Source of the DNA: Longimicrobiales bacterium | Lineage (GTDB): Bacteria; Gemmatimonadota; Gemmatimonadetes; Longimicrobiales; Gaopeijiaceae | Reading direction: 5' to 3' | Assembly (NCBI GenBank): GCA_965203485.1 | Contig: OZ241892.1 | Coordinates: 2,496,001-2,560,000 of the forward strand | Length of the DNA stretch: 64,000 bases | Translations under genes and position numbers: made by a program | The notes under the pieces: model-generated | Told to the model about the DNA's origin: nothing | Seen by the model: the letters and a program-made list of their open reading frames with translations, nothing else | Databases searched by the model: none | In this document: piece by piece, positions 1-64,000 of the stretch | Layout of the letters: each line of letters begins with the position of its first letter | Numbering within the stretch: position 1 is the first letter of the stretch

Positions 1-204
1 CTGTGAATCGAGAGCAGGCGATGGCCGAAGCGCTCGCTCGCCACGGGCAGGTGGCGCAGGGAGGCGCGGTCGTAGCGGCGGCAGGCGTGGCAGTCGCAGT
101 CCGGATCGACGGGTCGGCGGTCCAGGCGGAAGCGCGCGCCCTCAGGTTGATCTGGCCGTCCGAGAAGGTCCACGCCGTGCCGTGGCGGGCGTTGCGCGTG
201 GGCG
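1..204 (-). pseudogene. tgt: Degenerate partial copy of the tgt 3' region (runs off the window edge)
   Basis: Minus strand reads [20 protein letters not shown], then a 1-bp deletion near 141, then [46 protein letters not shown]. This is collinear with the intact tgt at 48284-48486. No start codon or 5' part. Confidence 0.9.
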
Positions 205-261
205 AAAGACCCGCGAAGAAAGAATTGGGGGGGCAGTTCCGTGCGGGCCGGCTGCTCTAGC

Positions 262-1494
262 TCAGCCGGTCTCTGGCCAGGGACGGCTGAGCGCACCCTT
301 GACGCGTTGCAGCAGGACGAATCCCACGACAAGCAAGGCCGCCACCACCAAGAAGCCCGGGCGCTGGTTGCCCTCGGCCATGAGCACGGCCAGTCCGAAG
401 AGGAACGGTCCGATCACCGACGACGACTTGCCGCAAAGGGCGTAGAAGCCGAACATCTCGCCTTCCTTGCCCCGCGGAATCAACGCGGCCATGGCGGCGC
501 GGCTCGCCGACTGCACGGAACCGAGCCCGAGGCCCGCCACGACGGCCAGCACGTAGAAGGCCGTTTGGCCCTCGATGAAGTATGCCGCGACGACGGCGAC
601 GATCCACAAAGGCAAGACGGCGTTCAACACCTTCTTGGGCCCGGCCCGGTCCGTCGGCTTGGCGAGCGCCAACGCGCCGACCAAGGCCGAGAACTGAAGG
701 ACCAGGAAGAGCACGATCGTCGCTTCGGTGGTGAAGCCGAAGGTGGCCGTGGCCACGATGGCCGCCATCGCGATGATCGTGTTGACGCCGTCGATGTAGA
801 AGAAGTACGCGAAGAAGAAGTTGCGAAGGTCCTTGAGCCTCCAGACCTCGGCGACGATGCGGGCAAAGTTGGTAACGCCCCACGCGGCCGCCTTGGCGAC
901 GCCCACCTCCCCGGGGCGGTCGGCGGGCAGCCAGCGAAACGACGGAATCGAGTTGAGCAGGAAGAATCCTGCGACCGAGAGCCACACGGCCCACATCAAG
1001 TCCCTCTGGACCAGCTGCACCGCGATGAGCAACCCCAGCGCCGAACCCAGGTAGCCGACGCCGAAGCCGAGTCCGGAAACCCACCCGCGCTTGTCGGGCG
1101 GCGCAATCTCGGGCAGGTAGGCGTTGTAGAAGACCAGGGCGCTCTCGAACCCGACGTTCGCGACGACGAACAGCAGAAAGCCGCGAAGAGCCATGCCCGC
1201 GTCCAGCGTGACCATTCCCACCACGCCCGCCAAGCAAATCCCGACGTAGATCATGAAGAAGCGCTTTCGCGCTCCGGCGCGGTCGGCGATCCCCCCTAGG
1301 AGCGGCGACGTGAACGCCACGATCAGCGCCGAAAGCGACACGGCCCTGCCCCACCACCAGTCGCCTTCGCCCGCCACGCCGGCCACCACGTGCTCGCGGT
1401 AGAAGATCGGGAAGACGGTGGCCACCATGACCGCCGGAAAGATCGAGTTGGCGAAGTCGAAGAGCGCCCAGGACCAGACGGTCCGCTGGTTCAT
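262..1494 (-). CDS. MFS transporter (UMF1/ATG22-like)
   Basis: Starts MNQRTVWSWALFDFANS; about 12 hydrophobic segments; MFS motifs GGIADRAGARKRF and EGEMFGFYALCGK. Confidence 0.9.
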   Translation of the reverse strand: MNQRTVWSWALFDFANSIFPAVMVATVFPIFYREHVVAGVAGEGDWWWGRAVSLSALIVAFTSPLLGGIADRAGARKRFFMIYVGICLAGVVGMVTLDAGMALRGFLLFVVANVGFESALVFYNAYLPEIAPPDKRGWVSGLGFGVGYLGSALGLLIAVQLVQRDLMWAVWLSVAGFFLLNSIPSFRWLPADRPGEVGVAKAAAWGVTNFARIVAEVWRLKDLRNFFFAYFFYIDGVNTIIAMAAIVATATFGFTTEATIVLFLVLQFSALVGALALAKPTDRAGPKKVLNAVLPLWIVAVVAAYFIEGQTAFYVLAVVAGLGLGSVQSASRAAMAALIPRGKEGEMFGFYALCGKSSSVIGPFLFGLAVLMAEGNQRPGFLVVAALLVVGFVLLQRVKGALSRPWPETG

Positions 1495-1562
1495 CGGCGT
1501 CGGCGTGGGCGGGTCCGGGGACAAGTCGGCGCTCCGGCGGGGGGCTCGGTGGAAGGCGGGAA

Positions 1563-1738
1563 AGCGGGCTCCGGCCTGCAAGCTACGGCGCCCGCAGGAG
1601 CGATGCCGGGTCTCGGGCGCAAACGGTGGACGCGACACCAGCGGGCTCCGGCCCGCAAAGCTACGGCGTTCGCGCGGGAGATGCCGGGTCTCCGGACGCA
1701 ATGTGGGGCGCGACATGAGCGGCTCCGGCCCGCACGCT
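1563..1738. repeat. Imperfect tandem repeat, ~78-bp unit, ~2.3 copies
   Basis: Units start agcgggctccggcc at 1563 and 1640, with a partial agcggctccggcc at 1718. The first two share caagctacggcg/caaagctacggcg, gatgccgggtctc and cgcgaca. Confidence 0.8.
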
Positions 1739-1837
1739 GGAGCGCCGGGGCGCGTGAAGCGCTGTCGCGCGGAGGCGCCGCCGACCGTGGGCGGCCCGCT
1801 CGAAGCGGCCGGGCGGCGGCGATCCGTCGGCCGGCGA

Positions 1838-2140
1838 TCAGGCCCAGTCGTCCTTTTCCCTCGGCAGGGCCTTGTTGTCGCGAGCGTCCCTTGCGCCCAG
1901 CGCCGTGCCGGCCCCGACCGCCACGCCCAGGAACACCGCCGAACCTGCGCCGACCAGCGGCAGGACCGCCACGACGGGCGCCACCGCCGCCGCCGTGGCC
2001 ACGCCCGCCAAGACCCCCAAGCGGCCGGGCCGCTTCACGAACTTGGTGAAGCGAAGGCGCCTGCGCACGAAGTCCTTCGACTTGACGTGCCCGAACAAGC
2101 CGGCAATGGCGACCAGTCCCGCCCCGATCAGTTCCGTCAT
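1838..2140 (-). CDS. Small hypothetical membrane protein
   Basis: 100-aa ORF with hydrophobic segments, GC3-biased codons and AGGAG just upstream of the ATG. Confidence 0.75.
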   Translation of the reverse strand: MTELIGAGLVAIAGLFGHVKSKDFVRRRLRFTKFVKRPGRLGVLAGVATAAAVAPVVAVLPLVGAGSAVFLGVAVGAGTALGARDARDNKALPREKDDWA

Positions 2141-2251
2141 GATTGCGTCTCCTGTCGTTTGTCGGCTCGCGCGCGGGCGCGCGGCGCGTCCTCAAAGCTA
2201 CGGCGCCGGAAGCCGGCCGGTTTCCCTTCGGCCCCGAAGCGCCCGTGCCGC

Positions 2252-2764
2252 TCAGCTGGGCCGTCCCATCTCCATCCAGGCGCGCGTCACCAGCGTCGAC
2301 ACGTCCTGAAGCGCGAAGAGCGACGCCGAGTCCAGCTTGCGGCTGATGTCGGGACCGACGAGACGGCGCAGGAACCGCAACGGCTCGTCGAAGTCCGCGT
2401 CGAACAGCGCGTGCGGACCGCGGTTCAGGTTCTCCAGGATGCGCAGCGCCAGATAGGTGTCGTCCAGGAGGCCCGCCATGCCCTGGGTCATCTCGGGGAT
2501 GAGATCGGCGGGGTCCACGAAATAGCGGGCGGCCTGCTCCAACAGCGGCATCACGACCACCTTCAAGTGGCGCTCCTCCGCCGCCTGGGCCGCCCGGGCC
2601 AGCAGCACGGGCACCGTCTCGACGACTTCAATCGCCACGGACATCGCCTCGTCCACCTGCTCGTCGGTGGCCTTCGGCGCCATCTCGCGCACGAACGCCT
2701 CCAGTTGCCCGCTGTCGCGAGCCTTGGCGCTCTCTATCACCGCGCGCACGTCGTCCAGGTTCAC
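2252..2764 (-). CDS. DUF1232/YkvA-family protein
   Basis: Motif YFVDPADLIPE...GLLDD. The GTG start overlaps the upstream TGA (GTGA). Confidence 0.75.
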   Translation of the reverse strand: MNLDDVRAVIESAKARDSGQLEAFVREMAPKATDEQVDEAMSVAIEVVETVPVLLARAAQAAEERHLKVVVMPLLEQAARYFVDPADLIPEMTQGMAGLLDDTYLALRILENLNRGPHALFDADFDEPLRFLRRLVGPDISRKLDSASLFALQDVSTLVTRAWMEMGRPS

Positions 2765-4800
2765 CGGGCGCGTCCCGCCGTCTCCGCTCGGTTGCCCCGC
2801 CGTCCTCCGCCCGCGCGCAGGTACGCCACGACCCCGCCGCCGGTTCCTCCGGCGATCAAGTCCATGCGGCCGTCCCCGTCGATGTCCCCGAAGGCGGGAG
2901 CCGCGAAGCCGGCGACCGACGGTCCGAGCAGTCCGGCCTCGACAAACACCGGTTCCGGGCGCGAACCGTCGTTCAGGTAGACGTGCAATCCGCCCGCTTC
3001 CGCGCCGACAACCAAGTCCGCGTCGCCGTCCATGTCCACGTCGACGACGGCGGGCACGCTTCGCCGGCCGGGATCGATTTCCTGGAACTCGTCCGACACC
3101 AGCTGGAACGCTGGCCCGGCCGGGCCGCCGTCGTTGCGGTAGAAGTTGAGCGCGCCCGACGACTCGCCGACGAAGAGGTCCAGGTCGCCGTCGCCGTCCA
3201 CGTCGGCCAGCGCGGGCGTGGCGTTGCGCCCCCGGGTGAGGGTGACGATCGCCGAGTCGACGAGGGTGAGCGCGGGCATCGGCGTCCCGGTCCCGCGGCC
3301 GTCGTTGCGGTAGAAGGCGATGCGGTCGCGCCAGGAGCCCAGGAGCATGTCGAGGTCGCCGTCGCCGTCCAGGTCGCCGAACGAAGGGGCGTAGTGGTAG
3401 CCGGCGGGCAGTCCGGGGACGGCGCCGCGGGCGGCGAACGCCGGAGACGCGGGGCCGCCGGTGTTCTCGAAGAGGAAGAGGCGGCCGCTGCTGGCGTCGC
3501 CGGGCTCGATCTTGTTGGACAGGAGCAGGTCGAGGTCGCCGTCGCCGTCCAAGTCGGAGAGCGCGGGGTACGACTCGCTGCCGACGTCGAGCGTGCGGAT
3601 CAGCCGGGAGGTGGCGTGGTCGAAGCCGTCGCGGCGCTGCGTGAACAGGTGGAGGTTCTCGACCGTGGTGTTGTTCGGGTTGAAGGCGCCGCCCAGCACG
3701 CCCATGACCAAGTCCAGGTCGCCGTCCTGGTCGATGTCGCCCAGCGCGGGGGCGTTGTAGCCCGACGTGCTGACGGGATCGCCGGGCGGGAACGGGCGCG
3801 GCGCGCCGCGAAGCGACGGATGGGCGCAGGTGCCCGTGTTCTCGATGAAGAGAAGCCCTGCCTCGAAGAAGTCGCCCCAGTACAGGTCGGGATCGCCGTC
3901 GCCGTCCACGTCGCCCAGCGCCATCGTGTTGGCCCCGTGCCTGCTGCCGCCCTGGAGCGCCGCGACGATCTCGATGTCCTCGAAGGCGTCGGTTGCGTGC
4001 TCGAAGCGCGGAGCCCCCTGCCGGGGCGTGGTCCCGGCGGCCTCGTAGCGCGTGATGGTTCCCGTCAGGCGTCCGATGAGCAAGTCGACGCGGTCGTCGC
4101 AGTCGATGTCGGCGGCGTTGGGGATGTTCTGGCGGTCGGAGAAGATGGGCTCGCCGTCCACGTCGCGGAGCGTGTCGGCCGCGAGCACGAACGCCGAAGC
4201 CAGGGGGCCGCCGTCGTTGCGGTAGTAGCGGATGTAGCTGAAGGGAGATTCGGCCAGAAGGTCCAAGTCCCCGTCCAGGTCCAAGTCGGCGAGCCGAAAC
4301 CACTCGCCCACGGGGAGTTCGCCCAGCCAGTCGGTGACCCAGCGGTAGCGGGCTCCGCCGTCGGCGCCCGTGTTCTCGAAGTACATGACCCGGTTGGACG
4401 CCTCCTGGATGAAGAGGTCGGCGTCGCCGTCAGCGTCGGCGTCGGCCAGTTGCGGGCGCGGCACGTTGAAGCCGCCCAGGAATGGATGGTCCAGCGGGAC
4501 GCCGGCTTCGTCGACCACGGACACCTCGTAGGCGACGCGCCGCCATCCCGACTCGGCCGGCGAGGGGCCGGGGGCGGGCGACGAAGGGCCGCAACCGGAA
4601 CAGAGGACGACGGCCGCGGGCGCCAAGGATCCCGGCCGCAATCCGGGACGAAGGGGCCGTGGCCCGTTCGCCGCCGCAAGCGTCGCGGGCCGGGTGGACC
4701 TCGTTCGCCGGCTGCGCCGAAAGAGCCGCGCCCGAATCGTCGCCGCGACGGCGCCTGGCCGGCGCCGCGGCCGCGGGCGGGCGGGGGCCGTGGCCCGCAC
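2761..4800 (-). CDS. FG-GAP/VCBS-repeat beta-propeller protein, probable lipoprotein (start uncertain)
   Basis: About ten DxDGDGDxDL Ca-binding repeats. The hydrophobic stretch ends in LCSGC (lipobox-like). Confidence 0.85.
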   Translation of the reverse strand: MRATAPARPRPRRRPGAVAATIRARLFRRSRRTRSTRPATLAAANGPRPLRPGLRPGSLAPAAVVLCSGCGPSSPAPGPSPAESGWRRVAYEVSVVDEAGVPLDHPFLGGFNVPRPQLADADADGDADLFIQEASNRVMYFENTGADGGARYRWVTDWLGELPVGEWFRLADLDLDGDLDLLAESPFSYIRYYRNDGGPLASAFVLAADTLRDVDGEPIFSDRQNIPNAADIDCDDRVDLLIGRLTGTITRYEAAGTTPRQGAPRFEHATDAFEDIEIVAALQGGSRHGANTMALGDVDGDGDPDLYWGDFFEAGLLFIENTGTCAHPSLRGAPRPFPPGDPVSTSGYNAPALGDIDQDGDLDLVMGVLGGAFNPNNTTVENLHLFTQRRDGFDHATSRLIRTLDVGSESYPALSDLDGDGDLDLLLSNKIEPGDASSGRLFLFENTGGPASPAFAARGAVPGLPAGYHYAPSFGDLDGDGDLDMLLGSWRDRIAFYRNDGRGTGTPMPALTLVDSAIVTLTRGRNATPALADVDGDGDLDLFVGESSGALNFYRNDGGPAGPAFQLVSDEFQEIDPGRRSVPAVVDVDMDGDADLVVGAEAGGLHVYLNDGSRPEPVFVEAGLLGPSVAGFAAPAFGDIDGDGRMDLIAGGTGGGVVAYLRAGGGRRGNRAETAGRAR

Positions 4801-4804
4801 GAGA

Positions 4805-5959
4805 TCAGCGAGCCGGGCCGATGGAGATGCCCGCGGGATAGGCCCCTACTTCGATCGTCTGCACGACCTCCAGCGTGTTGGTGTCGATCTTGACCAGGGT
4901 GCCCACGTCGGAGTTGCGGACGACGGGGCGGCGCGGAACGTAGGCGCCCTTCAAGTTCCGGTTGGACACGAAGAGGTAGCGGCCGTCGGCCGTGACCGCG
5001 CTGCCGTGCGGCTCGACGATTCCCGGCGCGGCGATGCTGCCCTCGACCGTCCAGGTGTCCGCATCCACGACGACCACCGCGTCGTCGTCCTTCGCGCCGA
5101 AGTAGACGCGCGATCCGTCGGGCGAGAAGACCGGGTGCCACGGCTGCGTTCCCACGTCCAGCTCGTGGAGCAAGCGCGCGTTCTCGGCGTCGAACACGAG
5201 CAGCTTGCCGGTGAGCTGGGCGGTGGCCACGAGGCGGCTGCCGTCCGGCGACAGCGCGAACTGCACGAACGTGTGGGCGGGCCCCTCGACGTCGACCAGC
5301 TCCAGCTCGCCCGACCGGGCTTCCACGACCGCCATCCGGTTCTCGACGAGCGAAGCGGCGAAGATTCGGCCGCGGCCGCCGTCCACCACCAGCGCGTGGG
5401 GCCGCGGGAAGAACACGTCGATCTCCTCGATGCTCATCCGGCGCCGGTCGACGGCCCCGATCCGCTGCGGCGGACTGACCGCCATCATGGACCGGCCCAC
5501 GTAGAGCAAGTCGGACGCCGGATCGACGGCCAGCAACCCTGGCGTTTCGAAGGGCACGCGGCCGGCCGGCTCGTTGTCCGACGTGAAGCGCAGGACGTGC
5601 CCGCCTCCGATCAGCGACACGTACCAATGGCTGCCGTCGGGCTCCACCGCCGTGTGGTGCGGCCGCGAATTGGCGTCGAACCCCAGATCGGCCAATTCCA
5701 CCGTCTGCAGGACGGCGCCCGACTCCACGTCCACGACCGAGACGCTCGCGCCCGCCTGGTTCGCCACGTAGACGCGCTCGGCCGCCCCTTGCTGCACCGC
5801 CATGGCCTCGCCCGGCCAGCCCGCCGCGACGCCGAACGCCGCAAGCAACCCCGCGACCGACCGCGACGCGCCACCGGCCGCCCTGGCCGCCCGTCCCGGC
5901 TGCCGCCGGCCGCCGCCGCGACGCCGGAGTCGGATCGACTTCCCCGCCCGTCCCGTCAT
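4805..5959 (-). CDS. YncE/YVTN-family beta-propeller, secreted
   Basis: RVYVANQ, PDGSHWYVS, SPDGSRVY, ADGRYLFVSN and EVGAYPAGI blades; signal-like segment; ATGA overlap with the upstream gene. Confidence 0.85.
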   Translation of the reverse strand: MTGRAGKSIRLRRRGGGRRQPGRAARAAGGASRSVAGLLAAFGVAAGWPGEAMAVQQGAAERVYVANQAGASVSVVDVESGAVLQTVELADLGFDANSRPHHTAVEPDGSHWYVSLIGGGHVLRFTSDNEPAGRVPFETPGLLAVDPASDLLYVGRSMMAVSPPQRIGAVDRRRMSIEEIDVFFPRPHALVVDGGRGRIFAASLVENRMAVVEARSGELELVDVEGPAHTFVQFALSPDGSRLVATAQLTGKLLVFDAENARLLHELDVGTQPWHPVFSPDGSRVYFGAKDDDAVVVVDADTWTVEGSIAAPGIVEPHGSAVTADGRYLFVSNRNLKGAYVPRRPVVRNSDVGTLVKIDTNTLEVVQTIEVGAYPAGISIGPAR

Positions 5960-7770
5960 TTCGCCTTGCCCAGGTCTTCGGCCAGAGCCTGGCGGGCTTG
6001 GCCCACCAGATGCGCCACCTTGTTCGCCTGCCGCTGCAGCTCGGAGAGCACGAAGGGCATGCGTTCCGGATCGGATTCCTCCATGGCGGGCACCTCCAAG
6101 GCGCTGGCAAGCTTCGGCAACGGCCGCAACGGCAACGCCGGATCGTGCTCGAACCGGTCGCCCAAGGAGTAGTTCAGGGGCACGAGCGCGCGGCCCAGCC
6201 GCAACAGCGCCGCATTGATGCGAGCCGGATCGCCAGCGCCCTTCCTGATCCGCTGGTACAGCGCGTCGATCCGCTGGACGATCGCGTTGAACTCCATCCG
6301 CAACGGCTTGAGGTTGAGCCGCTTGCCCAAGGCCGCCTCGTACTCTGCGAGCGCCTCGTCCAGCTCCTTTGCGGTCTCGCGAAAGTCCAGCGGCAAGACC
6401 TCGTCGGTGAGGAAGCGCCCGATCGCATGGGAGTACACCTTGAGGTCGCGCACCAAGTTGTCGCGGTCGGCTACGTTGATGCGGTCCTTTTCGGTGTGCC
6501 ATGCGATGTTGCCGCCGCATCCGCCCACCGGGTAGAAGCCCAGCCGGGCCCGCTCGTCCGCCGGAATGTTCGAGAGCAGCATGAAGAACGACGACAGCCC
6601 CAGCTGGTTGAACGAGTAGTCGCCCGCCCGGGACGGCCTTCGGCGGACCGGGTTCTTCTTCGTGACGGCCTTGATCGCGCTCTTGCAGACGGCGCCCGTT
6701 TCCGCCATCCACGCCACTTCGTCGTACTCGGTCGCCCGCCAGCAACCCGGCGAATCCACGTTGACGGTCGCCACGCAGTAGCGCGACAGGTCGATCGCGA
6801 AGCGGTCCGCGAACCACGCCGATCCGCCGTAGCGGCCCGTCGAATGGCCGGGCCACCAGGCCACCTTGAGCGAGCGGCGGAGAAGCGCCCTGTTCTCGTG
6901 GAACACCCGCGCCAGCTCCAGCAGCGTCGCGTCGCCCACGGCGTTGTCGCCGATGCCCACGTCCCACGAGTCGTAGTGGCCGTGCGCGAGGACGTATTCC
7001 TCCTCCTGTCCGTGGACGTGCGCGACCGGAAGAAGGCACGGATACCAGGCCTCGTCGAGCCTCGCGTGCACGGTCACGCTCTCAAGGCCGTCGCCCAAGG
7101 CCGCGAGAAGAGCGTCGCCGTCGGGACGGTTGATCGCCGCGATCGCCGTCTTCGGCAGGTCCGCGCGCTGGGAGTCCCCGGGCGTGCCCCAAACGGTCGT
7201 GCAGGCGCCCCAGTGGACCCGGCTGCCGGGATTGACGTACACCTGGGCGAGCGCTCCCGCCTGTTCGAGCCGAGCGACCGACGACGACGACGGAAAGCCC
7301 TCCACCACCGCGATCTTGCCGACCAAGTCGGGGAGCTGCTCGGGGCCCTCCTCGTCGACGGGGCCGGCTGCTCCCTCGGCGGCGGCGGCCGGCACGTGGA
7401 CCGCGGGCGCCGACACGCCCTCCTGGGGCGTGGATCGCGAAAACGAGGGCGGCTTGGCCTCGAAGCGGAGATCGCCCGCCTCCACGGCGCCCTCGCGCGG
7501 AATCGACAGATAGAGTTCCGGCTCGTGGACCTCGTGCGGGATGCCCAGCGTCTCCAGGCGCGAGGCGATGAAGCGCGCCGCCGTCCGCTCGTCGAGGGAG
7601 CCCGATTCGCGGACGAGGATCGAGAAGCGCTCGATCAGGCTCCAGCCGAGATCGAAGGACGCCGCGGCCTCGAACGCCTCGATGGGGCTCTGTTCTTCCG
7701 CTCCCGTCTTCTCGGCTTCGGCCTTGGCCTTGGCTTTGGCCCTTGGCGCGACGGCGTTGGCCTTAGCCAC
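5956..7770 (-). CDS. M28-family peptidase with PA domain
   Basis: HGHYDSW, GIGDNAVG, NVDSPG and WHTEKD zinc-peptidase motifs; PA-like GKIAVV segment. Confidence 0.85.
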   Translation of the reverse strand: MAKANAVAPRAKAKAKAEAEKTGAEEQSPIEAFEAAASFDLGWSLIERFSILVRESGSLDERTAARFIASRLETLGIPHEVHEPELYLSIPREGAVEAGDLRFEAKPPSFSRSTPQEGVSAPAVHVPAAAAEGAAGPVDEEGPEQLPDLVGKIAVVEGFPSSSSVARLEQAGALAQVYVNPGSRVHWGACTTVWGTPGDSQRADLPKTAIAAINRPDGDALLAALGDGLESVTVHARLDEAWYPCLLPVAHVHGQEEEYVLAHGHYDSWDVGIGDNAVGDATLLELARVFHENRALLRRSLKVAWWPGHSTGRYGGSAWFADRFAIDLSRYCVATVNVDSPGCWRATEYDEVAWMAETGAVCKSAIKAVTKKNPVRRRPSRAGDYSFNQLGLSSFFMLLSNIPADERARLGFYPVGGCGGNIAWHTEKDRINVADRDNLVRDLKVYSHAIGRFLTDEVLPLDFRETAKELDEALAEYEAALGKRLNLKPLRMEFNAIVQRIDALYQRIRKGAGDPARINAALLRLGRALVPLNYSLGDRFEHDPALPLRPLPKLASALEVPAMEESDPERMPFVLSELQRQANKVAHLVGQARQALAEDLGKAK

Positions 7771-7893
7771 GGGTTGCCGGCCTCGAACGCGGCGCCCGCG
7801 TCGTCCGTCTTGCCGCCGTCAGCGTCCTTCCACCCTGCCGCCGGGCGCGACGGCGGACCTCGCGGCCCAACTCCCTTGTCCGCCCTCGGGGCG

Positions 7894-8496
7894 TCATGGT
7901 CTCCCGCCCAGTTCCGAAATGTGGTACTGGACGACCTTCCAGGCGCCGTCCGCGCGCACGCGCGTGTCGGAGTAGCGCCACGTGCCGCCGATTGCGCCGG
8001 CCCCGCCGGGCAGGTTGATCGCCCCCTCGAGGTAGGCGACCGTCACGGCGGCCCCATCGTGAACGCGCACGTCCACGTCGCGGATGGAAACATCCGCCGT
8101 CAGGCCCGCTTCGAACGCCATGCGCAGGGCCGCTGCGTCGAAGCCGCGGGCCAGCGGCGCACCGTCCAAGAAGAATCCACGGACGTCCGCGTGGTACTGA
8201 GCCGCGAAGGCGTCGAAGTCCCCCGCCGACCAAGCCGCGACGGTGGCTTCAAGGGCCGCGCGCACTTCGGCTTCGGCGTCCTGCGCGCCCAGTGCGCCAG
8301 CGGACGGCGCGGACGGAACGTTGGGCGGCGTCCACTCCGGCGCGGGCGCATCGAACGGCGGTCCATCGCCTCGGACGCGATCTTCGTCGGCGGCGCTCGC
8401 CCAGGTCGCGGCCAAGCCGACCGCCGGAAGCGTCATCGTCAGGATCGCCCCGACGGTTCGCCTGCGGACTCGAAGTCCTGCTCCAGAACCAACCAC
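7894..8496 (-). CDS. NTF2/SnoaL-like (DUF4440) secreted protein
   Basis: AAWSAGDFDAFAAQY...DGAWKVVQYHIS. GTG preceded by AAAGGAG. Confidence 0.8.
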   Translation of the reverse strand: MVGSGAGLRVRRRTVGAILTMTLPAVGLAATWASAADEDRVRGDGPPFDAPAPEWTPPNVPSAPSAGALGAQDAEAEVRAALEATVAAWSAGDFDAFAAQYHADVRGFFLDGAPLARGFDAAALRMAFEAGLTADVSIRDVDVRVHDGAAVTVAYLEGAINLPGGAGAIGGTWRYSDTRVRADGAWKVVQYHISELGGRP

Positions 8497-8759
8497 GTTC
8501 CCTCTCCTTTTTCGCGTCTGTGTCGTGTCGCGGCTCCGTCGGCGCCCCCGGGTGCGAGGGGCGCTGCAGGCTCTGGAGCGTCGCTCCGGCCGTCGCAGTT
8601 CCATAAGATAAGCTTGCGGTGCAACTGCGACCGTTCGCCTGCGGGCCACGCGGCCAACCCAGCGGCCCGCGACCGTTCCGGCCGACGGGGAGCGATCGTC
8701 CGGCAATCGCTGCGGGACAACGCTCCGAGCCGCGCCGCGACGGCCCCTTGCTCCGCCGG

Positions 8760-11000
8760 ATGCCGGAGAACCGCTTGGCCCAGACTCGTCCCGACTCGCC
8801 GCGCGCCGCCCCGGGTCGCCGGAGCGCGCCACCCCGAGGCGGGCTACGGCCGAGCCATTGGACGCCGGCCGCGGCTTCCATGGTTGTCGCCGTGGCGCTG
8901 GTAGGCGGGGTTGCGTTCCTGGTCGACTTGGCCCCGCGCGTGGAGGCCGACTTCTTCTTTGCGCCGGACGATCCGCAACTTCGCGCCTCGCGGGCGCTGG
9001 CCGAGCGGTATCCGGCGGGTGAAACGCTGATCGTCCGAGCCGAGGCGCCCGACATCGACGCGCCCGGATACGTGGCGCGCGTGGAAGCGCTTGGAGTTGC
9101 GCTGGATTCGCTGCCCGGGGTCGAGAGCGTGTTCTCGGTCGCCAGCGAGAACCGGTCGAGTCCCCTTTGGGGCCGGATCCTGACGCCGCCCGGCGGCCGC
9201 GCGACCAACGTCGTGGCACAACTCGGGCAACACGACGCGGAAGCGTTGGCGGACCGGGTCCGGACCGTGCTCGACGCGCATCGGGGGGCGGACTTCGCGC
9301 TGGCCGCTTCCGGCGTGCCCTTGATCGTGCAGCTGATCCGCCAGGGCTTGGCGCGCGACCTTGCCGTGTTCAGCACGGTCGCCTTCCTGGCGTTCGGGCT
9401 CGTCGCCGGGCTGGTCTACCGAGACCCGCGGGTCGTCGCCGGCACGCTCCTCGCCTGCGTCTCGGCCAGCGCGGCCACGCTGTTGGCAACGGCGGCGGCC
9501 GGCATCGGCGTCGGGCTGCTGACGGCCAACGTCGCCACCATCGTGTTCGTGCTGACCTTGTCGCACACGGTCTTCTTGGCGGCGAACTGGACCGAGGCGC
9601 CGCAACGAGGCGGCGCCCGCCGAAGTCGCGCGGCCGCCGCCGTCGCGCGCACTGCCGCTCCGTCGGCTTGGTGCATGGTCACGACGGCGCTCGGGTTCTC
9701 CAGCTTGCTGCTCGCTCCGGCGCGCCCGCTTCGCGAACTCGGCGCGGCGGGCGCCATCGGGACCGCCATGGCGTTCGCCTGCGCATTCACGATTCTGCCG
9801 GCGTGGCTGGCGGGCGCGCGTGTCCGCTCCTCGGCCGCCGGTCGGCAACTTGCGGCCGCCCGCCTGCCTGCATTCGGCGCGCGCGGACTGGTCCTGCTCG
9901 CGCTCGTGGTCGGCGGAGCGGGCGCGGGCGTTCTTCGTCTGAACACCGATCCCCCCCTGCTCAGCTACTTCGATCCTTCGGGGCCGATACGCCCCGGCCT
10001 GGAGGCGATCGACCGCGAGGGCGGCAGCAGTCCGTTGCTCTTCGCCGTCGGCGGCGCGGACGGCGAGCGCCTGGACAACATGTCCGCCTACGCGCGGCTG
10101 TGGGAGCTGCAGGATTCCCTCGAGGCCGACCCTGCCACCGGCATCGTGCTGTCTCCGGCGCCGTTGCTGGCCCATGCGCGCGAGCTGCCGCTGGCCCGCT
10201 TCCTTCCCGTGTCGCTCTTGCTCGGAATGCTGGAACGCCCCGAGACGGGCGACATCGCCCGCGGCTACTTCCGCGAGGACCGCCGCGAAGTCCTCTACTC
10301 GGTCCGCATGGTCGAGGCGGACAGGACCGAGAACCGCGACACGACGATCGCCCGGCTCGCGGCCCACGCCAACGCCGCCGGCCTCCGGGTCAACGCGACC
10401 GCGGGTCTCTTCGAACTGCAGCGCCACCTTGGCGAACTGATCGCCACGAGCCTCAAGACGGGCATCGGCGGTCTGCTGGGGCTGTTTCTTTTCGTCGGGC
10501 TGGGCGTCGCCCGGAGCGTTCGTGGAGCCGCCGCGATGCTCGTCTGTCTCCTAGCCATCCCGGCCATGGTGCTCGGCGTCTTCGGCCACCTGGGCGTGGC
10601 CGTGGACATCGTCGCGTCCCCCGCCGCGAACGTCGCGCTCGCCATGGGCGTGGACTCGATGATCCACGTCGCGATGCGGGCGCGCCGTGCCCACCCAACT
10701 CCGCCGTCGGCCTCCCGGCGCATCCGTTCGCAACGAGACGGCGGCGTAGACCACGACCGCCCCCGCACCGAAGGCGCGCACGCTTGGACCGACGCCGCCT
10801 CCGCTCTAGCCAAGCCAGTCGCCGCCGCCTGCGCCATCGTCTGCGTCGGCTTCGGCATCTTCGTCCTCTCGGACTTCCCGCCCACCCGCCGCTTCGGGCT
10901 GGCGGTCGTGCTCGGCACGGCGACCGCGTGCTTCGTTGCGCTGTTCGCGTTGCCAACCCTCGTGGAACGCCGCAACGGCCCCGGCCGCGCACGCGGTTAA
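8760..11000 (+). CDS. MMPL/RND-family transporter
   Basis: Two repeats of a periplasmic domain plus TM bundle; MGVDSMIH, TTALGFSSL and SDFPPTRRFG motifs. Start uncertain (8760 or 8880). Confidence 0.85.
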   Translation: MPENRLAQTRPDSPRAAPGRRSAPPRGGLRPSHWTPAAASMVVAVALVGGVAFLVDLAPRVEADFFFAPDDPQLRASRALAERYPAGETLIVRAEAPDIDAPGYVARVEALGVALDSLPGVESVFSVASENRSSPLWGRILTPPGGRATNVVAQLGQHDAEALADRVRTVLDAHRGADFALAASGVPLIVQLIRQGLARDLAVFSTVAFLAFGLVAGLVYRDPRVVAGTLLACVSASAATLLATAAAGIGVGLLTANVATIVFVLTLSHTVFLAANWTEAPQRGGARRSRAAAAVARTAAPSAWCMVTTALGFSSLLLAPARPLRELGAAGAIGTAMAFACAFTILPAWLAGARVRSSAAGRQLAAARLPAFGARGLVLLALVVGGAGAGVLRLNTDPPLLSYFDPSGPIRPGLEAIDREGGSSPLLFAVGGADGERLDNMSAYARLWELQDSLEADPATGIVLSPAPLLAHARELPLARFLPVSLLLGMLERPETGDIARGYFREDRREVLYSVRMVEADRTENRDTTIARLAAHANAAGLRVNATAGLFELQRHLGELIATSLKTGIGGLLGLFLFVGLGVARSVRGAAAMLVCLLAIPAMVLGVFGHLGVAVDIVASPAANVALAMGVDSMIHVAMRARRAHPTPPSASRRIRSQRDGGVDHDRPRTEGAHAWTDAASALAKPVAAACAIVCVGFGIFVLSDFPPTRRFGLAVVLGTATACFVALFALPTLVERRNGPGRARG

Positions 11001-11151
11001 GGACAGGGCTCGGCCCGATGCGGACCGTCGGCGCCGCGACTATGCGCGGTTCCGCTCCGTCTTGTCGTCGAGCGACTTTGGGGACCGGATCCCGGTGCCG
11101 CCCAGCGACGGAACGGACGGACACGCCAGCCAGCGCCTTGGCCGACGCCGG

Positions 11152-11883
11152 CTAGAGCTTCAAGATGTTGTCCTCGCGCCGGTAGTTCTCGACCCCTTTG
11201 CCCATCCAACGCGAGGAGAGGACGATCATGCAGGCCGCGAACAGGATGCCGAGCGCCAGGCAGACGGCGATCCCCAGCGGGGACGCAACCCAAGCGGCGA
11301 TCGCCGCGATCCGTTCCGCGTCGAAGTAGGGCGCGAGGGCAGGTCCGACGATCCGGTCGCCGACGAAGGCCACGACGAAGGACGCGACGAAGAACAACGC
11401 AATGAGTTTTTCTGCGCGAAACCGCAGACACGTCGCCGAGGCCAGCGACGCCAACACCCAGCTGACGCCGCACAAGGCTGTCAAGGCGACGGCGAAGCCC
11501 CCGGCGCCCCACCACTCGAGAGAGGCGAACGGCGCCCACAGGTAGGGGGCGGTCACCAGAACGGCGAACACCGCCAGCGCCGCCAGCGCCGCCACCCGCG
11601 ACGCGCCGTGGACGTCGGCGGTCACGGGCAGGGACTTGAGAAACTCGAGATCGCCCGAGTAGCGGTCCTTCAGGGCGTTCGAGTATCCGAAAGCAGCCGG
11701 TCCCACGAGCGCCGCCGCGATCGCGGCGGCCGACGACGACACGTCCTCCATTATCGCGGTGAGCGCCAGCGGCATCACGATGCCCATGAGGGCGATGCCC
11801 GTGAACGATCTCGCGTGGCGCCGAAGCTCCATCGCTACGAGCCGCCGCAACGCGAGTCTACTGTTCCGCTTGCAGTATCTCAT
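11152..11883 (-). CDS. ABC-2-type permease / immunity-like membrane protein
   Basis: About 6 TM segments and an EFLKSLPVT motif typical of ABC-2 permeases; overlaps the ATPase gene. Confidence 0.75.
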   Translation of the reverse strand: MRYCKRNSRLALRRLVAMELRRHARSFTGIALMGIVMPLALTAIMEDVSSSAAAIAAALVGPAAFGYSNALKDRYSGDLEFLKSLPVTADVHGASRVAALAALAVFAVLVTAPYLWAPFASLEWWGAGGFAVALTALCGVSWVLASLASATCLRFRAEKLIALFFVASFVVAFVGDRIVGPALAPYFDAERIAAIAAWVASPLGIAVCLALGILFAACMIVLSSRWMGKGVENYRREDNILKL

Positions 11884-12574
11884 ACAGAAGAGCATGGAGG
11901 GGTTGGGACGGATCCCGGCTTCTGATCTCGCTCACGGTGCGGTCCGCGACCAAGCGTCCGTTCTTGAGGAACAGCACGCGGTCGGCGATCCGCTCCACGT
12001 CTTCGAGAAGGTGGCTGGAAAACAGCACGAGGCGGTCCCCGCCGGCCGGCGCGCATTCGTCGACGACCTTGAGGAGCTCCCCGCGCATGAGCGGGTCGAT
12101 CGCGGACGTCGGTTCGTCCAGGAGTAGCAGCTTGGGACGGTGCGCCTCGGCCGCCACAAGCGAAAGCTTCACCTTCATGCCCTTGGAGAGCGTGCCCACC
12201 TTGACCCGGGGCGGCACCGCGAGTCGGTCGAGCAGCTCGAACGCGTGCTGTTCGTCCCACGTCGGGAAGAAGTCGGCTAGGAAGCGCAGATGGCCGGCCA
12301 CCGTCATCCATTCGAGCGCCAAGAGGCTCTCCGGCAGGAAGCCGACCGACGCGCGCACACCCGGCATCAACTCGCGGACATCCCGGCCGTCAATGTCGAT
12401 TCGGCCGTCGTAGTGGGACATCTGGCCGGCGACGGCTTTCAAGGTCGTGCTCTTTCCGGCGCCGTTCGCGCCCACGACCGCGATCCGCTCCCCGGCCGAG
12501 AACGCGACGTCCAGGGGGCCGAGCGTGAAGGCGGGATAGCGAACTCCGAATCGCTTGAGCGCTACCGACGGCAT
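11858..12574 (-). CDS. ABC transporter ATP-binding protein
   Basis: Walker A GANGAGKST, signature LSKGM, Walker B LLLLDEPT, H-loop SSH. Confidence 0.95.
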   Translation of the reverse strand: MPSVALKRFGVRYPAFTLGPLDVAFSAGERIAVVGANGAGKSTTLKAVAGQMSHYDGRIDIDGRDVRELMPGVRASVGFLPESLLALEWMTVAGHLRFLADFFPTWDEQHAFELLDRLAVPPRVKVGTLSKGMKVKLSLVAAEAHRPKLLLLDEPTSAIDPLMRGELLKVVDECAPAGGDRLVLFSSHLLEDVERIADRVLFLKNGRLVADRTVSEIRSRDPSQPLHALLYEILQAEQ

Positions 12575-12587
12575 CCGGTTCTCCGGG

Positions 12588-13256
12588 CTAGTTCACCAAG
12601 CTCGCGCGCGCGACCGCGGCCGCCACGACCGCCGCCCACAGTCCCACGGCCAGCGAAGCCGAGCGGCGCAACGACATGGAGAATACCTCCCGCAACGCCA
12701 ACGAAAGGAACACCACCCACGCCAAGTGGGCAAGCGACACGCTCTGGGCGGCCGCCGCCAACAAGGGACGGTCCGGCGAGACCAGGGCAGCCAACCCAAT
12801 CGGACCCGCGAGCGTCTCGCGGCCCCCGAGCGCCACCGTCAAGTGCACGTAGAGCCCCGCGAACACGCCGCGCAACGCCATGAGCGCCTCGCCATAGAGG
12901 AAGACCGACAGCAATGGCCGCAGCCGCGCGCCGGAACTCAGGAAAGCCAATGCCGCCCATGCGAACGCGGCCAGCAAGCCCGCCTTGACCAGCGTCGTCA
13001 CCGGAGCCAGCGCGATCAAGATCCAGAACATCGTCTCCGCCGTGACCGCATCCGCAGCCTCGCCCGAAGCGCCGCCGAAGAAGACCGGCCGCAACGACAG
13101 CAGGGCGCCCACCGACACGACGAAGGCCGCCAACAGCGGCGGCAGCACCGGCTCTCTGCGGCGGATGTCCCGCAAGCTCGGCACCATCAGGCCGAAGAAC
13201 GTCTTCACGCGCGATTCCGGCGCGGACGGCTCGCCGGACACCAAGACGGCGATCAT
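12588..13256 (-). CDS. Yip1-like polytopic membrane protein
   Basis: 222 aa, about 5 TM segments; LRPLLSVFLY, PIGLAAL and LAWVVFLSLALR pattern resembles bacterial Yip1. ATGA overlap with the upstream gene. Confidence 0.65.
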   Translation of the reverse strand: MIAVLVSGEPSAPESRVKTFFGLMVPSLRDIRRREPVLPPLLAAFVVSVGALLSLRPVFFGGASGEAADAVTAETMFWILIALAPVTTLVKAGLLAAFAWAALAFLSSGARLRPLLSVFLYGEALMALRGVFAGLYVHLTVALGGRETLAGPIGLAALVSPDRPLLAAAAQSVSLAHLAWVVFLSLALREVFSMSLRRSASLAVGLWAAVVAAAVARASLVN

Positions 13257-13786
13257 CGCGGCATCCCCACAGCGTCCATGGCCTGCGCGAGTTGCCTCCG
13301 CGTCGACCGTCCAACGCGCACGATCCGGACCGTGTCCGTCCGGTCGGTCCAGTACGTGACCGGCACGTAGCGCACGGCCAGCGCGCGCGCAATGCTGCTG
13401 TCGGCGTCCGCGATCGCGCGGTTGCGCATGGCCGGCGGTATCCACGACATGTCTCCCCGAGCGTCCGGGGCCGCGATCACCCACACGTTGGCCCGGACGC
13501 CGTCTTCGATCATGGCTTCCCAGCGTGCTAGTTGCTCCTTGCAATACGGGCAGGTCGGCGTCGCATACATCAACGCGGACGGCCCCTCGAGGCTGGACTC
13601 CGACCGCCAGTCGTCGCCGCTGCTCGTTCGGCCCGCCAACGCCGGCAACGGCCATGGCGGCTCCGGCCCCGAAGACCGCTGCCCGCCGTCGACCAGCTTG
13701 AACGGCGCGACCACGCACACGGCCACGCCCAGACCAACTGCAAGTGCAATCAACTTCCTCGTTCTTGCCCCGTCCTTGTTCTTCAT
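13253..13786 (-). CDS. Membrane-anchored thioredoxin-like protein (CPYC)
   Basis: N-terminal TM anchor, YATPTCPYC, and the cis-Pro loop VRYVPVTY. Confidence 0.85.
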   Translation of the reverse strand: MKNKDGARTRKLIALAVGLGVAVCVVAPFKLVDGGQRSSGPEPPWPLPALAGRTSSGDDWRSESSLEGPSALMYATPTCPYCKEQLARWEAMIEDGVRANVWVIAAPDARGDMSWIPPAMRNRAIADADSSIARALAVRYVPVTYWTDRTDTVRIVRVGRSTRRQLAQAMDAVGMPR

Positions 13787-13808
13787 GCCGCTTCGTCTCC
13801 GCAGATGT

Positions 13809-13843
13809 GGCTCGGGACGCACCACCGGCGTGCCTCCCGAGCC
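13809..13843 (-). terminator. Strong intergenic hairpin between peptide genes and processing genes
   Basis: GGCTCGGGA...TCCCGAGCC perfect 9-bp stem, extended by GCAC/GTGC. No U-tract, so it may be a stabiliser or attenuator instead. Confidence 0.5.
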
Positions 13844-13886
13844 GGGTTCACCTCAGCTTTCCATGAGGGCGCCGTGTTGCCCCTTA

Positions 13887-14123
13887 CTACTTGCTAAGGT
13901 CGCACCTCGCGCATCGCGCGGGGAAGATCAGGCGATAGAACCAGGAGGAGCGACAGGCCGAACAGAAGAGAAGGTCTTCCTCGACCGGCCTGCAGACGAC
14001 CCAGTCGTCTTCGTCTATTTCCTGGGACTGCAACGGTGCGGGCGGGAGGCCCGTAGCGGCAGAGCCGGCCACGGCCGCGGCGAGAACGAAATGCGAGAAC
14101 TTCCATGCTTGCTTGGCTTTCAT
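13887..14123 (-). CDS. Secreted Cys-rich small protein (78 aa)
   Basis: GGAG RBS; MKAKQAWKFSHFVLAAAVAGSAA signal-like leader; mature part contains C, CSAC and CARC. Confidence 0.8.
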   Translation of the reverse strand: MKAKQAWKFSHFVLAAAVAGSAATGLPPAPLQSQEIDEDDWVVCRPVEEDLLFCSACRSSWFYRLIFPARCARCDLSK

Positions 14124-14181
14124 GATGTTTCTCCGATGTGGATGTGGATTCCTTGTTTTTCGGTTGATTCCTTGCGGCGAT

Positions 14182-14328
14182 CTAGAAGAACGCCGCCTTG
14201 CACGTTCCCACGCACGCCGGGACAATGACTCCGGCCGGCGATATCAACAGCATAGCCAGACCGAGCACGCTGCTGCCGCCCAGGGCGAGGATGGCTGCCG
14301 CGCAGCCTATGCATGCGACTTTGACCAC
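14182..14328 (-). CDS. Hydrophobic CxxC...CxxxC peptide C (48 aa; not in ORF track)
   Basis: AAAGGAG 6 nt before GTG. Translates MVKVACIGCAAAILALGGSSVLGLAMLLISPAGVIVPACVGTCKAAFF, with the same Cys pattern as the two upstream ORFs. Confidence 0.85.
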   Translation of the reverse strand: MVKVACIGCAAAILALGGSSVLGLAMLLISPAGVIVPACVGTCKAAFF

Positions 14329-14380
14329 TGCGAACTCCTTTCTCGTCTTGCACGAGGTTGATGTCTTCGATTGGCATCAG

Positions 14381-14539
14381 TCAGAAGAGACTGGCGCATG
14401 TGGCTACGCAAGCCAGGACCGCGAGGGTCGAGCCCGGAGTCGCGGCGGCCGCGAGCCATGCAGCCGGGCCGGCGGCCGCAAGCCCGATTCCGGCGGCCAC
14501 GCATCCTCCGCACCCCAACACCGCCAGCATCGTCTTCAT
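14381..14539 (-). CDS. Hydrophobic CxxC...CxxxC peptide B (52 aa)
   Basis: MKTMLAVLGCGGCVAAGIGLAAAGPAAWLAAAATPGSTLAVLACVATCASLF; ATGA-coupled to the upstream ORF. Confidence 0.85.
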   Translation of the reverse strand: MKTMLAVLGCGGCVAAGIGLAAAGPAAWLAAAATPGSTLAVLACVATCASLF

Positions 14540-14847
14540 CGGATTGCCCCCACAGCTGCCGCGCATGCGGCCACGCACGTCAGTGCGGTCGCAACCGCAT
14601 GTTTCGGGTTGCGGAGAAACCATCCCCAAACGGGCACGCCGATCATGCTGAGCACGGTCATCCCGGCCCCGACGGCAACGCACGTCAGGCATCCTTGCGT
14701 GGCTCCGAAGCCGCCGCCGCCGTCCTGTGCGCCGACCCCGGGCGGGGCGGTCGGCAACGCCGACGCGGACGCCGGCGCCGCGCCGAACGCGCTTGCGGTT
14801 GCCGTCGCCAGCAGGACGGCAAGCGCGGCGATGCGATGCTTACTCAT
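14536..14847 (-). CDS. CxxC...CxxxC peptide A precursor with Sec-type signal and pro-region (103 aa)
   Basis: AAGGAGGT RBS; signal MSKHRIAALAVLLATATASAFGAAPASA; Gly-rich linker; core CLTC-x34-CVAAC. Confidence 0.85.
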   Translation of the reverse strand: MSKHRIAALAVLLATATASAFGAAPASASALPTAPPGVGAQDGGGGFGATQGCLTCVAVGAGMTVLSMIGVPVWGWFLRNPKHAVATALTCVAACAAAVGAIR

Positions 14848-15691
14848 GTGCTACCTCCTTGTGGAGTGAATGAAAGTCCCCCGCGGCGAAGCGCCGCAGG
14901 AGCGGGGTCCGGCAACGTCCGGCAAGGAGGGTTCCTCGCCGGGCCAGCCCGCGTTGGACATGTCTGTTCGCGTGGAAAAGGCCAAGCCGCCGCGCCCGCC
15001 CCAAGCGCTTCGGCGCCGGACCGCTCGCCGCGCGCCAAGAGGCGACCCCGAGCGCAACCAGCCCCGCGAGCGCCAGAAGGGCGAAGGCGCGGCGGGGACG
15101 GCGGCGGTTGGGGGAGCTGCGCAGGAGCATGGGGCCAGGGGTCGGGGCGGTCGGCTGCAAGTCGTGGAGCAGACGCTAGTCAAACGCCTGGGACGCCTAC
15201 ATAGCTGGATGGGTCCGCTCTCGCAGCGTCCGCGGAGCCGCCGAATCGAGCGAAACGACAAGTCCAGCAAGGCTGTTCGGGCGATGCTCCCACTGGCGGC
15301 GCTCGCGCAGCTTGGCGCCCGCGACGAGGAAGATCTTGCGCAACGCGGTTGCGAACGGCCGATCAGCCGCGGGGCCGCCGCGATGCCGGCGGCGGGATTG
15401 ACCGAGCCCGAACCGGACGCGGACACGGAGCCGCGCTAGGCGTCTCTGCAAACGCGGTGGGCCTGATGCGAATTGATCGGGCCCGAACCGGACGCCGGGG
15501 CCGGGAGGCCGCCCGGACGAACCCGGACGCGTGGCGGCGCGACGGAAAGCCCGCACGGCCGGGAACCGAAGCGCATGCCGCTGCGACGGCGCGCGCACAA
15601 ACCGAAGCCGGAGGCTAGGCGCCAACAAGCGACTGCGCCAGCCTCGGCAGACCTGGAACGCGCGGTCAGGTCGCGAAGCCGCCCGCTTCCG

Positions 15692-16312
15692 CTACATGCC
15701 CTTCAGCGCGTCCAGGATGTCTTGGTTGGAAGGCCGGACGCGGTAGTCGGTCTCCACGAACTTCCACCTCACCACGCCGTCCCGGTCGAGGACGAACGTG
15801 GCCGGATGGGGAACGGGACGCCGCGGGGGGGAGTCCGCGTTGAAGAGTCCGTAGCGGTCGATGACGCGGTGGTCCGGGTCCGACAGCATCACGAAGTCGG
15901 GCCGGGCGCCACCGTCGGCCACGATCCGGTCGATCATCATCTGCTGCCTCTCCCGGTCGTCGACGGAAACCGTCACGATCGCCGTCCCTTCGCGGAGGTC
16001 CGGCGGCAGGAGGTCTCTCAGCTCGCCGAGCTGACGGGCGCAGTGCGGTCACCAGTGTCCGCGGTAGAAGACGAGGACGACGTTCTTCTCGCCCCTGAAG
16101 CCCGCCAGCGCCACCGGCGGCCCCTCGAAGGACTCCAGGACGAAGAGAGGCGCCTCGTCGCCGACCGAGACGCGCCCGAGGTCGGAGCCCGGCAAGTCGT
16201 TCCCGTCGGCCGGACCGAGGACCGGCTGTTGAGCCATGAGGCGCGAGGAGGGGGCAGTCGCGGCAACCGCGAGGGCCGCGGCCGTCGCGAGGGCCGGTGC
16301 GGTACGGATCAT
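15692..16312 (-). CDS. Peroxiredoxin-like (AhpC/TSA/redoxin) selenoprotein, Sec at TGA 16049-16051
   Basis: The two ORF-track pieces are in one frame: VVLVFYRGHW-TGA-PHCARQLGEL...PATFVLDRDGVVRW. TGA occupies the first Cys of CxxC. Confidence 0.9.
16018..16034 (-). promoter_or_regulatory. Putative bacterial SECIS hairpin
   Basis: UCAGCUC-GGC-GAGCUGA perfect stem with a G-containing loop, beginning 14 nt after the UGA. Confidence 0.7.
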
Positions 16313-16595
16313 GAATGAAGTCTGTCTGCTAGCGGGGTCGAGCTGATGAAAGGTTCGGCAACTCCGTGGCCATGCGACGGCGACGTTGCGCCTCCGCGAG
16401 TTGGCCGGGACCGCCGACGAAGTTGCACGCTTCAAAGATGGCGAGCCGCTCGGGCGGCCACAACCCGTCGCGCGCGGCGCCCGCGGCCGCCCTTGCCGTC
16501 CGGCCTGCGCGCGGCCAAGCTCCAAGCAGCGCCCGCGCGGTCGCTCTTCGCCGGCTCCGCGCCGCGTCCCCCGTCCTGCCGCCGCTCGCCTTCTC

Positions 16596-17741
16596 GTGCC
16601 CCTTCCCGAATCCATCTCCGGCGCGTCCGACGACGGCGTCTACTACCTGCACGGGGCAGACGAGTTCCGCAAGGACCAAGCGGCGAGGCGCCTCGTGGAG
16701 CGGTTCGCCGACGCGGGCACGCGCGACTTCAACCTGGACCGGCTGGACGGCGCCCGGACGACGGTCGAGCAGCTCGCGACGGTCGCGGCCACGCCGCCGA
16801 TGATGGCCGAGCGGCGGGTGGTGCACCTCGTCTCGGCGGAAGCGCTCGCGGGCAGCGCAAAGGCGCGCGCCGTTCTCCTGGACTTGGCCAAGAGTCCGCC
16901 CCCGGGGCTCGTCCTGATCGTGCAGGCGACGGTTCCGGGGCGCTCGACGGCCAAGTTCTACAAGGAGTTGGCGCGGCTCGCGACGACCGCCGAGTTCAAG
17001 GCGATACCGGAGAACGAAGCCCCGGCGTGGCTGGTCACGTGGGCGGCCGAGGAGCTCGAAGCAGTCGTCGAACTCGATGCCGCGAGGGCGCTGGCGGCGG
17101 CGCTGGGATCGAACCTGGGCATGCTGTCGAACGAGGTGCGAAAGCTGGCGGGGATGGTTGCCGACGGCGCGCCGGTGGATCTCGAAGCCGTCCGCGCGGG
17201 AGGATTCGAGATCGCCCGGCAGGATCGCTGGGCTTGGTTCGACGCGGTCGGGCGCCGCCGAATCGCCGAGGCGCTGAAGGGGCTTCCGGTCCTCGTGCGG
17301 CAGGGCGAAGCTCCGATCGCCCTCGTGAGCGGCCTGGCCGCGCATCTCCTGCGCATCGGAGTGGCGGCGGAAGGCGGCGCGAGCGCGTTGAAGGCCGCGT
17401 TGCCGCCGCACCAGAAGTTCCTGGCGAAGCGCTTGGCAAGCCAAGCGCGGCAGTGGAACCGCGCCGACTTGGCGGCCGCGGTCAGGAGGCTGCGACGGCT
17501 CGACCGCCTGCTCAAGGCGAGTTCCCTGCCCGGCGACGGGCTCTTGGAAGAGTGGCTCCACGGGGTGGCGGCCCGCGATGCGCCTGCCCGAGCCGGGCGG
17601 CGCCGGAAAGACCGGATGGCGCAGACGAGCGGCAGGCCGTCGGCGCGACGGAGGACGACCGCGGCCGCGCCGGGCGCCGACGACCGGGAGGAGTCGACGA
17701 CGGGGCGGACGAACTCCCGGCGCCGGGCAACGCGAACGTGA
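16596..17741 (+). CDS. holA: DNA polymerase III subunit delta
   Basis: [37 protein letters not shown] and LDRLLKAS motifs; Arg-rich C-terminal tail. Confidence 0.9.
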
Positions 17742-20059
17742 GATCGGACCAAGCCGGCCCGGGCGAGAGGACGGGCGCCGTCCAGGCCGCGGGCGCCGAA
17801 GTCGCATTGCGGATTTCGGGGATGCACTGCGCCAGCTGCGTGTCCTCCGTGGAGCGCGCTCTGGAGGGAGTGGCCGGGGTGGTCCGGGCGGAAGTCAACC
17901 TCGTGCAGGAGACTGCGAGAGTCCGGATCGCGAGCGCCGCGGAGGGCGTCGCGGCCGCCGGCGAGGCGATGGAAAGGGCGGTCGCGGCGGCGGGATACGA
18001 AGCCGCGGCGCTCGTCGGCGCGCAGGCGGAAGACGAGGCCGCGCGGGCTCGCGACGCCGGCCGCGACGAGGAGGTTCGCGCGCTGCTGCGGCGGTTCAGG
18101 GTCGCCGCGTTGTTCGGCCTGCCCGTGTTCGTCCTCGGCCACTGGGACATGATCCCGTGGCTGACGCCGATGAGCGAAGCGGCGCGGACCGGGGCGTGGC
18201 GCGCGTCCGCGCTGCTCACGGCGCCCGTTCTGCTGTACGCGGGTCGCGGCTTCTTCGCGGGCGCGTGGTCCGCCGGGCGGCGCGGGCGGTTCACGATGGA
18301 TTCGCTGGTGGCGCTGGGAACGGGGGCCGCTTGGCTTCAGTCGATGACGGTGGTCCTCGCGCCCGGCCTGCTGCCCGGCCAGCTGGGCAGGCCCTTCTTC
18401 GAGGCGGTTGCCGCCGTCGTCGCGCTCGTGCTCCTCGGACAGGCGCTGGAGGCCCGCGCCAAGGGACGCACCGCGCGCGCGTTGCGGGAGCTCTTCGCGC
18501 TGGCGCCCGACACGGCCGAGCGCCTTCGCGACGACCGAGACCAAGCGGAGACGCAGACCGTTCCCTTGGCCGAAGTGCGTCCCGGCGATCTCCTGCTGGT
18601 GCGCCCCGGCGGGCGCGTGCCGCTGGACGGCGTCGTCCGGTCGGGCGCAAGCGAAGTGGACGAGTCCATGCTCACCGGCGAGAGCTTGCCCGTCGCGAAG
18701 GCGGCGGGCGACGCGGTGACCGGCGGCTCGGTCAACGGCGCCGGCGCCCTGGTCGTGGAGGTCGTCCGCGTGGGAGAAGACACCGTTCTGGCTCGCATCG
18801 TGGACATGGTGAGGCGAGCCCAAGCCGCGAAGCCGCCGGTCCAGCGAACGGTGGACGCCGTGGCCGGCTGGTTCGTGCCGTCGGTCGTGGTGGTCGCGGC
18901 CGCCACGTTCGCGGCGTGGGCCGCGTGGGGACCCGAGCCGCGCCTGAACTTCGCCGTGGCGACCGCCGTGTCCGTCCTGGTCGTCGCTTGCCCGTGCGCG
19001 ATGGGACTCGCCACGCCCCTCTCGGTCATGATCGCGATCGGCCAAGCGGCCCGGCGCGGCGTATTGATCCGCGACGGCGGCGCACTGCAGCGGGCCCGGC
19101 GCGTGGACACGGTCCTCCTGGACAAGACCGGCACCGTCACCGAAGGCCGCCCCGCCGTGGCGAGCGCGCACCCGGGCCCGGCCCTCTCGGAGGCCGAAAT
19201 GCTCGCATGGGCGGCCAGCGCCGAGGCCGCGTCCGAGCACCCCGTCGCCCACGCGATCGTTCGGTACGCCGCCGAGCTGGGGACGCCGCTCCGTCCCGCC
19301 GAGCGCTTCGCCGCCCACCCCGGCCTTGGGGCTTCGGCGATCGTCGAGGGGAAACGCGTCCTGGTGGGGTCGGCCGCGTTTCTGGAAGGCGCGGGCGTGA
19401 AGTTGGAGGCGGCGGCGGCCACGCTGGCCGGTTTGGCGGAAGCGGGGCTGACGGCGGTGCTCGCGGCCGTGAACGGGAACCTGGTGGGCGTGCTCGGAGT
19501 GGAGGACCGCGTCCGGCCCGAAGCCGCGGCCGCCGTTCGGCGCCTCCAAGACCGCGGCATCGAGGTGCGGATGGCGACCGGCGACGAAGAGGGCCCGGCC
19601 CTGCGCGCGGCCCGGAGGGTTGGGATCGAGCGGGTGACGGCGAGGGCCTCCCCTGCGGAGAAGGCGGATCTCGTGGCCGGTTTGCGCGAGCGCGGGCGCG
19701 TCGTGGCGATGATCGGCGACGGCATCAACGACGGGCCGGCGCTCGCCCGGGCCGACGTGGGCATCGCCATGGGCGGCGGGACCGACGTGGCGCGCGAAGC
19801 GGGCGACGTCGTGCTGCTGGGCAACTCGCTGCGGGGAGCCGCGACGCTGCTGGGCCTGTCGCGCGCGGCAACGCGGAACATCGCGCAGAACTTGGTGGGA
19901 GCCTTCGCCTACAACGTCGTGGCGATTCCGGTGGCCGCCGGTCTGCTCTACCCGTGGACGGGCCTTCTGTTGTCGCCCGCCATCGCGGGCGCGGCCATGG
20001 CGCTCAGCTCGGTGACCGTCGTCGCCAACGCCAACCGCCTACGCCGCTGGCGGGGCTAG
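17738..20059 (+). CDS. copA: Cu(I)-translocating P1B-type ATPase
   Basis: GMHCASC metal-binding domain, TGES, CPC, DKTGT, GDGIND, YN and MALSS. Confidence 0.93.
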
Positions 20060-20094
20060 GAGCGGCGCCGGACGGCCGCCGACGCCCGCGCGGA

Positions 20095-20736
20095 TCAGCC
20101 GCCCGGCAGGTACTCGGCCGGTATCTCGTCGCCCGATCCCTCCTCGCCCTGCCAGAAGATCGTCACGATCCACCAACGCGATCCGTCATGGAACGCCTGG
20201 ATCGAATTGATGCCGCGGTCAAACGGCTCCTCGCCGGGCGACCAGCGCGACTCGTAGGTCGAGAACAAGTGCGCCACGGCCCCGTAGCGCTCGGTCACCC
20301 GGTTGACCTCCGTCTCGAAGAAGCCTCGTTCCTCCAAGAACGGCCCGGCGCCGGCCACGTAGTCGTCGGGCGTCATGACGTTCGTTCCGCCCTCGCCCTG
20401 CGGACCGCGCCCGGTCGGAATCAACCGGGCGCCGTCTCTGAAGAGGGACCGGAAACGGTCCCAGTCGCGAGGTTCCCCGGCCGGTCCGGAGATCACGTCG
20501 TACAGCGCCGCAACGACGGCGTTGAGCGACTCGACGTCTTCCGGCGCGGCGCGGGGGGCGTTCTGGGCGGACACGCGGTCCGGCGCCGCCAAGCCGACGG
20601 CCAGCGCCAGGAGCACGAGCGGCGCGCGAAGGCGGGGAGGGGACGGAAGCACCGGCGCCGACGCTGCGTGGACCCGGGCGCCCGCGCCGGCTGCGCCGCG
20701 AGTTTCGCGAGGGAATGGAAGCAACGGCAGGGACAC
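20095..20736 (-). CDS. Secreted NTF2-like hypothetical protein
   Basis: Signal ending VSAQ; LYDVISGPAGEPRDWDRFRSLF...RGINSIQ...RWWI; AGGAG before GTG. Confidence 0.75.
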   Translation of the reverse strand: MSLPLLPFPRETRGAAGAGARVHAASAPVLPSPPRLRAPLVLLALAVGLAAPDRVSAQNAPRAAPEDVESLNAVVAALYDVISGPAGEPRDWDRFRSLFRDGARLIPTGRGPQGEGGTNVMTPDDYVAGAGPFLEERGFFETEVNRVTERYGAVAHLFSTYESRWSPGEEPFDRGINSIQAFHDGSRWWIVTIFWQGEEGSGDEIPAEYLPGG

Positions 20737-20939
20737 GGTGTGGACTCCTATCGCATCTGCGGGTGGAAGCCGCCCGCGCGGCGGCCGTTGCCGACAAGAG
20801 CCGACGGGGCCGCACCAGGCGCGAGCGGCGAGCGAAGGGGCGAGCGCGAAAGGCGCGCCCACGCCCAGGCGAGGCGTAATCTGCGTCGGCGGCCCGGCGC
20901 TCGTCCAGCCTCTCCAGCCTCCGGCGACGACCCGCGCCG

Positions 20940-20959
20940 CCCCCCCCCCCCCCCCCCCC
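20940..20959. repeat. Poly-C tract (C20)
   Basis: 20 consecutive C in the divergent intergenic region upstream of mutS. Confidence 0.9.
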
Positions 20960-20961
20960 AT

Positions 20962-20990
20962 TGGACGTACCGGCGCCGCGGCCGTATTCT
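20962..20990 (+). promoter_or_regulatory. Putative sigma70 promoter of mutS
   Basis: TGGACG-17 nt-TATTCT ending 50 nt before the mutS ATG. Confidence 0.5.
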
Positions 20991-21040
20991 ACGGCTGGAA
21001 CGGATGGACAAGATCGACCCGAGCACGACGGCATCTTGCC

Positions 21041-23647
21041 ATGCCACGCGCCGCTACCCTCAACGACACGCCGCTGATGCGGCAATGGCGCGAAGTCAAG
21101 GCGCGCCACAGAGATGCGCTGGTCCTTTTCCGGGTGGGCGACTTCTACGAGCTCTTCTTCGGAGACGCGGAGGAAGGGGCCAAGCTGCTGGGGCTGACCC
21201 TCACCTCGCGCAACAACGGCGGCGCGGGGCGCGTTCCCCTCGCCGGCGTGCCGGCAAAGGCGCTCGACGAGTACTTGGCGCGGCTCGTGCGCCTGGGCAA
21301 GCGCGTGGCCGTCTGCGAGCAGATGGAGGACCCGGCTCAGGCGAGGGGCTTGGTGAGGCGCGAAGTCGTGGAGACCGTCACGCCGGGCACCGTCGTGTCG
21401 GGCGCGCTCCTCGACGCGAAGCGCAACAACTTCGTGGTCGCGCTGGCGCCCGGCCGCGGCGCCGCCGGAATCGCCGCGCTCGACGTCTCGACGGGCGAGA
21501 TGGAGCTGCTGGAGGTGGCCGAAGGCGATCTCGTCGGCGAACTCGACCGCATCGAGCCCAAGGAGCTGCTGCTCCCGGAGTCGGCGGACCAGCTCCTTGC
21601 CGAGGAAGACTGCGCGGGCGCCGTGCTCACGGTGCGGCCGGACTGGGCGTTCGACTCGGAGACGGCCCGCGACGAGCTGGTCCGCCGCTACGGCGTGCAG
21701 TCGCTGGACGGCTTCGGCTTCCAAGCCGGCGACGAAGCGCTGGTTCGGGCCGCCGGCGCGCTGGTCGCCTACGTCGAAGAGGTCCGCCCCGGCTCGGCCA
21801 AGCACTTGCAGGCGCCGAGGATCCAGCGCTCCGGCACCGTGATGACCCTGGACTCCATGACCCGCCGCAACCTGGAACTCGTGGAGCCGCTGCGCCCCTA
21901 CGACGGCGACGAGTGCCTGCTCTCGGTGGTCGACGCCACGGTCACTCCCATGGGCGGACGCCTGCTTCGGGCCTGGCTGCTTCGGCCGCTGCTCGATCCG
22001 GACAAGATACGGAGGCGTCATGCGGCGGTCGCCGAACTCCACGAGTCCACCGAGGCCCGCGAGGGGCTGCGTTCCTGCCTCTCCGGCATCCGCGACCTGG
22101 ACCGGCTCTGCGCCAGGCTCGATTCGGCGCGGGCGGCGCCCAGGGAAGTTCTCGGCCTGGGCCAGTCGCTGCGCCGCCTTCCCGGCCTGCTCGAAGCAGG
22201 CGGCCGACTGGAGAGCCCCGCGGTGGCCCAGCTCGTCGATGCCTTGGACCCGTTGGAGGACTTGGCCGCGCTGGTCGAGCAAGCCATCTCCGAGGACGCC
22301 CCTGCCGCGCTGACCGACGGCGGCGTGATCCGCCGGGGATTCGACGACGATCTGGACGCGCTCCGGGCCGCCTGCGACGGCGCGCGCGACTTCCTCGCCA
22401 CCCTGCAGACGCAGGAGCGCGAGAGAACCGGCATCGCGTCGCTCAAGATCGGCTACAACAAGGTGTTCGGCTACTTCCTCGAAGTCACCAAGCCGAACCT
22501 GGGCCGCGTACCCGACCGCTATGCGCGCAGGCAGACGCTCACCAACGCCGAACGCTTCGTCACGCCCGAACTCAAGGAGTGGGAAGAGAAGGTCTTCGGA
22601 GCGCAGGAAGACATCGCCCGCATCGAAAAGGCCCTTTTCACGCGCGTGCGCGAGCAACTGTCGGCGGCGGTGTCGCGCATCCGCGCCACGAGCCGGGCGG
22701 TGGCCGCGCTCGACGTGCTGGCGGCCCTCGCCGACGTGGCCCGGCGCCGCTCCTACGTGCGGCCGGAGATCACCACGGACTTCGAGCTGGACGTGGAGGC
22801 GGGGCGCCATCCGGTCGTCGAGACGATGGTTCGCGAGAACTTCGTCCCCAACGACATTCGGTTGGACGAGACGGCCCGGATCGCAGTGCTGACGGGGCCC
22901 AACATGGCGGGCAAGAGCACCGTGCTTCGCCAAGTCGGTCTGATCCAAGTGATGGCGCAGACCGGTTCGTTCGTGCCCGCCGGCCGCGCGCGGCTCGGCC
23001 TGTGCGACCGCGTGTTCACGCGCGTCGGCGCGTCCGACAACCTCGTCAGGGGCCAGTCCACGTTCATGGTCGAGATGAACGAGACGGCGGCCATCGTGCA
23101 CGGCGCCACGGCCCGCAGCTTGGTGCTGCTCGACGAGATCGGCCGCGGGACGTCCACCTACGACGGCGTTTCCATCGCTTGGGCGGTGACCGAGCACCTT
23201 CACGACCACGTGCGGGCCAAGGGGATATTCGCCACGCACTACCACGAACTCACGCAGCTGGCCGACCTGCTTCCCGCCGTGAAGAACTTGAACGTGGCCG
23301 TGCGCGAGTCGGGCGACCGAATCCTCTTCCTGCGCCGCCTGGAACCGGGCGGCGCGGACCGCTCGTACGGCATCCAGGTGGCCCGCTTGGCCGGATTTCC
23401 GGCGCAGCTCATCGAACGCGCGAGGGACCTGCTGGCCGAGCTGGAGGGTGCGCGGACGGGAGCGGGCGAAGGACTGGGCCGGGGATCGGGGGCGCCGGAG
23501 TCGCGGGCCGGCCGGGATCAGCTTTCGCTGTTCGTCAGCGAGCATCCCGCGCTGGCCAAGCTGCGCGCGCTGAACCCGGACGAGACGACCCCGCTGGCCG
23601 CGCTGGAACTGCTCCACGCCCTGCGCCGCGAAGTGGTCGGGGGCTGA
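21041..23647 (+). CDS. mutS: DNA mismatch repair protein MutS
   Basis: TPLMRQW, FRVGDFYELF, TGPNMAGKST, STFMVEM, DEIGRGTS, ATHYHEL, SYGIQVA. Confidence 0.99.
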   Translation: MPRAATLNDTPLMRQWREVKARHRDALVLFRVGDFYELFFGDAEEGAKLLGLTLTSRNNGGAGRVPLAGVPAKALDEYLARLVRLGKRVAVCEQMEDPAQARGLVRREVVETVTPGTVVSGALLDAKRNNFVVALAPGRGAAGIAALDVSTGEMELLEVAEGDLVGELDRIEPKELLLPESADQLLAEEDCAGAVLTVRPDWAFDSETARDELVRRYGVQSLDGFGFQAGDEALVRAAGALVAYVEEVRPGSAKHLQAPRIQRSGTVMTLDSMTRRNLELVEPLRPYDGDECLLSVVDATVTPMGGRLLRAWLLRPLLDPDKIRRRHAAVAELHESTEAREGLRSCLSGIRDLDRLCARLDSARAAPREVLGLGQSLRRLPGLLEAGGRLESPAVAQLVDALDPLEDLAALVEQAISEDAPAALTDGGVIRRGFDDDLDALRAACDGARDFLATLQTQERERTGIASLKIGYNKVFGYFLEVTKPNLGRVPDRYARRQTLTNAERFVTPELKEWEEKVFGAQEDIARIEKALFTRVREQLSAAVSRIRATSRAVAALDVLAALADVARRRSYVRPEITTDFELDVEAGRHPVVETMVRENFVPNDIRLDETARIAVLTGPNMAGKSTVLRQVGLIQVMAQTGSFVPAGRARLGLCDRVFTRVGASDNLVRGQSTFMVEMNETAAIVHGATARSLVLLDEIGRGTSTYDGVSIAWAVTEHLHDHVRAKGIFATHYHELTQLADLLPAVKNLNVAVRESGDRILFLRRLEPGGADRSYGIQVARLAGFPAQLIERARDLLAELEGARTGAGEGLGRGSGAPESRAGRDQLSLFVSEHPALAKLRALNPDETTPLAALELLHALRREVVGG

Positions 23648-23687
23648 GCGCGGGACCGGGGCCGGGAGCCGGACTTATGATTCAGGG

Positions 23688-24146
23688 ATGAGCGGACTCG
23701 CGGGTGGACTGGGCGGCAGGCTGGCGGCGGCTTGGCTGGCGGCCGGCGGGACCTCCGTTCTGGCGGGTTGCGCGAGCGAGAAGATCGACCCGCCTGTGCC
23801 CCTGGACGCGGAGAGTTCGGTCGAGCATCCCAGCGAACTCGCCGCCGCGGGCGTCGGCGGGACCACTCGGTTGCGGCTCCTGATCGACGAGGCAGGGTCC
23901 GTCGACAGCGTCGAAGTAGCCGAGAGCAGCGGTCATCCGGGCCTCGACTCGGCGGCCGTGGACGGCGCCCGGCGCATGGAGTTCGAGCCCGCGTCGAGAG
24001 CCGGCGAGCCGGTGCGCGCCTGGGTGGACGCGCCCGTGCGCTTCCGGCCCGGCGGAGCCAGCGTCGATCCTGCCGGTTCCGCCGATTCCGCCGGGCCGCC
24101 CCGGGATTCCGCCGCCGGTCCGCCGGTCCGCGAGAGCAGCCGGTGA
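23688..24146 (+). CDS. TonB C-terminal domain lipoprotein
   Basis: LAGC lipobox; LLIDEAGSV..V.VAESSGHPGLDSAA...FEPA...VPV-like motif. Confidence 0.8.
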   Translation: MSGLAGGLGGRLAAAWLAAGGTSVLAGCASEKIDPPVPLDAESSVEHPSELAAAGVGGTTRLRLLIDEAGSVDSVEVAESSGHPGLDSAAVDGARRMEFEPASRAGEPVRAWVDAPVRFRPGGASVDPAGSADSAGPPRDSAAGPPVRESSR

Positions 24147-25555
24147 GCGCACCGGACGGGAGGACCCGCGAACCCCGTCATCGCCGACCCTACGGCAACG
24201 TGCTGGAGATGGTGGGCTGGACGCCGCTCGTCCGCCTCCGCCGCGTCGCCCAGGACGTTCGCGCGCCCGTGTACGGCAAGGCCGAGTTCATGAACCCGGG
24301 AGGCTCGGTGAAGGACCGCATCGGCGCGGCGATGATCGAGGCCGCCGAAGAGGCCGGCCTGCTTCGCCCCGGAGGGGTCATCGTCGAAGCCACCTCCGGC
24401 AACACCGGCATGGCGCTGGCGATGGCCGCGTCGATCAAGGGCTACAAGTGCGTCTTCACGCTGCCCGACAAGATGAGCATCGAGAAGGTCAAGCTGCTTC
24501 GCGCCTTCGGGGCCGAGGTCGTCGTCACCCCGACCGCCGTCCCCCCCGATCACCCCGATCACTACGCGAACCGCGCCAAGACCATCGCCGAGGCCACGCC
24601 CAACGCGTTCCTCGCCGACCAGTTCTACAACCTCACCAACCCCGAGGCCCACTACCGCACGACCGGACCGGAGGTATGGGAGCAGACCGGCGGCGCCGTC
24701 ACCCACTTCTTCGCGGGCGCAGGAACCGGCGGCACCATTTCGGGCGTCGGCAAGTACCTCAAGGAGCAGAACCCGGCGGTGCGCGTGACGGGCGTCGATC
24801 CCGCGGGTTCGGTCATATCCGGCTTCCACGCCACCGGCGAGGTCGGGCCGTCGGAGCCGTACAAGGTCGAAGGTCTGGGCAACGACAAGATTCCCGGCGC
24901 GCTCGACCTGCGCTACGTGGACGACTACGTGACGGTGGGCGACGGCGCGGCCTTCCGCATGGCGCGCCTGCTCGCCACCGAGGAAGGGCTGTTCGTGGGC
25001 GGGTCGAGCGGCCTGATCGTGCACGCGGCCCTGGAGGCGGCCCGCCGGATCGACGACCCGGACGCCTGCGTGGTGGCCGTGCTGTGCGACTGGGGCGAGC
25101 GCTACCTCACCAAGCAGTTCGACGACGAGTGGATGCGCAACAACGGCTTTCTGGAGCCGGGCCGCTCCACAGTGGCGGACATGCTCGCGTCCAAGCTGGA
25201 GCGCTTGCCGGGACTGGTCTCCACGCCCCCGTCCGCGTCCGTGCGCGCGGCCGTGTCCACCATGTCGGGCCACAACGTGTCGCAGCTTCCCGTCGTGTTG
25301 GGCGACAACTGCGTGGGCAGCGTGAGCGAGAGCAGCCTGATGATGCACGTGCTGGATGACCAGTCCGTGCTGGACCAGTCCCTCGAGTCCGTCATGGCCG
25401 AGCCTTATCCGGTGCTGGACGAGGCCGTCGATTCGCGCGAGGCGAAGCGGCTGTTGACGGGCGGTGCGCACGCGGTGCTGGTCCGGTCGAACGGCAAGCT
25501 GGACGGCATCCTGACCCGCTACGACCTGGTGCGGCTGTTGGCGGCGGTGCCTTGA
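24143..25555 (+). CDS. Cystathionine beta-synthase / PLP cysteine synthase with CBS domains
   Basis: NPGGSVKDRI, EATSGNTG, GTGGT; C-terminal CBS pair (SQLPVV, GILTRYDL). Confidence 0.93.
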   Translation: MSAPDGRTREPRHRRPYGNVLEMVGWTPLVRLRRVAQDVRAPVYGKAEFMNPGGSVKDRIGAAMIEAAEEAGLLRPGGVIVEATSGNTGMALAMAASIKGYKCVFTLPDKMSIEKVKLLRAFGAEVVVTPTAVPPDHPDHYANRAKTIAEATPNAFLADQFYNLTNPEAHYRTTGPEVWEQTGGAVTHFFAGAGTGGTISGVGKYLKEQNPAVRVTGVDPAGSVISGFHATGEVGPSEPYKVEGLGNDKIPGALDLRYVDDYVTVGDGAAFRMARLLATEEGLFVGGSSGLIVHAALEAARRIDDPDACVVAVLCDWGERYLTKQFDDEWMRNNGFLEPGRSTVADMLASKLERLPGLVSTPPSASVRAAVSTMSGHNVSQLPVVLGDNCVGSVSESSLMMHVLDDQSVLDQSLESVMAEPYPVLDEAVDSREAKRLLTGGAHAVLVRSNGKLDGILTRYDLVRLLAAVP

Positions 25556-25646
25556 ACGGCGAGCGGAGAGGTCTGCGCCGGGAACCGCAACGGGAACGCG
25601 GCGCCGGCGCTCGCCGTGCCTTGAACGGCGGCGGGAGGGACCGGCG

Positions 25647-26651
25647 TTGCGAATCGCAGTATTGATGGGCGGCGCGTCCGAGGAGCGCGGCGTGTCGCTG
25701 GCGAGCGGTTGCCAAGTGGCCGCGGCGTTGCGAGAGGCCGGCCACGACGTCTCGTGCGTGGATCCTGTGGCGGGCGTCGTGTCCAAGGAGGACGAGGTCC
25801 GCATCCTGGAAGCGGGGATTTCGGACCCCGACGCCTCCCCAGGGACCTGGGCGCCGGGCGCCGTCGCGGCAGGCTTGCGCGCGGCGAACGGCGTGCTGCG
25901 GGACGCCGACGTGGCCTTTCTCGCGCTTCACGGCGGGGCGGGCGAGGACGGCACCGTGCAGGCGGTGCTGCAGGCGTCCGGGATTCCCTACGCCGGCAGC
26001 GGCCCGGCGGCGTGCGCGCTCGCCATGGACAAGGACCTGTCGAAGCGGTTGCTTCGGGACGCGGGCGTCGCGACCCCGGACTGGATGGTGGGCGCGGGGT
26101 TGGGCGAGGAGGCGGCGCGGAGGCTGGGCCTGCCGCTGGTGGTCAAGCCGGTGGCGGGGGGCTCTTCGGTCCGCTTGGCGGTGGTCTCGTCCGTCGGCGA
26201 GGCGGAGGCGGCCGCCGAGCGGGCGGCGGGGCCGAACGGCGAGGCGATGTACGAGAGCCACGTGAAGGGCCGCGAGTTCACGGTGGGCATCCTGGAGGAG
26301 GCGGCGCTGCCCGTCGTCGAGATCGAGCCTGCGCGCGACTTCTTCGACTTTCGATGCAAGTACGAGCCGGGCATGGCCGTCGAGACGGCTCCCGCGCGCA
26401 TCTCCCGGGAGCTGACGGCCCGGCTTCAGTCGGTCGCGTTGCGCGTGCACCGGGCGCTGCGGCTCCGGCATTTCTCGCGAGTCGACTTCCTAGTCGACGC
26501 AACCGGGCGACCCTGGTGCCTGGAGGCCAACGCCCTGCCCGGGCTCACCGGCAACAGCCTCCTGCCCAAGGCCGCGCGAGCCGCGGGGATTGATTTTCCG
26601 GCCCTGTGCGACAGAATATCCAGGGCGGGAATGCACGCCGGCCTCCGATAG
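25647..26651 (+). CDS. ddl: D-alanine--D-alanine ligase
   Basis: MGGASEERGVSL, LHGGAGEDG, KPVAGGSS, CKY, RVDF, LEANALPG. Confidence 0.95.
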   Translation: MRIAVLMGGASEERGVSLASGCQVAAALREAGHDVSCVDPVAGVVSKEDEVRILEAGISDPDASPGTWAPGAVAAGLRAANGVLRDADVAFLALHGGAGEDGTVQAVLQASGIPYAGSGPAACALAMDKDLSKRLLRDAGVATPDWMVGAGLGEEAARRLGLPLVVKPVAGGSSVRLAVVSSVGEAEAAAERAAGPNGEAMYESHVKGREFTVGILEEAALPVVEIEPARDFFDFRCKYEPGMAVETAPARISRELTARLQSVALRVHRALRLRHFSRVDFLVDATGRPWCLEANALPGLTGNSLLPKAARAAGIDFPALCDRISRAGMHAGLR

Positions 26652-26678
26652 CGACAGTTCCAAAGGGGAAACCGCTCC

Positions 26679-27851
26679 ATGCGATACACCAGCGGCCCGT
26701 CGTTCGGCGCAGCGACCGGCGGCCTTCGAGCGACGCCGTGGGTCAAGCGCCTGCTCATGGCCAACGCCGCCGTCTTCCTCGTCACTGCCGTGGCCGGAAT
26801 CGAGCGGATGGCCGATCTCTTCGCGTTCTCGCCCAGCCGCCTCCTGGAGCGTCCCTGGGGGATGCTCACCTACATGTTCGTGCACGCAGGCCTTTGGCAC
26901 TTGCTCATGAACATGCTGGTGATCTTCTTCTTCGGCCCGCCCCTGGAGCGCCGCTGGGGCTCGGACTTCTTCGTCAAGTTCTACTTGGTATGCGGCCTGG
27001 GCGGCGTGGCCATGAGCTTCATCTTCGCCGATGCATCGATCGTGGGCGCGTCCGCCGCCTGCTACGGCATCATGCTGGCCTTCGCGATGACTTGGCCCGA
27101 CGCTCCCATTCACGTCTGGGGCGTAGTGCCCGTGCGAGCCAAGTGGGTCGTCGGCTTCCTAGCGGCGCTGACCCTCGCGAGCGCCCTCGGGCCTGGCCGC
27201 GACGGAATCGCGCATCTGGCCCACTTGGGGGGCGTCGTCACCGGCTTCCTGCTCGTCAAGAGCGGCTGGGCGCCGGTGCGTTGGGCAGACGTGGGCGGCG
27301 ATCGCTCGGGTAGAACGTCGCACGCGCGCGGCAGGAGTTCCGGAACGAGCGGGAACGACGCACCGGGTTGGCGCGGACGCCCGCCGCCCCAGGGCCGCTT
27401 CCGCTTCGGCTCCGACCAGGGGGACGACGATTCCGGCCTGCGCGCCCGCTACGACGCTTTCACGTTGCGGGTCGCATCCTGGATGGCGCGGATGAGGTCC
27501 GGGGAGCGGGCCGCGACCGAGCGGCCCCCGAAGACCGGCCGTCCGGGCGGGCGCGCTGGAGCCGCAACGAGGCCAAGCGAGCCGCGGCGCGGACAAGCCC
27601 GCCAAGGCCCCAATCGCGGCCAAGTCCGCAACAACCGAACGATACGCGTTCATTCGCGCCGACCGCAGACGCGCGCGATTCCAATGCCCCCCGTTCGCAA
27701 TACGCGCCGCCTGACGGCTGCCGAGGAGCGGGCCGAGCTGGATGCTCTGGACGCCGTGCTCGACAAGATCTCAGCGAGCGGCATGGGTTCCCTCACCGAA
27801 TCGGAGAGGGCGTTGCTGGATCGGGTTTCGCGCCGAGAGAAGACGAATTGA
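26679..27851 (+). CDS. Rhomboid intramembrane serine protease with long Arg-rich linker and C-terminal LDKI domain
   Basis: HLLMNM, GASAA and AHLAHLGG; C-terminal LDAVLDKISASGMGSLTESERALL. Confidence 0.92.
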   Translation: MRYTSGPSFGAATGGLRATPWVKRLLMANAAVFLVTAVAGIERMADLFAFSPSRLLERPWGMLTYMFVHAGLWHLLMNMLVIFFFGPPLERRWGSDFFVKFYLVCGLGGVAMSFIFADASIVGASAACYGIMLAFAMTWPDAPIHVWGVVPVRAKWVVGFLAALTLASALGPGRDGIAHLAHLGGVVTGFLLVKSGWAPVRWADVGGDRSGRTSHARGRSSGTSGNDAPGWRGRPPPQGRFRFGSDQGDDDSGLRARYDAFTLRVASWMARMRSGERAATERPPKTGRPGGRAGAATRPSEPRRGQARQGPNRGQVRNNRTIRVHSRRPQTRAIPMPPVRNTRRLTAAEERAELDALDAVLDKISASGMGSLTESERALLDRVSRREKTN

Positions 27852-28564
27852 ATCCAGGCCACGCCTCGACGGCAGGCTGGCCGCCCCGCGCATACGTGCG
27901 CCGTATCTGTGGCCGGCTCGCGCTCCAGCTTCCTTTCTTGTTCCCTTTGATTCGCTACGAGAGTTTTCTTAAGAAGAATTGGTCGGCGGGAATGCGAGAT
28001 CTGAGAGAGCTGGCCGATCGAACAGCATCGGTTCCCGGCGTGATCATCGAATGCGGATCGGCTCATTGCGGGTCCGCGATCTACCTGGCGAAGCACCTGA
28101 AGAAGCGAGGCCGCGCTCGTCAACTGTTCGCCTTGGACAGCTATGCCGGCTTTCGGAGGGACGAGCTGGCCCGCGAACGGGCCAACGGAGGTGGGAACAT
28201 CCATGCCTCCGCCTTTGCGGACGCAAGCTTCGAGTATGTTGTCGCCAAACTGCGCAAGCTGAAATTGACGGACAGGATTCGTCCCGTCCAAGGCTTCTTC
28301 CAGGACACCTTGGCGCCGCTTGTCGCCGAGGCGGGACAGGTGGCAATGGCTTTCATAGACTGCAACCTGGAAGAGAGCACGGCATTCTGCGCGGAAACGG
28401 TGTGGAGCCGAATTCCGTCCGGCGGCATTGTCGTGTTCGACGACTACGCGGATCCCGCTTGGGCCGGCGTCGCTAGGGCCGTAGACGCTTTCTTCTTGGA
28501 GCATCAATACGAGATTGCGGATCATGGAATCATGCGGCGGATGTACTATGTCAAGAAACGCTGA
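27848..28564 (+). CDS. TylF/MycF/NovP-like class I SAM methyltransferase, copy 1
   Basis: VIIECGS, ALDSYAGF, GFFQDTL, FIDCN, GGIVVFDDY. TTG overlaps the upstream TGA. Confidence 0.85.
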   Translation: MNPGHASTAGWPPRAYVRRICGRLALQLPFLFPLIRYESFLKKNWSAGMRDLRELADRTASVPGVIIECGSAHCGSAIYLAKHLKKRGRARQLFALDSYAGFRRDELARERANGGGNIHASAFADASFEYVVAKLRKLKLTDRIRPVQGFFQDTLAPLVAEAGQVAMAFIDCNLEESTAFCAETVWSRIPSGGIVVFDDYADPAWAGVARAVDAFFLEHQYEIADHGIMRRMYYVKKR

Positions 28565-28681
28565 ACTAGGCGGGGACGCTCTGAACGGCGTGCTGGAACA
28601 AGATCTCTGCGTGCAACATGGGATCCTTCACCGATTCCAAGCACGCGTTGCCGGGCCACCTGTCGCGCCGGGAAAGACGGA

Positions 28682-29365
28682 TTGAGCGCGGCCGCGGCCC
28701 CCCTATCGAGAAAGCGCCGGTTGCTGTTGCGGTTTCCCTTCTTGTATTCTTTGCCATCGGTTCGCTACGAAAGCAACTTGAAGGGCGTCGGCTTGCGAGA
28801 CATGTATGAACTGGCCGATCGCGTGACCTCGCTTCCCGGTGTGATCATCGAATGCGGATCGGCTCGCTGCGGATCCGCGATCTACCTGGCGAAGCACCTG
28901 AAAAAGCGAGGCCGCGCTCGTCAACTGTTCGCCTTGGACAGCTACGCCGGCTTTCGGAGGGACGAGCTGGCCCGCGAACGGGCCAAGGGACTTGCGAGCG
29001 TCCCCGACTGCACGTTCACCAACACGAGCTTCGAGTATGTTGTCGCCAAACTGCGCAAGCTGAACTTGACGGACAGGATTCGTCCCGTCCAAGGCTTCTT
29101 CCAGGACACCTTGGCGCCGCTTGTCGCCGAGGTGGGACAGGTGGCAATGGCCTTCATAGACTGCGACCTGGAAGAGAGCATGAGATTCTGCGCGGAAACG
29201 GTGTGGAGCCGAATTCCGTCCGGCGGCATTGTCGCGTTCGACGACTACGCCGAGCCGACCTTTCCAGGAAGCAAGCTGGCCATAGACGCCTTTGTTGCCG
29301 AGCGCCAACGCGAAATCGCGGATCATGGGCTCATGACCCGATTGTACTATGTGGAGAAGCGCTGA
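28682..29365 (+). CDS. TylF/MycF/NovP-like class I SAM methyltransferase, copy 2
   Basis: Same motifs with FIDCD; long near-identical DNA blocks offset 801 nt from copy 1. Confidence 0.85.
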   Translation: MSAAAAPLSRKRRLLLRFPFLYSLPSVRYESNLKGVGLRDMYELADRVTSLPGVIIECGSARCGSAIYLAKHLKKRGRARQLFALDSYAGFRRDELARERAKGLASVPDCTFTNTSFEYVVAKLRKLNLTDRIRPVQGFFQDTLAPLVAEVGQVAMAFIDCDLEESMRFCAETVWSRIPSGGIVAFDDYAEPTFPGSKLAIDAFVAERQREIADHGLMTRLYYVEKR

Positions 29366-29390
29366 ACGGCGCGGGCACGCGCCGGCCTCG

Positions 29391-30437
29391 ATGGCGTTGC
29401 CGGGCCGCGTGGGGCGCCGTCCGCTCTTGTCGGCGCCGCTTGGACCCCGCCGCCTTGCCCTGGCAACGCCGTTCGTGTTGCTCGCCGCCGCATGCGATTC
29501 GCCCGGCAACGCCGATGCCCGCCCGCCATCGTCCGATCCTTTCGGAGGCGTCCCCGCCGACGGGCCTCCGCCCGAAGTCGGTCCTCCTCCGCCCGGCTAC
29601 GTCCCCACGGCCGCAGGAGCGCCGTCCACCGACATCTGGATTGGCCGCCTGGAGCGGCCCGAAGGCCGCCGCTCGATCGCCGGCCTCCGAAACCTCACCG
29701 ACCGCGACGGCTACGACAACCAGCCTGCCTTCGCCCCGGACGGCGCGTCCCTCTACTTTGCGCGCGCCGTCGACGCCACGCAGACCGACGTGTTCCGCCA
29801 CGTCTTCGCCACCTCGGCCACCGAGCGCGTGACCCGCACGGAAACGGCCAGCGAGTTCTCGCCGACCTTCATCCCCGGCCAAGACGCGTTTTCCGCCATC
29901 CGGGAGCTGAACGGCCGCCAACACCTGTGGCGCTACGGCCCGGACGGCCAAGACCTGGGCGCCGTCTTCGCGACCGTCGAGCCCGTCGGCTATCACGCCT
30001 GGGCCGACGCGCGCACCGCCGTCCTGTTCGTGCTGGGCGAGCCCGCGTCCCTTTGGACGGCCGACGCCCTCGCCGGCGAAGCTCGCGCCGTCGCCGATCG
30101 CCCCGGCCGATCGCTCCACCGCATCCCGGGCACGCAGTCCGTCTCGTTCGTGCACAAGCCCCAGGACGCCCCGTGGCGAATCGAGCGGCTCGATCCGGCG
30201 ACGGGCGCCACGGAGGCGATCGCCGAGACCCTGCCCGGCCGCGAGGACTACGCCTGGACCCCGGACGGGAGCATCCTCATGGCCGACGGCGCCGTGCTGC
30301 ACCAGTGGACCCGCGCAAACGGGTGGGCGCCCCTGGCCGACCTGGCGGGCGACGGAGGCGGAGACATCTCGCGCATCGCCGTCGCACCGGACGGAACCCG
30401 ACTGGCCCTGACAAGGGAGCGGGCCCCCTCGCCTTGA
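29391..30437 (+). CDS. TolB-like (PD40) beta-propeller lipoprotein
   Basis: LAAAC lipobox; GYDNQPAFAPDG, SEFSPT, PVGYHAW, ISRIAVAPDG. Confidence 0.8.
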   Translation: MALPGRVGRRPLLSAPLGPRRLALATPFVLLAAACDSPGNADARPPSSDPFGGVPADGPPPEVGPPPPGYVPTAAGAPSTDIWIGRLERPEGRRSIAGLRNLTDRDGYDNQPAFAPDGASLYFARAVDATQTDVFRHVFATSATERVTRTETASEFSPTFIPGQDAFSAIRELNGRQHLWRYGPDGQDLGAVFATVEPVGYHAWADARTAVLFVLGEPASLWTADALAGEARAVADRPGRSLHRIPGTQSVSFVHKPQDAPWRIERLDPATGATEAIAETLPGREDYAWTPDGSILMADGAVLHQWTRANGWAPLADLAGDGGGDISRIAVAPDGTRLALTRERAPSP

Positions 30438-30723
30438 CGGGCGTCCGGCTGAAGGCCGATCCGCACTTGGAGCCCGCCGCGCGGCTCGTCTACGGCGGCG
30501 ACGGGCGACGCCACCAGCGCAATGGCGTCGAGGTGGTGCCGTGAGACGCGGTTCAAGAAGTGGAGTGGGCGTAGCCGCAGGATGTCGACTGCGCCGCGAC
30601 GGTTCCCGTTTGGAGCGGAGGCGCACGCTTGGCCGAAATCGGGCTCGCGCCCGTGGAGGCCGACATCGACGCGGAATCGCTCGGAGTAACGGCGGCCTCG
30701 CGTCCGAGTCGGTAATTGTCGCT

Positions 30724-30748
30724 ATATTTGCATTTGGAATGCCAATAT
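30724..30748. promoter_or_regulatory. AT-rich inverted repeat, putative operator
   Basis: ATATTTGCATT-TGG-AATGCCAATAT (10/11 matches), 29 nt before the ATG at 30778. Confidence 0.55.
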
Positions 30749-30777
30749 GCACGCCCTCCTTCGCCTTCCGACTCGTC

Positions 30778-32001
30778 ATGGCCAAGTACATCCGCCGCGC
30801 CCTCGAACGGACGCTCGCCCAGGCCGCCTCGGAGTTTCCGGCAGTCGTCGTCACCGGACCGCGACAGTCGGGCAAGACTACGCTCCTCAGGCGATGGGCC
30901 GGAGGCGACTACGGGTACGTTTCGCTGGAGCTGCCCGACGTTCGCGCCGTCGCAACCGAAGACCCGCGAACGTTCCTGGCCCGGCATCTGCCGCCGGTGA
31001 TCTTCGACGAGGTCCAATGGGCGCCCGAACTCCTCTTCTACGTGAAGGAGCGGATTGACGAGCACCGGGACGAGCCGGGGCAGTTCCTGCTCACCGGCTC
31101 GCAAGACCTGCTTCTGACCGCGCAGGTCGCCGAGTCCTTGGCTGGACGCGCGGCCGTGCTTCGTCTGCTGCCCCTGTCAAGGCGGGAAGCCGAGCCGGGC
31201 CGACTGCATGCGCCCTTTCTCTGGGAGGCCGAAGAAGCCACGGGCCCAGGCGGTGCCGCGACGCCGACCGAGCTTTGGCGCGAGTTCCTCCGCGGCTGCT
31301 ACCCCGAACTCGCGGCCAACCCGAGGCGTGACGCTTCGCTGTGGCACTCGGGCTACGTCCAGACCTACTTGGAACGAGACGTCCGCAACCTTCGCCGAGT
31401 CGGAGACCTTTCCCAGTTCCAGAGCTTTCTCCGCGCTCTCGCCGCCCGAAGCGGACAGCTTCTGAACGCAAGCGACCTCGCCCGCGACCTGGGCGTCGCC
31501 ACGAACACCATACGCGCCTGGCTGTCCGTGCTCGAAGCGACTCACCAGATCGCGTTCGTGCGCCCCTACTTCGCCAACATCGGCAAGCGCCTAGTGAAGT
31601 CCCCCAAAGTCTACTTCACGGACACCGGCATCCTCTGTCACCTCACCGGCCTTCGCGATCCGGAGCACGCGGCGGCAGGCCCGATGGCCGGGGCGATCAT
31701 GGAGACCGCTGTGCTCGCGGAGATCCGCAAGACCCTCGCCAACCGCGGCGTCGACGCCCCCATCTACTTCTGGCGCACGGCGACGGGCGTCGAAGTGGAC
31801 TTCCTTGTCCAAGTCGCCGACCAGCTCGTCCCCGTGGAGGTGAAGAAGACGGCGACGCCCCGTCCAGCAATGGCCCGGCCCATACAAGCCATGCAGAAGG
31901 ATCTCGGAGACCGAGCCGGCCACGGCTACGTCGTGCACGCGGGCGCCGGCCGGACGCCGTTGGGCCAAGGGGTCACCGCCGCCGGATTCTCCGAGCTGTA
32001 G
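30778..32001 (+). CDS. AAA_14 ATPase with DUF4143 domain
   Basis: GPRQSGKTT, FDEVQ, LTGS, ESLAGR, YLERDV, KSPKVYFTDTG, EVDF...VEVK. Confidence 0.93.
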   Translation: MAKYIRRALERTLAQAASEFPAVVVTGPRQSGKTTLLRRWAGGDYGYVSLELPDVRAVATEDPRTFLARHLPPVIFDEVQWAPELLFYVKERIDEHRDEPGQFLLTGSQDLLLTAQVAESLAGRAAVLRLLPLSRREAEPGRLHAPFLWEAEEATGPGGAATPTELWREFLRGCYPELAANPRRDASLWHSGYVQTYLERDVRNLRRVGDLSQFQSFLRALAARSGQLLNASDLARDLGVATNTIRAWLSVLEATHQIAFVRPYFANIGKRLVKSPKVYFTDTGILCHLTGLRDPEHAAAGPMAGAIMETAVLAEIRKTLANRGVDAPIYFWRTATGVEVDFLVQVADQLVPVEVKKTATPRPAMARPIQAMQKDLGDRAGHGYVVHAGAGRTPLGQGVTAAGFSEL

Positions 32002-32049
32002 TCTGGGCGCAGGTCCATTGCGGAGAGCCCGGCGCGCCAACACGATGAG

Positions 32050-32907
32050 CTAGGCGGCCGACCCCTGCCAAGGCGCGTGCTCCAGCGACCGGCGCAATCC
32101 AAGACGGGCAAGGCCTGTGGCCACTTCCCTCACGTCTGCCGGCTGCAGGCGGCCGTTCTCGCGCAAGCGCGCCCTTAAGTGCGACACGATCGCGGCTCGA
32201 GCCTTGGGCTGAGAAATGACGGTCACTTGCTTGACGCCCAACATCGCCAGCGTCTCCCAAGTCTGCCGGTTCACGTGAAGAACGCTGTGGGCCTCGTTCG
32301 CGGATATGTCCGCGCCAGCGACGCGCGCCACTTCTTCTGCCACATGGCCTCGCCACCAAGCGCGAGCAAGCGGGCAATCCGAGAAGACCGAAGTCTTGCC
32401 CCGCACATGGGGAATGCCGCCCGTGTGCCGGAGGAAGTTTCGAGTCTTCGCCTCCAGGTCCGTGCCCCGCCGGCTGCCGAGCGCCGCCTCCAACCGATGA
32501 CCGGCTTGACCGAAGCGTCCTTGTTCAATCCACTCGACGTGGCATAGCAACCAGTACACGGGCCGCGACGCGAACCGGGGCCCTATTAGTCCGCTCCAAG
32601 TCGCCCACAGCTCGCGTTCCAGCTCTACCGGCGGGGTCTGGCACTCGTCGGGCGTCAGCTCGGGGCGCGGTAGTTCCGGCGCACCGATCGCCTTTCTGCC
32701 GGTATGCAGGCTCTTCCTCAGGTAGGCCCCGAGTCCTTCGTGTCCCCCCTTGATCGCCGACTGCAACTCCTCTTGCCGTTCTCGAATCGGCTTCCAGACG
32801 TGCCGGTTCCGTTCTCCCGGCTTGCCGTGGCGCTTTGGTTCGAAAACGATCCCCCGTTGCCAGTTGCTGAACTTCGGACTGGCGGCGTCGATCAGCGCGC
32901 TATTCAC
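32050..32907 (-). CDS. Hypothetical protein, last gene of candidate defence operon (DUF6339-like motif)
   Basis: GTG overlaps the upstream stop, with GGAG RBS. ASRPVYWLLCH and CPLARAWW segments recall DUF6339 (recollection only). Confidence 0.7.
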   Translation of the reverse strand: MNSALIDAASPKFSNWQRGIVFEPKRHGKPGERNRHVWKPIRERQEELQSAIKGGHEGLGAYLRKSLHTGRKAIGAPELPRPELTPDECQTPPVELERELWATWSGLIGPRFASRPVYWLLCHVEWIEQGRFGQAGHRLEAALGSRRGTDLEAKTRNFLRHTGGIPHVRGKTSVFSDCPLARAWWRGHVAEEVARVAGADISANEAHSVLHVNRQTWETLAMLGVKQVTVISQPKARAAIVSHLRARLRENGRLQPADVREVATGLARLGLRRSLEHAPWQGSAA

Positions 32908-33700
32908 CGTCTTCTCCACCCAATGCCGCACGCCACCGGAAGGGCTCAAGCAACGTGGCCACCAAGGCAGGATCGTAGCTCTCCAGATCGTCCCACAAGC
33001 TGATGCCGGGCCGCATGCCTTCCAGGCGGTCGCGAAGCATTCGCGCCAGCGGAAGCTCGTCCTCTTCGTCGTCGCATTGGAACTCGCGTCGAAAGTGCGC
33101 ACAGGCTCCGACGAGCGCGGCGATCCTCACGGGTCGGTCGTCGCGATGCTCGTAGACGTCGGACGCCATGTTGACCACGAAGCGGAAGTGGCCGCTGCCG
33201 TGATCCGGCGCCACTGCCATCCGGCCCCTCTCCAAGTCGTCCGCGTGCCGAAACGTGAACAGCGACTCAAGCAACGCGTTGGCCCGCCACGTGTCTCCCT
33301 TGGCCAACCAGTAGCCGCACGGCACACGAAGCTCGCCGACGCCCTCATAAACGGAACTCAGGCCCGTTGCGTGCAACGAGAGGTCCTTGGTGGCCACGAG
33401 TCCCGGCACGACGAATATGTCGCCGTCCACGTCGTTGAAGTCCCACTTGACGACCTGGCTGGCGTTCGGGGACGTCTCGGTCTTCGCCATGAGGGTCTTC
33501 GGGCAACGGACGTCGACGCCCCAGGCCGCGTCCCCGCTGTCGATCAGCCGTTCCAAGGCCGGGGCCTTCGACAGGCGATGAATCACCGTTGCCTGTCCGG
33601 CGCCGACATTGACGTTGGTCTCGTACGCGGCCTCGGTCCAGTCCATCCGAGAGCCGTCTTCGAGGAGAAGGGGCAGGGAATCGGCGGTGTGGTCAGTCAT
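32900..33700 (-). CDS. Hypothetical protein of candidate defence operon
   Basis: 266-aa ORF overlapping both neighbours by 8 nt; LIDSGDAAWGVDVRCPKT segment. Confidence 0.8.
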   Translation of the reverse strand: MTDHTADSLPLLLEDGSRMDWTEAAYETNVNVGAGQATVIHRLSKAPALERLIDSGDAAWGVDVRCPKTLMAKTETSPNASQVVKWDFNDVDGDIFVVPGLVATKDLSLHATGLSSVYEGVGELRVPCGYWLAKGDTWRANALLESLFTFRHADDLERGRMAVAPDHGSGHFRFVVNMASDVYEHRDDRPVRIAALVGACAHFRREFQCDDEEDELPLARMLRDRLEGMRPGISLWDDLESYDPALVATLLEPFRWRAALGGEDGE

Positions 33701-35633
33701 TGGAGGCTCCGGCGGATTCGGCGGGACAACCGGTCGGCGGATCGGCCGTCCGCCGCCGGACAAGGTCTATTTCCACGGCGTTGGCATCCCGGACGGGATC
33801 GGCGAGGATCACGGCAAAGTCGCGACAGTCCGCAGGCAAATTCGTCTCGAAGCCGTCGTCTCGCGGCCGAGCCACGCCGTCGTCGAACCGAACCTCGGCG
33901 ATGCGAAGCCAAGTCGGCGACAGCGGCGCCTCGCAGGTCTCGTCGGAGCCGGAGGGAACTCGCACCCTGACCCCCAAGTTGTCCTTTGCGGACAAGACTG
34001 CCGTCGGTTGCCAGGCAACGCGTATCTCGTGGATGCTCCCTTCTGCGCCGGGCGCGACCCGCCATGACAGCCGACCCGGCGCGCCTCGCCCCGGCTTGGG
34101 CGCGGCGCCGGCCTTCTGCTTCCGCTTCTTGCCCTTTCTGTCCGGCGGATCGTTCGATTCGTCGTTGTCCGCCTTGCCCATCGCCGTGATGCGCTTCCGG
34201 CCCGTGCCCGCTCGCGGCCGGTACTTCCCCACCCTTTCGGCCCCACGGTTGCCGCCTCCCCACATGGCGAAGTCGCCGGGAGTGTATTCCATGGACTCAT
34301 CTTCCTTGCCGGCCTTCGATCTCAGTTCGTCAGCGATCTGCCGAAGGGCGGCGAGCAGCTTCTTGTTGTCTTCAGAACCGAGCCGGCCCCTGTTCAGGCC
34401 TCGATGCTCCGGCCCTTCGGCATCGCGCACCAGACGCGCCAGTTCGCCCGACTCGACCACAACCACTGCGGCGATGGGCTTGTTCCCCCCAAAATGCCGG
34501 GGTTCCAGTTCGTCGGCATTGTTGGCGATCCACATGCCGCTACGAAACACTTGCACCTGCGACTTCGGCTTGTCGTGTTGCGAGTCCAGGGACAAGACAT
34601 GCGCTTCGGCGCCCGAGGCCAACGCAAACCGTTCTCCCTTCTCGAGCGTTTCCCACGCTTGGTACGCTTGTGCACCCGGGAACCAGCCTCCCTTTTGCTC
34701 GCCCCTCTTCTTAAGCCGGTCGTGTTCGAGAATCGCACCCAACGTGTCTCGGTCGACGACCGTCTCGCTTTCTTCGCCACGACGAATCGTCACCGTCATT
34801 CTTCTCTGCCAGATGGCCACCAAGAAGTTCTTCGCCGCAACGCGGGCGATGGCCGAAACGGGATCGGCGTCGTCGATCCGGAAGTTGTTGAAGCCGGTGA
34901 TGCACACTACGGTGCCCGTGTCGTCGAGGCGGTCGAGTTCGCGAGCGAGCAAGGGCGGCGCGCAGTCGGGATACTTCGCGTCGAAGAGAGACGGGACGCT
35001 GTTCGGGTCCCTGCGGCGAAGCCAGTATCCGTGGCCGCCACGCTTGTCCTTCCTGTACGACGCCAGGATGGCGTGACCGCTAGCCACGTCCCGCAAGCTT
35101 CCGCCAGAATCCCTTGATCGCCCGGCGTACAGCACATAGCGAAGATCCGACGCGGCGAAGGCCGTCAGATGACCCACTCCAAAGGCTCCCGCGCCGACTT
35201 CGTCCTTAGCGGTGTTGCCTTCGGTCAGAACCCTTTCAATGCTTTCGTGGTCAAGTCCTACGCCGTTGTCCCGGCAGAACAAGAGGCGAACGGTCGCCCC
35301 CCCCCCCCCCCCGTTTTTCAAAACTCGCCTAATCCTGTCAATCACCCGCTTCTCCGAAACGCTCTGCTTCCCCTGTTCCCGCTCGGCGACTGCTTGGTCG
35401 AAGTGATCGCGATACGAGTCGATGCCCGGCACCTCGTCCAACGGCACTTCCTTGACGGAGAAGACCACCTCGGCGGTCCGGCGGTCGGCTTCGCCCGCGG
35501 CGTCCAAGGAGTTCTGCAGGAGTTCGCGAACGACGGGCTCCGGGTTGGCGGCCCACTGTGTCGTGGCAAGAGTCGAGAAGCCCTGAACGGGGCCTTCGAA
35601 GTACAGATCGTCCCCGTGAGAGCGAGCAACCAT
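33693..35633 (-). CDS. GHKL (MutL/Hsp90/MORC-like) ATPase domain protein
   Basis: RELLQNSLDA (motif I), DNGVG (II), GAFGVG (III), GTVVCI (IV); large unassigned C-terminal part. Confidence 0.85.
   Translation of the reverse strand: MVARSHGDDLYFEGPVQGFSTLATTQWAANPEPVVRELLQNSLDAAGEADRRTAEVVFSVKEVPLDEVPGIDSYRDHFDQAVAEREQGKQSVSEKRVIDRIRRVLKNGGGGGATVRLLFCRDNGVGLDHESIERVLTEGNTAKDEVGAGAFGVGHLTAFAASDLRYVLYAGRSRDSGGSLRDVASGHAILASYRKDKRGGHGYWLRRRDPNSVPSLFDAKYPDCAPPLLARELDRLDDTGTVVCITGFNNFRIDDADPVSAIARVAAKNFLVAIWQRRMTVTIRRGEESETVVDRDTLGAILEHDRLKKRGEQKGGWFPGAQAYQAWETLEKGERFALASGAEAHVLSLDSQHDKPKSQVQVFRSGMWIANNADELEPRHFGGNKPIAAVVVVESGELARLVRDAEGPEHRGLNRGRLGSEDNKKLLAALRQIADELRSKAGKEDESMEYTPGDFAMWGGGNRGAERVGKYRPRAGTGRKRITAMGKADNDESNDPPDRKGKKRKQKAGAAPKPGRGAPGRLSWRVAPGAEGSIHEIRVAWQPTAVLSAKDNLGVRVRVPSGSDETCEAPLSPTWLRIAEVRFDDGVARPRDDGFETNLPADCRDFAVILADPVRDANAVEIDLVRRRTADPPTGCPAESAGASND
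35297..35312. repeat. Homopolymer G16 (coding strand) inside the GHKL gene
   Basis: 16 C on the + strand, translated as NGGGGGA; frame currently intact. Confidence 0.9.
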
Positions 35634-35646
35634 TTGGCGTCGGTCC

Positions 35647-36954
35647 CTAGTCGGTGCAGTCGCAGGCAGGTGCGCCCGTGGCGTAGCGGCCCAGGTCGGG
35701 CGCGTTCCCCCGGGCAATCTCGGCAAAGGTCGGGCCCCTCACGCCGAAGAAGCCGAATCGCGTGGTCCCCTCGCCGCTGCGCGCGGCCACCTTGCGCTGG
35801 TAGCGCTCCTCCATCTCGATCCACCATCCAATGTCGGAAGGCGCACCGGTTTGCCGCCCGGGGTCGGCCGCGTGGGCGGCCTTCGCAAGAAACCGCGTGC
35901 CCTTCATGAAGCAGAAGACGCAGTTGCCCGCGTGGTCCGGTCCGCCCAAGTCGAAGTTGCGGTCCTTCCAGAAGCCGCGAACCGCAGTGGCGTCGAACCC
36001 CCAGTCCGCCAGCGGAAAGCAGGGATGTTCGCCGGGGGGTTGCGTGTGAACCGAGCAGGACTTGCTGGCGCCCTCCGCGAAGAACGACCGGGAGTTGATC
36101 TTGGCGATGCGCCTGTCCTCGTCGGCGCGCAGGCCCAGCGCCGTCACGTGTTCGGCCGCGCCGGCTCCCCACATCGGCGCTGGGCCGGACGGCGCTTCGC
36201 GGTTCGGGACCGGGGCATCCGTGTAGTCGTGCCAGCGTTGGGCGGGCCGGGCAACGGGACCTCGAGTCATGCACTGCACGCGGTCTCGGTAAGCGTCGTC
36301 CGACGCCGATCCTCGGTTTCGGCGGTACTGGACCAATGCCGAGTCCGGCGTGACGTAGCGACGGTCGCCGTAGTGGCCGGCGTGCTCGGGACCGTCGGTG
36401 GCGCCCAGCCACTCGGAGAGCAGCTGGTGCGACGGATAGAGCTTCAGCTTCGCCGTGCACGACCGGCTGTGAGGGTTGGACAACATGCCCTGGTACGAGA
36501 GCATCTCCTCGAAGACCTCCCCGCTGGACCGAAATCCACGCGGGTCGTCCTCCACGGGCTCGGACCGCACCAGCCGGTACGAAGGACGGCGGACGTAGAC
36601 TCCCCGCGAGGCGTCCTCCACAGTGCAGAACTCGAACCAGAAGAACGGAATGCCGAAGTCGTGCTCGAGGCGGCGCTTGCATTCGCGGGCGAAGTCGTAG
36701 GTGGCCGGATGCTCCGCCGAGGTGTTCGCGAACAGAACGACGTCTCCGCGCTCGGGATCGAGAAGGCCATCCTCCGCCAGCAGGAACGCCAGCGCGGCCG
36801 AAGAGCGTCCGCCCGAAAACTTGACGACGTGCGGAAGCGGCTCGTGCTCGGGGGCGCGCGAGCGGATTGCCCTGGCGCGGGGGACTCGGGCGGGACGGAT
36901 CAAGCGACGGCGACGTGACGTGATGATGGGACCGTGACGAGCGGACAATCTCAA
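35647..36954 (-). CDS. PAPS-reductase-like PP-loop (adenine nucleotide alpha hydrolase) protein (start uncertain)
   Basis: FSGGRSS PP-loop, FANTSAEHPATYDF, CTAKLK, GLRADE..R, FPL, GNCVFC, C-terminal CDCTD. Confidence 0.85.
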   Translation of the reverse strand: MRLSARHGPIITSRRRRLIRPARVPRARAIRSRAPEHEPLPHVVKFSGGRSSAALAFLLAEDGLLDPERGDVVLFANTSAEHPATYDFARECKRRLEHDFGIPFFWFEFCTVEDASRGVYVRRPSYRLVRSEPVEDDPRGFRSSGEVFEEMLSYQGMLSNPHSRSCTAKLKLYPSHQLLSEWLGATDGPEHAGHYGDRRYVTPDSALVQYRRNRGSASDDAYRDRVQCMTRGPVARPAQRWHDYTDAPVPNREAPSGPAPMWGAGAAEHVTALGLRADEDRRIAKINSRSFFAEGASKSCSVHTQPPGEHPCFPLADWGFDATAVRGFWKDRNFDLGGPDHAGNCVFCFMKGTRFLAKAAHAADPGRQTGAPSDIGWWIEMEERYQRKVAARSGEGTTRFGFFGVRGPTFAEIARGNAPDLGRYATGAPACDCTD

Positions 36955-36973
36955 ACGTAGGGCAGGACGCCGA

Positions 36974-38752
36974 CTACGCGCCAGGGCCCGAGACGCCCAC
37001 GGCGTAGTCGAACACGCTGGACGCGCCGATCGCTTCGCGGAACCACACGGTGGCCGTGTTCCCGAGGGCGTCGGTCAGCTTGAGCGGCTCGTTCAGCTGG
37101 AAGACGACGGGCTGCGCGGCCCCGTCGTTGACGGCGACGTTGTCGGCGTGGACGTAGAGGCGGTCGAGCGTGTCGCGAATGGGATTCAGCCTGCCACGAA
37201 TGCCCGGCGCATGTCCCGTGCGGCTCGGGATGATCTTGGAGCCGCCTTCCGCGACGGGACGCATTCGCACTTCCAGGGCGCCACCAGCGTCGTCTCCAGG
37301 CTCGTAGTCCGGCACGACCTCGGCGGCGAAACCCGGCGCGGCGCAAAAAACGGTCATGGGCAAGTTGGCGTAGAGTTCCAAGTCGGCGTGGCCGAAGGCG
37401 TCGGTGCGCGCCTCGAGATAAGTCTTGTTGGGGTAGACCAGGAGGACATCGACGTCGCGGACGGGCTTGCCGGTGTCGGCGTGGACTACCGCCACCCGCG
37501 CCGCGACGCCTTCCGGCACGGGTCGGCGGGCCGCGGGAAGGACCAGCTTCAGCTCGCGCTCGCCGACGAGTTCGAAGACGGGCTTGCGGCCGGCCAGCGC
37601 GAACGTCTCGTCCTCGATCACGGCGATTCCCTCGCCTCTGCGCTCGATGAAGTATTGCCGCCCGCCCGCGCCCGCGACCTCGCCCACGGGACATTGGCCG
37701 AGCCGCGACGCCAAGAGTTCGTTGCGCGTGAACTGGCTGATGCGCATGTCCTCCACCGTCATGGAATTGCCAAGGCCGCCGGGAGAGTGAAGCTCCAGCC
37801 GGTCGTCGAACATGAGCAGGCGTATCTTGGAGCCGGACACGGCGTAGTCGCGGTGGACCACGGCGTTGACCAACGCCTCGAAAACGGCGCGCTCGCTGTA
37901 CTGGGGCACGTCACGGCGCGCAGGCTCCTTGCGGGCGGCCACGCGACGGTTGCGCGCAACGAAGCGCACGGCGCCGCGAATCTGCTGGTCCAGTGGGCCC
38001 GTGATGTCCATGGCGTCGAGCTGCTGGTTGCCGTCCATGCGGTCGCCGCGGTAGCAGACCGCCTGAATGAACGCGTTCGCAAGCCACTCCCGGGGGTCCC
38101 GGCCGCCCAACAGCACGCCTCCCACGGTTGCGCGAAGCACGCCATTGGCATCCTCCTTGGCGAACTTCAGCTTGCTCAGCGCCGTCTCGGGCGGGTCGCC
38201 CGCGCGCGAACTGGCGTAGCCGCGCCACAGCTCCGGATCCAGACTGCCCACGGCCGTGCCCGCAACGACCTGGGTGTCGGTGGACTCCGCGTCCGACTGG
38301 CCGCGCAACTGGGACAGCCGCCGGATTTCCACCGGACCCATGAGACGCTTGCTGCTCCCCCGCCGGCGATAGCATCCCCCCGGCGACTGGTGCACGGCCT
38401 TGCCCGACGCGACGTCCACGACCAGCACCCCGCGGCCGGGCTCGTCCGGAACTGCAACTCGATGCACGCCGACGTCGAGAGGCGGCTTGACGCTGTCGTT
38501 GCAGAGCTCGGTCACGAAGCGGTCCACGGCATCCAGCTCGTCCGGAGACAGCGGCTTCGCCTCCCGCCGGTCGGTGACTCCGAACACCAAGCGGCCGCCC
38601 GAGGAGTTGGCGAACGCCGCCAGCTCGTCGGCAATGAGGTCTCGCACCGACGACGGAACGCGGCCACCCTTCACCGGAACTTCCTTGAACTCGAGCTCGG
38701 AATCCTCTCCAAGCCGGACTTGCCGCCAGAACCGGTCCTCGTCGATGGGCAT
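36974..38752 (-). CDS. Schlafen/AlbA_2 domain + HATPase_c_4 protein with extra C-terminal beta domain
   Basis: GEDSELEFKE, AFANSSGGRLVFGV, EALVNAVVHRDY, DRLELHSPG, RN, ERRGEG; GGAGG RBS. Confidence 0.9.
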   Translation of the reverse strand: MPIDEDRFWRQVRLGEDSELEFKEVPVKGGRVPSSVRDLIADELAAFANSSGGRLVFGVTDRREAKPLSPDELDAVDRFVTELCNDSVKPPLDVGVHRVAVPDEPGRGVLVVDVASGKAVHQSPGGCYRRRGSSKRLMGPVEIRRLSQLRGQSDAESTDTQVVAGTAVGSLDPELWRGYASSRAGDPPETALSKLKFAKEDANGVLRATVGGVLLGGRDPREWLANAFIQAVCYRGDRMDGNQQLDAMDITGPLDQQIRGAVRFVARNRRVAARKEPARRDVPQYSERAVFEALVNAVVHRDYAVSGSKIRLLMFDDRLELHSPGGLGNSMTVEDMRISQFTRNELLASRLGQCPVGEVAGAGGRQYFIERRGEGIAVIEDETFALAGRKPVFELVGERELKLVLPAARRPVPEGVAARVAVVHADTGKPVRDVDVLLVYPNKTYLEARTDAFGHADLELYANLPMTVFCAAPGFAAEVVPDYEPGDDAGGALEVRMRPVAEGGSKIIPSRTGHAPGIRGRLNPIRDTLDRLYVHADNVAVNDGAAQPVVFQLNEPLKLTDALGNTATVWFREAIGASSVFDYAVGVSGPGA

Positions 38753-39297
38753 GTCGTTGATCCTCCGCTTTCAGGCACGGCCGAACGAGCAACAACGTAG
38801 CGATAAACCAGGGCTACGGCTCCAGCAATCCTCCGAGAGATCGTACTTCTGCACGTATTTCATGTCCATGTCGTTCTTCCACACGCCCATGACGCCTTCC
38901 CGGCCGAAGCTGAATCATTCATACATTCATGTCGGTCGTGGATCCGTTCTGTTCAATCAACTCCCGAATGCGAATCGACTTGTTCCGGTCTATTCGTTGC
39001 ATCTCCTTCAAGATCAAATGCCCGAGTGCGACCAACCCGCCGGCGGGACTTCCTCTTGCCGCGACCCTCGCCGGCAACTCCCGCCCCGGCGCATGCGACG
39101 TTCCGTCCTCGCGGGCTCGCCCCGCCGCGACCTTCGTCCGGGCCGCTCGGAACGGCGCCGTGCCGGCGTTGCGAGCCCGGCGCCCTTGCTCGCCGCCTCC
39201 GCGCGCCCGTAGAATCCCCGGCCCTGTCCTTGGGACCTGTGGAACCGCCACGGCTCGGCAGGTCCTCGGGACGCTCGCTCACTCTCAAGGAGATTTC

Positions 39298-41394
39298 ATG
39301 GCCGCGGCCAAGTCGTTCAAGACGGAGCAGATTCGCAACGTGGTGGTGCTGGGGCACGGCGGGTCGGGCAAGACGACGCTGATCGACGCCGCGTGCTTCG
39401 CCGCAGGCTCGTCCGCCAGGCGAGGGCGGGTCGAGGACGGCGCCGCGCTGACGATGACCACGCCGGAGGAGGCGGCGCACGGGATGTCCATGCAGTTGAC
39501 GGTGGCGCATGCGGTCTGGGAGGGAACCAAGGTCAACTTTCTGGACACGCCGGGCTACATGGACTTCGCGGGAGACGCGGCGGCGGCGGTTCGGGTCGCG
39601 GACGCGGCCCTCGTGCTGGTGGGAGGCGTGGCGGGCGTGGAGGTGGGGACCGAGATGGTCTGGGAACTCTGCGAGGCGGGCGGCCTGCCGAGGATCGTCT
39701 TCGTGTCGGCGATGGACAAGAAGCGCGCCGACTTCGGCAAGGCGCTGCGCGAACTCAAGGAGATTCTCGGGGCGGAACCGCTGCCGCTGCAGTTGCCGGT
39801 CGGGGCCGGCGACGAGTTCAGGGGGGTGGCCGACTTGTTGTCGGGCAGGGCTTGGCTGGCCAAGGCGGGGGCGGGAGCGGCGGACGGCGTTCTGGAGGAG
39901 GCGGACGTGCCCCCCGAGATGGCCGAGGAGGCCGGGAACTGGACCACCGAACTGATGGAGACGCTGGCGACGACCGACGAGGACTTCATGGAGCGCTACC
40001 TGGAGGGCGAGGAAATAGCTCCGGGAGACGTCCTGGGCGTGCTTGCCGCCGCGACGGCGCGGCGCGAGGTCGTGCCCGTGCTCTGCGGATCGGGAGAACG
40101 GGCGGCCGGAGTCCGCGAACTGCTGGCCAAGCTCGTCCGGATCGCGCCCCACCCCGGGCAGAGCGAGGCGGTCGAGGCTACGACGGAAGACGGCCAAGAC
40201 GTCCGGCTCCGCCCGGCCGACGACGAAACCGCCAGCGCCCTCGTCTTCAAGACCAGCGCGGAGCCGCACGTGGGCGAGCTGTCGGTCTTTCGCGTCTTCT
40301 CGGGCATGGTCGCCAACGGCACGGACCTGCGCAACGCCGGACGCAAGGCCGTCGAGCGGCTCAACCACCTGGCGATTCCCTTGGCCAAGGAGCGGCTGGA
40401 GGTCGACAAGCTGCACGCGGGCGACATCGGCGTGGTCGCGAAGCTCAAGTCGACCCACACCAACGACACGCTCTCGTCGCCCGCCAATCCGGTCACCCTG
40501 CCTGGAGTGGCGTTCCCCAAGCCCGACATCTCGGTGGCCGTGCGGGGCGCGGCAAGGGCCGACGAGGACAAGCTGGGCGAAGCGCTCAACCGGCTCCGCG
40601 AAGAAGACCCGACGTTCGTGGCCGAGTTCAACCCCGAGCTGCGCCAGACGATCGCGCGCGGGCTGGGCGAGCTGCACCTGGAAGTGCAGTTCGAGCGCAT
40701 GAAGCGCAAGTACGGCGTGTCGGTCGAGACCGAGCGGCCCAAGATCGCGTACCGGGAGACGATCACGGCCCCGGCCGAGGGACAAGGGCGCTTCAAGAAG
40801 CAGTCCGGCGGGCGCGGACAGTTCGGCGACTGCTGGGTGCGGCTTCGCCCGCGCGCCCGCGGCGAGGGCTACGAGTTCGTGAACTCGATCAAGGGCGGCG
40901 TGATTCCGACCAAGTACGTGCCGTCGGTGGACAAGGGCATCCGGGAAGCGGCGACGAAGGGCGTCGTGGCCGGCTATCCGCTGGTGGACTTCGAGGCCGA
41001 GTGCTACGACGGGTCCTACCATTCCGTGGACTCGTCCGACATCGCGTTCAAGGTGGCGGGCTCGACGGCGTTCAAGAACGTGGCCGAGAAGGCGCGCCCC
41101 GTGCTGCTCGAGCCGATCGTCGAGCTCGCCGTGACGGCGCCGGACGAATACGTGGGCGACATCATGGGCGACCTGAACGGGCGGTCGGCCCGCGTGCTGG
41201 GCATGGAGCCGGCCAGCGGACGCACCACGGTCAAGGCGGAGGTCGCGCAGGCGGAACTCTACAAGTACGCCTCCGCGCTGCGCTCGATCACGCAGGGCCG
41301 TGGGCACCACCGGCGCAAGTTCCTGGGCTACGACGTGGTCCCGGCGGCGCGCGCGGCGAAGATCAGGGCCGAGGCGCAGGCCGAGGACGGTTGA
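39298..41394 (+). CDS. fusA2: Elongation factor G paralog (EF-G2 type)
   Basis: GHGGSGKTT, DTPG, GLGELHL, KKQSGGRGQFGD, DGSYHSVDSS; outside the str operon, with non-canonical switch I. Confidence 0.9.
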   Translation: MAAAKSFKTEQIRNVVVLGHGGSGKTTLIDAACFAAGSSARRGRVEDGAALTMTTPEEAAHGMSMQLTVAHAVWEGTKVNFLDTPGYMDFAGDAAAAVRVADAALVLVGGVAGVEVGTEMVWELCEAGGLPRIVFVSAMDKKRADFGKALRELKEILGAEPLPLQLPVGAGDEFRGVADLLSGRAWLAKAGAGAADGVLEEADVPPEMAEEAGNWTTELMETLATTDEDFMERYLEGEEIAPGDVLGVLAAATARREVVPVLCGSGERAAGVRELLAKLVRIAPHPGQSEAVEATTEDGQDVRLRPADDETASALVFKTSAEPHVGELSVFRVFSGMVANGTDLRNAGRKAVERLNHLAIPLAKERLEVDKLHAGDIGVVAKLKSTHTNDTLSSPANPVTLPGVAFPKPDISVAVRGAARADEDKLGEALNRLREEDPTFVAEFNPELRQTIARGLGELHLEVQFERMKRKYGVSVETERPKIAYRETITAPAEGQGRFKKQSGGRGQFGDCWVRLRPRARGEGYEFVNSIKGGVIPTKYVPSVDKGIREAATKGVVAGYPLVDFEAECYDGSYHSVDSSDIAFKVAGSTAFKNVAEKARPVLLEPIVELAVTAPDEYVGDIMGDLNGRSARVLGMEPASGRTTVKAEVAQAELYKYASALRSITQGRGHHRRKFLGYDVVPAARAAKIRAEAQAEDG

Positions 41395-41448
41395 AGGACG
41401 GGCCGTCCGCCAGGGATCGCCGCAAGGGCTCAGTCCGCCGGCGCCCCG

Positions 41449-42948
41449 CTATCGGGTGTAGATCAGGAGAACGCCGTTGACGGCGCGGTCGCCGTAGAGC
41501 AAGGTCGCGTCCATGGGCGCGATGAACTGGACCCGGCGGACGTCGCGCGGATTCAGCTCCGACAGGAAAAACGCCGGCTCCGGCACGATCCCCTCGTTGA
41601 TGCGCACCTCCACCATGTTGCACGTGTTCGGCGTCGCGCCCGTGCGCCGGCGCGTCATCTCGATGCACGTGCCCATCTGCATCCGCCCGAACGCATTGGG
41701 CATGGGCGCCTCGCGGATGGAGATGCCCGGCGCGCGCACCTGCCGGACCAACCCGGCGAAGTCGACGACGCGGGGCGCGACCGAGTCCATCTGCGCTTCG
41801 GTTAGGCCGACGAAGCGGACGCCGGTCGTGGTGAAGACGTGTTCGTCGCGCCTGCCGGTGACGACGATGGGCTCCAAGGCGATGGCCTCCGTCGAGAGAA
41901 CGATCTCGAGTCCCAACGCCTCGTCGCTGAAGACGGTCAGCGAGTCGACCCTCGTCGCATAGCCGAGCTGGCCCGTCTCGATCGTCTGCCGTCCGGGGGG
42001 AACGCCGGAGAACCTGAATCGTCCCGCCGAGTCGGCCAGCGTGGAGAAGGCGGAGCCGAGCAGCTGCACGCGAGCGCCCACCAAAGGCGCCCGGGTCGCG
42101 TAGTCCAGCACCGAGCCCGTGATCGTCACGGGCTCCGATATGGTGATCGCGAGGTCGAGCGTCCGCGGGCCGACCGAGGGCACGGGGACGGGAAGGTTCT
42201 TCGAGGCGCCGAACTCGACCTGGACGACAGCCTGCGGGTCGGCGGGCAAGTTGCAGAGCAGGTACTCGCCGTTGCTCTCGGTGCGCGCTTCGGCCACGAC
42301 GGGGCGCGTCCTCAACGCCCCTTGGCGGGCGCCGTGAACCTTGATCACCGCTTGCGGGAGGGGGACTCCGGTGAGCGCGTCGGTCACCACTCCGCCCACC
42401 GACACCGGGCCGGCGCCGGGTTCCGCCGCGCACCACGCGCCGATGATCGTCTCGCGCGACGGGACCGTCAAGTACGCGTCCGCCGTTTCCCCCGCCAGGA
42501 CGGCGACCCGCCGCGGGGCGCCGTTGATGCCCAGGACGCCCAACCGAGGGTGAAAGAATGCGATCTCGTGCTCGCCCGCCGGCACGTCGTCCAGCTGGAA
42601 CCGGCCGTCCTCGCCCGACTCGCCGACCGTGGACGTCCCCATCACGGCGACGCGGGCCCCGGCCAGCGGGGCGCTGGCGGTGCTGTCGTAGACGAGCCCC
42701 ACCACGGTCCCAGTGGGCGGCGCCTCCTCCTGCGCGGCGGCCGGGGCGGCGGCGCAGAACGCCGAGAGCAGACCACCGAGCAGGAGCCGCGCGACTCGCC
42801 GAGGCGGGCCGTGCGCCTTGCCGTGGGCGGCCCAGCCGCCGACGCCGGCTCGGCCGACCCGGGCGAAGCGGAAGCCCCCGCGCGCACCGCCCGCACGGGA
42901 ACCAATCTCGACAGCCCGCGGCCGGGCCGCGATTCGGGACGTCGTCAT
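41449..42948 (-). CDS. Secreted protein with repeated carboxypeptidase-regulatory-like domains and a plug-like C-terminus
   Basis: Three G.V.D...G/PL.GA.V repeats; ends DVRRVQF...LYGDRAVNGVLLIYTR. Confidence 0.8.
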   Translation of the reverse strand: MTTSRIAARPRAVEIGSRAGGARGGFRFARVGRAGVGGWAAHGKAHGPPRRVARLLLGGLLSAFCAAAPAAAQEEAPPTGTVVGLVYDSTASAPLAGARVAVMGTSTVGESGEDGRFQLDDVPAGEHEIAFFHPRLGVLGINGAPRRVAVLAGETADAYLTVPSRETIIGAWCAAEPGAGPVSVGGVVTDALTGVPLPQAVIKVHGARQGALRTRPVVAEARTESNGEYLLCNLPADPQAVVQVEFGASKNLPVPVPSVGPRTLDLAITISEPVTITGSVLDYATRAPLVGARVQLLGSAFSTLADSAGRFRFSGVPPGRQTIETGQLGYATRVDSLTVFSDEALGLEIVLSTEAIALEPIVVTGRRDEHVFTTTGVRFVGLTEAQMDSVAPRVVDFAGLVRQVRAPGISIREAPMPNAFGRMQMGTCIEMTRRRTGATPNTCNMVEVRINEGIVPEPAFFLSELNPRDVRRVQFIAPMDATLLYGDRAVNGVLLIYTR

Positions 42949-43178
42949 GCTGGCTCGTGGCCTCCTTTCCGCGCCGTGGGACCTCCCGCGCCCGCCGGAG
43001 ACTCGCCGCGTCGCGGGACATCTTGTCAAATCATAACGAGTGCGGCCGACGCTCCCGAAGTATATTCTGGCGTTCGCGGGCCATGCTGCCGACGGTCCAC
43101 AAGCGTTGGCGCGCGCGCTTGCCCGCCCTGCCAAGGCCGAGCGGGGCCGGCGGGGACCCGTGCCGGAGGAGCCAGCCG

Positions 43179-43925
43179 TTGGCCGGACACAGCAAGTGGG
43201 CGCAGATCAAGCGCAAGAAGGCGGTGAACGACCAGAAGCGCGGCCAGATGTTCACCAAGCTGATCCGCGAACTCACCGTCGCGGCCCGGGGTGGCGGCGG
43301 AGACCCGGCGTTCAACCCGCGGCTGCGCCTGGCCGTGGACACGGCCAAGAGCGCCAACATGCCCCAGGAGAACATCGACCGCGCCATCAAGCGGGGCACG
43401 GGCGAACTCGAAGGCGTCACCTACGAGGAGGTCGTGTACGAGGGCTACGGCCCGGGGGGCGTGGCGCTCTACATCGAGACGCTCACCGACAACCAAAAGC
43501 GCACGGTGGCCGAGGTGCGGCATCTGCTCGACAAGCACGGCGGCAACCTGGGGTCGCCGGGGTCGGTGGCGTGGCAGTTCGCGCGCAAGGGGACGATCTT
43601 CGTCGACGCGACCGCGGCCGAGGAGGACGCGGTCTTCGAGGCGGCCGTGGACGCGGGGGCGGAGGACGTGAGCGCGTCGGAGGGCGAGCTGGTCGTGACG
43701 ACGGCGCCGAGCGAACTGCACGAGGTTGGGCGGGCGCTGGAGAAGGCGGGAGTCCCTGTCGCATCGTCCCAATGGACCATGGTCGCGAACAGCGACGTCG
43801 CGGTAGCCGAGCGGGACGGGGCGCGCCTGCTCAAGCTGCTCGACCTGCTCGACGGGCACGACGACGTCCAGCAGGTGCACTCGAACGCCGCATTGGACGC
43901 GGAGTTGCTGGCCCGGGCCCTGTGA
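43179..43925 (+). CDS. yebC: YebC/PmpR-family protein
   Basis: AGHSKWAQIKRKK, YEGYGPGG, TDNQKRT. Confidence 0.97.
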   Translation: MAGHSKWAQIKRKKAVNDQKRGQMFTKLIRELTVAARGGGGDPAFNPRLRLAVDTAKSANMPQENIDRAIKRGTGELEGVTYEEVVYEGYGPGGVALYIETLTDNQKRTVAEVRHLLDKHGGNLGSPGSVAWQFARKGTIFVDATAAEEDAVFEAAVDAGAEDVSASEGELVVTTAPSELHEVGRALEKAGVPVASSQWTMVANSDVAVAERDGARLLKLLDLLDGHDDVQQVHSNAALDAELLARAL

Positions 43926-44440
43926 GCCGGGCGGGCGGCCTGTTCCTGGGCATCGATCCGGGTACCGCCGCGACCGGCTTCGGCGTCGTGCGCGTGGACC
44001 AGAGGCGGCGGACGAACTTGGTCGAGTGCGGGGTGGTGCGGACATCGGCGGGCGCGGCCCTGCCGGCGCGGTTGCGCGAGGTCCACGAGGCGGTGGCCGG
44101 ACTGGTCGACGAGTTCGAGCCGGCGGCGATGTCGATCGAGAACGTCTTCCACGGCAAGAACACCCGCACCGCGCTCACGCTGGGCCACGCGCGCGGGGTG
44201 ATCCTGCTCGCGGCGGCCCAGGCGGGCGTGGAGGTGGCGGAATACACGCCGGCCCAGATCAAGCGCGCGGTCGCGGGAACGGGGACGGCGTCGAAGGAAC
44301 AGGTGGCGTACATGGTGCAGCAGCACCTGCGGCTGGAGTCGCCGCCCCGGCCCAGCGACGCCGCCGACGGGGTGGCGGCCGCGCTCTGCCACGGGCTGCT
44401 GGCGCCGTCGCCGGGGCAGACCGCAGCAGGGCCGGCGTGA
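43922..44440 (+). CDS. ruvC: Holliday junction resolvase RuvC
   Basis: LGIDPG, IENVF, LGHARG, DAADG. Confidence 0.97.
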   Translation: MSRAGGLFLGIDPGTAATGFGVVRVDQRRRTNLVECGVVRTSAGAALPARLREVHEAVAGLVDEFEPAAMSIENVFHGKNTRTALTLGHARGVILLAAAQAGVEVAEYTPAQIKRAVAGTGTASKEQVAYMVQQHLRLESPPRPSDAADGVAAALCHGLLAPSPGQTAAGPA

Positions 44441-45033
44441 TCAGCCGGGTGCGGGGCGAAGTCCTCAGCCGCGAACCGTCGAAGGTAGAGGTGCTGACGG
44501 GCGCGGGCGTCGTCTACGAGATCCACGTGCCGCTCTCCGTCTTTCGGCGGCTGCCGGCGGAAGGAGAGGCGACGGAACTCCTGACGGTCTTCACCGTGCG
44601 CGACGACGCCCACACCCTGTTCGGGTTCCTGGACGAGCGGGAGCGGACGCTCTTCACGCGCCTCGTGTCCGTGCAGAAGGTCGGGGCGCGGCTGGGCCTG
44701 GCGATGATGAGCATGTACCACGCCGGGCGGCTGGTCCGCGTCCTGGCCGAGAAGGACGTGCAGGCGCTGGTGCAGGTGAGCGGCGTCGGCAAAAAGACCG
44801 CCGAGCGCATCGTGCTGGAGCTGAGCGACAAGGTGCACGACTTGGCGGCGTCGGACGACCTGGAAGGAGCCGAGGCGACGGCTGCGGCAGAGGCCGCCAA
44901 GGCCCTGGTCGCGCTGGGCTACGCGTTCGCCGACGCCGAGGCGGCGGTGCGCGAGGCCGTGGTCACGGACGGCCTGGCCGACGTCGAGGACATCCTGCGG
45001 CAAGTGCTGGCGAGACGGGCGCGTGACGGCTGA
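44437..45033 (+). CDS. ruvA: Holliday junction branch migration protein RuvA
   Basis: VISRVRG, LFGF, VSGVGKKTAERIVLEL, ALVALGY. Confidence 0.97.
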   Translation: MISRVRGEVLSREPSKVEVLTGAGVVYEIHVPLSVFRRLPAEGEATELLTVFTVRDDAHTLFGFLDERERTLFTRLVSVQKVGARLGLAMMSMYHAGRLVRVLAEKDVQALVQVSGVGKKTAERIVLELSDKVHDLAASDDLEGAEATAAAEAAKALVALGYAFADAEAAVREAVVTDGLADVEDILRQVLARRARDG

Positions 45034-45192
45034 GCCGGACCACGACGCGGGCGGGCGGACCGGAAGTCGAGCGCGCCCGGGGTTCTCGCGCGGCCGACGG
45101 CCGGACGGCGGCCGCGGGGTCGAGGCCCGAGCCCGGCTGCCGGCGGCGGGCCGGGGCCGGAGACACGCACACGACAGCGGCGAGGCGTTGCC

Positions 45193-49059
<3,867 letters not shown>

Positions 49060-49123
49060 CCGTCCAGGAGGCACGTAGCCGCACCAAGAGGGCCACGGGG
49101 ACGACGGCTTGCGGGACCGAGAC

Positions 49124-49642
49124 GTGACGGTTCGCGTCATCGAGACGCTCGGCGCCCCGGTGCTCCGCAAAAGGGCGGCGCCCGTGGACGAGATCACCGA
49201 CGACGTGCGAGCCCTCGTGCGCGACCTCTTCGACACGATGTACGCCGCCGAAGGCGTAGGGCTGGCGGCGCCGCAGGTGGGAGTGTCGCAACGCGTCATG
49301 GTGGTGGACGCGTCGAGTCAGGAATCCGGCGAAGGACGGTACGCGCTGGTCAACCCGGAAGTGGCGCGCGCAAGCCGCGCGACGGGGAAGGAAGTAGAGG
49401 GTTGCCTGAGCATTCCCGGCATCGAGGACTCGGTGGAGCGGCCGCTGGAGGTCGAGGTGTCGGCGCTGGACGCGGACGGCAACGACGTGACGATCGAGGC
49501 CGCCGGAATTCTCGCGCGGGCCCTCCAGCACGAGATCGACCACTTGGACGGCGTCCTCTTCATCGACCGCGTGTCCGCCTTCAAGCGCAGCCTGCTACTC
49601 AAGAAGTGGCGGAAGAGCCGAGCGGGCCAAGCCGGACGCTGA
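49124..49642 (+). CDS. def: Peptide deformylase
   Basis: GVGLAAPQVG, EGCLS, QHEIDHLDG. Confidence 0.98.
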   Translation: MTVRVIETLGAPVLRKRAAPVDEITDDVRALVRDLFDTMYAAEGVGLAAPQVGVSQRVMVVDASSQESGEGRYALVNPEVARASRATGKEVEGCLSIPGIEDSVERPLEVEVSALDADGNDVTIEAAGILARALQHEIDHLDGVLFIDRVSAFKRSLLLKKWRKSRAGQAGR

Positions 49643-49668
49643 CGGCGCCGGCTCCCCGGGCGGAAGGC

Positions 49669-50607
49669 GTGACGAGGACGCTGTTCTGGGGCACGCCGGA
49701 GTTCGCCCTGCCCTCGTTGAGGACCTTGCTGGACGGCGGCGCGGGGGACTGCGAGGTGGTTGGGGTCGTCACTCGCCCGCCCCGGCCGCGCGGCCGGGGC
49801 TGCAAGACCAGCCGCTCGCCCGTCGCGGCGTACGCCGCTTCGAGGAACGCGTTGGTCTTGGAGCCGGAGAATCCGAACGCGCCGCAGTTCGTGGGCACGC
49901 TTCGCGGCATCGCGCCGGACGTCTCCGTCGTAGTCGCCTACGGACGCATCCTCTCCGCCGAAGCGCTCGGCGCGGCCCGCCTGGGATCGTTCAACCTGCA
50001 CGCCTCGCTTCTCCCGGCTCTGCGAGGCGCGGCGCCCGTCGCCTGGGCCGTTGCCCGGGGACATCCCGAGACGGGCGCCACCGTGATGCGCATGGTGCGC
50101 CAGATGGACGCCGGGCCGATCTTGGCCCAAGAACGCATGCGCATCCACGAGACCGACACCGGCTCCACGCTCGCCCGGCGAATCGCCGACCGCGGCGCCC
50201 GGCTCCTGGCCGAGACGATCGCCCGAGTCGCCGGCGGCGGCGGCGAAGAGACGGAACAGGACCACGCCGCCGCCACCTTCGCGCCCAAGCTGACTCGCGA
50301 GTCGGCGCGAATCGACTGGCGGGGTTCGGCACGCGACGTGACCAACCTCGCGCGCGCGATGGACGCCGCCCCCGGCGCGTGGACGGCGTTGCGGGGCACG
50401 CCGCTCAAGCTGTTCGCGCCCGCAGTCGTGGACGGCCAAGGCGAGCCCGGCGTCGTGCTGGCCGCAGACTCTCGCGAAGGACTCGTCGTGGCTGCCGGCG
50501 ACGGCGCAGTGCGGTTCGGCGAGCTGCAGCCGCCGGGCAAGCGGCGCATGCCGGCGACGGCGTGGACATCGGGACGCGGCATCGCTCCCGGCGACTGCTT
50601 GGAATAG
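49669..50607 (+). CDS. fmt: Methionyl-tRNA formyltransferase
   Basis: GTPEFA, VAYG, NLHASLLP..RGAAP, MDAGP. Confidence 0.97.
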   Translation: MTRTLFWGTPEFALPSLRTLLDGGAGDCEVVGVVTRPPRPRGRGCKTSRSPVAAYAASRNALVLEPENPNAPQFVGTLRGIAPDVSVVVAYGRILSAEALGAARLGSFNLHASLLPALRGAAPVAWAVARGHPETGATVMRMVRQMDAGPILAQERMRIHETDTGSTLARRIADRGARLLAETIARVAGGGGEETEQDHAAATFAPKLTRESARIDWRGSARDVTNLARAMDAAPGAWTALRGTPLKLFAPAVVDGQGEPGVVLAADSREGLVVAAGDGAVRFGELQPPGKRRMPATAWTSGRGIAPGDCLE

Positions 50608-50609
50608 CG

Positions 50610-51326
50610 ATGGCCGTCCGGGGCGGCGGCGGGGACCAATCGGTTTGTGGGCCGCTTCGCCGCGGACGGTCGGCGGACCGCTCGCCGCCCCGCCCCGCCG
50701 TACCCCGTCTTCATGTTCTCGCCGACGACGACCTCGTCGCGTCCCCGGGCCTCGAGGACCGCTTGGCGCCGCTGGCCGAGGCAGGCGGCCCGGGCTTGGC
50801 AATCCAGTTGCGGGCGCGCACTGCGGCCGCCCGCCGGGTCCACGAGGCCGCGTGCCGGCTGGTGCGTGCCGCGGGCGCCGTGACGCTGGTAAGCGACCGC
50901 GTGGACATCGGACTGGCCGCCGGGGCGGGCGGCGTGCATCTGCGGGAAGACTCGATGCCGGTCGAGGACGCCAAGGCGCTCGTCGCCCGGACCGCGTCCC
51001 CAAGCCGGACGCCGTTCCTGGTCGGCCGGTCCATTCACGTCGCCGAGCAGGCGGCCGAGCCCTGGGCGGAACTTGCGGACTACTTGGTCTTCGGCGCCGT
51101 GTGGGCCACCCGCTCGCACCCCGGACGGGCGGCGGCGGGCATCGAGGCGCTGGCGGCCGCCGTTGACCGCGCCCCCGTGCCCGTGCTCGCGATAGGCGGC
51201 GTGACGCCGGAAGGGGCCGCGGCGGCACGGGCGGCGGGAGCGTGGGGCGTGGTCGTCCGCAGCGGCGTCTGGCGGGCGGCGAACGCCGCCGGGGCGGCGA
51301 TCCGGTATCTTGAGACGTTGGGCTGA
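50610..51326 (+). CDS. thiE: Thiamine phosphate synthase / TenI family protein
   Basis: QLR, DRVD, GVHL, GRSIH, DYL, VLAIGG; lies upstream of thiS-thiG. Several active-site residues are non-canonical. Confidence 0.75.
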   Translation: MAVRGGGGDQSVCGPLRRGRSADRSPPRPAVPRLHVLADDDLVASPGLEDRLAPLAEAGGPGLAIQLRARTAAARRVHEAACRLVRAAGAVTLVSDRVDIGLAAGAGGVHLREDSMPVEDAKALVARTASPSRTPFLVGRSIHVAEQAAEPWAELADYLVFGAVWATRSHPGRAAAGIEALAAAVDRAPVPVLAIGGVTPEGAAAARAAGAWGVVVRSGVWRAANAAGAAIRYLETLG

Positions 51327-51436
51327 TGCCCAGCGCCGGTGCGAGCCGCGTGCATGGCGCCCTCGGCCGCGTGCAGGACCCACCCGCGAGTCCCCCGCCG
51401 TCCTCCGAACCGCTCGGAGGAGAAGCGAAACTCAAG

Positions 51437-51658
51437 ATGACGGAAAGCACCGGCGTCGTCTCGATTCAGGTCAACGGGGACGAGCGGGAGGTCGGGGCGG
51501 GAACCAGCGTCGCGGAGCTGGTGGCCGGCCTCTCGTTGCAGCCGGGAGCCGTCGTCGTCGAGCGCAACCGCGAGATTCTTGCTCGCGACGCTCTGTCGTC
51601 GACGTCCTTGGAAGACGGGGACCGCATCGAACTCGTGCACTTCGTGGGAGGCGGATGA
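51437..51658 (+). CDS. thiS: Sulfur carrier protein ThiS
   Basis: IQVNG...VERNREI...GDRIELVHFVGGG. Confidence 0.95.
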   Translation: MTESTGVVSIQVNGDEREVGAGTSVAELVAGLSLQPGAVVVERNREILARDALSSTSLEDGDRIELVHFVGGG

Positions 51659-52462
51659 ATGGCGAGCGGGGCCGACGGCCTGGAGATCGGCGGCAGGCGC
51701 TTCGAGTCGCGACTGATCCTGGGCACGGGCAAGTACCGCACGGGCGAGCAGATGGTGGCCGCGATCCGGGCGAGCGGGGCCGAGATGGTGACGGTGGCCG
51801 TGCGGCGCGCGGACCTTCGCCGGGGCGGGGAGGACGGCATCCTCCATCACCTGAGCCCCGACGACTTCTTCCTGTTGCCGAACACGGCCGGATGCTTCGA
51901 CGCGGCCGAAGCGGTGCGCTACGCCCGCTTGGGGCGGGCCGCAGGACTCAGCGAATGGGTCAAGCTGGAGGTCATCGGCGACCAGCGCACGCTCCTGCCC
52001 GACGTCGCCGCCACGCTCGAAGCCGCGTCCGAACTCGTCGCCGACGGGTTTCGGGTCCTGGCCTACACGAACGACGATCTGGTCGTCGCGCTCCGCCTGG
52101 AGGACGCCGGCTGCGCGGCCGTCATGCCGCTGGCCAGCCCGATAGGCAGCGGTCTGGGTCTCGTGAACCCGTACTACATCCGGGAGATCAAGCGCCGTCT
52201 GTCCGTGCCCGTGATCGTGGACGCAGGCGTGGGCACGGCGTCGGACGCGTGCGTCACCATGGAGCAGGGCGTGGACGGCGTGCTCATGAACACGGCGATC
52301 GCCGCCGCGGCCGATCCCGTGCGCATGGCCGGGGCGATGAAATGGGCCGTTCGGGCGGGACGGGCCGCGTACGTGGCCGGGCGCATGGAGTCCAAGGAGA
52401 TCGCCGCGCCCTCCTCGCCCCTGGCGGGGATGCTGGACGCGGGGGAGGCGCAGGGGCGGTAG
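51659..52462 (+). CDS. thiG: Thiazole synthase
   Basis: SRLILGTGKY, LPNTAGC, KLEV, MPLASPIGSG, VDAGVG. Confidence 0.98.
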   Translation: MASGADGLEIGGRRFESRLILGTGKYRTGEQMVAAIRASGAEMVTVAVRRADLRRGGEDGILHHLSPDDFFLLPNTAGCFDAAEAVRYARLGRAAGLSEWVKLEVIGDQRTLLPDVAATLEAASELVADGFRVLAYTNDDLVVALRLEDAGCAAVMPLASPIGSGLGLVNPYYIREIKRRLSVPVIVDAGVGTASDACVTMEQGVDGVLMNTAIAAAADPVRMAGAMKWAVRAGRAAYVAGRMESKEIAAPSSPLAGMLDAGEAQGR

Positions 52463-53817
52463 CGGCCTTCGATCGCGACGCCGGGAACGGCCGCGATGCA
52501 GGACGCGCAACCCCGGGGGAACGCGCGCTCGCCGCGTCGATCCTGGCCGCCGTGGACGCGGGCCGCAGGCTCGACGTAGCGTGGGAAGCGGCAAGGGCGA
52601 ACGAGTCGAAGCGCCGCCGCTGGGTGCGCGCTCTGGTCTACGGCGTCGTGCGGCTGAGGGGCCGGCTCGACCATGCGTTGCGACAGGCTTCGGGGCGCGA
52701 TCCGGACAGTCTGGACCCGCCGGTTCGACTTGCGCTGCGCATGGGCGCCTACCAGCTCCTGGAGATGCGCAGCGTGCCGGCCTACGCGGCCGTCTCCGAG
52801 TCGGTCAAGGCGGTGAGGGCCGGCCGGAGCCGAGCGGCGGCCGGGCTGGTCAACGCAGTACTGAGGAAGCTGGCCGCCTCGCCTCCCGGCACGCTCGCCT
52901 TTCCGGACGCCGAAGAGGACTTGGAGGGGTTCCTCGCGACGTGGGGCTCGCATCCGCGCTGGCTGGTGCGCCGCTGGCTGCGCGGCTTCGGGCCGGACGC
53001 GACGCGGCGGATCGTGGAGGCCAACAACGAAGAGCCGGTCACGTGCCTGCGGCCCGTAGGGGGAACGGCCGGGGCGGGAGCGCACCGGCTGGGGGAGGCG
53101 GGCATCGAGGCGCTCGCCGAACCGGGCGGGTGGATCCGCCTGGCCCCGGGCACCGATCCCGCGGCGGCGTTGCGGGCCGTGCCGGGCGTCGTCCAGGATC
53201 CGGCCGCGTCCCGGGTCGTGGACTACGCGGCGCCCGAGCCGGACACGGTAGTGGCCGACCTCTGCGCGGCGCCCGGCGGCAAGGCCATCGCGCTCGGGGC
53301 CGTCGCGCGGGCCGTCGTGGCGGCGGACGCGTCGGTCGCGCGCCTCGGCCGGGTCGTGGACGGCGTCGCCCGGTTGCGGCGCGGCGGAGCGCCGGCGAAG
53401 GTTTGGCCGGTTGCGGCGGACGCCCGGCGGCCCGCGGTCCGGGGCGCCGCCACGGTCCTCCTGGACGTGCCCTGCGGCGCGACCGGCGTGCTGAGGCGCC
53501 GCCCGGACGTCCGCTGGCGGCTGTCGGAGGATCGCCTGCGGGCGCTCGCCGAGATGCAGCGCTCGATGCTGGACAGCGCGGCGGCGGCGGTTCCGTCCGG
53601 CGGCTTGCTGGTTTACGCTACATGTTCCTTGGAACCGGAGGAGAACGGGTGTCAAGTGGAGGACTTCTTGTCTCGCCACCCGGAGTTTCGGATGGAGCCC
53701 GGTCCGGCCCCTGCGCATCTCCTCGACGCAAGAGGGCGCCTCGCGGTCTTTCCTGCCGCGGGAAAGGGCGGCCACGACGGGGCCTTCGCAGCCCGGATGC
53801 GAAGAGCGGCACGCTGA
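52459..53817 (+). CDS. rsmB: 16S rRNA m5C methyltransferase RsmB/Sun (start codon not identified)
   Basis: NusB-like domain (YQL, AAVSESV, VNAVLR), SHPRW, QD, DLCAAPGGK, DVPC, YATCS. Confidence 0.9.
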   Translation, partial: VAAFDRDAGNGRDAGRATPGERALAASILAAVDAGRRLDVAWEAARANESKRRRWVRALVYGVVRLRGRLDHALRQASGRDPDSLDPPVRLALRMGAYQLLEMRSVPAYAAVSESVKAVRAGRSRAAAGLVNAVLRKLAASPPGTLAFPDAEEDLEGFLATWGSHPRWLVRRWLRGFGPDATRRIVEANNEEPVTCLRPVGGTAGAGAHRLGEAGIEALAEPGGWIRLAPGTDPAAALRAVPGVVQDPAASRVVDYAAPEPDTVVADLCAAPGGKAIALGAVARAVVAADASVARLGRVVDGVARLRRGGAPAKVWPVAADARRPAVRGAATVLLDVPCGATGVLRRRPDVRWRLSEDRLRALAEMQRSMLDSAAAAVPSGGLLVYATCSLEPEENGCQVEDFLSRHPEFRMEPGPAPAHLLDARGRLAVFPAAGKGGHDGAFAARMRRAAR

Positions 53818-53956
53818 ATGCGGTTCGGCGGCTTCGTCGTGGGCCCTGGCGCGCTCCGGGCGGCCGAGCGGACGCAATGGGATGCACGCTGACGGATCTC
53901 CGCAACGCGGGGTTCGCGCCGTGGACGGCGCCGGCGCCGCAGAGGGCGGCTCGCTG

Positions 53957-54772
53957 ATGGGCCTCGGCAGCTCCATTCGGCGCCGCCGGACTCGTCGGCC
54001 CAGCGACGACGCGGCCCCCGCACCGCGACGAACGCTCCGCGACGCGGCCCGCCGCGCAGGAATCGCGCTCGGGACCGTGCTGGCGGGAGCCATCGCGGGG
54101 CACCAGGCGGCGGTCTTCTTCTTCTTCCCTCCGCGAGAGTCCCCCGTCGCGCTCCAGGAGGTGCCCGACTTCAGGGGAATGACGAACGCCGCCGCCATGC
54201 AGCTCGTCGCATCCTCGGGATTGGAGGCCCGCGGACTCGACCCGGTCCACCACCCGCAAGCCCCCCGCGGGACGGTAATAGGCCAGAGCCCGTTGCCGGG
54301 GCGCACGGCCCTGCGCGGCGCCGGAGTCCGGCTGGCCGTTTCGGCCGGCCCCTTGGTGCGCGCCGTGCCCGACGTGACGCGGCTGCCCGGCCAGCGCGCC
54401 GCCGACGTGCTGGCCGCCGCCGGGTTCGCCGTGCTGGTCGACACCGTGGAGTCGCTCGACCCGGCGGACCGCGTGATCGGCATCGAGCCGGCCCCCGGCG
54501 ACACGCTCGCCGTCCCCAGCGCCATCCGCCTGCAGGTCAGCAGCGGTCCGCCGACGTTCGCGATGCCGGACCTGACCGGCGTGGACGAAAGCCGCGCGCT
54601 CGCCCTGCTCGACTCGCTGGGTCTCGTCGTCGGCGAGGTGGAGCGCCGCTTCAGCCTGCTCAACCAAGGGGCCGTGTTCGGCCAAGCTCCGCCCCCCGGC
54701 GCGTTGACCGAACACGGCGGGCGCGTGAGCCTGGTCGTCGGCGAACCGCCCCGCCGCCGCGCGAGGCGATGA
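53957..54772 (+). CDS. PASTA-domain membrane protein
   Basis: TM segment followed by three VPD/MPD...A...G...VI.Q.P repeats. Confidence 0.88.
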   Translation: MGLGSSIRRRRTRRPSDDAAPAPRRTLRDAARRAGIALGTVLAGAIAGHQAAVFFFFPPRESPVALQEVPDFRGMTNAAAMQLVASSGLEARGLDPVHHPQAPRGTVIGQSPLPGRTALRGAGVRLAVSAGPLVRAVPDVTRLPGQRAADVLAAAGFAVLVDTVESLDPADRVIGIEPAPGDTLAVPSAIRLQVSSGPPTFAMPDLTGVDESRALALLDSLGLVVGEVERRFSLLNQGAVFGQAPPPGALTEHGGRVSLVVGEPPRRRARR

Positions 54773-55464
54773 CGCGGGGCGGCGGAGCGAGGAGCGCGGC
54801 GCGGGTCTACGGCGCGGCCCTGGCGGTCGTCGTCGCGGTCGTCGTCGCGGCCTGGGCAAGCCGCGCTCGCACTCGCCCGGTGCTCGCGGGCGACCGCGCC
54901 CCCGACTTCGAGGTCCACGACCCGGACGGCCGCCCGGTCACCCTCGCGAGCTACCGCGGCAAGGTGGTTCTCCTCAACGTCTGGGCGACCTGGTGCGCTC
55001 CGTGCAAGGAAGAGATGCCCTCGATGCAGCGGCTCTACGACACGTTCTCCCGCGACCAGTTCGAGATCGCGGCCGTCAGCGTGGACTCTCCGCCGGGTTC
55101 CCTCGACGCCTTGGGGAACGCCGGCGGCGATCCCGTCGCCTTCGCCCGCGACCTGGAACTCACGTTTCCGGTCCTGCTCGACCCCGCCGGCTCCATAGAG
55201 CGCGTCTACCGCACGTCGGGCGTCCCGGAGTCGTTCCTGATCGGCGCGGACGGCGTCGTCTACAAGAAGATGGCGGGGTCCACGGCGTGGGACTCGGAGG
55301 CGAACGTGAACCTGGTGCGGCGGCTGGTTGCCGGCGGCCCGGCGCGCGGCCCAGGCGTGGGCTCCGGCGGCCTCGGCCCGAAACAGCCCGAACGAACAGG
55401 CGAACGCGACGGCTCGCGACCGGACGCGCGCGTCTTCGAGCGTCGCCGCCCGGCCTACGAATAG
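54769..55464 (+). CDS. TlpA/ResA-family thiol-disulfide oxidoreductase
   Basis: LNVWATWCAPCKEEMP, GVPESF. Confidence 0.92.
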   Translation: MTRGGGARSAARVYGAALAVVVAVVVAAWASRARTRPVLAGDRAPDFEVHDPDGRPVTLASYRGKVVLLNVWATWCAPCKEEMPSMQRLYDTFSRDQFEIAAVSVDSPPGSLDALGNAGGDPVAFARDLELTFPVLLDPAGSIERVYRTSGVPESFLIGADGVVYKKMAGSTAWDSEANVNLVRRLVAGGPARGPGVGSGGLGPKQPERTGERDGSRPDARVFERRRPAYE

Positions 55465-55467
55465 CGG

Positions 55468-56430
55468 GTGTACTTCCCCCGGTTCCTGGTGCGCAACTGG
55501 CGCCTCAAGGCGGCCGCTCTCGCGATGGCGGTCCTGCTGTGGGCGACGATGCGCTTGCGCGACGACGAGCCGATCAGCCTGGACATCCACGGGGTGGCGG
55601 TCCAAGTCGCCGAGAGCATGGACGCGGGCTGGGTTCTCGTCGGCCCGCCGTCGCCTTCGTCCGTGCGCCTCACGGTGACCGGCTCGCACGCCGACCTCTT
55701 CCGTGCCGGCGTGGCGCGTCCCGTCGTCGTCGTCCCCGCAGACTCCGTGCCGGGCGAGGACTGGCTCCCCGAGCTGAACCCGGACTGGGTGCGCAACATC
55801 GACCGCACCCGCATCGCCGTCGGCGACATCGTGCCCAGCACGGTGCGCCTGCGCTTCGAGCGCAACGTTTCCGAGTGGATCCCCGTTTCGGTGCGCTACG
55901 CCGGGTCTCCGGCGGCCGGAACCGCCCTTTCGGCCGACCCGAGCGTGAGCCCGGTCCTGGTGCGCGTGCAAGGCCCCGCGTCCGTGGTCGACACGCTGCA
56001 GGCCGTCTTCACCGAAGCCTTCGACCTGGGCGCGGCGGCCGGCGCCGAACAGTTCGTCGTCGCCCTGGACGTCGCGGCAATGGAGGGGATCGCGGTCGTG
56101 CCCGACTCGGCCACGGTTACGGTCCTCGCCGGCCCGAAGGAGCACCGCGTCCTAGGCCCCTTGGCCGTGGAGCTGCCGGACTCGGCGATGGCGGCCGAGC
56201 CCAGCGCCGTGGAGGTGACCCTGCGGGGGACCGCGGACGCGCTGGCCGCGGTCGATCCGGCCTCGTTGTTCGTTCGCGTCGCCCTGGACCCGGCGGTGCT
56301 GCGGGCGCAGGCCGAACGAGGCCCCGTGCGCCTTCCGGTCGAGATCGGCGGCCTGCCCCGCTGGGTGGACGCCGAAGTCGACGCCGACTCGGTCACCGTC
56401 CTGGGCGCACGCTTCCGGCAACCGCCGTGA
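55468..56430 (+). CDS. YbbR/CdaR-like protein
   Basis: NWRLKAAALAMAVLLW anchor plus repeated P..V.V.V.G domains. Confidence 0.8.
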   Translation: MYFPRFLVRNWRLKAAALAMAVLLWATMRLRDDEPISLDIHGVAVQVAESMDAGWVLVGPPSPSSVRLTVTGSHADLFRAGVARPVVVVPADSVPGEDWLPELNPDWVRNIDRTRIAVGDIVPSTVRLRFERNVSEWIPVSVRYAGSPAAGTALSADPSVSPVLVRVQGPASVVDTLQAVFTEAFDLGAAAGAEQFVVALDVAAMEGIAVVPDSATVTVLAGPKEHRVLGPLAVELPDSAMAAEPSAVEVTLRGTADALAAVDPASLFVRVALDPAVLRAQAERGPVRLPVEIGGLPRWVDAEVDADSVTVLGARFRQPP

Positions 56431-57521
56431 TCGCCCCCGTTCTGGGCATCGAGACCACCTGCGACGAGACGTCGGCGGCAGTGCTCGACGAGCAAGGCCG
56501 CATCCTGAGCCTCGTGGTGCACTCGCAGGACGTGCACCGCCTCTACGGCGGCGTCGTGCCCGAACTCGCGGCCCGCGACCACCTCCGGCGCATCGAGCCG
56601 GTGGCGGCCCAAGCCTTCGCCGACGCGGGCGTCGCCCGTTCCGACATCGCGGCCGTGGCCGCCGCCGTGGCTCCCGGCCTCATCGGCGCGCTCCTCGTCG
56701 GCGCCTCCTGGTCGCGCGCCACCGCCTTCGCCCTTCAAGTCCCGTTCGTGCCCGTGCATCACATGGAGGGCCACCTCTTCGGCCCCGTGCTCGAAGACCC
56801 CGACGCCGAGCCTCCCTTCACGGCCCTGGTCGTCTCCGGCGGACACACGCTGCTCCTCTGGGCGCCGGAGTGGGGCAAGTACTTCCTTCTCGGGCGCACC
56901 CGCGACGACGCGGCCGGCGAGGCGTTCGACAAGGTGGCCAAGCTGCTCGGCCTTCCCTACCCCGGCGGACCCGCCATCCAAGCCGCGGCAAAGAACGGCG
57001 ACGCGACCCGCTACCCGCTCCCCCGCCCCCTCCTGCGAACCGGCCGTGAGCCGGCCCGCCCCGGCGACTTCGACTTCTCGTTCTCCGGCCTCAAGACGGC
57101 CGTCGCGCGCCTCGTCGCCGAACTGGACCAAGCGGGCTCGCTGGAGCGCGAGACGCCGCACGTCGCCGCCTCGTTCCAGGAGGCGGCCGTGGACGTGCTG
57201 GCCGCCAAGACCCTGCGCGCCGCCCGCGCGACCGGCTGCAAGCGGGTGCTTCTCGGCGGCGGGGTCTCGGCGAACGCCGCCCTCCGCCAGCGCGTCCGGG
57301 AGGGCGTCGGCGCGAGCGGCCGCGTCTTCGCCGGATCGCCCCGCGTCTCGCTCGACAACGGCGCCATGATCGCCCGCGCCGCCCAGTTCCGCGTGCAGCA
57401 CGGCTCGTTCGGCGGCTTGTCCCAAGCGAACGCGTCCGCTCCGATGCCCGGCCTGACGCCTTGGCGGCCGCCGGAGCCCAAAGCTCCCTTTGACGGCACG
57501 CGGAGAGGTGTTACAGCTTGA
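56427..57521 (+). CDS. tsaD: tRNA N6-adenosine threonylcarbamoyltransferase
   Basis: LGIETTCDET, GGVVPELA, HHMEGH, VSGGHT, DDAAGEAFDK, FSFSGLKT, DNGAMI. Confidence 0.98.
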   Translation: MIAPVLGIETTCDETSAAVLDEQGRILSLVVHSQDVHRLYGGVVPELAARDHLRRIEPVAAQAFADAGVARSDIAAVAAAVAPGLIGALLVGASWSRATAFALQVPFVPVHHMEGHLFGPVLEDPDAEPPFTALVVSGGHTLLLWAPEWGKYFLLGRTRDDAAGEAFDKVAKLLGLPYPGGPAIQAAAKNGDATRYPLPRPLLRTGREPARPGDFDFSFSGLKTAVARLVAELDQAGSLERETPHVAASFQEAAVDVLAAKTLRAARATGCKRVLLGGGVSANAALRQRVREGVGASGRVFAGSPRVSLDNGAMIARAAQFRVQHGSFGGLSQANASAPMPGLTPWRPPEPKAPFDGTRRGVTA

Positions 57522-57557
57522 GATTGCTCCTGGGGGAACCTCAACCCAGGAGGTTGC

Positions 57558-57689
57558 ATGTACCGCCGTAGAAAGCTCTGGTACGCGACGATCGTCGCGG
57601 CCGCACTCGGCGCAACTGGGGCCCCCAAGTCGCGCTCGCCGAAGTCAAACTGGTGGAACGATAAGCTAAGCCAGAGCGACGCGCACTGA
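57558..57689 (+). CDS. 43-aa small ORF with signal-peptide-like N-terminus (possibly truncated)
   Basis: AGGAGG RBS; MYRRRKLWYATIVAAALGATGAPKSRSPKSNWWNDKLSQSDAH. Confidence 0.4.
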   Translation: MYRRRKLWYATIVAAALGATGAPKSRSPKSNWWNDKLSQSDAH

Positions 57690-57803
57690 GTGCCTAGCAT
57701 CGTCTCGGCTCTCTAACGGCTCACGTCCGCTTGTGCCTGCGATCAAATGATTCCGCGTCGTGTCGTCCGGCACGATGAGCCAGGATCGGATCACAACGGC
57801 CGG

Positions 57804-58967
57804 CTAACGCAGAATAGGCCGCAACTCTACCCGCTGGGTGTCCATCTCGTCTCTCGCAACGCCGGCGACGCGCGTCTCCCCGACCCATTTGAGCACAAAG
57901 CCCAGCGGCAGGTCCGCGGTGGCCGCCAAAGCGCCGTCGGGGCCGAATACCTTCCAGTGATTGCGCGGCTCCGGGTACGGCGCCGTGAACTGCATGACCC
58001 ACGTGAAGTCGTCCTCCGACACCCGAACGTCCCGGTACGCGGGAAAGTGCGAGGGGAACGGGTACTCCGCGTAGTATCGGCGAGTTCCGTCGGGGTCGCG
58101 AGCGCGGGCGGCCGCCCGGCGCGAGTACTCGTCCACGTGGAAGCGCGAGACCGCTATTCGGCTCTCGTCGACCGCCAGGGTGTCCCGAACGTTGCCTGCC
58201 ACGTCGAAGCGCGTCAGCGACCACGCGTCGCCTGTGCCAAGGACGAACCCGCGGGGCGACGTATCAAGTTTCGGCCATAGCCCCCACGCCAGAGGGACAA
58301 TGCTGTAGGCCAAGCCGTCGGGGCGGGCCACGTACACTCGCTCGATCCCAGGGAACCGCCCGATCGTCCGCCGGACGGATCCGTCCGGCGCGAAGAGGAC
58401 GAGATCGAAATCGTCTCGGTGCGACTCCTCTGGTAGTTCGTCGATAGCAACGATCGGAGACTCGATGCGATCGATTCCGACGAAGCCGTTCGGGCCAACG
58501 CACCGGACATCCTCAAGAATCGCGCCGTCCAGGGAAATCGTTCGCGCGAATTCGAGATCCAGAGAAAAGACGGTAACGCGATTAAGAACGTCATCCGCGA
58601 CAAACACGCTGTCGCGACCGCAATCTCCGACCCACCCGACGAGCTCAAAGTCGCCGGGACCTTCGCCGTGGCGCCCCGCACTGGCGACGATCTGTCCCGT
58701 CATCGCGTCGAACGCGTGAATGCGTCGGGCTTGGACGTCCGTGACGTAGATGCGGTCGTCCCGGACGAACACGTCGGCCACGCTCCCGAACAGCGCCCCC
58801 GTGTCCTCGCCAACCATCAAGGTCGGCGGACCTAGGCGCCACTGAGCCTCGGCGGGCGAAGCGAGCAGGAGCCCCGCGATCGCCCAAGCCAACCCACCCT
58901 GGAAGGGCGGGAGACTTGGGCAATCGCGAGCCCGGCGCACCGCAATCCTAGGTCTTGACTGGACCAT
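57804..58967 (-). CDS. 6-bladed beta-propeller secreted protein (start uncertain)
   Basis: Signal ending ASPAEAQ; GRHGEGPGDF, DSVFVAD, RVTVFS; C-terminal RDEMD...V. Confidence 0.82.
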   Translation of the reverse strand: MVQSRPRIAVRRARDCPSLPPFQGGLAWAIAGLLLASPAEAQWRLGPPTLMVGEDTGALFGSVADVFVRDDRIYVTDVQARRIHAFDAMTGQIVASAGRHGEGPGDFELVGWVGDCGRDSVFVADDVLNRVTVFSLDLEFARTISLDGAILEDVRCVGPNGFVGIDRIESPIVAIDELPEESHRDDFDLVLFAPDGSVRRTIGRFPGIERVYVARPDGLAYSIVPLAWGLWPKLDTSPRGFVLGTGDAWSLTRFDVAGNVRDTLAVDESRIAVSRFHVDEYSRRAAARARDPDGTRRYYAEYPFPSHFPAYRDVRVSEDDFTWVMQFTAPYPEPRNHWKVFGPDGALAATADLPLGFVLKWVGETRVAGVARDEMDTQRVELRPILR

Positions 58968-59345
58968 CCGAACTGCCCGGACGGTCCTGGCCGGGGGGGG
59001 GTGCATCCTGTCGACTCCGAATCGCAGGCGCCCTCCTGGACGTACGCACCACCGCCGTCCAACGGAATAATACATGTCGAGCCATTGACATCTCCTTTAG
59101 TGGTTTGAGCCCGCCTTATCACGAAGGCGGCGGTGATAGGGAATGGCGTGCGACGGCGAGGCCAGCAGGCCCAAGGTGTCCGCCCGAGAACCGGCGACCT
59201 GCCGCCAAGTAACGCCAAGGCGAGGATAATGAAGGGGTTGTTCCGATGCAACTGGACCTGCCCCGACGGCTCTTCGCCTGACGTGGTGGGGAGGGACATG
59301 GAATCGGAACAGCGGGGATGGCACGGGACACGGCGGTCAGTGCTA

Positions 59346-59633
59346 GGGGCCCGTGGACAAGTCCTTCCGGGCGGCACTAGGGATGGGGGTTAGATTGGAG
59401 GGAGGCGACGATTCCCTGGAAGGAGGACGGAGATGGCGTTGGGCAAGCGTCCGAGGGTGCGCCAGGAGGCGCTGTTCGTGGCGACCAGCGAGATCAGCGT
59501 GACCGAGCACCCGTTCTACCGCGTGCTGGACAAGCTGTTGCGGGAGGACGGGTTCGACGAGTTCGCGGAGGACGTGTGCGCCGAGTTCTACGCGGGCAAC
59601 GTGGGTCGGCCGGGAGTTCCTCCGAGTGTGTAC
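59346..59633 (+). mobile_element. IS1182-like element, left end plus truncated transposase N-terminus
   Basis: ORF from 59433 reads HPFYRVLDKLL...FYAGNVGRPGVPPSVY (DUF772-like), preceded by AGGAGG. GGGGCCCGTGGACAAG is a candidate left inverted repeat. Confidence 0.7.
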
Positions 59634-59634
59634 G

Positions 59635-59895
59635 CAGTACACGTCCTGGGCGTTCGAGCGGTGCAGGAAGGCGGGAGCTCGTCGCTCCACGGAACTCCGT
59701 GGGCGACGCCTGCGACAACGCGATGTGCGAGAGCTTCTTCGCCACGTTGGAATGCGAGCTGCTGGACCGTTGCCGGTTCGCGAATCCGGCCGAAGCCCGG
59801 CGCGCCGTCTTCGACTTCATCGAGGGCTCTACAACTCGAGGCACCGACGCTCGGCGCTCGGCTACGAGTCGCCCGCCGGCTTCGAGCGCAAGCGC
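59635..59895 (+). pseudogene. IS3-family transposase C-terminal remnant, frameshifted
   Basis: QYTSWAF, SVGDACDNAMCESFFATLECELL, FDFIEG and YNSRHRRSALGYESP are spread over different frames. Confidence 0.85.
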
Positions 59896-60027
59896 GCAGT
59901 CGTGCAGTGCGCCCGGCCATCTCGGTACGAGGCCGTTCCGCGCCCTTGCGCCTCCGCAAGTTATGTTCACCTTGCACCACCTGAACCCAAGGTCCTTACC
60001 CGTCCACAATACGGAGCAACTCCAGAT

Positions 60028-62121
60028 ATGGCAACTCGTCCTCTGACCCCGAAGTACGACGGCCGCCGCGCTCTCGAACTCCTGCGGACGGGCGTCCGAG
60101 ATGGCGGCGCTGTTTTCCGCGAAGGGCAGGAGCAGGCCATCCGACACGTCGTGGAGGGCCGCGGTCGGTTCCTCGTGGTCCAGAAGACGGGGTGGGGCAA
60201 GAGCTTCGTCTACTTCATCGCGACAAAGCTGCTCCGGGAAGCCGGGCGAGGTCCTGCCCTGCTGGTGTCGCCGTTGCTGTCGCTCATGCGCAACCAGATC
60301 AACGCGGCAGCCCGCATGGGCGTCCAGGCCGTCCGGATCGCATCCGACAACAAGCCGGACTGGTCCGAGGTGGAACGCGGGGTCCAGCAAGACGACATCG
60401 ACATTCTCCTGGTCGCCCCCGAGCGACTGCACAACGAGCGGTTCCGGGCCCGGGTCCTGGAGCCTGCAGCCCACCACGTTTCCTTGCTCGTCGTAGACGA
60501 AGCCCATTGCATGTCCGACTGGGGGCACGACTTTCGGCCCGACTACCGGAGAATTGAGACCTTCGTGCGCAGGTTGCCGCCCAACGTCCGCGTCCTGGCC
60601 ACGACGGCTACGGCCAACCGACGCGTAACCGCGGACGTCCGCGACATCTTGGGAACCGACGTCGAGGTGTCCCGGGGCGATCTGAACCGCCCTTCCCTGG
60701 TTCTGCAGACGATCGACCTTCCCGACAAGGCAGACCGCCTTGCTTGGCTGGCGGAGCAGATCCCGCGACTTTCCGGTCACGGCATCGTCTACACGCTCAC
60801 GGTACGAGACGCGGAGCAGGTCGCCTACTGGCTTGCTTCGCGCGGACTGAAGGTAGAGGCCTACACTGGACAGATGGACCACGACCAACGCGAAGCCCTC
60901 GAGGCCGATCTCCTCGACAATCGCGTCAAGGCCGTCGTGGCGACCGTCGCCCTCGGCATGGGGTTCGACAAGCCCGACCTCGAATTCGTCATTCACTACC
61001 AGATGCCGGGCTTCGCCGTGGCGTACTACCAGCAGGTCGGCCGGGCAGGTCGCGCGCGCGACGCCGCCTACGGCATCCTACTGACCGGCAAGGAAGACGA
61101 CGCGATCACAAACTACTTCATCGAGAGCGCGTTTCCCGCACACGACGAGGTTGACCAGGTGCTGGCGGCACTCCAGCACGCCAGCGATGGTCTCTCGCAG
61201 TCCGAGCTGGAAGCGAAAATCAACCTCGACGGCAAGCGCATAGAGAAGGCCGTGGATCTCCTCTCCCTCGAGTCGTCGCCACCAGTGGTGCGGGACGGAC
61301 GCAAGTGGCACCGGAACGCCGCGGTACGGCTCAGTCCCGCGTTTTGGGAGCGGACGGAACGGTTGACCGACCTGCGGCACCAGGAATGGCAACAGATGCA
61401 GGAATACGTGGCGTTGCGCTCCGGCCACATGGCCTTCCTTGTCCGCGCTCTGGACGGAGAACCAAACGCCGCCCAAGAGGCCGAACTCCCTCCGCTCCCG
61501 ACATCCCCCGATCCCGCGTTGCGGAAGGAGGCGGACTCGTTTCTCAAGAACCGGCCTCTTCCAATCAAGCCGCGCAAGCAGTGGCCAGCCGGCGCCAGCA
61601 GGTCGCGTCCGGGCCGAAAGTCCATCGAGACCAAGTATCGTGCCGAGGAAGGCCTGGCTCTGTGCGTATGGAAAGACGGCGGCCACGGAGACTTGGTCGA
61701 GCGGGGCAAGTACGACGCCGAGCGTTATGACGAAGAACTTGTACAAGCATGCGACGACATGATTCGTCGCTGGAACCCCGAGCAGCCGCCCGAGTGGGTC
61801 ACTTGCATCCCCTCCCAACGAAGCGCGGGAGCGCTGGCCGACTTCTCGAAGCGGTTGGCCAACGCGTTGCAACTGCCGTTCAAGGAGGTCTTTGCAAGAA
61901 AGGGCGATCGGCCCGAACAGAAGGCCATGGCCAACACCGCCCACAAGGTTCGCAACGTGATCGACGCGTTCGACGTAGCCGAGCCGCCGATGCCGGGAGC
62001 CGTGCTGCTGGTCGACGACATCGTCGATTCCGGGTGGACGTTGACGGTTGCCGCAGGGTTGTTGCGCAAGAAGGGCAGCGGCCCGGTGCACCCGTGCGCT
62101 CTGGCCACGCTAAGGGCATGA
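60028..62121 (+). CDS. RecQ-family DEAH helicase fused to a C-terminal PRTase (ComF-like) domain
   Basis: TGWGKS, VDEAHC.SDWGHDFRPDY, TATA, GMGFDKPD, QVGRAGR; C-terminal VLLVDDIVDSGWT. Confidence 0.93.
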   Translation: MATRPLTPKYDGRRALELLRTGVRDGGAVFREGQEQAIRHVVEGRGRFLVVQKTGWGKSFVYFIATKLLREAGRGPALLVSPLLSLMRNQINAAARMGVQAVRIASDNKPDWSEVERGVQQDDIDILLVAPERLHNERFRARVLEPAAHHVSLLVVDEAHCMSDWGHDFRPDYRRIETFVRRLPPNVRVLATTATANRRVTADVRDILGTDVEVSRGDLNRPSLVLQTIDLPDKADRLAWLAEQIPRLSGHGIVYTLTVRDAEQVAYWLASRGLKVEAYTGQMDHDQREALEADLLDNRVKAVVATVALGMGFDKPDLEFVIHYQMPGFAVAYYQQVGRAGRARDAAYGILLTGKEDDAITNYFIESAFPAHDEVDQVLAALQHASDGLSQSELEAKINLDGKRIEKAVDLLSLESSPPVVRDGRKWHRNAAVRLSPAFWERTERLTDLRHQEWQQMQEYVALRSGHMAFLVRALDGEPNAAQEAELPPLPTSPDPALRKEADSFLKNRPLPIKPRKQWPAGASRSRPGRKSIETKYRAEEGLALCVWKDGGHGDLVERGKYDAERYDEELVQACDDMIRRWNPEQPPEWVTCIPSQRSAGALADFSKRLANALQLPFKEVFARKGDRPEQKAMANTAHKVRNVIDAFDVAEPPMPGAVLLVDDIVDSGWTLTVAAGLLRKKGSGPVHPCALATLRA

Positions 62122-63542
62122 TGGCCGAGCCGACGCCGGACACGAAGGCCGTCTTGATGCTGACGGCTCCTTTGCTGGCGAAGACACCGTCCTCGAAGGA
62201 GTTGGTCAAGCCCTTGAAGCCCAAGGAATACAGGACGCTGGCCGCATGGTTGCACGACGAGGGCGCACGGCCCGCCGAACTGATGGAACGGGGGAACGCC
62301 AAGCTCATCGCCGACTTCGCGGCCCAAGAGAAACTTGGGGGCGACGACGAGACTCCGCAGCGGCTACGGAAACTCTTGGAGCGCGGCGTCGAGCTCGCGT
62401 TTGCCTTGGAGCGCTGGAACCAGCGGGCGATCTGGGTTCTTGGCCACAACGACCGCGAATATCCAGAGCGATGGAAGCAACGGTTCGGCGAGGACGCGTT
62501 TCCGTTGCTGTACGGTTGCGGCGACCCGGGGCTCCTAGCGAACGGCGGATTGGCCGTCGTCGGTTCCCGGCATGCGCCCGACGAGGCTCTGGAATGCGCG
62601 GCGAACGCCGGACGGCTTGCAGCCCGCGCCGACTGCACGATCGTGTCGGGCGGCGCGCGGGGATCGGATCAGGCGGCCATGCGCGGCGCCCTCGAAGAGG
62701 GAGGGAGCGCGGTCGGCGTCCTGGCCAACGGACTCGATCGAGCGGTCCTCCATGCGGATCATCTAGAGGTGTTGAGGGACGAAAAGCTCGTGCTCGTCTG
62801 TCCGTGGGATCCGGGTGTTCGCTTTCAGGTATGGCGCGCCATGCAACGCAACAAGCTGATCTATGCGCTTGCGGACGCAGCCCTGGTCGCCGCCTACGAG
62901 CCCGGCAAAGGCGGGACCTGGAGCGGAGCGACGGAACAACTGAAGTTGCCCCAATCCGTGCCGGTATACGTGCGTGACCCTCTGATGACGAAGGGGGCGC
63001 AACCATGGCGGGAACCGCAGAACCCAGAGGCCCTCAGGAATCTGCTCCGCCCGCCGCGCGCGTCGGCCAAGGATCCCCCGGAGGCCGAAGCGGCGCCGAC
63101 GCGCGAAGCCCAGCCCGCACGCGATTCAGAAGAGGAGTTGTTCGCAACCGTTCGTCGTATCTTCGGCCGCATGAGCCCGGAAGCAAGGACGCCGAAGGGC
63201 CTCGAGAATGAACTCAACATCAAACCTTCGCAAGCAAAGGACTGGTGGAACCGCCTTGTTGGCGAGAAGCTTCCCGAAGTGCTCGAACGCACGCCGCGTC
63301 CGCAGTCCGAGAACGAGATCGCACGGGCGGCGCAGTTGCCCGCCAGCGTGCAGAGACTCGTTAGGGCTCGGTTGCAAGACTTAGAGCGAAACGGCCTGCT
63401 CAAGAAGGAAGGATCTCGGCCCGTTCGGTATTGCCTTTCGGAGCCGGATCCAGGCTCCGGCGCTTCGGGAAGAATGGCGGAAGCGGCCGACTTGCCGGCG
63501 CGGGGCGCGGGGGACCGGCCGCTGGAGCCATCCTTCTGGTAG
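62118..63542 (+). CDS. dprA: DprA/Smf-family DNA-processing protein with extended C-terminus
   Basis: LAVVGSR, IVSGGARGSD, AMQRNKLIYALA, GGTW; ATGA-coupled to the helicase gene. Confidence 0.88.
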   Translation: MMAEPTPDTKAVLMLTAPLLAKTPSSKELVKPLKPKEYRTLAAWLHDEGARPAELMERGNAKLIADFAAQEKLGGDDETPQRLRKLLERGVELAFALERWNQRAIWVLGHNDREYPERWKQRFGEDAFPLLYGCGDPGLLANGGLAVVGSRHAPDEALECAANAGRLAARADCTIVSGGARGSDQAAMRGALEEGGSAVGVLANGLDRAVLHADHLEVLRDEKLVLVCPWDPGVRFQVWRAMQRNKLIYALADAALVAAYEPGKGGTWSGATEQLKLPQSVPVYVRDPLMTKGAQPWREPQNPEALRNLLRPPRASAKDPPEAEAAPTREAQPARDSEEELFATVRRIFGRMSPEARTPKGLENELNIKPSQAKDWWNRLVGEKLPEVLERTPRPQSENEIARAAQLPASVQRLVRARLQDLERNGLLKKEGSRPVRYCLSEPDPGSGASGRMAEAADLPARGAGDRPLEPSFW

Positions 63543-63566
63543 CAAGTCCCTTCGGCTTCGGGCTAG

Positions 63567-63998
63567 CTAACGCCCGGCTCCGGCCATTTTTCCGCTCGAT
63601 GCGGCCCTGCGGACCCCCAGCGCTCCCAGCGCCGTCCATGCTCCGGCGTAGATCGCAGTGCGGAGCAGCGCTCCGGGCGACCCGCCGTCGCCGCCGCGGA
63701 CCCAGCGCATCGTGCCGTTCAAGTCTTCAAAGGGAAACAACGCCTCCAACACGACCCGTGTCGCAAACCGCTCCTCGAGGCCCGGCCGGAGTTCGGCCAG
63801 GACAACAGCGGCCAAACTGATCGCGCCAAAGGCGATCAGGGCCATCCGAGCTCCCCCGGGCAACCAAGCCGACAGTCCGAATCCGACCGCGCCGATCGTC
63901 AGTACCACGACCACCGCCCCCGGCACCGTCAGCATGGGATGCGATTCGAGGTCCCAGCCTGCGAGCACGGCCACGGCGGACAACGCGCCGAGCCAGAG
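63567..63998 (-). CDS. 3' part of a membrane protein (5' end outside the window)
   Basis: The frame stays open to the window edge and has several hydrophobic segments. Confidence 0.65.
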   Translation of the reverse strand, partial: LWLGALSAVAVLAGWDLESHPMLTVPGAVVVVLTIGAVGFGLSAWLPGGARMALIAFGAISLAAVVLAELRPGLEERFATRVVLEALFPFEDLNGTMRWVRGGDGGSPGALLRTAIYAGAWTALGALGVRRAASSGKMAGAGR

Positions 63999-64000
63999 CA

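Follow-up and report, generated by a model that had tools for sequence, protein, structure and literature searches.

A candidate two-peptide, disulfide-stapled bacteriocin-like system in Gemmatimonadota and its putative leaderless offshoot

Introduction

In gallocin A, a tested precedent, the bacteriocin consists of two long hairpins, nearly uncharged and stapled by disulfides, which depend on an extracellular thioredoxin (PMC10100652). As in brochocin C, in thermophilin 13 as well as in ABP-118, its two precursor genes are adjacent (PMC10100652), and the same is true of the operon described here. The gallocin-type peptides and the products of this operon also have in common predicted helical hairpins that are long, rich in Gly/Ala and nearly uncharged, with Cys close to either end, a thioredoxin encoded in the locus and presumably extracytoplasmic, and leader removal of the C39 type, which is a proposal for the present operon. 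By contrast, gallocin-type peptides have two Cys instead of four, a 23-aa double-glycine leader instead of a Sec-like signal with a linker of about 40–70 aa (or no leader), a PCAT instead of a stand-alone anchored C39 peptidase and a Yip1/ABC-2 transporter, and a small immunity peptide, of which there is none here; moreover, the present host is Gram-negative and no sequence match to them was detectable. With neither a double-glycine leader nor a PCAT, the operon is by definition not class IIb.

A periplasmic C39 peptidase acting on Sec-exported substrates has been tested in the Fap system of Pseudomonas (FapD; PMC5557850). FapD has a cleaved signal and belongs to amyloid secretion through FapF, whereas the C39 peptidase of the present operon looks membrane-anchored and adjoins small hairpin precursors. 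Leaderless peptides accompanied by Yip1, an ABC ATPase and a permease are known from bawcin (PMC10707071) and from a survey of Actinomycetota (PMC11580447). The locus in the window, i.e., in the whole stretch of 64,000 nucleotides that was analysed, has this composition too, but it differs from those loci in a putatively Cys-stapled pair with a thioredoxin, in the lack of an HlyD-type gene, in a charge of only +1/+2 and in its apparent derivation from leader-bearing forms that persist in relatives. Class II microcins (PMC12219008) are likewise small peptides of Gram-negative bacteria, some with disulfides and C39-type processing; however, they carry a short double-glycine signal and leave straight from the cytoplasm through PCAT-MFP-TolC, none of which is present in the operon.

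Head-to-tail circular bacteriocins (PMC8659200), with which a preliminary description of this DNA had compared the locus, share Yip1, ABC genes and hydrophobic helical cores with it. The gallocin-type two-peptide bacteriocins are the closer parallel. In contrast to the circular bacteriocins as portrayed in that source, there is no SpoIIM in the operon, C39 and thioredoxin are part of the system, four Cys are invariant and the termini are ragged. With no SpoIIM, the window locus does not have the gene content of a circular bacteriocin locus. A glycosyltransferase, a radical-SAM enzyme or a lanthionine synthetase was found neither among the contiguous, assigned operon genes nor in 14 ORFs representing the conserved clusters in and around the operon; the cluster enzymes of glycocins, sactipeptides and lanthipeptides are thus absent from the operon and the conserved neighbours scanned.

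Results

The eight co-oriented ORFs of the preliminary description were all recovered on the minus strand, in the order and over the span claimed. The locus, in the direction of transcription, contains:

14842..15219, minus strand: remnant of a C39 peptidase gene, its 5' part (basic patch and hydrophobic anchor) fused to its 3' end
14536..14847, minus strand: peptide A, 103 aa; signal-like N-terminus, short linker, divergent CxxC-x34-CxxxC core
14381..14539, minus strand: peptide B, leaderless alpha, 52 aa; CxxC-x30-CxxxC
14182..14328, minus strand: peptide C, leaderless beta, 48 aa, GTG start; CxxC-x29-CxxxC
13887..14123, minus strand: peptide D, 78 aa; signal-like N-terminus, polar core, five Cys (C, CxxC, CxxC)
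13809..13843, minus strand: strong stem-loop without U tail, between the peptide and machinery genes
13253..13786, minus strand: membrane-anchored thioredoxin-like protein, CPYC (thioredoxin-like Pfam match, E 0.004, under the curated cut-off)
12588..13256, minus strand: Yip1-like membrane protein (PF04893, E 9e-5, under the curated cut-off)
11858..12574, minus strand: ABC ATPase of the DrrA/PmtA type (PF00005, ABC_tran, E 6e-25; top NCBIfam match PmtA, 126 bits, far under its cut-off of 350)
11152..11895, minus strand: ABC-2-type permease (PF13346, E 0.01, under the curated cut-off); translation possibly starts some 20 codons further on

All eight genes are genuine. Purine-rich ribosome-binding sites were observed ahead of A, C and D, the start of B overlaps the stop of A (ATGA), and the GC3 of the ORFs is 0.77–0.91. 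No sigma-70-like promoter was detected. Four sequencing runs of a single study contain the region and are possibly its source; none of them is registered as RNA. The previously reported hairpin is present (z −2.3 for the 100-nt spacer, with 4 of 200 shuffles as good) and possibly serves as an mRNA stabiliser or attenuator. In 17 of 31 relatives, a stem of at least 12 pairs was observed no more than 100 nt away from the start of the thioredoxin gene, a length that coding-DNA controls often reach too, and a clean test of the spacer hairpin failed (21 positive upstream regions out of 31, compared with 14 and 6 of the 31 controls).

Judged from sequence comparison, the window holds one copy, derived and leader-reduced, of a conserved Gemmatimonadota operon, and this gene cluster has apparently not been described so far. 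The conserved order is a membrane-anchored stand-alone C39 peptidase, alpha, beta, optional extra peptides, thioredoxin, Yip1, ABC ATPase and ABC-2 permease. Alpha lies immediately 5' of beta in all 41 distinct loci, and thioredoxin and Yip1 are present in 40 of them, the contig of the remaining one ending early. Beta is directly followed by the thioredoxin gene or by further leader-bearing precursors, giving 2–6 precursors per locus; some of the extra ones, with the same leader, have only two Cys, one near each end. When Yip1 was used as bait, the peptides were found in 23/23 relatives with a strong match, and when C39 was used they were found in all 16 loci that had been kept out of profile building (G239, a second match in G370 and a borderline peptide match in G048 are left out of the counts). 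This recurrence supports the proposal of the preliminary description that several peptides form a system together with a thioredoxin, Yip1 and ABC genes. Its reading of a system without C39 is not supported in that form: the full system includes C39 in 22 of the 23 strong-Yip1 loci, plus long signal-plus-linker leaders. Weak Yip1 matches in G131 and G311 were discarded, there being no other operon genes there.

The peptide family comprises 211 clusters at 50% identity. In agreement with the earlier proposal of a candidate new system, no Pfam, NCBIfam or PDB match was obtained, although short peptides can escape such searches; the PDB sequence search with the peptide profile returned one chance-level match (E 0.67). 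Among the named clusters of the atlas, those of lactacin F LafA and of Blp class II bacteriocins come nearest, with values of 0.78–0.79, which is a lead only. The precursors of the relatives consist of a Sec-like signal, an acidic linker, a V-x-G-x↓G junction (the arrow marks the leader end) and a hydrophobic CxxC-x28/30-CxxxC hairpin. Among 141 full-length members, a hydrophobic h-region was recognised in 139, a basic n-region in 134 and an acidic linker in 104. All 150 listed members have the four Cys, and none of the 150 was ambiguous between the alpha and beta classes. At position −1 of the junction, a minority of members have G or A, which sets it apart from canonical double-glycine sites. 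The cores carry a charge of −1 to +1 in 109/150 and have no GxxxG in 53/150, and their N- and C-terminal tails vary in length.

The intact C39 of the relatives is a separate gene of 200–240 aa with the catalytic Q, C, H and D invariant (17/17). It has one N-terminal hydrophobic stretch in 17/17, with the more basic side N-terminal in 14 of these, and matches the FapD model weakly (E 0.012). In the thioredoxin, the CxxC and a later V-P are invariant in the 19 aligned sequences, the former mostly as CP[YHF]C; an anchor is present, and a simple N-in topology count was passed in 11/19. No dedicated immunity gene and no outer-membrane channel are conserved in the operon, and no two-component or other regulator was found among the conserved neighbours scanned. 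The distribution is patchy, with 20 strong cases in 401 genomes and 11 of 24 within one genus. In one family the operon occupies a fixed chromosomal site, with the same redoxin gene adjoining 25 of 36 loci; a suspected upstream regulator turned out to be this gene. The plasmid collection gave no match to an alpha precursor. The wide scan of the genome collection was based on a single C39 motif, and distant versions may have escaped it. For 10 distant peptides the cluster records gave no taxonomy.

As previously noted, peptides A, B and C show CxxC-x(34/30/29)-CxxxC near each C-terminus. No other hydrophobic motif of this form at a C-terminus was found in the whole genome of 3.56 Mb, and three block-shuffled genomes contained 1, 1 and 0 occurrences. 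The three are not equivalent: the conserved unit is the pair B and C, and A and D are additions of the window's genus. Peptide B scores 66 bits with the alpha profile against −1 with beta, and peptide C 46 bits with beta against 15 with alpha. Their translation starts coincide with the core boundary of the family, so that both are leaderless, without the V-x-G-x↓G leader; this is not so family-wide. Five other leaderless alphas of 52 aa were detected (G001, G002, P0133, P0142 and P0145). Both peptides were predicted as helical with breaks mid-chain (pLDDT 69 for B and 84 for C) and lack GxxxG. In fold searches, B resembled only generic two-helix structures (best Z 6.0, rmsd 3.0, 50 aligned) and C matched nothing. 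The dN/dS of B is 0.15–0.35.

Peptide A is restricted to the genus, has no clear V-x-G-x junction, and was assigned by profile scores to neither alpha nor beta. It is 46% identical to the copy in G001 with 4/4 Cys kept, and is reduced to a 43-aa remnant in G002. Its atlas neighbours are unnamed clusters at 0.81–0.82. Peptide D is accessory: of 151 genomes of the family, only the three that belong to the genus gave strong matches, and the large collection contains 6 such proteins. The protein behind a weak D match in G477 is secreted and Cys-rich too, but it is a different one and is not encoded in an operon of this kind.

The reported absence of a C39 peptidase holds in that no intact gene is present in the window, and no C39 (PF03412) match was found in its genome, G000. 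Directly upstream of A, however, a deleted remnant was detected (about 14842–15219), and it escaped the first reading because it is internally deleted. The region of the catalytic Q, C, H and D is missing. The 5' part aligned as DNA to the intact G002 gene with a score of 120 (at most 64 in 100 shuffles), the 3' part was recovered by nhmmer (E 4.7e-5), and blastn gave 73% over 131 nt. G002 keeps both C39 and a long leader on its copy of C, ending VVGA; the sisters G000 and G001 are without both. This co-loss amounts to one event, on a branch with moderate support (89/74 and 93/89), and G002 already combines a leaderless B with a retained C39.

Discussion

The best explanation, to which we assign a probability of roughly 60%, is that the operon encodes a two-peptide (alpha and beta), disulfide-stapled, membrane-active bacteriocin-like system with gallocin A-like action and extracytoplasmic maturation, of which a leaderless offshoot has arisen in the genus. 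A mechanism may be proposed from the anatomy of the full form. Each precursor would be targeted by its Sec-type signal, placing the acidic linker in the periplasm, where a periplasm-facing, membrane-anchored C39 would cut at V-x-G-x↓G. The anchored thioredoxin would then form or shuffle two nested disulfides, by which a hydrophobic helical hairpin would be stapled at its ends. Yip1, the ABC ATPase and the ABC-2 permease might extract the mature hairpins from the inner membrane, which would provide both release and self-protection. Alpha and beta would act jointly on target membranes, with the extra peptides allowing fast variation and a wider range. In the window form, alpha and beta would be made leaderless, with C39 lost and the thioredoxin and transporter retained. 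The patchy spread and the 2–6 precursors per locus fit competition genes.

Several observations count against this explanation. Passage of the outer membrane is unexplained because no outer-membrane channel is conserved in the operon. Further points are the −1 junction residue, the cores lacking GxxxG, the thioredoxin topology count (11/19) and the co-loss of leader and C39 as one event, with B leaderless in G002 despite C39. Furthermore, the cores are near-neutral and so hydrophobic that they could simply remain in the membrane, no immunity gene is conserved, and mobile weapon loci less typically keep to one chromosomal site, as the operon does in one family. These last features would also suit products processed in the same way but serving in the envelope or at the surface (as surface-active, adhesive, vesicle or host-interaction peptides) or as ABC-delivered signals, and FapD, the tested periplasmic C39, serves a structural amyloid system. 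Given the patchiness within a genus, the fast expansion of variable extra precursors, the resemblance to gallocin-type hairpins and the lack of a regulator among the conserved neighbours scanned, such non-weapon roles are considered unlikely.

CxxC and CxxxC are common metal-binding motifs, and the four Cys might bind Cu or Zn or do redox work, with the thioredoxin keeping them reduced and the hairpins being small membrane metalloproteins. In this direction point a thioredoxin that weakly matches DsbE-type reductases (E 0.001), the odd number of Cys in D and the nature of the upstream neighbour in 25/36 loci, a selenocysteine redoxin. Extra precursors with two Cys, one near each end, are more in keeping with a staple than with a metal site, 11/36 loci lack the redoxin neighbour, and the thioredoxins mostly have CP[YHF]C with V-P, which we take to be the oxidase/isomerase type. 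A metal or redox function therefore appears distinctly unlikely.

The two-peptide reading could also hold for the family while the window copy is a relic decaying after peptidase and leader loss. C39 is deleted and the leaders are gone, A is already a remnant in G002, and the dN/dS between G000 and G001 is 0.91 for C and about 0.6 for A and D, values that also weigh against the two-peptide reading itself. However, at a dS of 0.56–0.99 open frames have been retained in the seven compared genes, as have all 17 peptide Cys, and dN/dS is low for B (0.25), the ATPase (0.16) and Yip1 and thioredoxin (0.36–0.43). In addition, all six leaderless alphas are exactly 52 aa, and new ribosome-binding sites lie at the core starts. 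Decay is thus very improbable. Head-to-tail circular products, with C39 removing the leader and Yip1/ABC assisting ring closure, would agree with helical hydrophobic cores of about 50 aa and with the Yip1 and ABC genes common in circular clusters (PMC8659200), but they are very unlikely, as SpoIIM/DUF95 is missing from the operon (the sole copy of the genome is about 205 kb away), the N- and C-terminal tails differ in length and Yip1 also occurs with linear leaderless bacteriocins in the sources considered.

Beyond the two-peptide reading, and at slightly less than even odds in our judgement, the operon could represent a distinct route by which Gram-negative bacteria mature antibacterial peptides: Sec targeting, a second cut, made by an anchored periplasmic C39 at a relaxed V-x-G-x↓G, double stapling and Yip1/ABC-2 extraction without a PCAT, Gemmatimonadota-wide with a cousin in Marinisomatota, and turning leaderless stepwise in one genus.

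The peptides form a large family that no family model covers, and the chemistry of the phylum is hardly explored. If the proposal is correct, this would be a bacteriocin-making route missed by mining keyed on PCATs, double-glycine leaders or SpoIIM. The operon would offer an evident substrate for a periplasmic C39, which FapD lacks, and a clean system for learning the role of Yip1 in bacteriocin loci. The three genomes of the genus show intermediates between leader-dependent and leaderless peptides and so bear on the origin and export of leaderless bacteriocins.

The operon and its neighbors in the window

Re-reading of the open reading frames (ORFs) bore out the presence and description of the eight minus-strand genes of the preliminary description. 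These genes and their surroundings are as follows:

8619-11000 (+): MMPL-family membrane protein whose gene converges on the operon; 6 of 36 relatives' loci also have one nearby
11152-14847 (-): the operon
14840-15160 (-): C39 peptidase remnant, still open over 106 codons, with a single hydrophobic stretch and overlapping the start of A
15692-16615 (-): AhpC/TSA redoxin, split by an in-frame TGA at 16049-16051 within a W-U-P-H-C motif
about 17600-20059 (+): presumably a heavy-metal P-type ATPase, from visual recognition of CxxC, CPC and DKTGT motifs in its translation

A hydrophobic CxxC...CxxxC unit closes each of the peptides A (103 aa), B (52 aa) and C (48 aa); no further motif of the kind occurred in the 3.56-Mb genome (0-1 per shuffled genome, n = 3). 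Peptide D (78 aa) is polar, with five Cys and a signal-like start. Ribosome-binding sites were found upstream of A, C and D, and the start of B is coupled to the stop of A. The machinery downstream comprises thioredoxin-like (CPYC) and Yip1-like proteins, an ABC ATPase and an ABC-2 permease, among which only the ATPase passed a curated cut-off (Pfam, NCBIfam). The possibility of an already described family had been raised; neither the peptides nor their relatives matched any Pfam or NCBIfam family.

The redoxin gene is the upstream neighbor of the operon in 25/36 loci. Wherever its motif was matched in relatives (23 loci), TGA occupies this codon, and SelA and tRNA-Sec are both present in the genome, which makes the redoxin a likely selenoprotein.

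Recurrence of the operon and of the alpha/beta pair

Recurrent synteny around Yip1, previously named as a check, was observed. Yip1 matched in 5/60 relatives, and all five loci carried the peptides, thioredoxin, ATPase and permease in unchanged order. In 401 genomes of the phylum, a strong match was obtained in 20 and only a weak one in three; when the 18 strong loci new to the analysis and two weak ones were fetched, peptides were present in 18/18 and 0/2, respectively. A peptide profile was positive in the same 20 genomes, from which it had been built and of which it is therefore not independent, plus one borderline match, and detected no orphan peptides in the other 380. Additionally, one C39 motif scanned over 185,579 species genomes yielded 59 loci. 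All 36 labelled Gemmatimonadota (labels come from the records; G002, of the window's genus, is labelled Longimicrobiales) carried peptides, 16 of them being new to the peptide profiles, and 35 carried thioredoxin, Yip1 and ATPase, the contig of the remaining one ending early.

Searching 1.84 billion representatives with an E cut-off of 0.001 gave 211 clusters of the peptide family. The four Cys were kept in 150/150 listed members, which divided into alpha (82 members, spacer usually 30) and beta (68 members, spacer usually 28) with none ambiguous; B is an alpha and C a beta. Alpha lay immediately 5' of beta at 41/41 distinct loci (45 in all). The earlier proposal of a three-peptide system holds in that A, B and C share the terminal unit, but the family-wide unit is the alpha/beta pair; A, like D, was found in the window's genus alone.

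The operon is real and conserved, and apparently undescribed so far. Full-text searches turned up no paper describing it, within a scope that leaves out most subscription journals and supplementary cluster tables, where generic labels are possible. The available text of a marine Gemmatimonadota survey (PMC11316326) describes no operon of this kind, and that of the streptococcal class II (PMC11564875) and microcin (PMC12219008) surveys no comparable one.

C39 peptidase and leaders in relatives

A stand-alone C39 peptidase gene was located immediately 5' of the peptides in 22/23 Yip1-baited relatives. The 17 aligned copies all matched PF03412 with invariant Q, C, H and D. A single N-terminal hydrophobic stretch (17/17), more basic on its N-terminal side in 14/17, suggests a periplasm-facing peptidase. 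Bacteriocin C39 domains are reported as cytoplasmic (PMC5093712); FapD, of unclear target, shows that a C39 is able to act in the periplasm (PMC5557850).

Precursors of the family carry a basic n-region (134/141), a hydrophobic h-region (139/141) and an acidic linker (104/141). The leader ends in V-x-G-x, with G or Q as the next residue, in 48/60 by a strict pattern and in 127/150 by a looser one, which misplaces a few. At position -1, R, Q, T and S are frequent, which makes the junction a relaxed double-glycine type. At many loci there are one to four additional precursors that share this leader and have two or four Cys, with a maximum of six precursors per locus. Those with only two Cys or shorter spacers, which follow beta or precede alpha depending on the lineage, were seen in L067 (8323-9173), L071 (8368-9509), L072 (7531-8531), L073 (7642-8323) and L076 (7684-8773), in the coordinates of each fetched stretch. 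Two copies are broken: L075 (7523-10721) has about 2.5 kb of other DNA inside alpha, and in L066 (8966-11457) thioredoxin and Yip1 were each matched as two pieces.

The window operon as a derived form

No C39 peptidase had previously been recognised in the operon. No C39 match was indeed found anywhere in the window's genome (G000) or its sister G001, while G002 has one (completeness about 95% and a single contig for each of the three); yet upstream of A there is a C39 gene whose 5' and 3' ends are fused, with loss of the catalytic region. B is leaderless in all three genomes, and the leader on C, ending VVGA, is retained in G002 alone. Three more leaderless 52-aa alphas occur among the listed members. 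In G002, A has shrunk to a 43-aa Cys-free remnant (L007 8231-8362) and D is duplicated (L007 7033-7609). Judged by these sequences, the window operon is a derived form of a leader-bearing, C39-carrying operon. ATPase and thioredoxin trees (19 rows, leaving out 5 of the 23 relatives' loci) clustered G000 with G001 with moderate support; the loss therefore counts as one event, not as a statistical pattern.

Despite its reduction the operon does not appear defunct: between G000 and G001 (dS 0.56-0.99) every compared frame is open, 17/17 peptide Cys are retained, and dN/dS values are 0.25 (B) and 0.16-0.43 (machinery), though those for C (0.91) and for A and D (about 0.6) are higher; all are rough figures from short genes.

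Comparison with known systems

SpoIIM defines circular bacteriocin clusters (PMC8659200). The operon, unlike these, has no SpoIIM, as previously noted for DUF95; a SpoIIM-domain gene lies elsewhere in the genome, unlinked (G000:C1:2301947-2302339). Yip1 also accompanies leaderless bacteriocins (PMC10707071, PMC11580447). Gallocin A (PMC10100652) is the closest working analogue: its two long disulfide hairpins carry little charge, jointly permeabilise membranes and need a surface thioredoxin. The operon differs from gallocin A, which has double-glycine leaders, a PCAT and an immunity peptide, and falls outside class IIb (gallocin type) in leader, transporter and immunity. Its mode of action probably resembles that of a two-peptide bacteriocin of the gallocin type.

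Beyond Gemmatimonadota, the four-Cys motif was found in 0/23 C39-motif loci, ORFs being read in six of them. One, from Neomarinimicrobiota (L091 6833-9802), has an anchored stand-alone C39 and, after it, two precursors (signal, linker, DV-x-G-x, Gly-rich core with one Cys close to either end; the frame of one is broken), and the contig finishes in a permease. An unassigned 222-aa secreted-looking protein lies between the precursors. A second contig of the same genome (L130 5839-8118) starts with permease, ATPase and Yip1, and we infer that the two join into one cassette; no thioredoxin was seen on either.

Predicted structure and proposed mechanism

AlphaFold2 models of B (pLDDT 69) and C (pLDDT 84) were mostly helical with near-middle breaks, which fits a predicted hairpin that would place the two Cys pairs close to each other. 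The B model aligned over about 50 residues with generic two-helix segments; neither PDB sequence search nor fold searches with B and C yielded a specific fold relative.

Small hairpin membrane proteins undergo YidC-type insertion with both ends out. Leaderless B and C could reach the thioredoxin in this way or via the ABC complex; the model gives no route across the outer membrane. The final step, in which the hydrophobic hairpin would be pulled from the inner membrane, may be common to leader-bearing and leaderless forms, and this would explain why Yip1, the ATPase, the permease and the thioredoxin outlast C39.

Follow-up and report, generated by a model that had tools for sequence, protein, structure and literature searches.

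A derived gene cluster for small four-cysteine peptides in Gemmatimonadota, possibly a two-peptide bacteriocin turning leaderless

Peptide genes and their neighbours in the window

The window (the whole stretch of DNA analysed, 64,000 nucleotides of contig OZ241892.1 from a Longimicrobiales bacterium, positions 2,496,001 to 2,560,000) was found to carry an operon on its minus strand in the order A, B, C, D, thioredoxin-fold protein (CPYC), Yip1 protein, ABC ATPase and ABC-2 permease; the window's genome is referred to as G000 and the other genomes of the same genus as G001 and G002. Peptide A (14536..14847, minus strand; 103 aa; Cys 53/56/91/95; CxxC-x34-CxxxC) begins with a signal-peptide-like N-terminus followed by a Gly-rich pro-segment, both as originally predicted, and ends in a cationic amphipathic core (about +3). 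Peptide B (14381..14539, minus strand; 52 aa; Cys 10/13/44/48) is leaderless and of the spacer-30 class, its start overlapping the stop of A, and has a net charge of +1 and one Trp. Peptide C (14182..14328, minus strand; 48 aa; Cys 6/9/39/43), leaderless and of the spacer-28/29 class, has a GTG start preceded by an AAGGAG ribosome site, a net charge of +2 and no Trp. B and C contain four Cys each, with 9 and 5 residues, respectively, ahead of Cys1, and GC3 was 0.79 for each of A, B and C. The three genes that the original prediction had joined by the motif C-x2-C-x(34/30/29)-C-x3-C (in A, B and C, respectively) were thus confirmed, with the spacers and pre-Cys residues that it had given.

The 48-aa frame of C was recovered once the ORF limit was set to 25 aa, and orthologues of 49 aa are annotated as genes elsewhere. 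For B, an upstream ATG would give a 103-aa ORF, which is a mis-call; the start at 14539 was assigned from the identical starts in G001 and G002. Assembly error is an unlikely cause of the short forms, as contigs from three runs (representing two samples of a single study, one run possibly being the source of the window) agreed in every letter between positions 11000 and 15800. A looser form of the motif matched five times in the six frames of the window, namely in A, B, C and in two Arg/Pro-rich off-frame translations, and a genome-wide search for a stop-proximal CxxC-x(27-36)-CxxxC gave four matches, the hydrophobic ones being A, B and C only. Orthologues of A were found in G001 (42% identity) and as P0101, B was 67–71% identical to its orthologues in G001 and G002, and the orthologue of C was leaderless in G001 and leader-bearing in G002. 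B and C are the conserved pair and A is a third peptide of close relatives only, which corrects the original prediction, where the three stood as equals.

Peptide D (13887..14123, minus strand; 78 aa) has a signal-peptide-like N-terminus, a polar core and five Cys (C-x9-CxxC-x13-CxxC), and is a candidate further precursor or immunity peptide; one orthologue was found in G001 and two in G002, with four Cys invariant in 4/4 sequences. The two G002 copies form a tandem duplicate (L017, 10606-10036; 44/73 residues identical). None of A, B, C and D had a meaningful match in Pfam or NCBIfam, D drawing faint zinc-ribbon matches only from Pfam. The membrane-anchored thioredoxin-fold oxidoreductase (13253..13786, minus strand; CPYC, Val-Pro loop) gave weak matches to Thioredoxin_2, AhpC-TSA and DsbG, all below cut-off. 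It is followed by the Yip1-domain membrane protein (12588..13256, minus strand; PF04893, E 8.8e-5, below the gathering score), the ABC transporter ATPase (11858..12574, minus strand; PF00005 over cut-off; among NCBIfam rows PmtA was best at E 1.3e-36, well under the cut-off set for it) and the ABC-2-type permease (11152..11895, minus strand, start codon uncertain; PF13346, E 0.011, below cut-off). The gene set is bacteriocin-like, which supports the original prediction, though the oxidoreductase, peptide D and the remnant of a C39 gene next to A had been overlooked there. Upstream of the cluster an AhpC/TSA-like gene (16330-15692, minus strand) carries an in-frame TGA in its W-x-P-H-C site; with the TGA as candidate selenocysteine one open frame with UxxC results, and a tRNA-Sec is present in the genome. 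A gene for a heavy-metal P-type ATPase, CopA-like by eye (GMHCASC, CPC, DKTGT), lies at about 17580-20059 on the plus strand, about 3 kb from the cluster.

The peptide family and its gene cluster in Gemmatimonadota

A DNA search of 41 genomes detected the locus in the two other genomes of the genus and parts of it in two further genomes of the family. A core profile matched 17/401 genomes of the phylum, and cluster peptides were present in 14/15 newly retrieved phylum genomes (one of the 14 read in part); locus L058 (G174), without a peptide or cluster gene, was discarded as a chance match. When 1.84 billion representatives were searched with a profile, 172 matched at E up to 0.001 (clusters at 50% identity), which makes the family sizeable, its shortest members lying under ordinary ORF limits. 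Among the 150 homologues listed (of the 172 matches, six query sequences included), 149 had the motif with exactly four core Cys, an invariance that is partly circular since the profile was built from four-Cys sequences and six of the 150 rows were queries; within this limit the Cys conservation on which the original prediction had staked itself was upheld. The lone exception is a B gene interrupted by an insertion (L076). Spacer lengths among the listed homologues were mostly 28 (59) or 30 (64), giving two classes, which are homologous to each other (hhalign probability 99). Mature cores had a mean charge of -0.4, a GRAVY of 1.3 and 17–18% Gly, and were without conserved His, Met or acidic ligands; GxxxG, a helix-packing motif of two-peptide bacteriocins, occurred in 45/77 B-class and 47/71 C-class cores listed, a frequency to be read against this Gly content, and B and C of the window have small-residue variants of it only.

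The family apparently is undescribed and has no Pfam or NCBIfam match: the 77 B-class members had no meaningful match in Pfam, the 71 C-class members none in NCBIfam, and the bacteriocin models of both collections gave no sequence match to the family. PDB sequence profiles gave nothing below E 0.09 and the ESM Atlas nothing above 0.82 for A or P0007; a search with A alone returned A only, longer or fused forms were not found in a search of weak power, and plasmids and viral contigs gave no family match. In the literature covered, with few subscription journals in it, no description of the cluster was found, and supplements (PMC11316326, bacteriocin-mining papers) could list members; the bacteriocin genes that are reported in Gemmatimonadota are of other types in the available part of the source (PMC11316326).

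For the gene neighbourhood, a pattern scan with one genome per species gave 35 loci, of which 31 bear titles of Gemmatimonadota or its subgroups; the pattern was drawn from the same cluster proteins, so the true range may be wider, and the peptide profiles used in this survey included peptides of some of the surveyed loci. In 30/35 loci, which is 30/31 of the Gemmatimonadota C39 loci, a C-class gene follows one of the B class, and the four C39 loci from outside Gemmatimonadota had no peptides. Yip1 was found in 30, ABC in 31 and thioredoxin in 29 of the 35 loci, and a homologue of the ABC-2-type permease clusters in 27/31. The fixed cluster thus consists of a standalone membrane-anchored C39 peptidase, the B/C pair, extra precursors (0-4 per locus, fast-changing), an anchored CxxC oxidoreductase, Yip1 and an ABC transporter. 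Its chromosomal position is stable and flanking genes are common to many loci; neighbourhood clustering gave no conserved outer-membrane exit, the flanking clusters being without annotation. In metagenome scans with the oxidoreductase, the first gave no relative and the second five weak partial matches.

Several loci vary in their details. In L061-L079, L085 and L090 the stretch between C and the oxidoreductase contains as many as four additional precursors, which have two to four Cys and a V-x-G-G-Q motif and are possibly a cassette of variable peptides, and in L075 (6520-7210) two additional Cys precursors with leaders are placed between C39 and B, not after C. In L076 (6523-9452) a truncated B is followed by an opposite-strand insertion in which, from the translations, one ORF resembles a transposase, another a DNA methylase, and a nuclease is possible; owing to this insertion L076 is the sole Gemmatimonadota C39 locus without an intact B. 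In L069 (8350-10660) the distance from Yip1 to the ABC gene is about 2 kb longer than usual and the frame of the oxidoreductase stops early, perhaps through another insertion.

The relatives' C39 enzyme scored over the PF03412 cut-off (83 and 73 bits vs 22), has a hydrophobic segment at its N-terminus and keeps Q65, C71, H145 and D162 in 16/16 sequences; PF03412 and the catalytic Cys, His and Asp are thus present in the relatives' enzyme and lacking in the window's remnant. Among the matches listed, 129/144 leader-bearing homologues showed a basic n-region and a hydrophobic h-region in a simple test, and none of the 144 had a twin-arginine motif. The motif [VILAT]-x-G-x-G was located shortly before Cys1 in 113/144, with the second Gly 7 residues before Cys1 in 85; R, A, Q or T takes the canonical -1 position in place of G/A/S, which leaves the cut site uncertain. 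The oxidoreductase has a CxxC and an N-terminal hydrophobic segment in 32/33 loci examined, CxHC/CxYC-type centres and, in all 19 loci where the pattern located the loop, a Val-Pro loop; these centres and the Val-Pro loop we take to be signatures of a DsbA-like oxidase. VKOR genes were found in 3/3 genus genomes, and DsbB was not found in these three.

A role of the four Cys in binding metal (Cu, Zn, Hg), with the peptides as membrane carriers or sinks, is very improbable. It would suit the CxxC pairs in a hydrophobic hairpin, the synthesis of leaderless peptides in the reducing cytoplasm, the faint zinc-ribbon matches of D and the putative P-type ATPase gene (read from its translation) nearby on the other strand, but it sits badly with cores that have no conserved metal ligands besides Cys and with ancestral precursors that have a signal peptide, a protease motif and a dedicated anchored oxidoreductase (CxHC/CxYC).

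Loss of leaders and of the C39 gene

Next to A, the window retains a C39 peptidase remnant (14853..15130, minus strand) in which the 5' membrane-anchor part and the 3' end are kept and about 330 nt of the catalytic core are deleted. Compared with the intact G002 gene at the same place, the 3' end was 73% identical over 131 nt and the N-terminal part 44% (tblastx), and the global alignment scored 84.5 vs a shuffle maximum of 48.7; a search of G000 for PF03412 or the cluster C39 gave no match. The G001 remnant did not beat its shuffles against the G002 C39 (30.0 vs a maximum of 32.5), and the 3' end of the G001 site matches that of the window. Just ahead of the ribosome site of A a GC-rich stem-loop with a T-rich tail (14902-14878, minus strand) is kept in G001 and G002 despite the decay of the surrounding C39 frame; six sites of this kind were found vs 3.4 expected, and the stem-loop was dropped as a conserved element, the three sequences showing no compensatory change.

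In G002 the C39 is intact, C bears a leader, B has none and A is reduced to a 43-aa remnant free of Cys, whereas G000 and G001 have A, leaderless B and leaderless C without C39; changes at particular Cys codons of the A remnant in G002 were rejected as a finding, the alignment being too gapped. The B leader was present in 29/32 loci and absent only within the window's genus. For C, 29/33 passed the leader test, two more fell just under it with the Gly motif kept, and only G000 and G001 were without a leader. In a tree of the ABC protein from 31 loci (midpoint root; L067 and L076 left out), G000 and G001 paired (support 100), then joined the G002-type locus (support 100), inside leader-bearing relatives. 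Since B and C of the relatives carry a signal peptide and a V-x-G-x-G leader beside a standalone C39, the leaderless state is derived and the ABC/Yip1 unit was there before the leaders were lost, a background that the original prediction had missed. The tree and the leader distribution place the loss of the C leader and of C39 on the same branch, which is one event and not a statistical correlation. As read from the sequences, the order within the genus appears to be that the B leader was lost first and that the G000/G001 lineage then lost the C leader and the C39 gene. The leaderless starts lie 5-9 residues before Cys1 and bracket the presumed mature start, so that B and C would begin at the processed N-terminus.

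Leaderless B is under purifying selection, with pN/pS of 0.36, 0.48 and 0.36 in three pairs that are all leaderless. For C, pN/pS was 0.36 (G000-G002), 0.64 and 0.91 (G000-G001; CI 0.58-1.45; 48 codons), the last being the sole pair with both copies of C leaderless; the original prediction was to fall if the 48-aa frame had a dN/dS near 1, and this was the case in one of the three pairs and not in the other two. A (0.70, CI 0.52-0.95) and D (0.55-0.88) were weakly constrained, and values for the oxidoreductase (0.47-0.52) and ABC (0.24-0.34) were lower. Distances of B and C were correlated (r 0.71, partial 0.57), which is not evidence of co-evolution, since such a correlation is common to kin. 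From the C39 remnant, the value of 0.91, the reduction of A to a remnant in G002 and the broken B of L076, which indicate that parts are easily lost, it might be argued that the system is decaying in the window's genome and that leaderless B and C are leftovers no longer exported. This is improbable, as the frames of B, C, D, the oxidoreductase, Yip1, ABC and the permease have all stayed open in both G000 and G001 at dS 0.6-1.0, about half the length of the C39 remnant is gone, and leaderless B is constrained. The four Cys codons are all kept at pS near 0.5 (chance about 0.4%, a hand estimate), and the frame and all four Cys are kept in six leaderless C proteins (that of the window and five others) and in further leaderless B proteins; the conservation in the six C proteins, set against the loss of half the C39 remnant, disfavours neutrality of leaderless C.

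Predicted structure, mode of action and relation to known systems

With the family alignment, AF2 placed helices at 2-23, 25-33 and 37-51 of B (pLDDT 68) and at 2-17, 21-29 and 31-47 of C (pLDDT 84), in line with the original prediction of helical peptides. In C the register sums are 9+39=48 and 6+43=49, with helix ends 17+31=48, and in B 13+44=57 and 10+48=58, with helix ends 23+37=60; by this arithmetic on predicted helices, which is not a measurement of distances, the register of the first and last helix would fit antiparallel packing with nested C1-C4 and C2-C3 disulfides. Foldseek gave no match, and what VIA-align listed were generic helical segments; neither model had a saposin or bacteriocin among its best 50, though such folds may still apply. 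The best structural matches were unrelated helical segments (Z 5.1, rmsd 2.4, 44 aligned; Z 6.1, rmsd 2.2, 52 aligned).

Of the nested arrangement originally predicted, the disulfide pairing is thus compatible with the models, while its saposin or AS-48 framing was not supported. Saposin-like proteins have six conserved Cys in three disulfides. The family has four in 149/149 cores listed, three predicted helices and near-neutral cores. Circular bacteriocins need DUF95 and have no disulfides (PMC6131525), whereas the peptides here have four invariant Cys, with no sign of head-to-tail cyclisation and, in contrast to AS-48, no DUF95 gene in the cluster: DUF95/SpoIIM was found in none of the eight cluster proteins, and the sole G000 copy lies about 205 kb away. 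What is shared with NK-lysin and AS-48 is a helical, membrane-compatible peptide whose N- and C-terminal helices are probably tied. An A-B-C heterotrimer of three equivalent saposin-like or pseudo-circular lytic peptides is accordingly hard to credit; the common Cys motif, the helical prediction, the Yip1/ABC neighbourhood and nested staples, which would tie the N- to the C-terminal helix, speak for it, and against it stand the absence of A from the non-genus loci examined, its remnant state in G002, the three predicted helices vs four or five in the saposin fold (PMC6131525) and, again, the missing DUF95 gene.

The reading we lean towards, with some reserve, is that the locus is a derived Gemmatimonadota cluster for a gallocin-like two-peptide bacteriocin with two disulfides per peptide, matured outside the cytoplasm and turning leaderless; disulfides, export and killing by A, B and C are inferred here from gene content, order and motifs. 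The products would be small hydrophobic helical peptides, each stapled by two disulfides, and B and C, with variable extras like A and D, would act jointly on the membranes of competitor bacteria. In the ancestral system a signal peptide (Sec export) would carry the precursor through the inner membrane, the anchored DsbA-like oxidoreductase would close C1-C4 and C2-C3, the standalone anchored C39 would cut at V-x-G-x-G on the outer side of the inner membrane, and the Yip1 and ABC unit would detach the peptides from the membrane, shield the producer, or both. In G000 and G001, B and C would need no cutting; as they have no signal peptide and no C39 is left, the ABC/Yip1 unit is the sole dedicated exit in the locus and by elimination their probable route, as originally predicted, while A and D in the window's genome may still use their signal peptides. 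The value of 0.91 for C in the leaderless pair and the near-neutral cores, unlike those of most lytic peptides, count against this reading, as do the weak constraint on A and D, the variable -1 residue and the failure of neighbourhood clustering to reveal a conserved outer-membrane exit.

The locus seems to work most like gallocin A and its subgroup. In gallocin A the peptides are weakly charged hairpins closed by a disulfide; it requires both of them as well as a thioredoxin-like protein, and it makes vesicles permeable (PMC10100652). The likeness lies in two adjacent peptide genes, weakly charged helical hairpins of 42-60 aa with Cys near both ends and a thioredoxin-like accessory (PMC10100652), features of the subgroup that were found or, for the hairpins, predicted here. 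The peptides here differ from gallocin A in having four Cys instead of two and a Gram-negative producer, and the locus in its long leaders with signal peptide, separate anchored C39 in place of an exporter domain, Yip1 and ABC-2 unit and leaderless forms. Class IIb two-peptide bacteriocins likewise have two different peptide genes adjacent in an operon, but their 15-30 aa double-glycine leaders are cut by a dedicated C39-ABC exporter (PMC2850506), whereas the relatives' leaders are longer and include a signal peptide, their C39 is standalone and the window has no C39. Thermophilin 9 with BlpG appears as a reference title in PMC11564875.

The peptide family is probably antibacterial. An alternative that we regard as unlikely is that the peptides are exported and disulfide-bonded without killing, as signals, membrane-shaping or surface peptides, or in action on a eukaryotic host. 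The near-neutral, very hydrophobic cores (GRAVY 1.3) and the stable chromosomal position with shared flanks and no plasmid or viral match would suit it, as would the service of FapD, a periplasmic standalone C39, in amyloid secretion (PMC5557850). A fixed pair with 0-4 fast-changing precursors beside Yip1, ABC and thioredoxin is, however, the layout of a bacteriocin locus, and gallocin A is weakly charged as well (PMC10100652).

The maturation route of the family appears unusual, judging from the sequences, and is seen in the window in a leaderless, protease-less state. Whether it is an undescribed pathway, in which precursors exported by Sec are matured by a standalone periplasmic C39 and oxidised by a DsbA-like enzyme of their own to give doubly stapled two-peptide hairpins, and which turned stepwise into a working leaderless system, with ABC-Yip1 taking over export and oxidation following afterwards, is doubtful but conceivable. 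The C39 resembles that of PCATs acting on double-glycine leaders in its intact catalytic residues, a hydrophobic -4 and Gly at -2 (PMC10885120), and differs in being standalone with an N-terminal hydrophobic segment, in the variable -1 and in precursors with an additional signal peptide. FapD of Pseudomonas amyloid secretion is likewise a standalone C39 outside the cytoplasm with Sec-exported substrates (PMC5557850), but its target is unclear in that paper and its products are amyloid fibres, whereas here a candidate cut motif lies directly before a small disulfide core. The relatives would thus supply a standalone extracytoplasmic C39 with an obvious substrate set for this class of enzyme.

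The three species of the genus represent two successive states of leader loss and the relatives the fully leadered state, a series in which the origin of leaderless bacteriocins can be tested, as can the role of Yip1 (export or immunity); the unmodified peptides of 48-52 aa are open to direct synthesis. The loss of a processing enzyme together with leaders may show how leader-free peptide antibiotics arise. If the stepwise conversion into a working leaderless system is real, leader-dependent bacteriocins would have a direct path to leaderless ones. Clusters for leaderless and for circular bacteriocins contain Yip1 proteins (PMC11580447, PMC10707071), and B and C share with leaderless bacteriocins (aureocin A53, lacticin Q, bawcin) a length of about 50 aa, a helical character, the absence of a leader and Yip1 and ABC genes nearby (PMC11580447, PMC10707071). 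Those of the aureocin A53 type are highly cationic, Trp-rich and free of disulfides (PMC6131525, PMC11580447), whereas B and C, at +1 and +2 and with one Trp and none, have four Cys each and descend from leader-bearing ancestors.

Follow-up and report, generated by a model that had tools for sequence, protein, structure and literature searches.

A Conserved Four-Gene Unit with a GHKL ATPase That Probably Places Sulfur Marks on the DNA of Its Own Cell

Introduction

In the Dnd, Ssp, and BREX type 4 systems, the enzyme that inserts sulfur is partnered by a P-loop ATPase, and a neighboring P-loop NTPase was a requirement in a recent screen for phosphorothioate (PT) systems (PMC12914056). The same paper describes BREX type 4 (BrxP/BrxC), a precedent in which a PAPS-reductase-like enzyme replaces the methylase in one scaffold. 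In DndC, three cysteines are the ligands of the 4Fe-4S cluster (PMC12193691), and IscS can serve clusters that lack dndA (PMC3519819). The activity of SspE requires PT DNA (PMC8092258). Pbe/CxC systems have also been found where PT genes are lacking or alongside methylases (PMC10853773).

The paraMORC2 ATPases of restriction-modification operons, which have a GHKL+S5 core with an ExxxH motif, are described together with methylases, helicases, and endonucleases, and the main text of that paper nowhere uses the term "PP-loop" (PMC2292703). PDC systems are predictions placed in PADLOC for future study (10.1101/2024.01.29.577857); that preprint does not mention M33 in its main text, but its Tables S3-8 may annotate PDC-M33. 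A literature search, with subscription papers and bioRxiv supplements outside its scope, gave nothing on PDC-M33, DUF6339, or a defence combining phosphorothioate, MORC, and SspD, and no title or abstract start describing the unit reported here was found. Neither GHKL nor MORC appears in the main text of PMC10853773, and PAPS was not found in the available part of the Tiamat preprint.

Results

Locus layout

The window is a 64,000-nt stretch of contig OZ241892.1 from a Longimicrobiales bacterium. It contains five same-direction minus-strand genes, G1–G5, between an AAA_14-DUF4143 gene and an EF-G-family gene:

30778-32001, plus strand: AAA_14-DUF4143 gene, convergent flank of G1–G5
32050-32907, minus strand: G5, basic, all-helical, DUF6339/PDC-M33C-related; proposed DNA-recognition or writer-docking subunit
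32900-33700, minus strand: G4, acidic PDC-M33B homologue; proposed adaptor
33693-35633, minus strand: G3, GHKL+S5 ATPase of the paraMORC2 type, PDC-M33A homologue; proposed ATP-gated DNA clamp
35297-35312, minus strand: G16 homopolymer within G3, in frame in the window; candidate switch for phase variation
35647-36903, minus strand: G2, SspD-like PP-loop enzyme; proposed sulfur-inserting writer
36974-38752, minus strand: G1, SLFN_AlbA_2 and HATPase_c_4 domains; upstream passenger outside the conserved unit
39298-41394, plus strand: EF-G-family gene, divergent flank of G1–G5

Gaps of 70 and 13 nt separate G1 from G2 and G2 from G3, respectively, and the G3/G4 and G4/G5 junctions are overlaps of 8 nt each, which confirms the arrangement given in a first-pass annotation of the window. 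The start codon of G2 is probably TTG, and the same start is kept in the close relatives L033, L040, and L053. The in-frame G2–G5 unit spans approximately 4.9 kb. A promoter and terminator scan of the locus gave nothing exceeding chance. Domain and PADLOC model searches of the cluster found no methylase, DndD/E, SspB/C, or desulfurase, again as previously annotated. Model searches of G3–G5 and fold searches of G3 and G5 found no nuclease family or fold. The operon has no recognizable nuclease, and the effectors found in relatives are variable neighbors, so that the earlier description "restriction-like" was not upheld.

Conservation of G2–G5

A single-sequence search of genome contigs gave no match, and the loci were obtained by alignment-based searching. 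The GHKL-anchored set comprised 79 loci, drawn from the best 80 among 97 alignment-profile matches, and is biased to close relatives; the complete trio (G3–G5) with G2 was present in 69 of these loci and G4 in 76, and G1 lay within 100 bp of the core, adjoining G2, in one. At least one trio gene accompanied G2 in 52 of the 67 G2-anchored metagenome loci, and the other 15 loci end beside the gene. The unit occurs at GC contents of 0.24–0.76 and in several gene orders, and the pairwise identities of its genes co-vary (rho 0.86–0.89, 80 loci); these counts run over related genomes, and the samples are not independent of one another. G4 and G5 are naturally fused in P0121 and L061. In regards to G1, the host carries three paralogues elsewhere (43–47%), and two unrelated genes separate G1 from G2 in L033. 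Because G1 rarely abuts the core and has paralogues elsewhere in the host, it was rejected as a member. The conserved unit is G2-G3-G4-G5, and the five-gene operon proposed at first reading is reduced to four genes that recur together, without G1.

Identity of the G3–G5 trio

G3 matched the PADLOC model PDC-M33A (E 2.8e-27, ORF residues 65–474), and G4 weakly matched PDC-M33B (E 5.4e-4; 2.5e-6 for the relative L031). The first-pass annotation mentioned neither of these matches, nor the G16 tract in G3. Neither G4 nor G5 had a Pfam or NCBIfam match, and in the Atlas G4 matched unnamed clusters only. G5 gave no direct HMM match to the PDC-M33C/DUF6339 models; its profile aligned with those of DUF6339 proteins by hhalign (prob 95.7, E 9.2e-9, 224 columns), and its homologues carry PF19866. 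Judged from these profile matches, G3–G5 are distant homologues of the PDC-M33 trio, with G5 as its probable third member, and the order of the three genes is identical. The operon was once taken as undescribed, but its trio matches a listed PADLOC candidate. The module differs from PDC-M33 in that its G3 group forms a divergent clade relative to other PDC-M33A (support 0.985, midpoint root) and in that an SspD-like enzyme stands in place of the C5 methylase.

The AlphaFold model of G3 (pLDDT 80) comprises a GHKL+S5 ATPase, a disordered linker, and a C-terminal Ig-like beta-sandwich. The predicted fold gave VIA Z scores of 16.5 for SMCHD1 (rmsd 5.6, 315 aligned), 15.4 for MutL, and 15.1 for MORC3, and residues 516–631 gave Z of about 6 to FnIII folds. 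The ATP motifs are conserved (E37, N41, D122, G126, G152, and G154), and E406 and H410 of the ExxxH motif, located within the C-terminal portion of S5, are kept in 121 of 122 homologues. By these motifs, G3 is an intact GHKL+S5 ATPase. The G5 model (pLDDT 94.7) is all-helical, with a best VIA Z of 6.2 over 67 aligned residues and no clear fold match, and the protein has 43 K+R against 29 D+E. Assignment of G5 as a nuclease was rejected, as neither a fold match nor an Atlas match was found; such absence does not amount to a new fold.

G2 is an SspD-like PP-loop enzyme

G2 matched Pfam PAPS_reduct weakly (20.3 bits, under the 22.5 cut-off), the PADLOC SspD model with E 5.9e-9, and the DndC model not at all. 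Profile comparison with the host's true SspD was full-length (prob 97.3, E 2.2e-11), with motif order in agreement along that length. G2 carries an SGGRSS loop, C149, C328xxC331, and a C-terminal C414xC416. In the homologue alignment, C149 is conserved in 65 of 65 sequences, C328 and C331 in 64, and C414 and C416 in 61. C149 lines up with the cysteine of the DndC RWCT motif and the CxxC with that of SspD; a PP-loop with three 4Fe-4S-type cysteines, as in PT writers generally, is thus present. From these alignments, G2 is an SspD-like PP-loop enzyme that keeps the cysteines binding the 4Fe-4S cluster in DndC. Several comparisons count against a PT reading: G2 scored 34 bits on the SspD model compared with 296 bits for the host's true SspD, the alignment with DndC covered the N-terminal half only (prob 70.6), and the G2 profile searched against PDB sequences gave two spurious matches and no solved PP-loop structure.

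QatABCD combines a QueC-like enzyme with a KAP NTPase and TatD. Qat and QueC models matched none of the five genes and none of 38 G2 homologues; since G2 aligns with SspD, the QueC/Qat identity considered in the first-pass annotation was rejected. In a phage collection, G2 came closest to PAPS-reductase-like phage proteins, with alignments that covered part of its length. Viral contigs contained one weak G2-like locus and no G3 relative.

Exchange of methylase and PP-loop enzyme

Eighteen PDC-M33A loci were fetched; a C5 methylase was present in 7, a PP-loop enzyme in 5, and neither in 6. The two never occurred together in one locus among the 79 GHKL-anchored and 67 G2-anchored loci, in line with the alternation that had been predicted. 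Of the 4 plasmid loci opened, 3 carried DNA methylases, and methylase-type trio loci frequently have their own endonuclease. Members of the G2 family are fused to C5 DNA methylases in P0280, P0298, and P0286. Dcm-PP-loop fusions were rejected as a trio component because they are located on mobile elements. The C5 methylase fusions and the methylase as the trio's alternative partner both point to DNA as the substrate. A second PP-loop family also sits with the trio, mostly fused to DUF6339; it appears to have been recruited independently, a convergence that counts for the PT reading.

Sulfur supply and PT-type neighbors

A desulfurase of the IscS/DndA group is encoded immediately after G2 in 11 of the 79 loci (best 80 of 97 matches), and 18 of the 67 metagenome loci contain one. 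Its gene overlaps or abuts G2, and the in-operon copy occurs in one clade. These desulfurases score below all curated cut-offs, that of DndA included, which is evidence against the PT reading. SspA-like and IscS-like genes lie at other sites in the host genome, so a desulfurase is available in trans.

DndB, PbeA, and PbeC were neighbors in 5, 6, and 7 of the 79 loci, respectively (best 80 of 97 matches), and effector-type genes in relatives included DUF262 and Pbe/CxC. The PT-binding nuclease model NF045808 scored above its cut-off in 4 of 5 HNH neighbors tested; this proximity is ambiguous because PT-binding HNH enzymes cut PT DNA. Among 11 GmrSD-like neighbors compared with PADLOC, 2 were true SspE, 1 was full-length Orf5/HEC-06-like, and 8 were weakly HEC-05-like. 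The full-length SspE proteins beside relatives scored 727 and 796 bits. In the four genomes with SspE, searches turned up no match to SspB, SspC, true SspD, or DndC; a distant writer might escape them, since they did not extend to TdpC and since in G1063 even G2 went unmatched by the SspD model. The neighbor of SspE is the other, fused PP-loop family in three of these four cases, and only G1063 has the G2 family. DndC had no match in 9 carrier genomes tested. In regards to the host, two unlinked copies of a PT-binding HNH enzyme were found, and PbeC- and DndE-like queries matched nothing. SspABCD is already present at a separate locus with no true SspE found, which argues against the PT reading. 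As to the non-methyl mark proposed earlier, relatives of the unit point to sulfur.

G/C tracts

The G3 tract of P0125 encodes one Gly fewer. Tracts of G13 in L033 and G21 in L053 split the gene, and the G21 of L040 is in frame at the tract. Among assembly contigs, runs X2 and X4 had 2 additional bases, and X1 and X3 were identical to the window at the tract; long homopolymers are prone to assembly error. Tracts of at least 11 G/C occurred in 25 of 72 related operons, and 5 of 11 other intragenic tracts of the host fall in RM or Ssp genes. The length differences between assemblies and the tracts in related operons suggest phase variation of the module.

Discussion

The unit shares with SspABCD-SspE an SspD-like candidate writer, a desulfurase inside or outside the operon, and SspE beside some relatives, but SspB and SspC give way in it to a GHKL ATPase with a pair of unrelated proteins. 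With DndABCDE-PbeABCD, the CxC ABC-ATPase system, it shares a PP-loop enzyme with three cluster cysteines, and DndB, desulfurase, and PbeA/C near some relatives; however, it lacks the DndD ABC ATPase and DndE, and G2 is not DndC. In contrast to the BrxC/Z/L scaffold of BREX type 4, its scaffold is the GHKL trio, and no DUF4007 domain was found in G2. Its ATPase is of the GHKL type, not the neighboring P-loop NTPase that the recent screen required. Our comparisons indicate that the four adjacent genes probably encode an apparatus that places sulfur marks on the DNA of the cell itself, driven by a kind of motor protein that had not been tied to such marks before.

We consider it rather likely that G2–G5 are a PT-type DNA writer in which a GHKL clamp scans in place of a P-loop ATPase and sulfur is supplied in trans in this host. 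Conservation of the unit, the desulfurase, the PT-type neighbors, the SspE genomes without a known writer, the PP-loop convergence, and the G/C tracts favor this reading. The G3 dimer would close on DNA with ATP and carry G4 and G5 along it, G5 would recognize DNA or dock the writer, and G3–G5 would thereby fill the role of DndD/E, SspB/C, or BrxC. G2 would adenylate a backbone phosphate and introduce sulfur donated by a cysteine desulfurase, whose gene belongs to the operon in one clade and lies in trans here. The mark may license, or shield against, nearby or distant effectors such as the SspE, Pbe/CxC, DUF262, or HNH nucleases of relatives, and slippage of G16 would switch the module on and off.

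The same GHKL scanner could deposit another DNA mark, such as base thiolation or a stable adenylate. G2 scores far from both DndC and SspD, it has extra C-terminal cysteines, its phage-collection matches are PAPS-reductase-like and part-length, and its family is fused to cytosine methylases; bases, for example in tRNA, are also thiolated by PP-loop enzymes that work with desulfurases (PMC12914056), which counts against the PT reading. We regard such a mark as unlikely, as the neighboring SspE, NF045808 nuclease, Pbe, and DndB genes have ties to backbone PT and the motif order fits SspD over its full length. A broader objection is that defence genes cluster, so that the PT neighbors could be island effects around a PP-loop enzyme acting, QatC-like, on protein, nucleotide, or RNA with no DNA mark. 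The window has no PT gene adjacent to the unit; nevertheless, the lack of Qat and QueC matches, the desulfurase gene overlapping or abutting G2, and the methylase fusions and exchange, which indicate DNA, make this very improbable.

It is also conceivable that the trio is itself a paraMORC-like defence effector or restriction arm, and that G2 marks self DNA independently of it. No modifier accompanies the trio in 6 of the 18 distant PDC-M33A loci, the trio adjoins AbiG on a Lactococcus plasmid, and two trios flank a single G2 in six loci. In one gammaproteobacterial family, a G2 relative lies on mobile elements in 4 of 8 regions opened, where the trio is absent, which also speaks against the PT reading. 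DNA looping for restriction has been proposed for paraMORCs (PMC2292703), and a costly effector would fit phase variation. Against this, G3–G5 match no nuclease family and G3 and G5 no nuclease fold, methylase loci frequently encode their own endonuclease, a PP-loop domain is fused to DUF6339, and known PT writers require an ATPase partner (PMC12914056). We therefore hold an effector role to be improbable and retain the PT-type writer as the preferred explanation. Of the first-pass reading, the methylase/PP-loop exchange survives, and the relatives point to sulfur as the non-methyl mark; the five genes, the novelty, the restriction-like character, and the QueC/Qat comparison do not.

A wider proposal is more tentative, and we give it somewhat less than an even chance. 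The paraMORC2/PDC-M33 trio may be a chemistry-independent DNA-scanning platform, with a C5 methylase as cargo in some lineages and a PP-loop sulfur transferase recruited twice. It would constitute a PT class without a P-loop ATPase, missed by published screens by design, that feeds borrowed readers (SspE and Pbe) and sustains a slippage-switched sulfur epigenome in marine symbionts.

If the PT reading is true, a GHKL-driven writer would be a new PT architecture and would account for SspE and Pbe genes in genomes without a known writer, and PDC-M33 and DUF6339 would gain a function. A role that can be tested, the loading of DNA-modifying enzymes, would fall to bacterial MORC relatives, and this would bear on the way eukaryotic MORCs cooperate with DNA methylation.

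Gene content and extent of the unit

The first-pass annotation had described a five-gene operon on the minus strand with short gaps or 8-nt overlaps, and the genes were present in this arrangement:

36974-38752, minus strand: G1, with SLFN_AlbA_2 and HATPase_c_4 domains (domain search)
35647-36903, minus strand: G2, PP-loop enzyme
33693-35633, minus strand: G3, GHKL ATPase
32900-33700, minus strand: G4
32050-32907, minus strand: G5

The GC content of the five genes was 0.64-0.69 compared with 0.70 for the window. The unit itself is smaller, comprising the four genes G2-G5 (G2 and the trio G3, G4, and G5), because G1 adjoined this core at just one of 79 genome loci anchored on the GHKL gene (taken from the 80 best among 97 matches), was set apart from G2 in a close relative (L033), and has paralogues elsewhere in the host. 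The trio was found in 75 of the 79 loci and the trio with G2 in 69; no C5 methylase was found in any of the 79. Among 67 G2-anchored metagenome loci, a partly redundant set, 52 contained one or more genes of the trio, 41 of them all three, and in the remaining 15 the contig stops beside the G2-type gene. Gene order differed between loci, and the pairwise identities of G2, G3, G4, and G5 co-varied (80 loci), a pattern that shared descent of one cassette would give. G3 was matched in 13/301 genomes of the host's phylum; the closest relatives are labelled Longimicrobiales, and many other carriers bear names that we take to be those of marine sponge symbionts. We conclude that the four-gene unit is real and conserved, and that it is mobile across several phyla.

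One G2 was flanked by two divergent trios at six loci, and G5 was duplicated or tandemly fused at three, which would fit a single writer shared between alternative specificity modules. Six loci of a more distant GHKL clade, from one phylum, had similar downstream small genes and no detected modifier.

Properties of the trio and G2

G3 matched the PADLOC candidate gene PDC-M33A (E 2.8e-27) and G4 matched PDC-M33B weakly. G5 had no direct model match in the domain and PADLOC searches; DUF6339 (PDC-M33C) was present in its homologues, and its profile aligned with DUF6339 proteins (prob 95.7). These matches indicate that the trio is a distant form of PDC-M33, a listed PADLOC candidate, whereas the first-pass annotation had proposed the operon as undescribed. 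PDC-M33 belongs to a set of 145 embedding-predicted candidates deferred to future study (10.1101/2024.01.29.577857).

In the predicted model of G3, GHKL and S5 domains are followed by a disordered linker and, at the C-terminus, by a domain of Ig-like fold. G3 has intact ATP motifs, and 121 of 122 homologues kept E406xxxH410; an ExxxH-type motif is the paraMORC2 signature (PMC2292703). G5 was confidently predicted to be an all-helical, basic protein, for which structure comparison gave no clear match. G2 carries the PP-loop and conserved cysteines C149, C328xxC331, and C414xC416. In profile comparison it aligned over its full length with the true SspD of the host and only partially with DndC, whose cluster ligands are given as C146, C280, and C283 (PMC12193691).

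Exchangeable partner of the trio

PDC-M33A was matched in 5/401, 2/301, and 12/301 genomes of three phylum samples, counts that include seed genomes. The alternation between a DNA methylase and a PP-loop enzyme raised by the first-pass annotation was borne out: among 18 loci fetched, 7 carried a C5 methylase and 5 a PP-loop enzyme (3 of a second family, 2 of G2 type), with 6 lacking a modifier. The B and C genes were undetected by profiles in 5 of the 7 methylase-bearing loci. DNA methylases also occurred in 3 of 4 plasmid loci opened, from 17 plasmid matches. The second PP-loop family, mostly fused to DUF6339, is only distantly related to G2. In a midpoint-rooted FastTree of 122 GHKL domains (156 before near-duplicate removal; no outgroup), the G2-linked sequences formed one clade (support 0.985), and those linked to the second family nested within the methylase-linked ones, which suggests that the trio recruited PP-loop enzymes twice. 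The partner of the trio is exchangeable.

The G2 family is in turn sometimes independent of the trio, since in 4 of 8 regions examined, three fusions to a C5 methylase and one unfused copy lay on trio-less mobile elements. These four loci are from a low-GC gammaproteobacterial family, and the genes close to the enzyme encode topoisomerase, SSB, secretin, or integrase. These mobile-element enzymes possibly serve self-marking to evade host restriction.

Sulfur-related neighbours and proposed mechanism

A cysteine desulfurase immediately followed G2 in 11 of the 79 genome loci and was present in 18 of the 67 metagenome loci; these are IscS/DndA-group proteins, under every curated cut-off. DndB, PbeA, and PbeC occurred in 5, 6, and 7 of the 79, respectively, and 4 of 5 HNH neighbours tested passed NF045808. 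Full-length SspE-type genes adjoined the module in four genomes (two by direct scans, two by profile), one of which contains the G2 family itself; SspB, SspC, true SspD, and DndC had no match in the four. SspE requires phosphorothioate (PT) DNA (PMC8092258). At five loci, a protein of 600-750 aa with sigma70 region 4 and a weak likeness to MzaA lay between G5 and Pbe genes.

From the observed domains, residues, gene linkage, and neighbours we infer a complex, its target, its chemistry, and any defence. Most likely, a GHKL clamp delivers G2 for backbone sulfur insertion: G3 (clamp), G4 (adaptor), and G5 (reader or dock) would together bring G2 to DNA sites, where G2 would adenylate the backbone and then insert sulfur. 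The adenylation step is proposed from PP-loop chemistry and is noted as open for DndC in PMC10853773. With sulfur- and PT-related genes beside the module, a non-PT mark is unlikely to be its product, and it is about as unlikely that the trio is itself the effector. That the module makes no DNA mark is highly improbable; the methylase fusions support DNA as the substrate of the G2 family.

The module most likely resembles a PT writer in its working and is a member of none of Dnd, Ssp, and BREX type 4. A recent PT screen demanded a neighbouring P-loop NTPase (PMC12914056) and would therefore miss these loci; the literature searched contained no description of this trio together with a sulfur writer.

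Homopolymer tracts

G3 contains a G16 tract, a candidate phase-variation switch. One near-identical protein is a single glycine shorter; in relatives the tract is G13 or G21, and two of them have the gene split. Contigs from two sequencing runs carried two more bases and those from two others equalled the window, a difference for which error is a possible source because three runs are from one sample and all from one study. Tracts of at least 11 were found in 25 of 72 G2-bearing operons, with 26 in 435 kb of operons compared with 9 in 876 kb of flank (nominal p 8e-7, which overstates significance because relatives are not independent). They lay at differing sites, often right after an ATG upstream of the PP-loop of G2. 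The host has 44 tracts of at least 11, 12 within called genes; besides that of G3, 5 of 11 are in RM-type or SspC genes.

A C20 homopolymer (20940-20959) lies about 80 bases upstream of a gene (21041-23647) that we take, from sequence features, to be MutS-like; a switch on mismatch repair is possible. Eight G/C tracts of 20-27 bases, mostly outside called genes, lie within a 5-kb stretch of host contig C1 (2327773-2332599); a gene for a PT-binding nuclease is about 4 kb away.

Other window genes and host background

Further genes of the window were as follows:

28040-29365: two tandem TylF-type methyltransferase genes
30778-32001: AAA_14-DUF4143 gene, PADLOC PDC-S01 (E 1.5e-115)
60028-63542: DEAD helicase that also has a weak phosphoribosyltransferase domain, then a DprA/SLOG protein; GC is lower across this stretch

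L033 has one TylF-type gene at the corresponding place. The AAA_14-DUF4143 gene has about ten host paralogues and is unlinked to the four-gene unit. The helicase and DprA/SLOG genes resemble a defence pair.

The host has a separate SspABCD locus (contig C1, 363796-375200), in which SspC is shortened and bears a G25 tract close to its end, and in which a DndB-like gene is split into two pieces about 3 kb apart. It also has other desulfurases and two unlinked PT-binding nucleases. True SspE, DndC, PbeC, and DndE had no match in the host genome, and the window operon looks modification-only.
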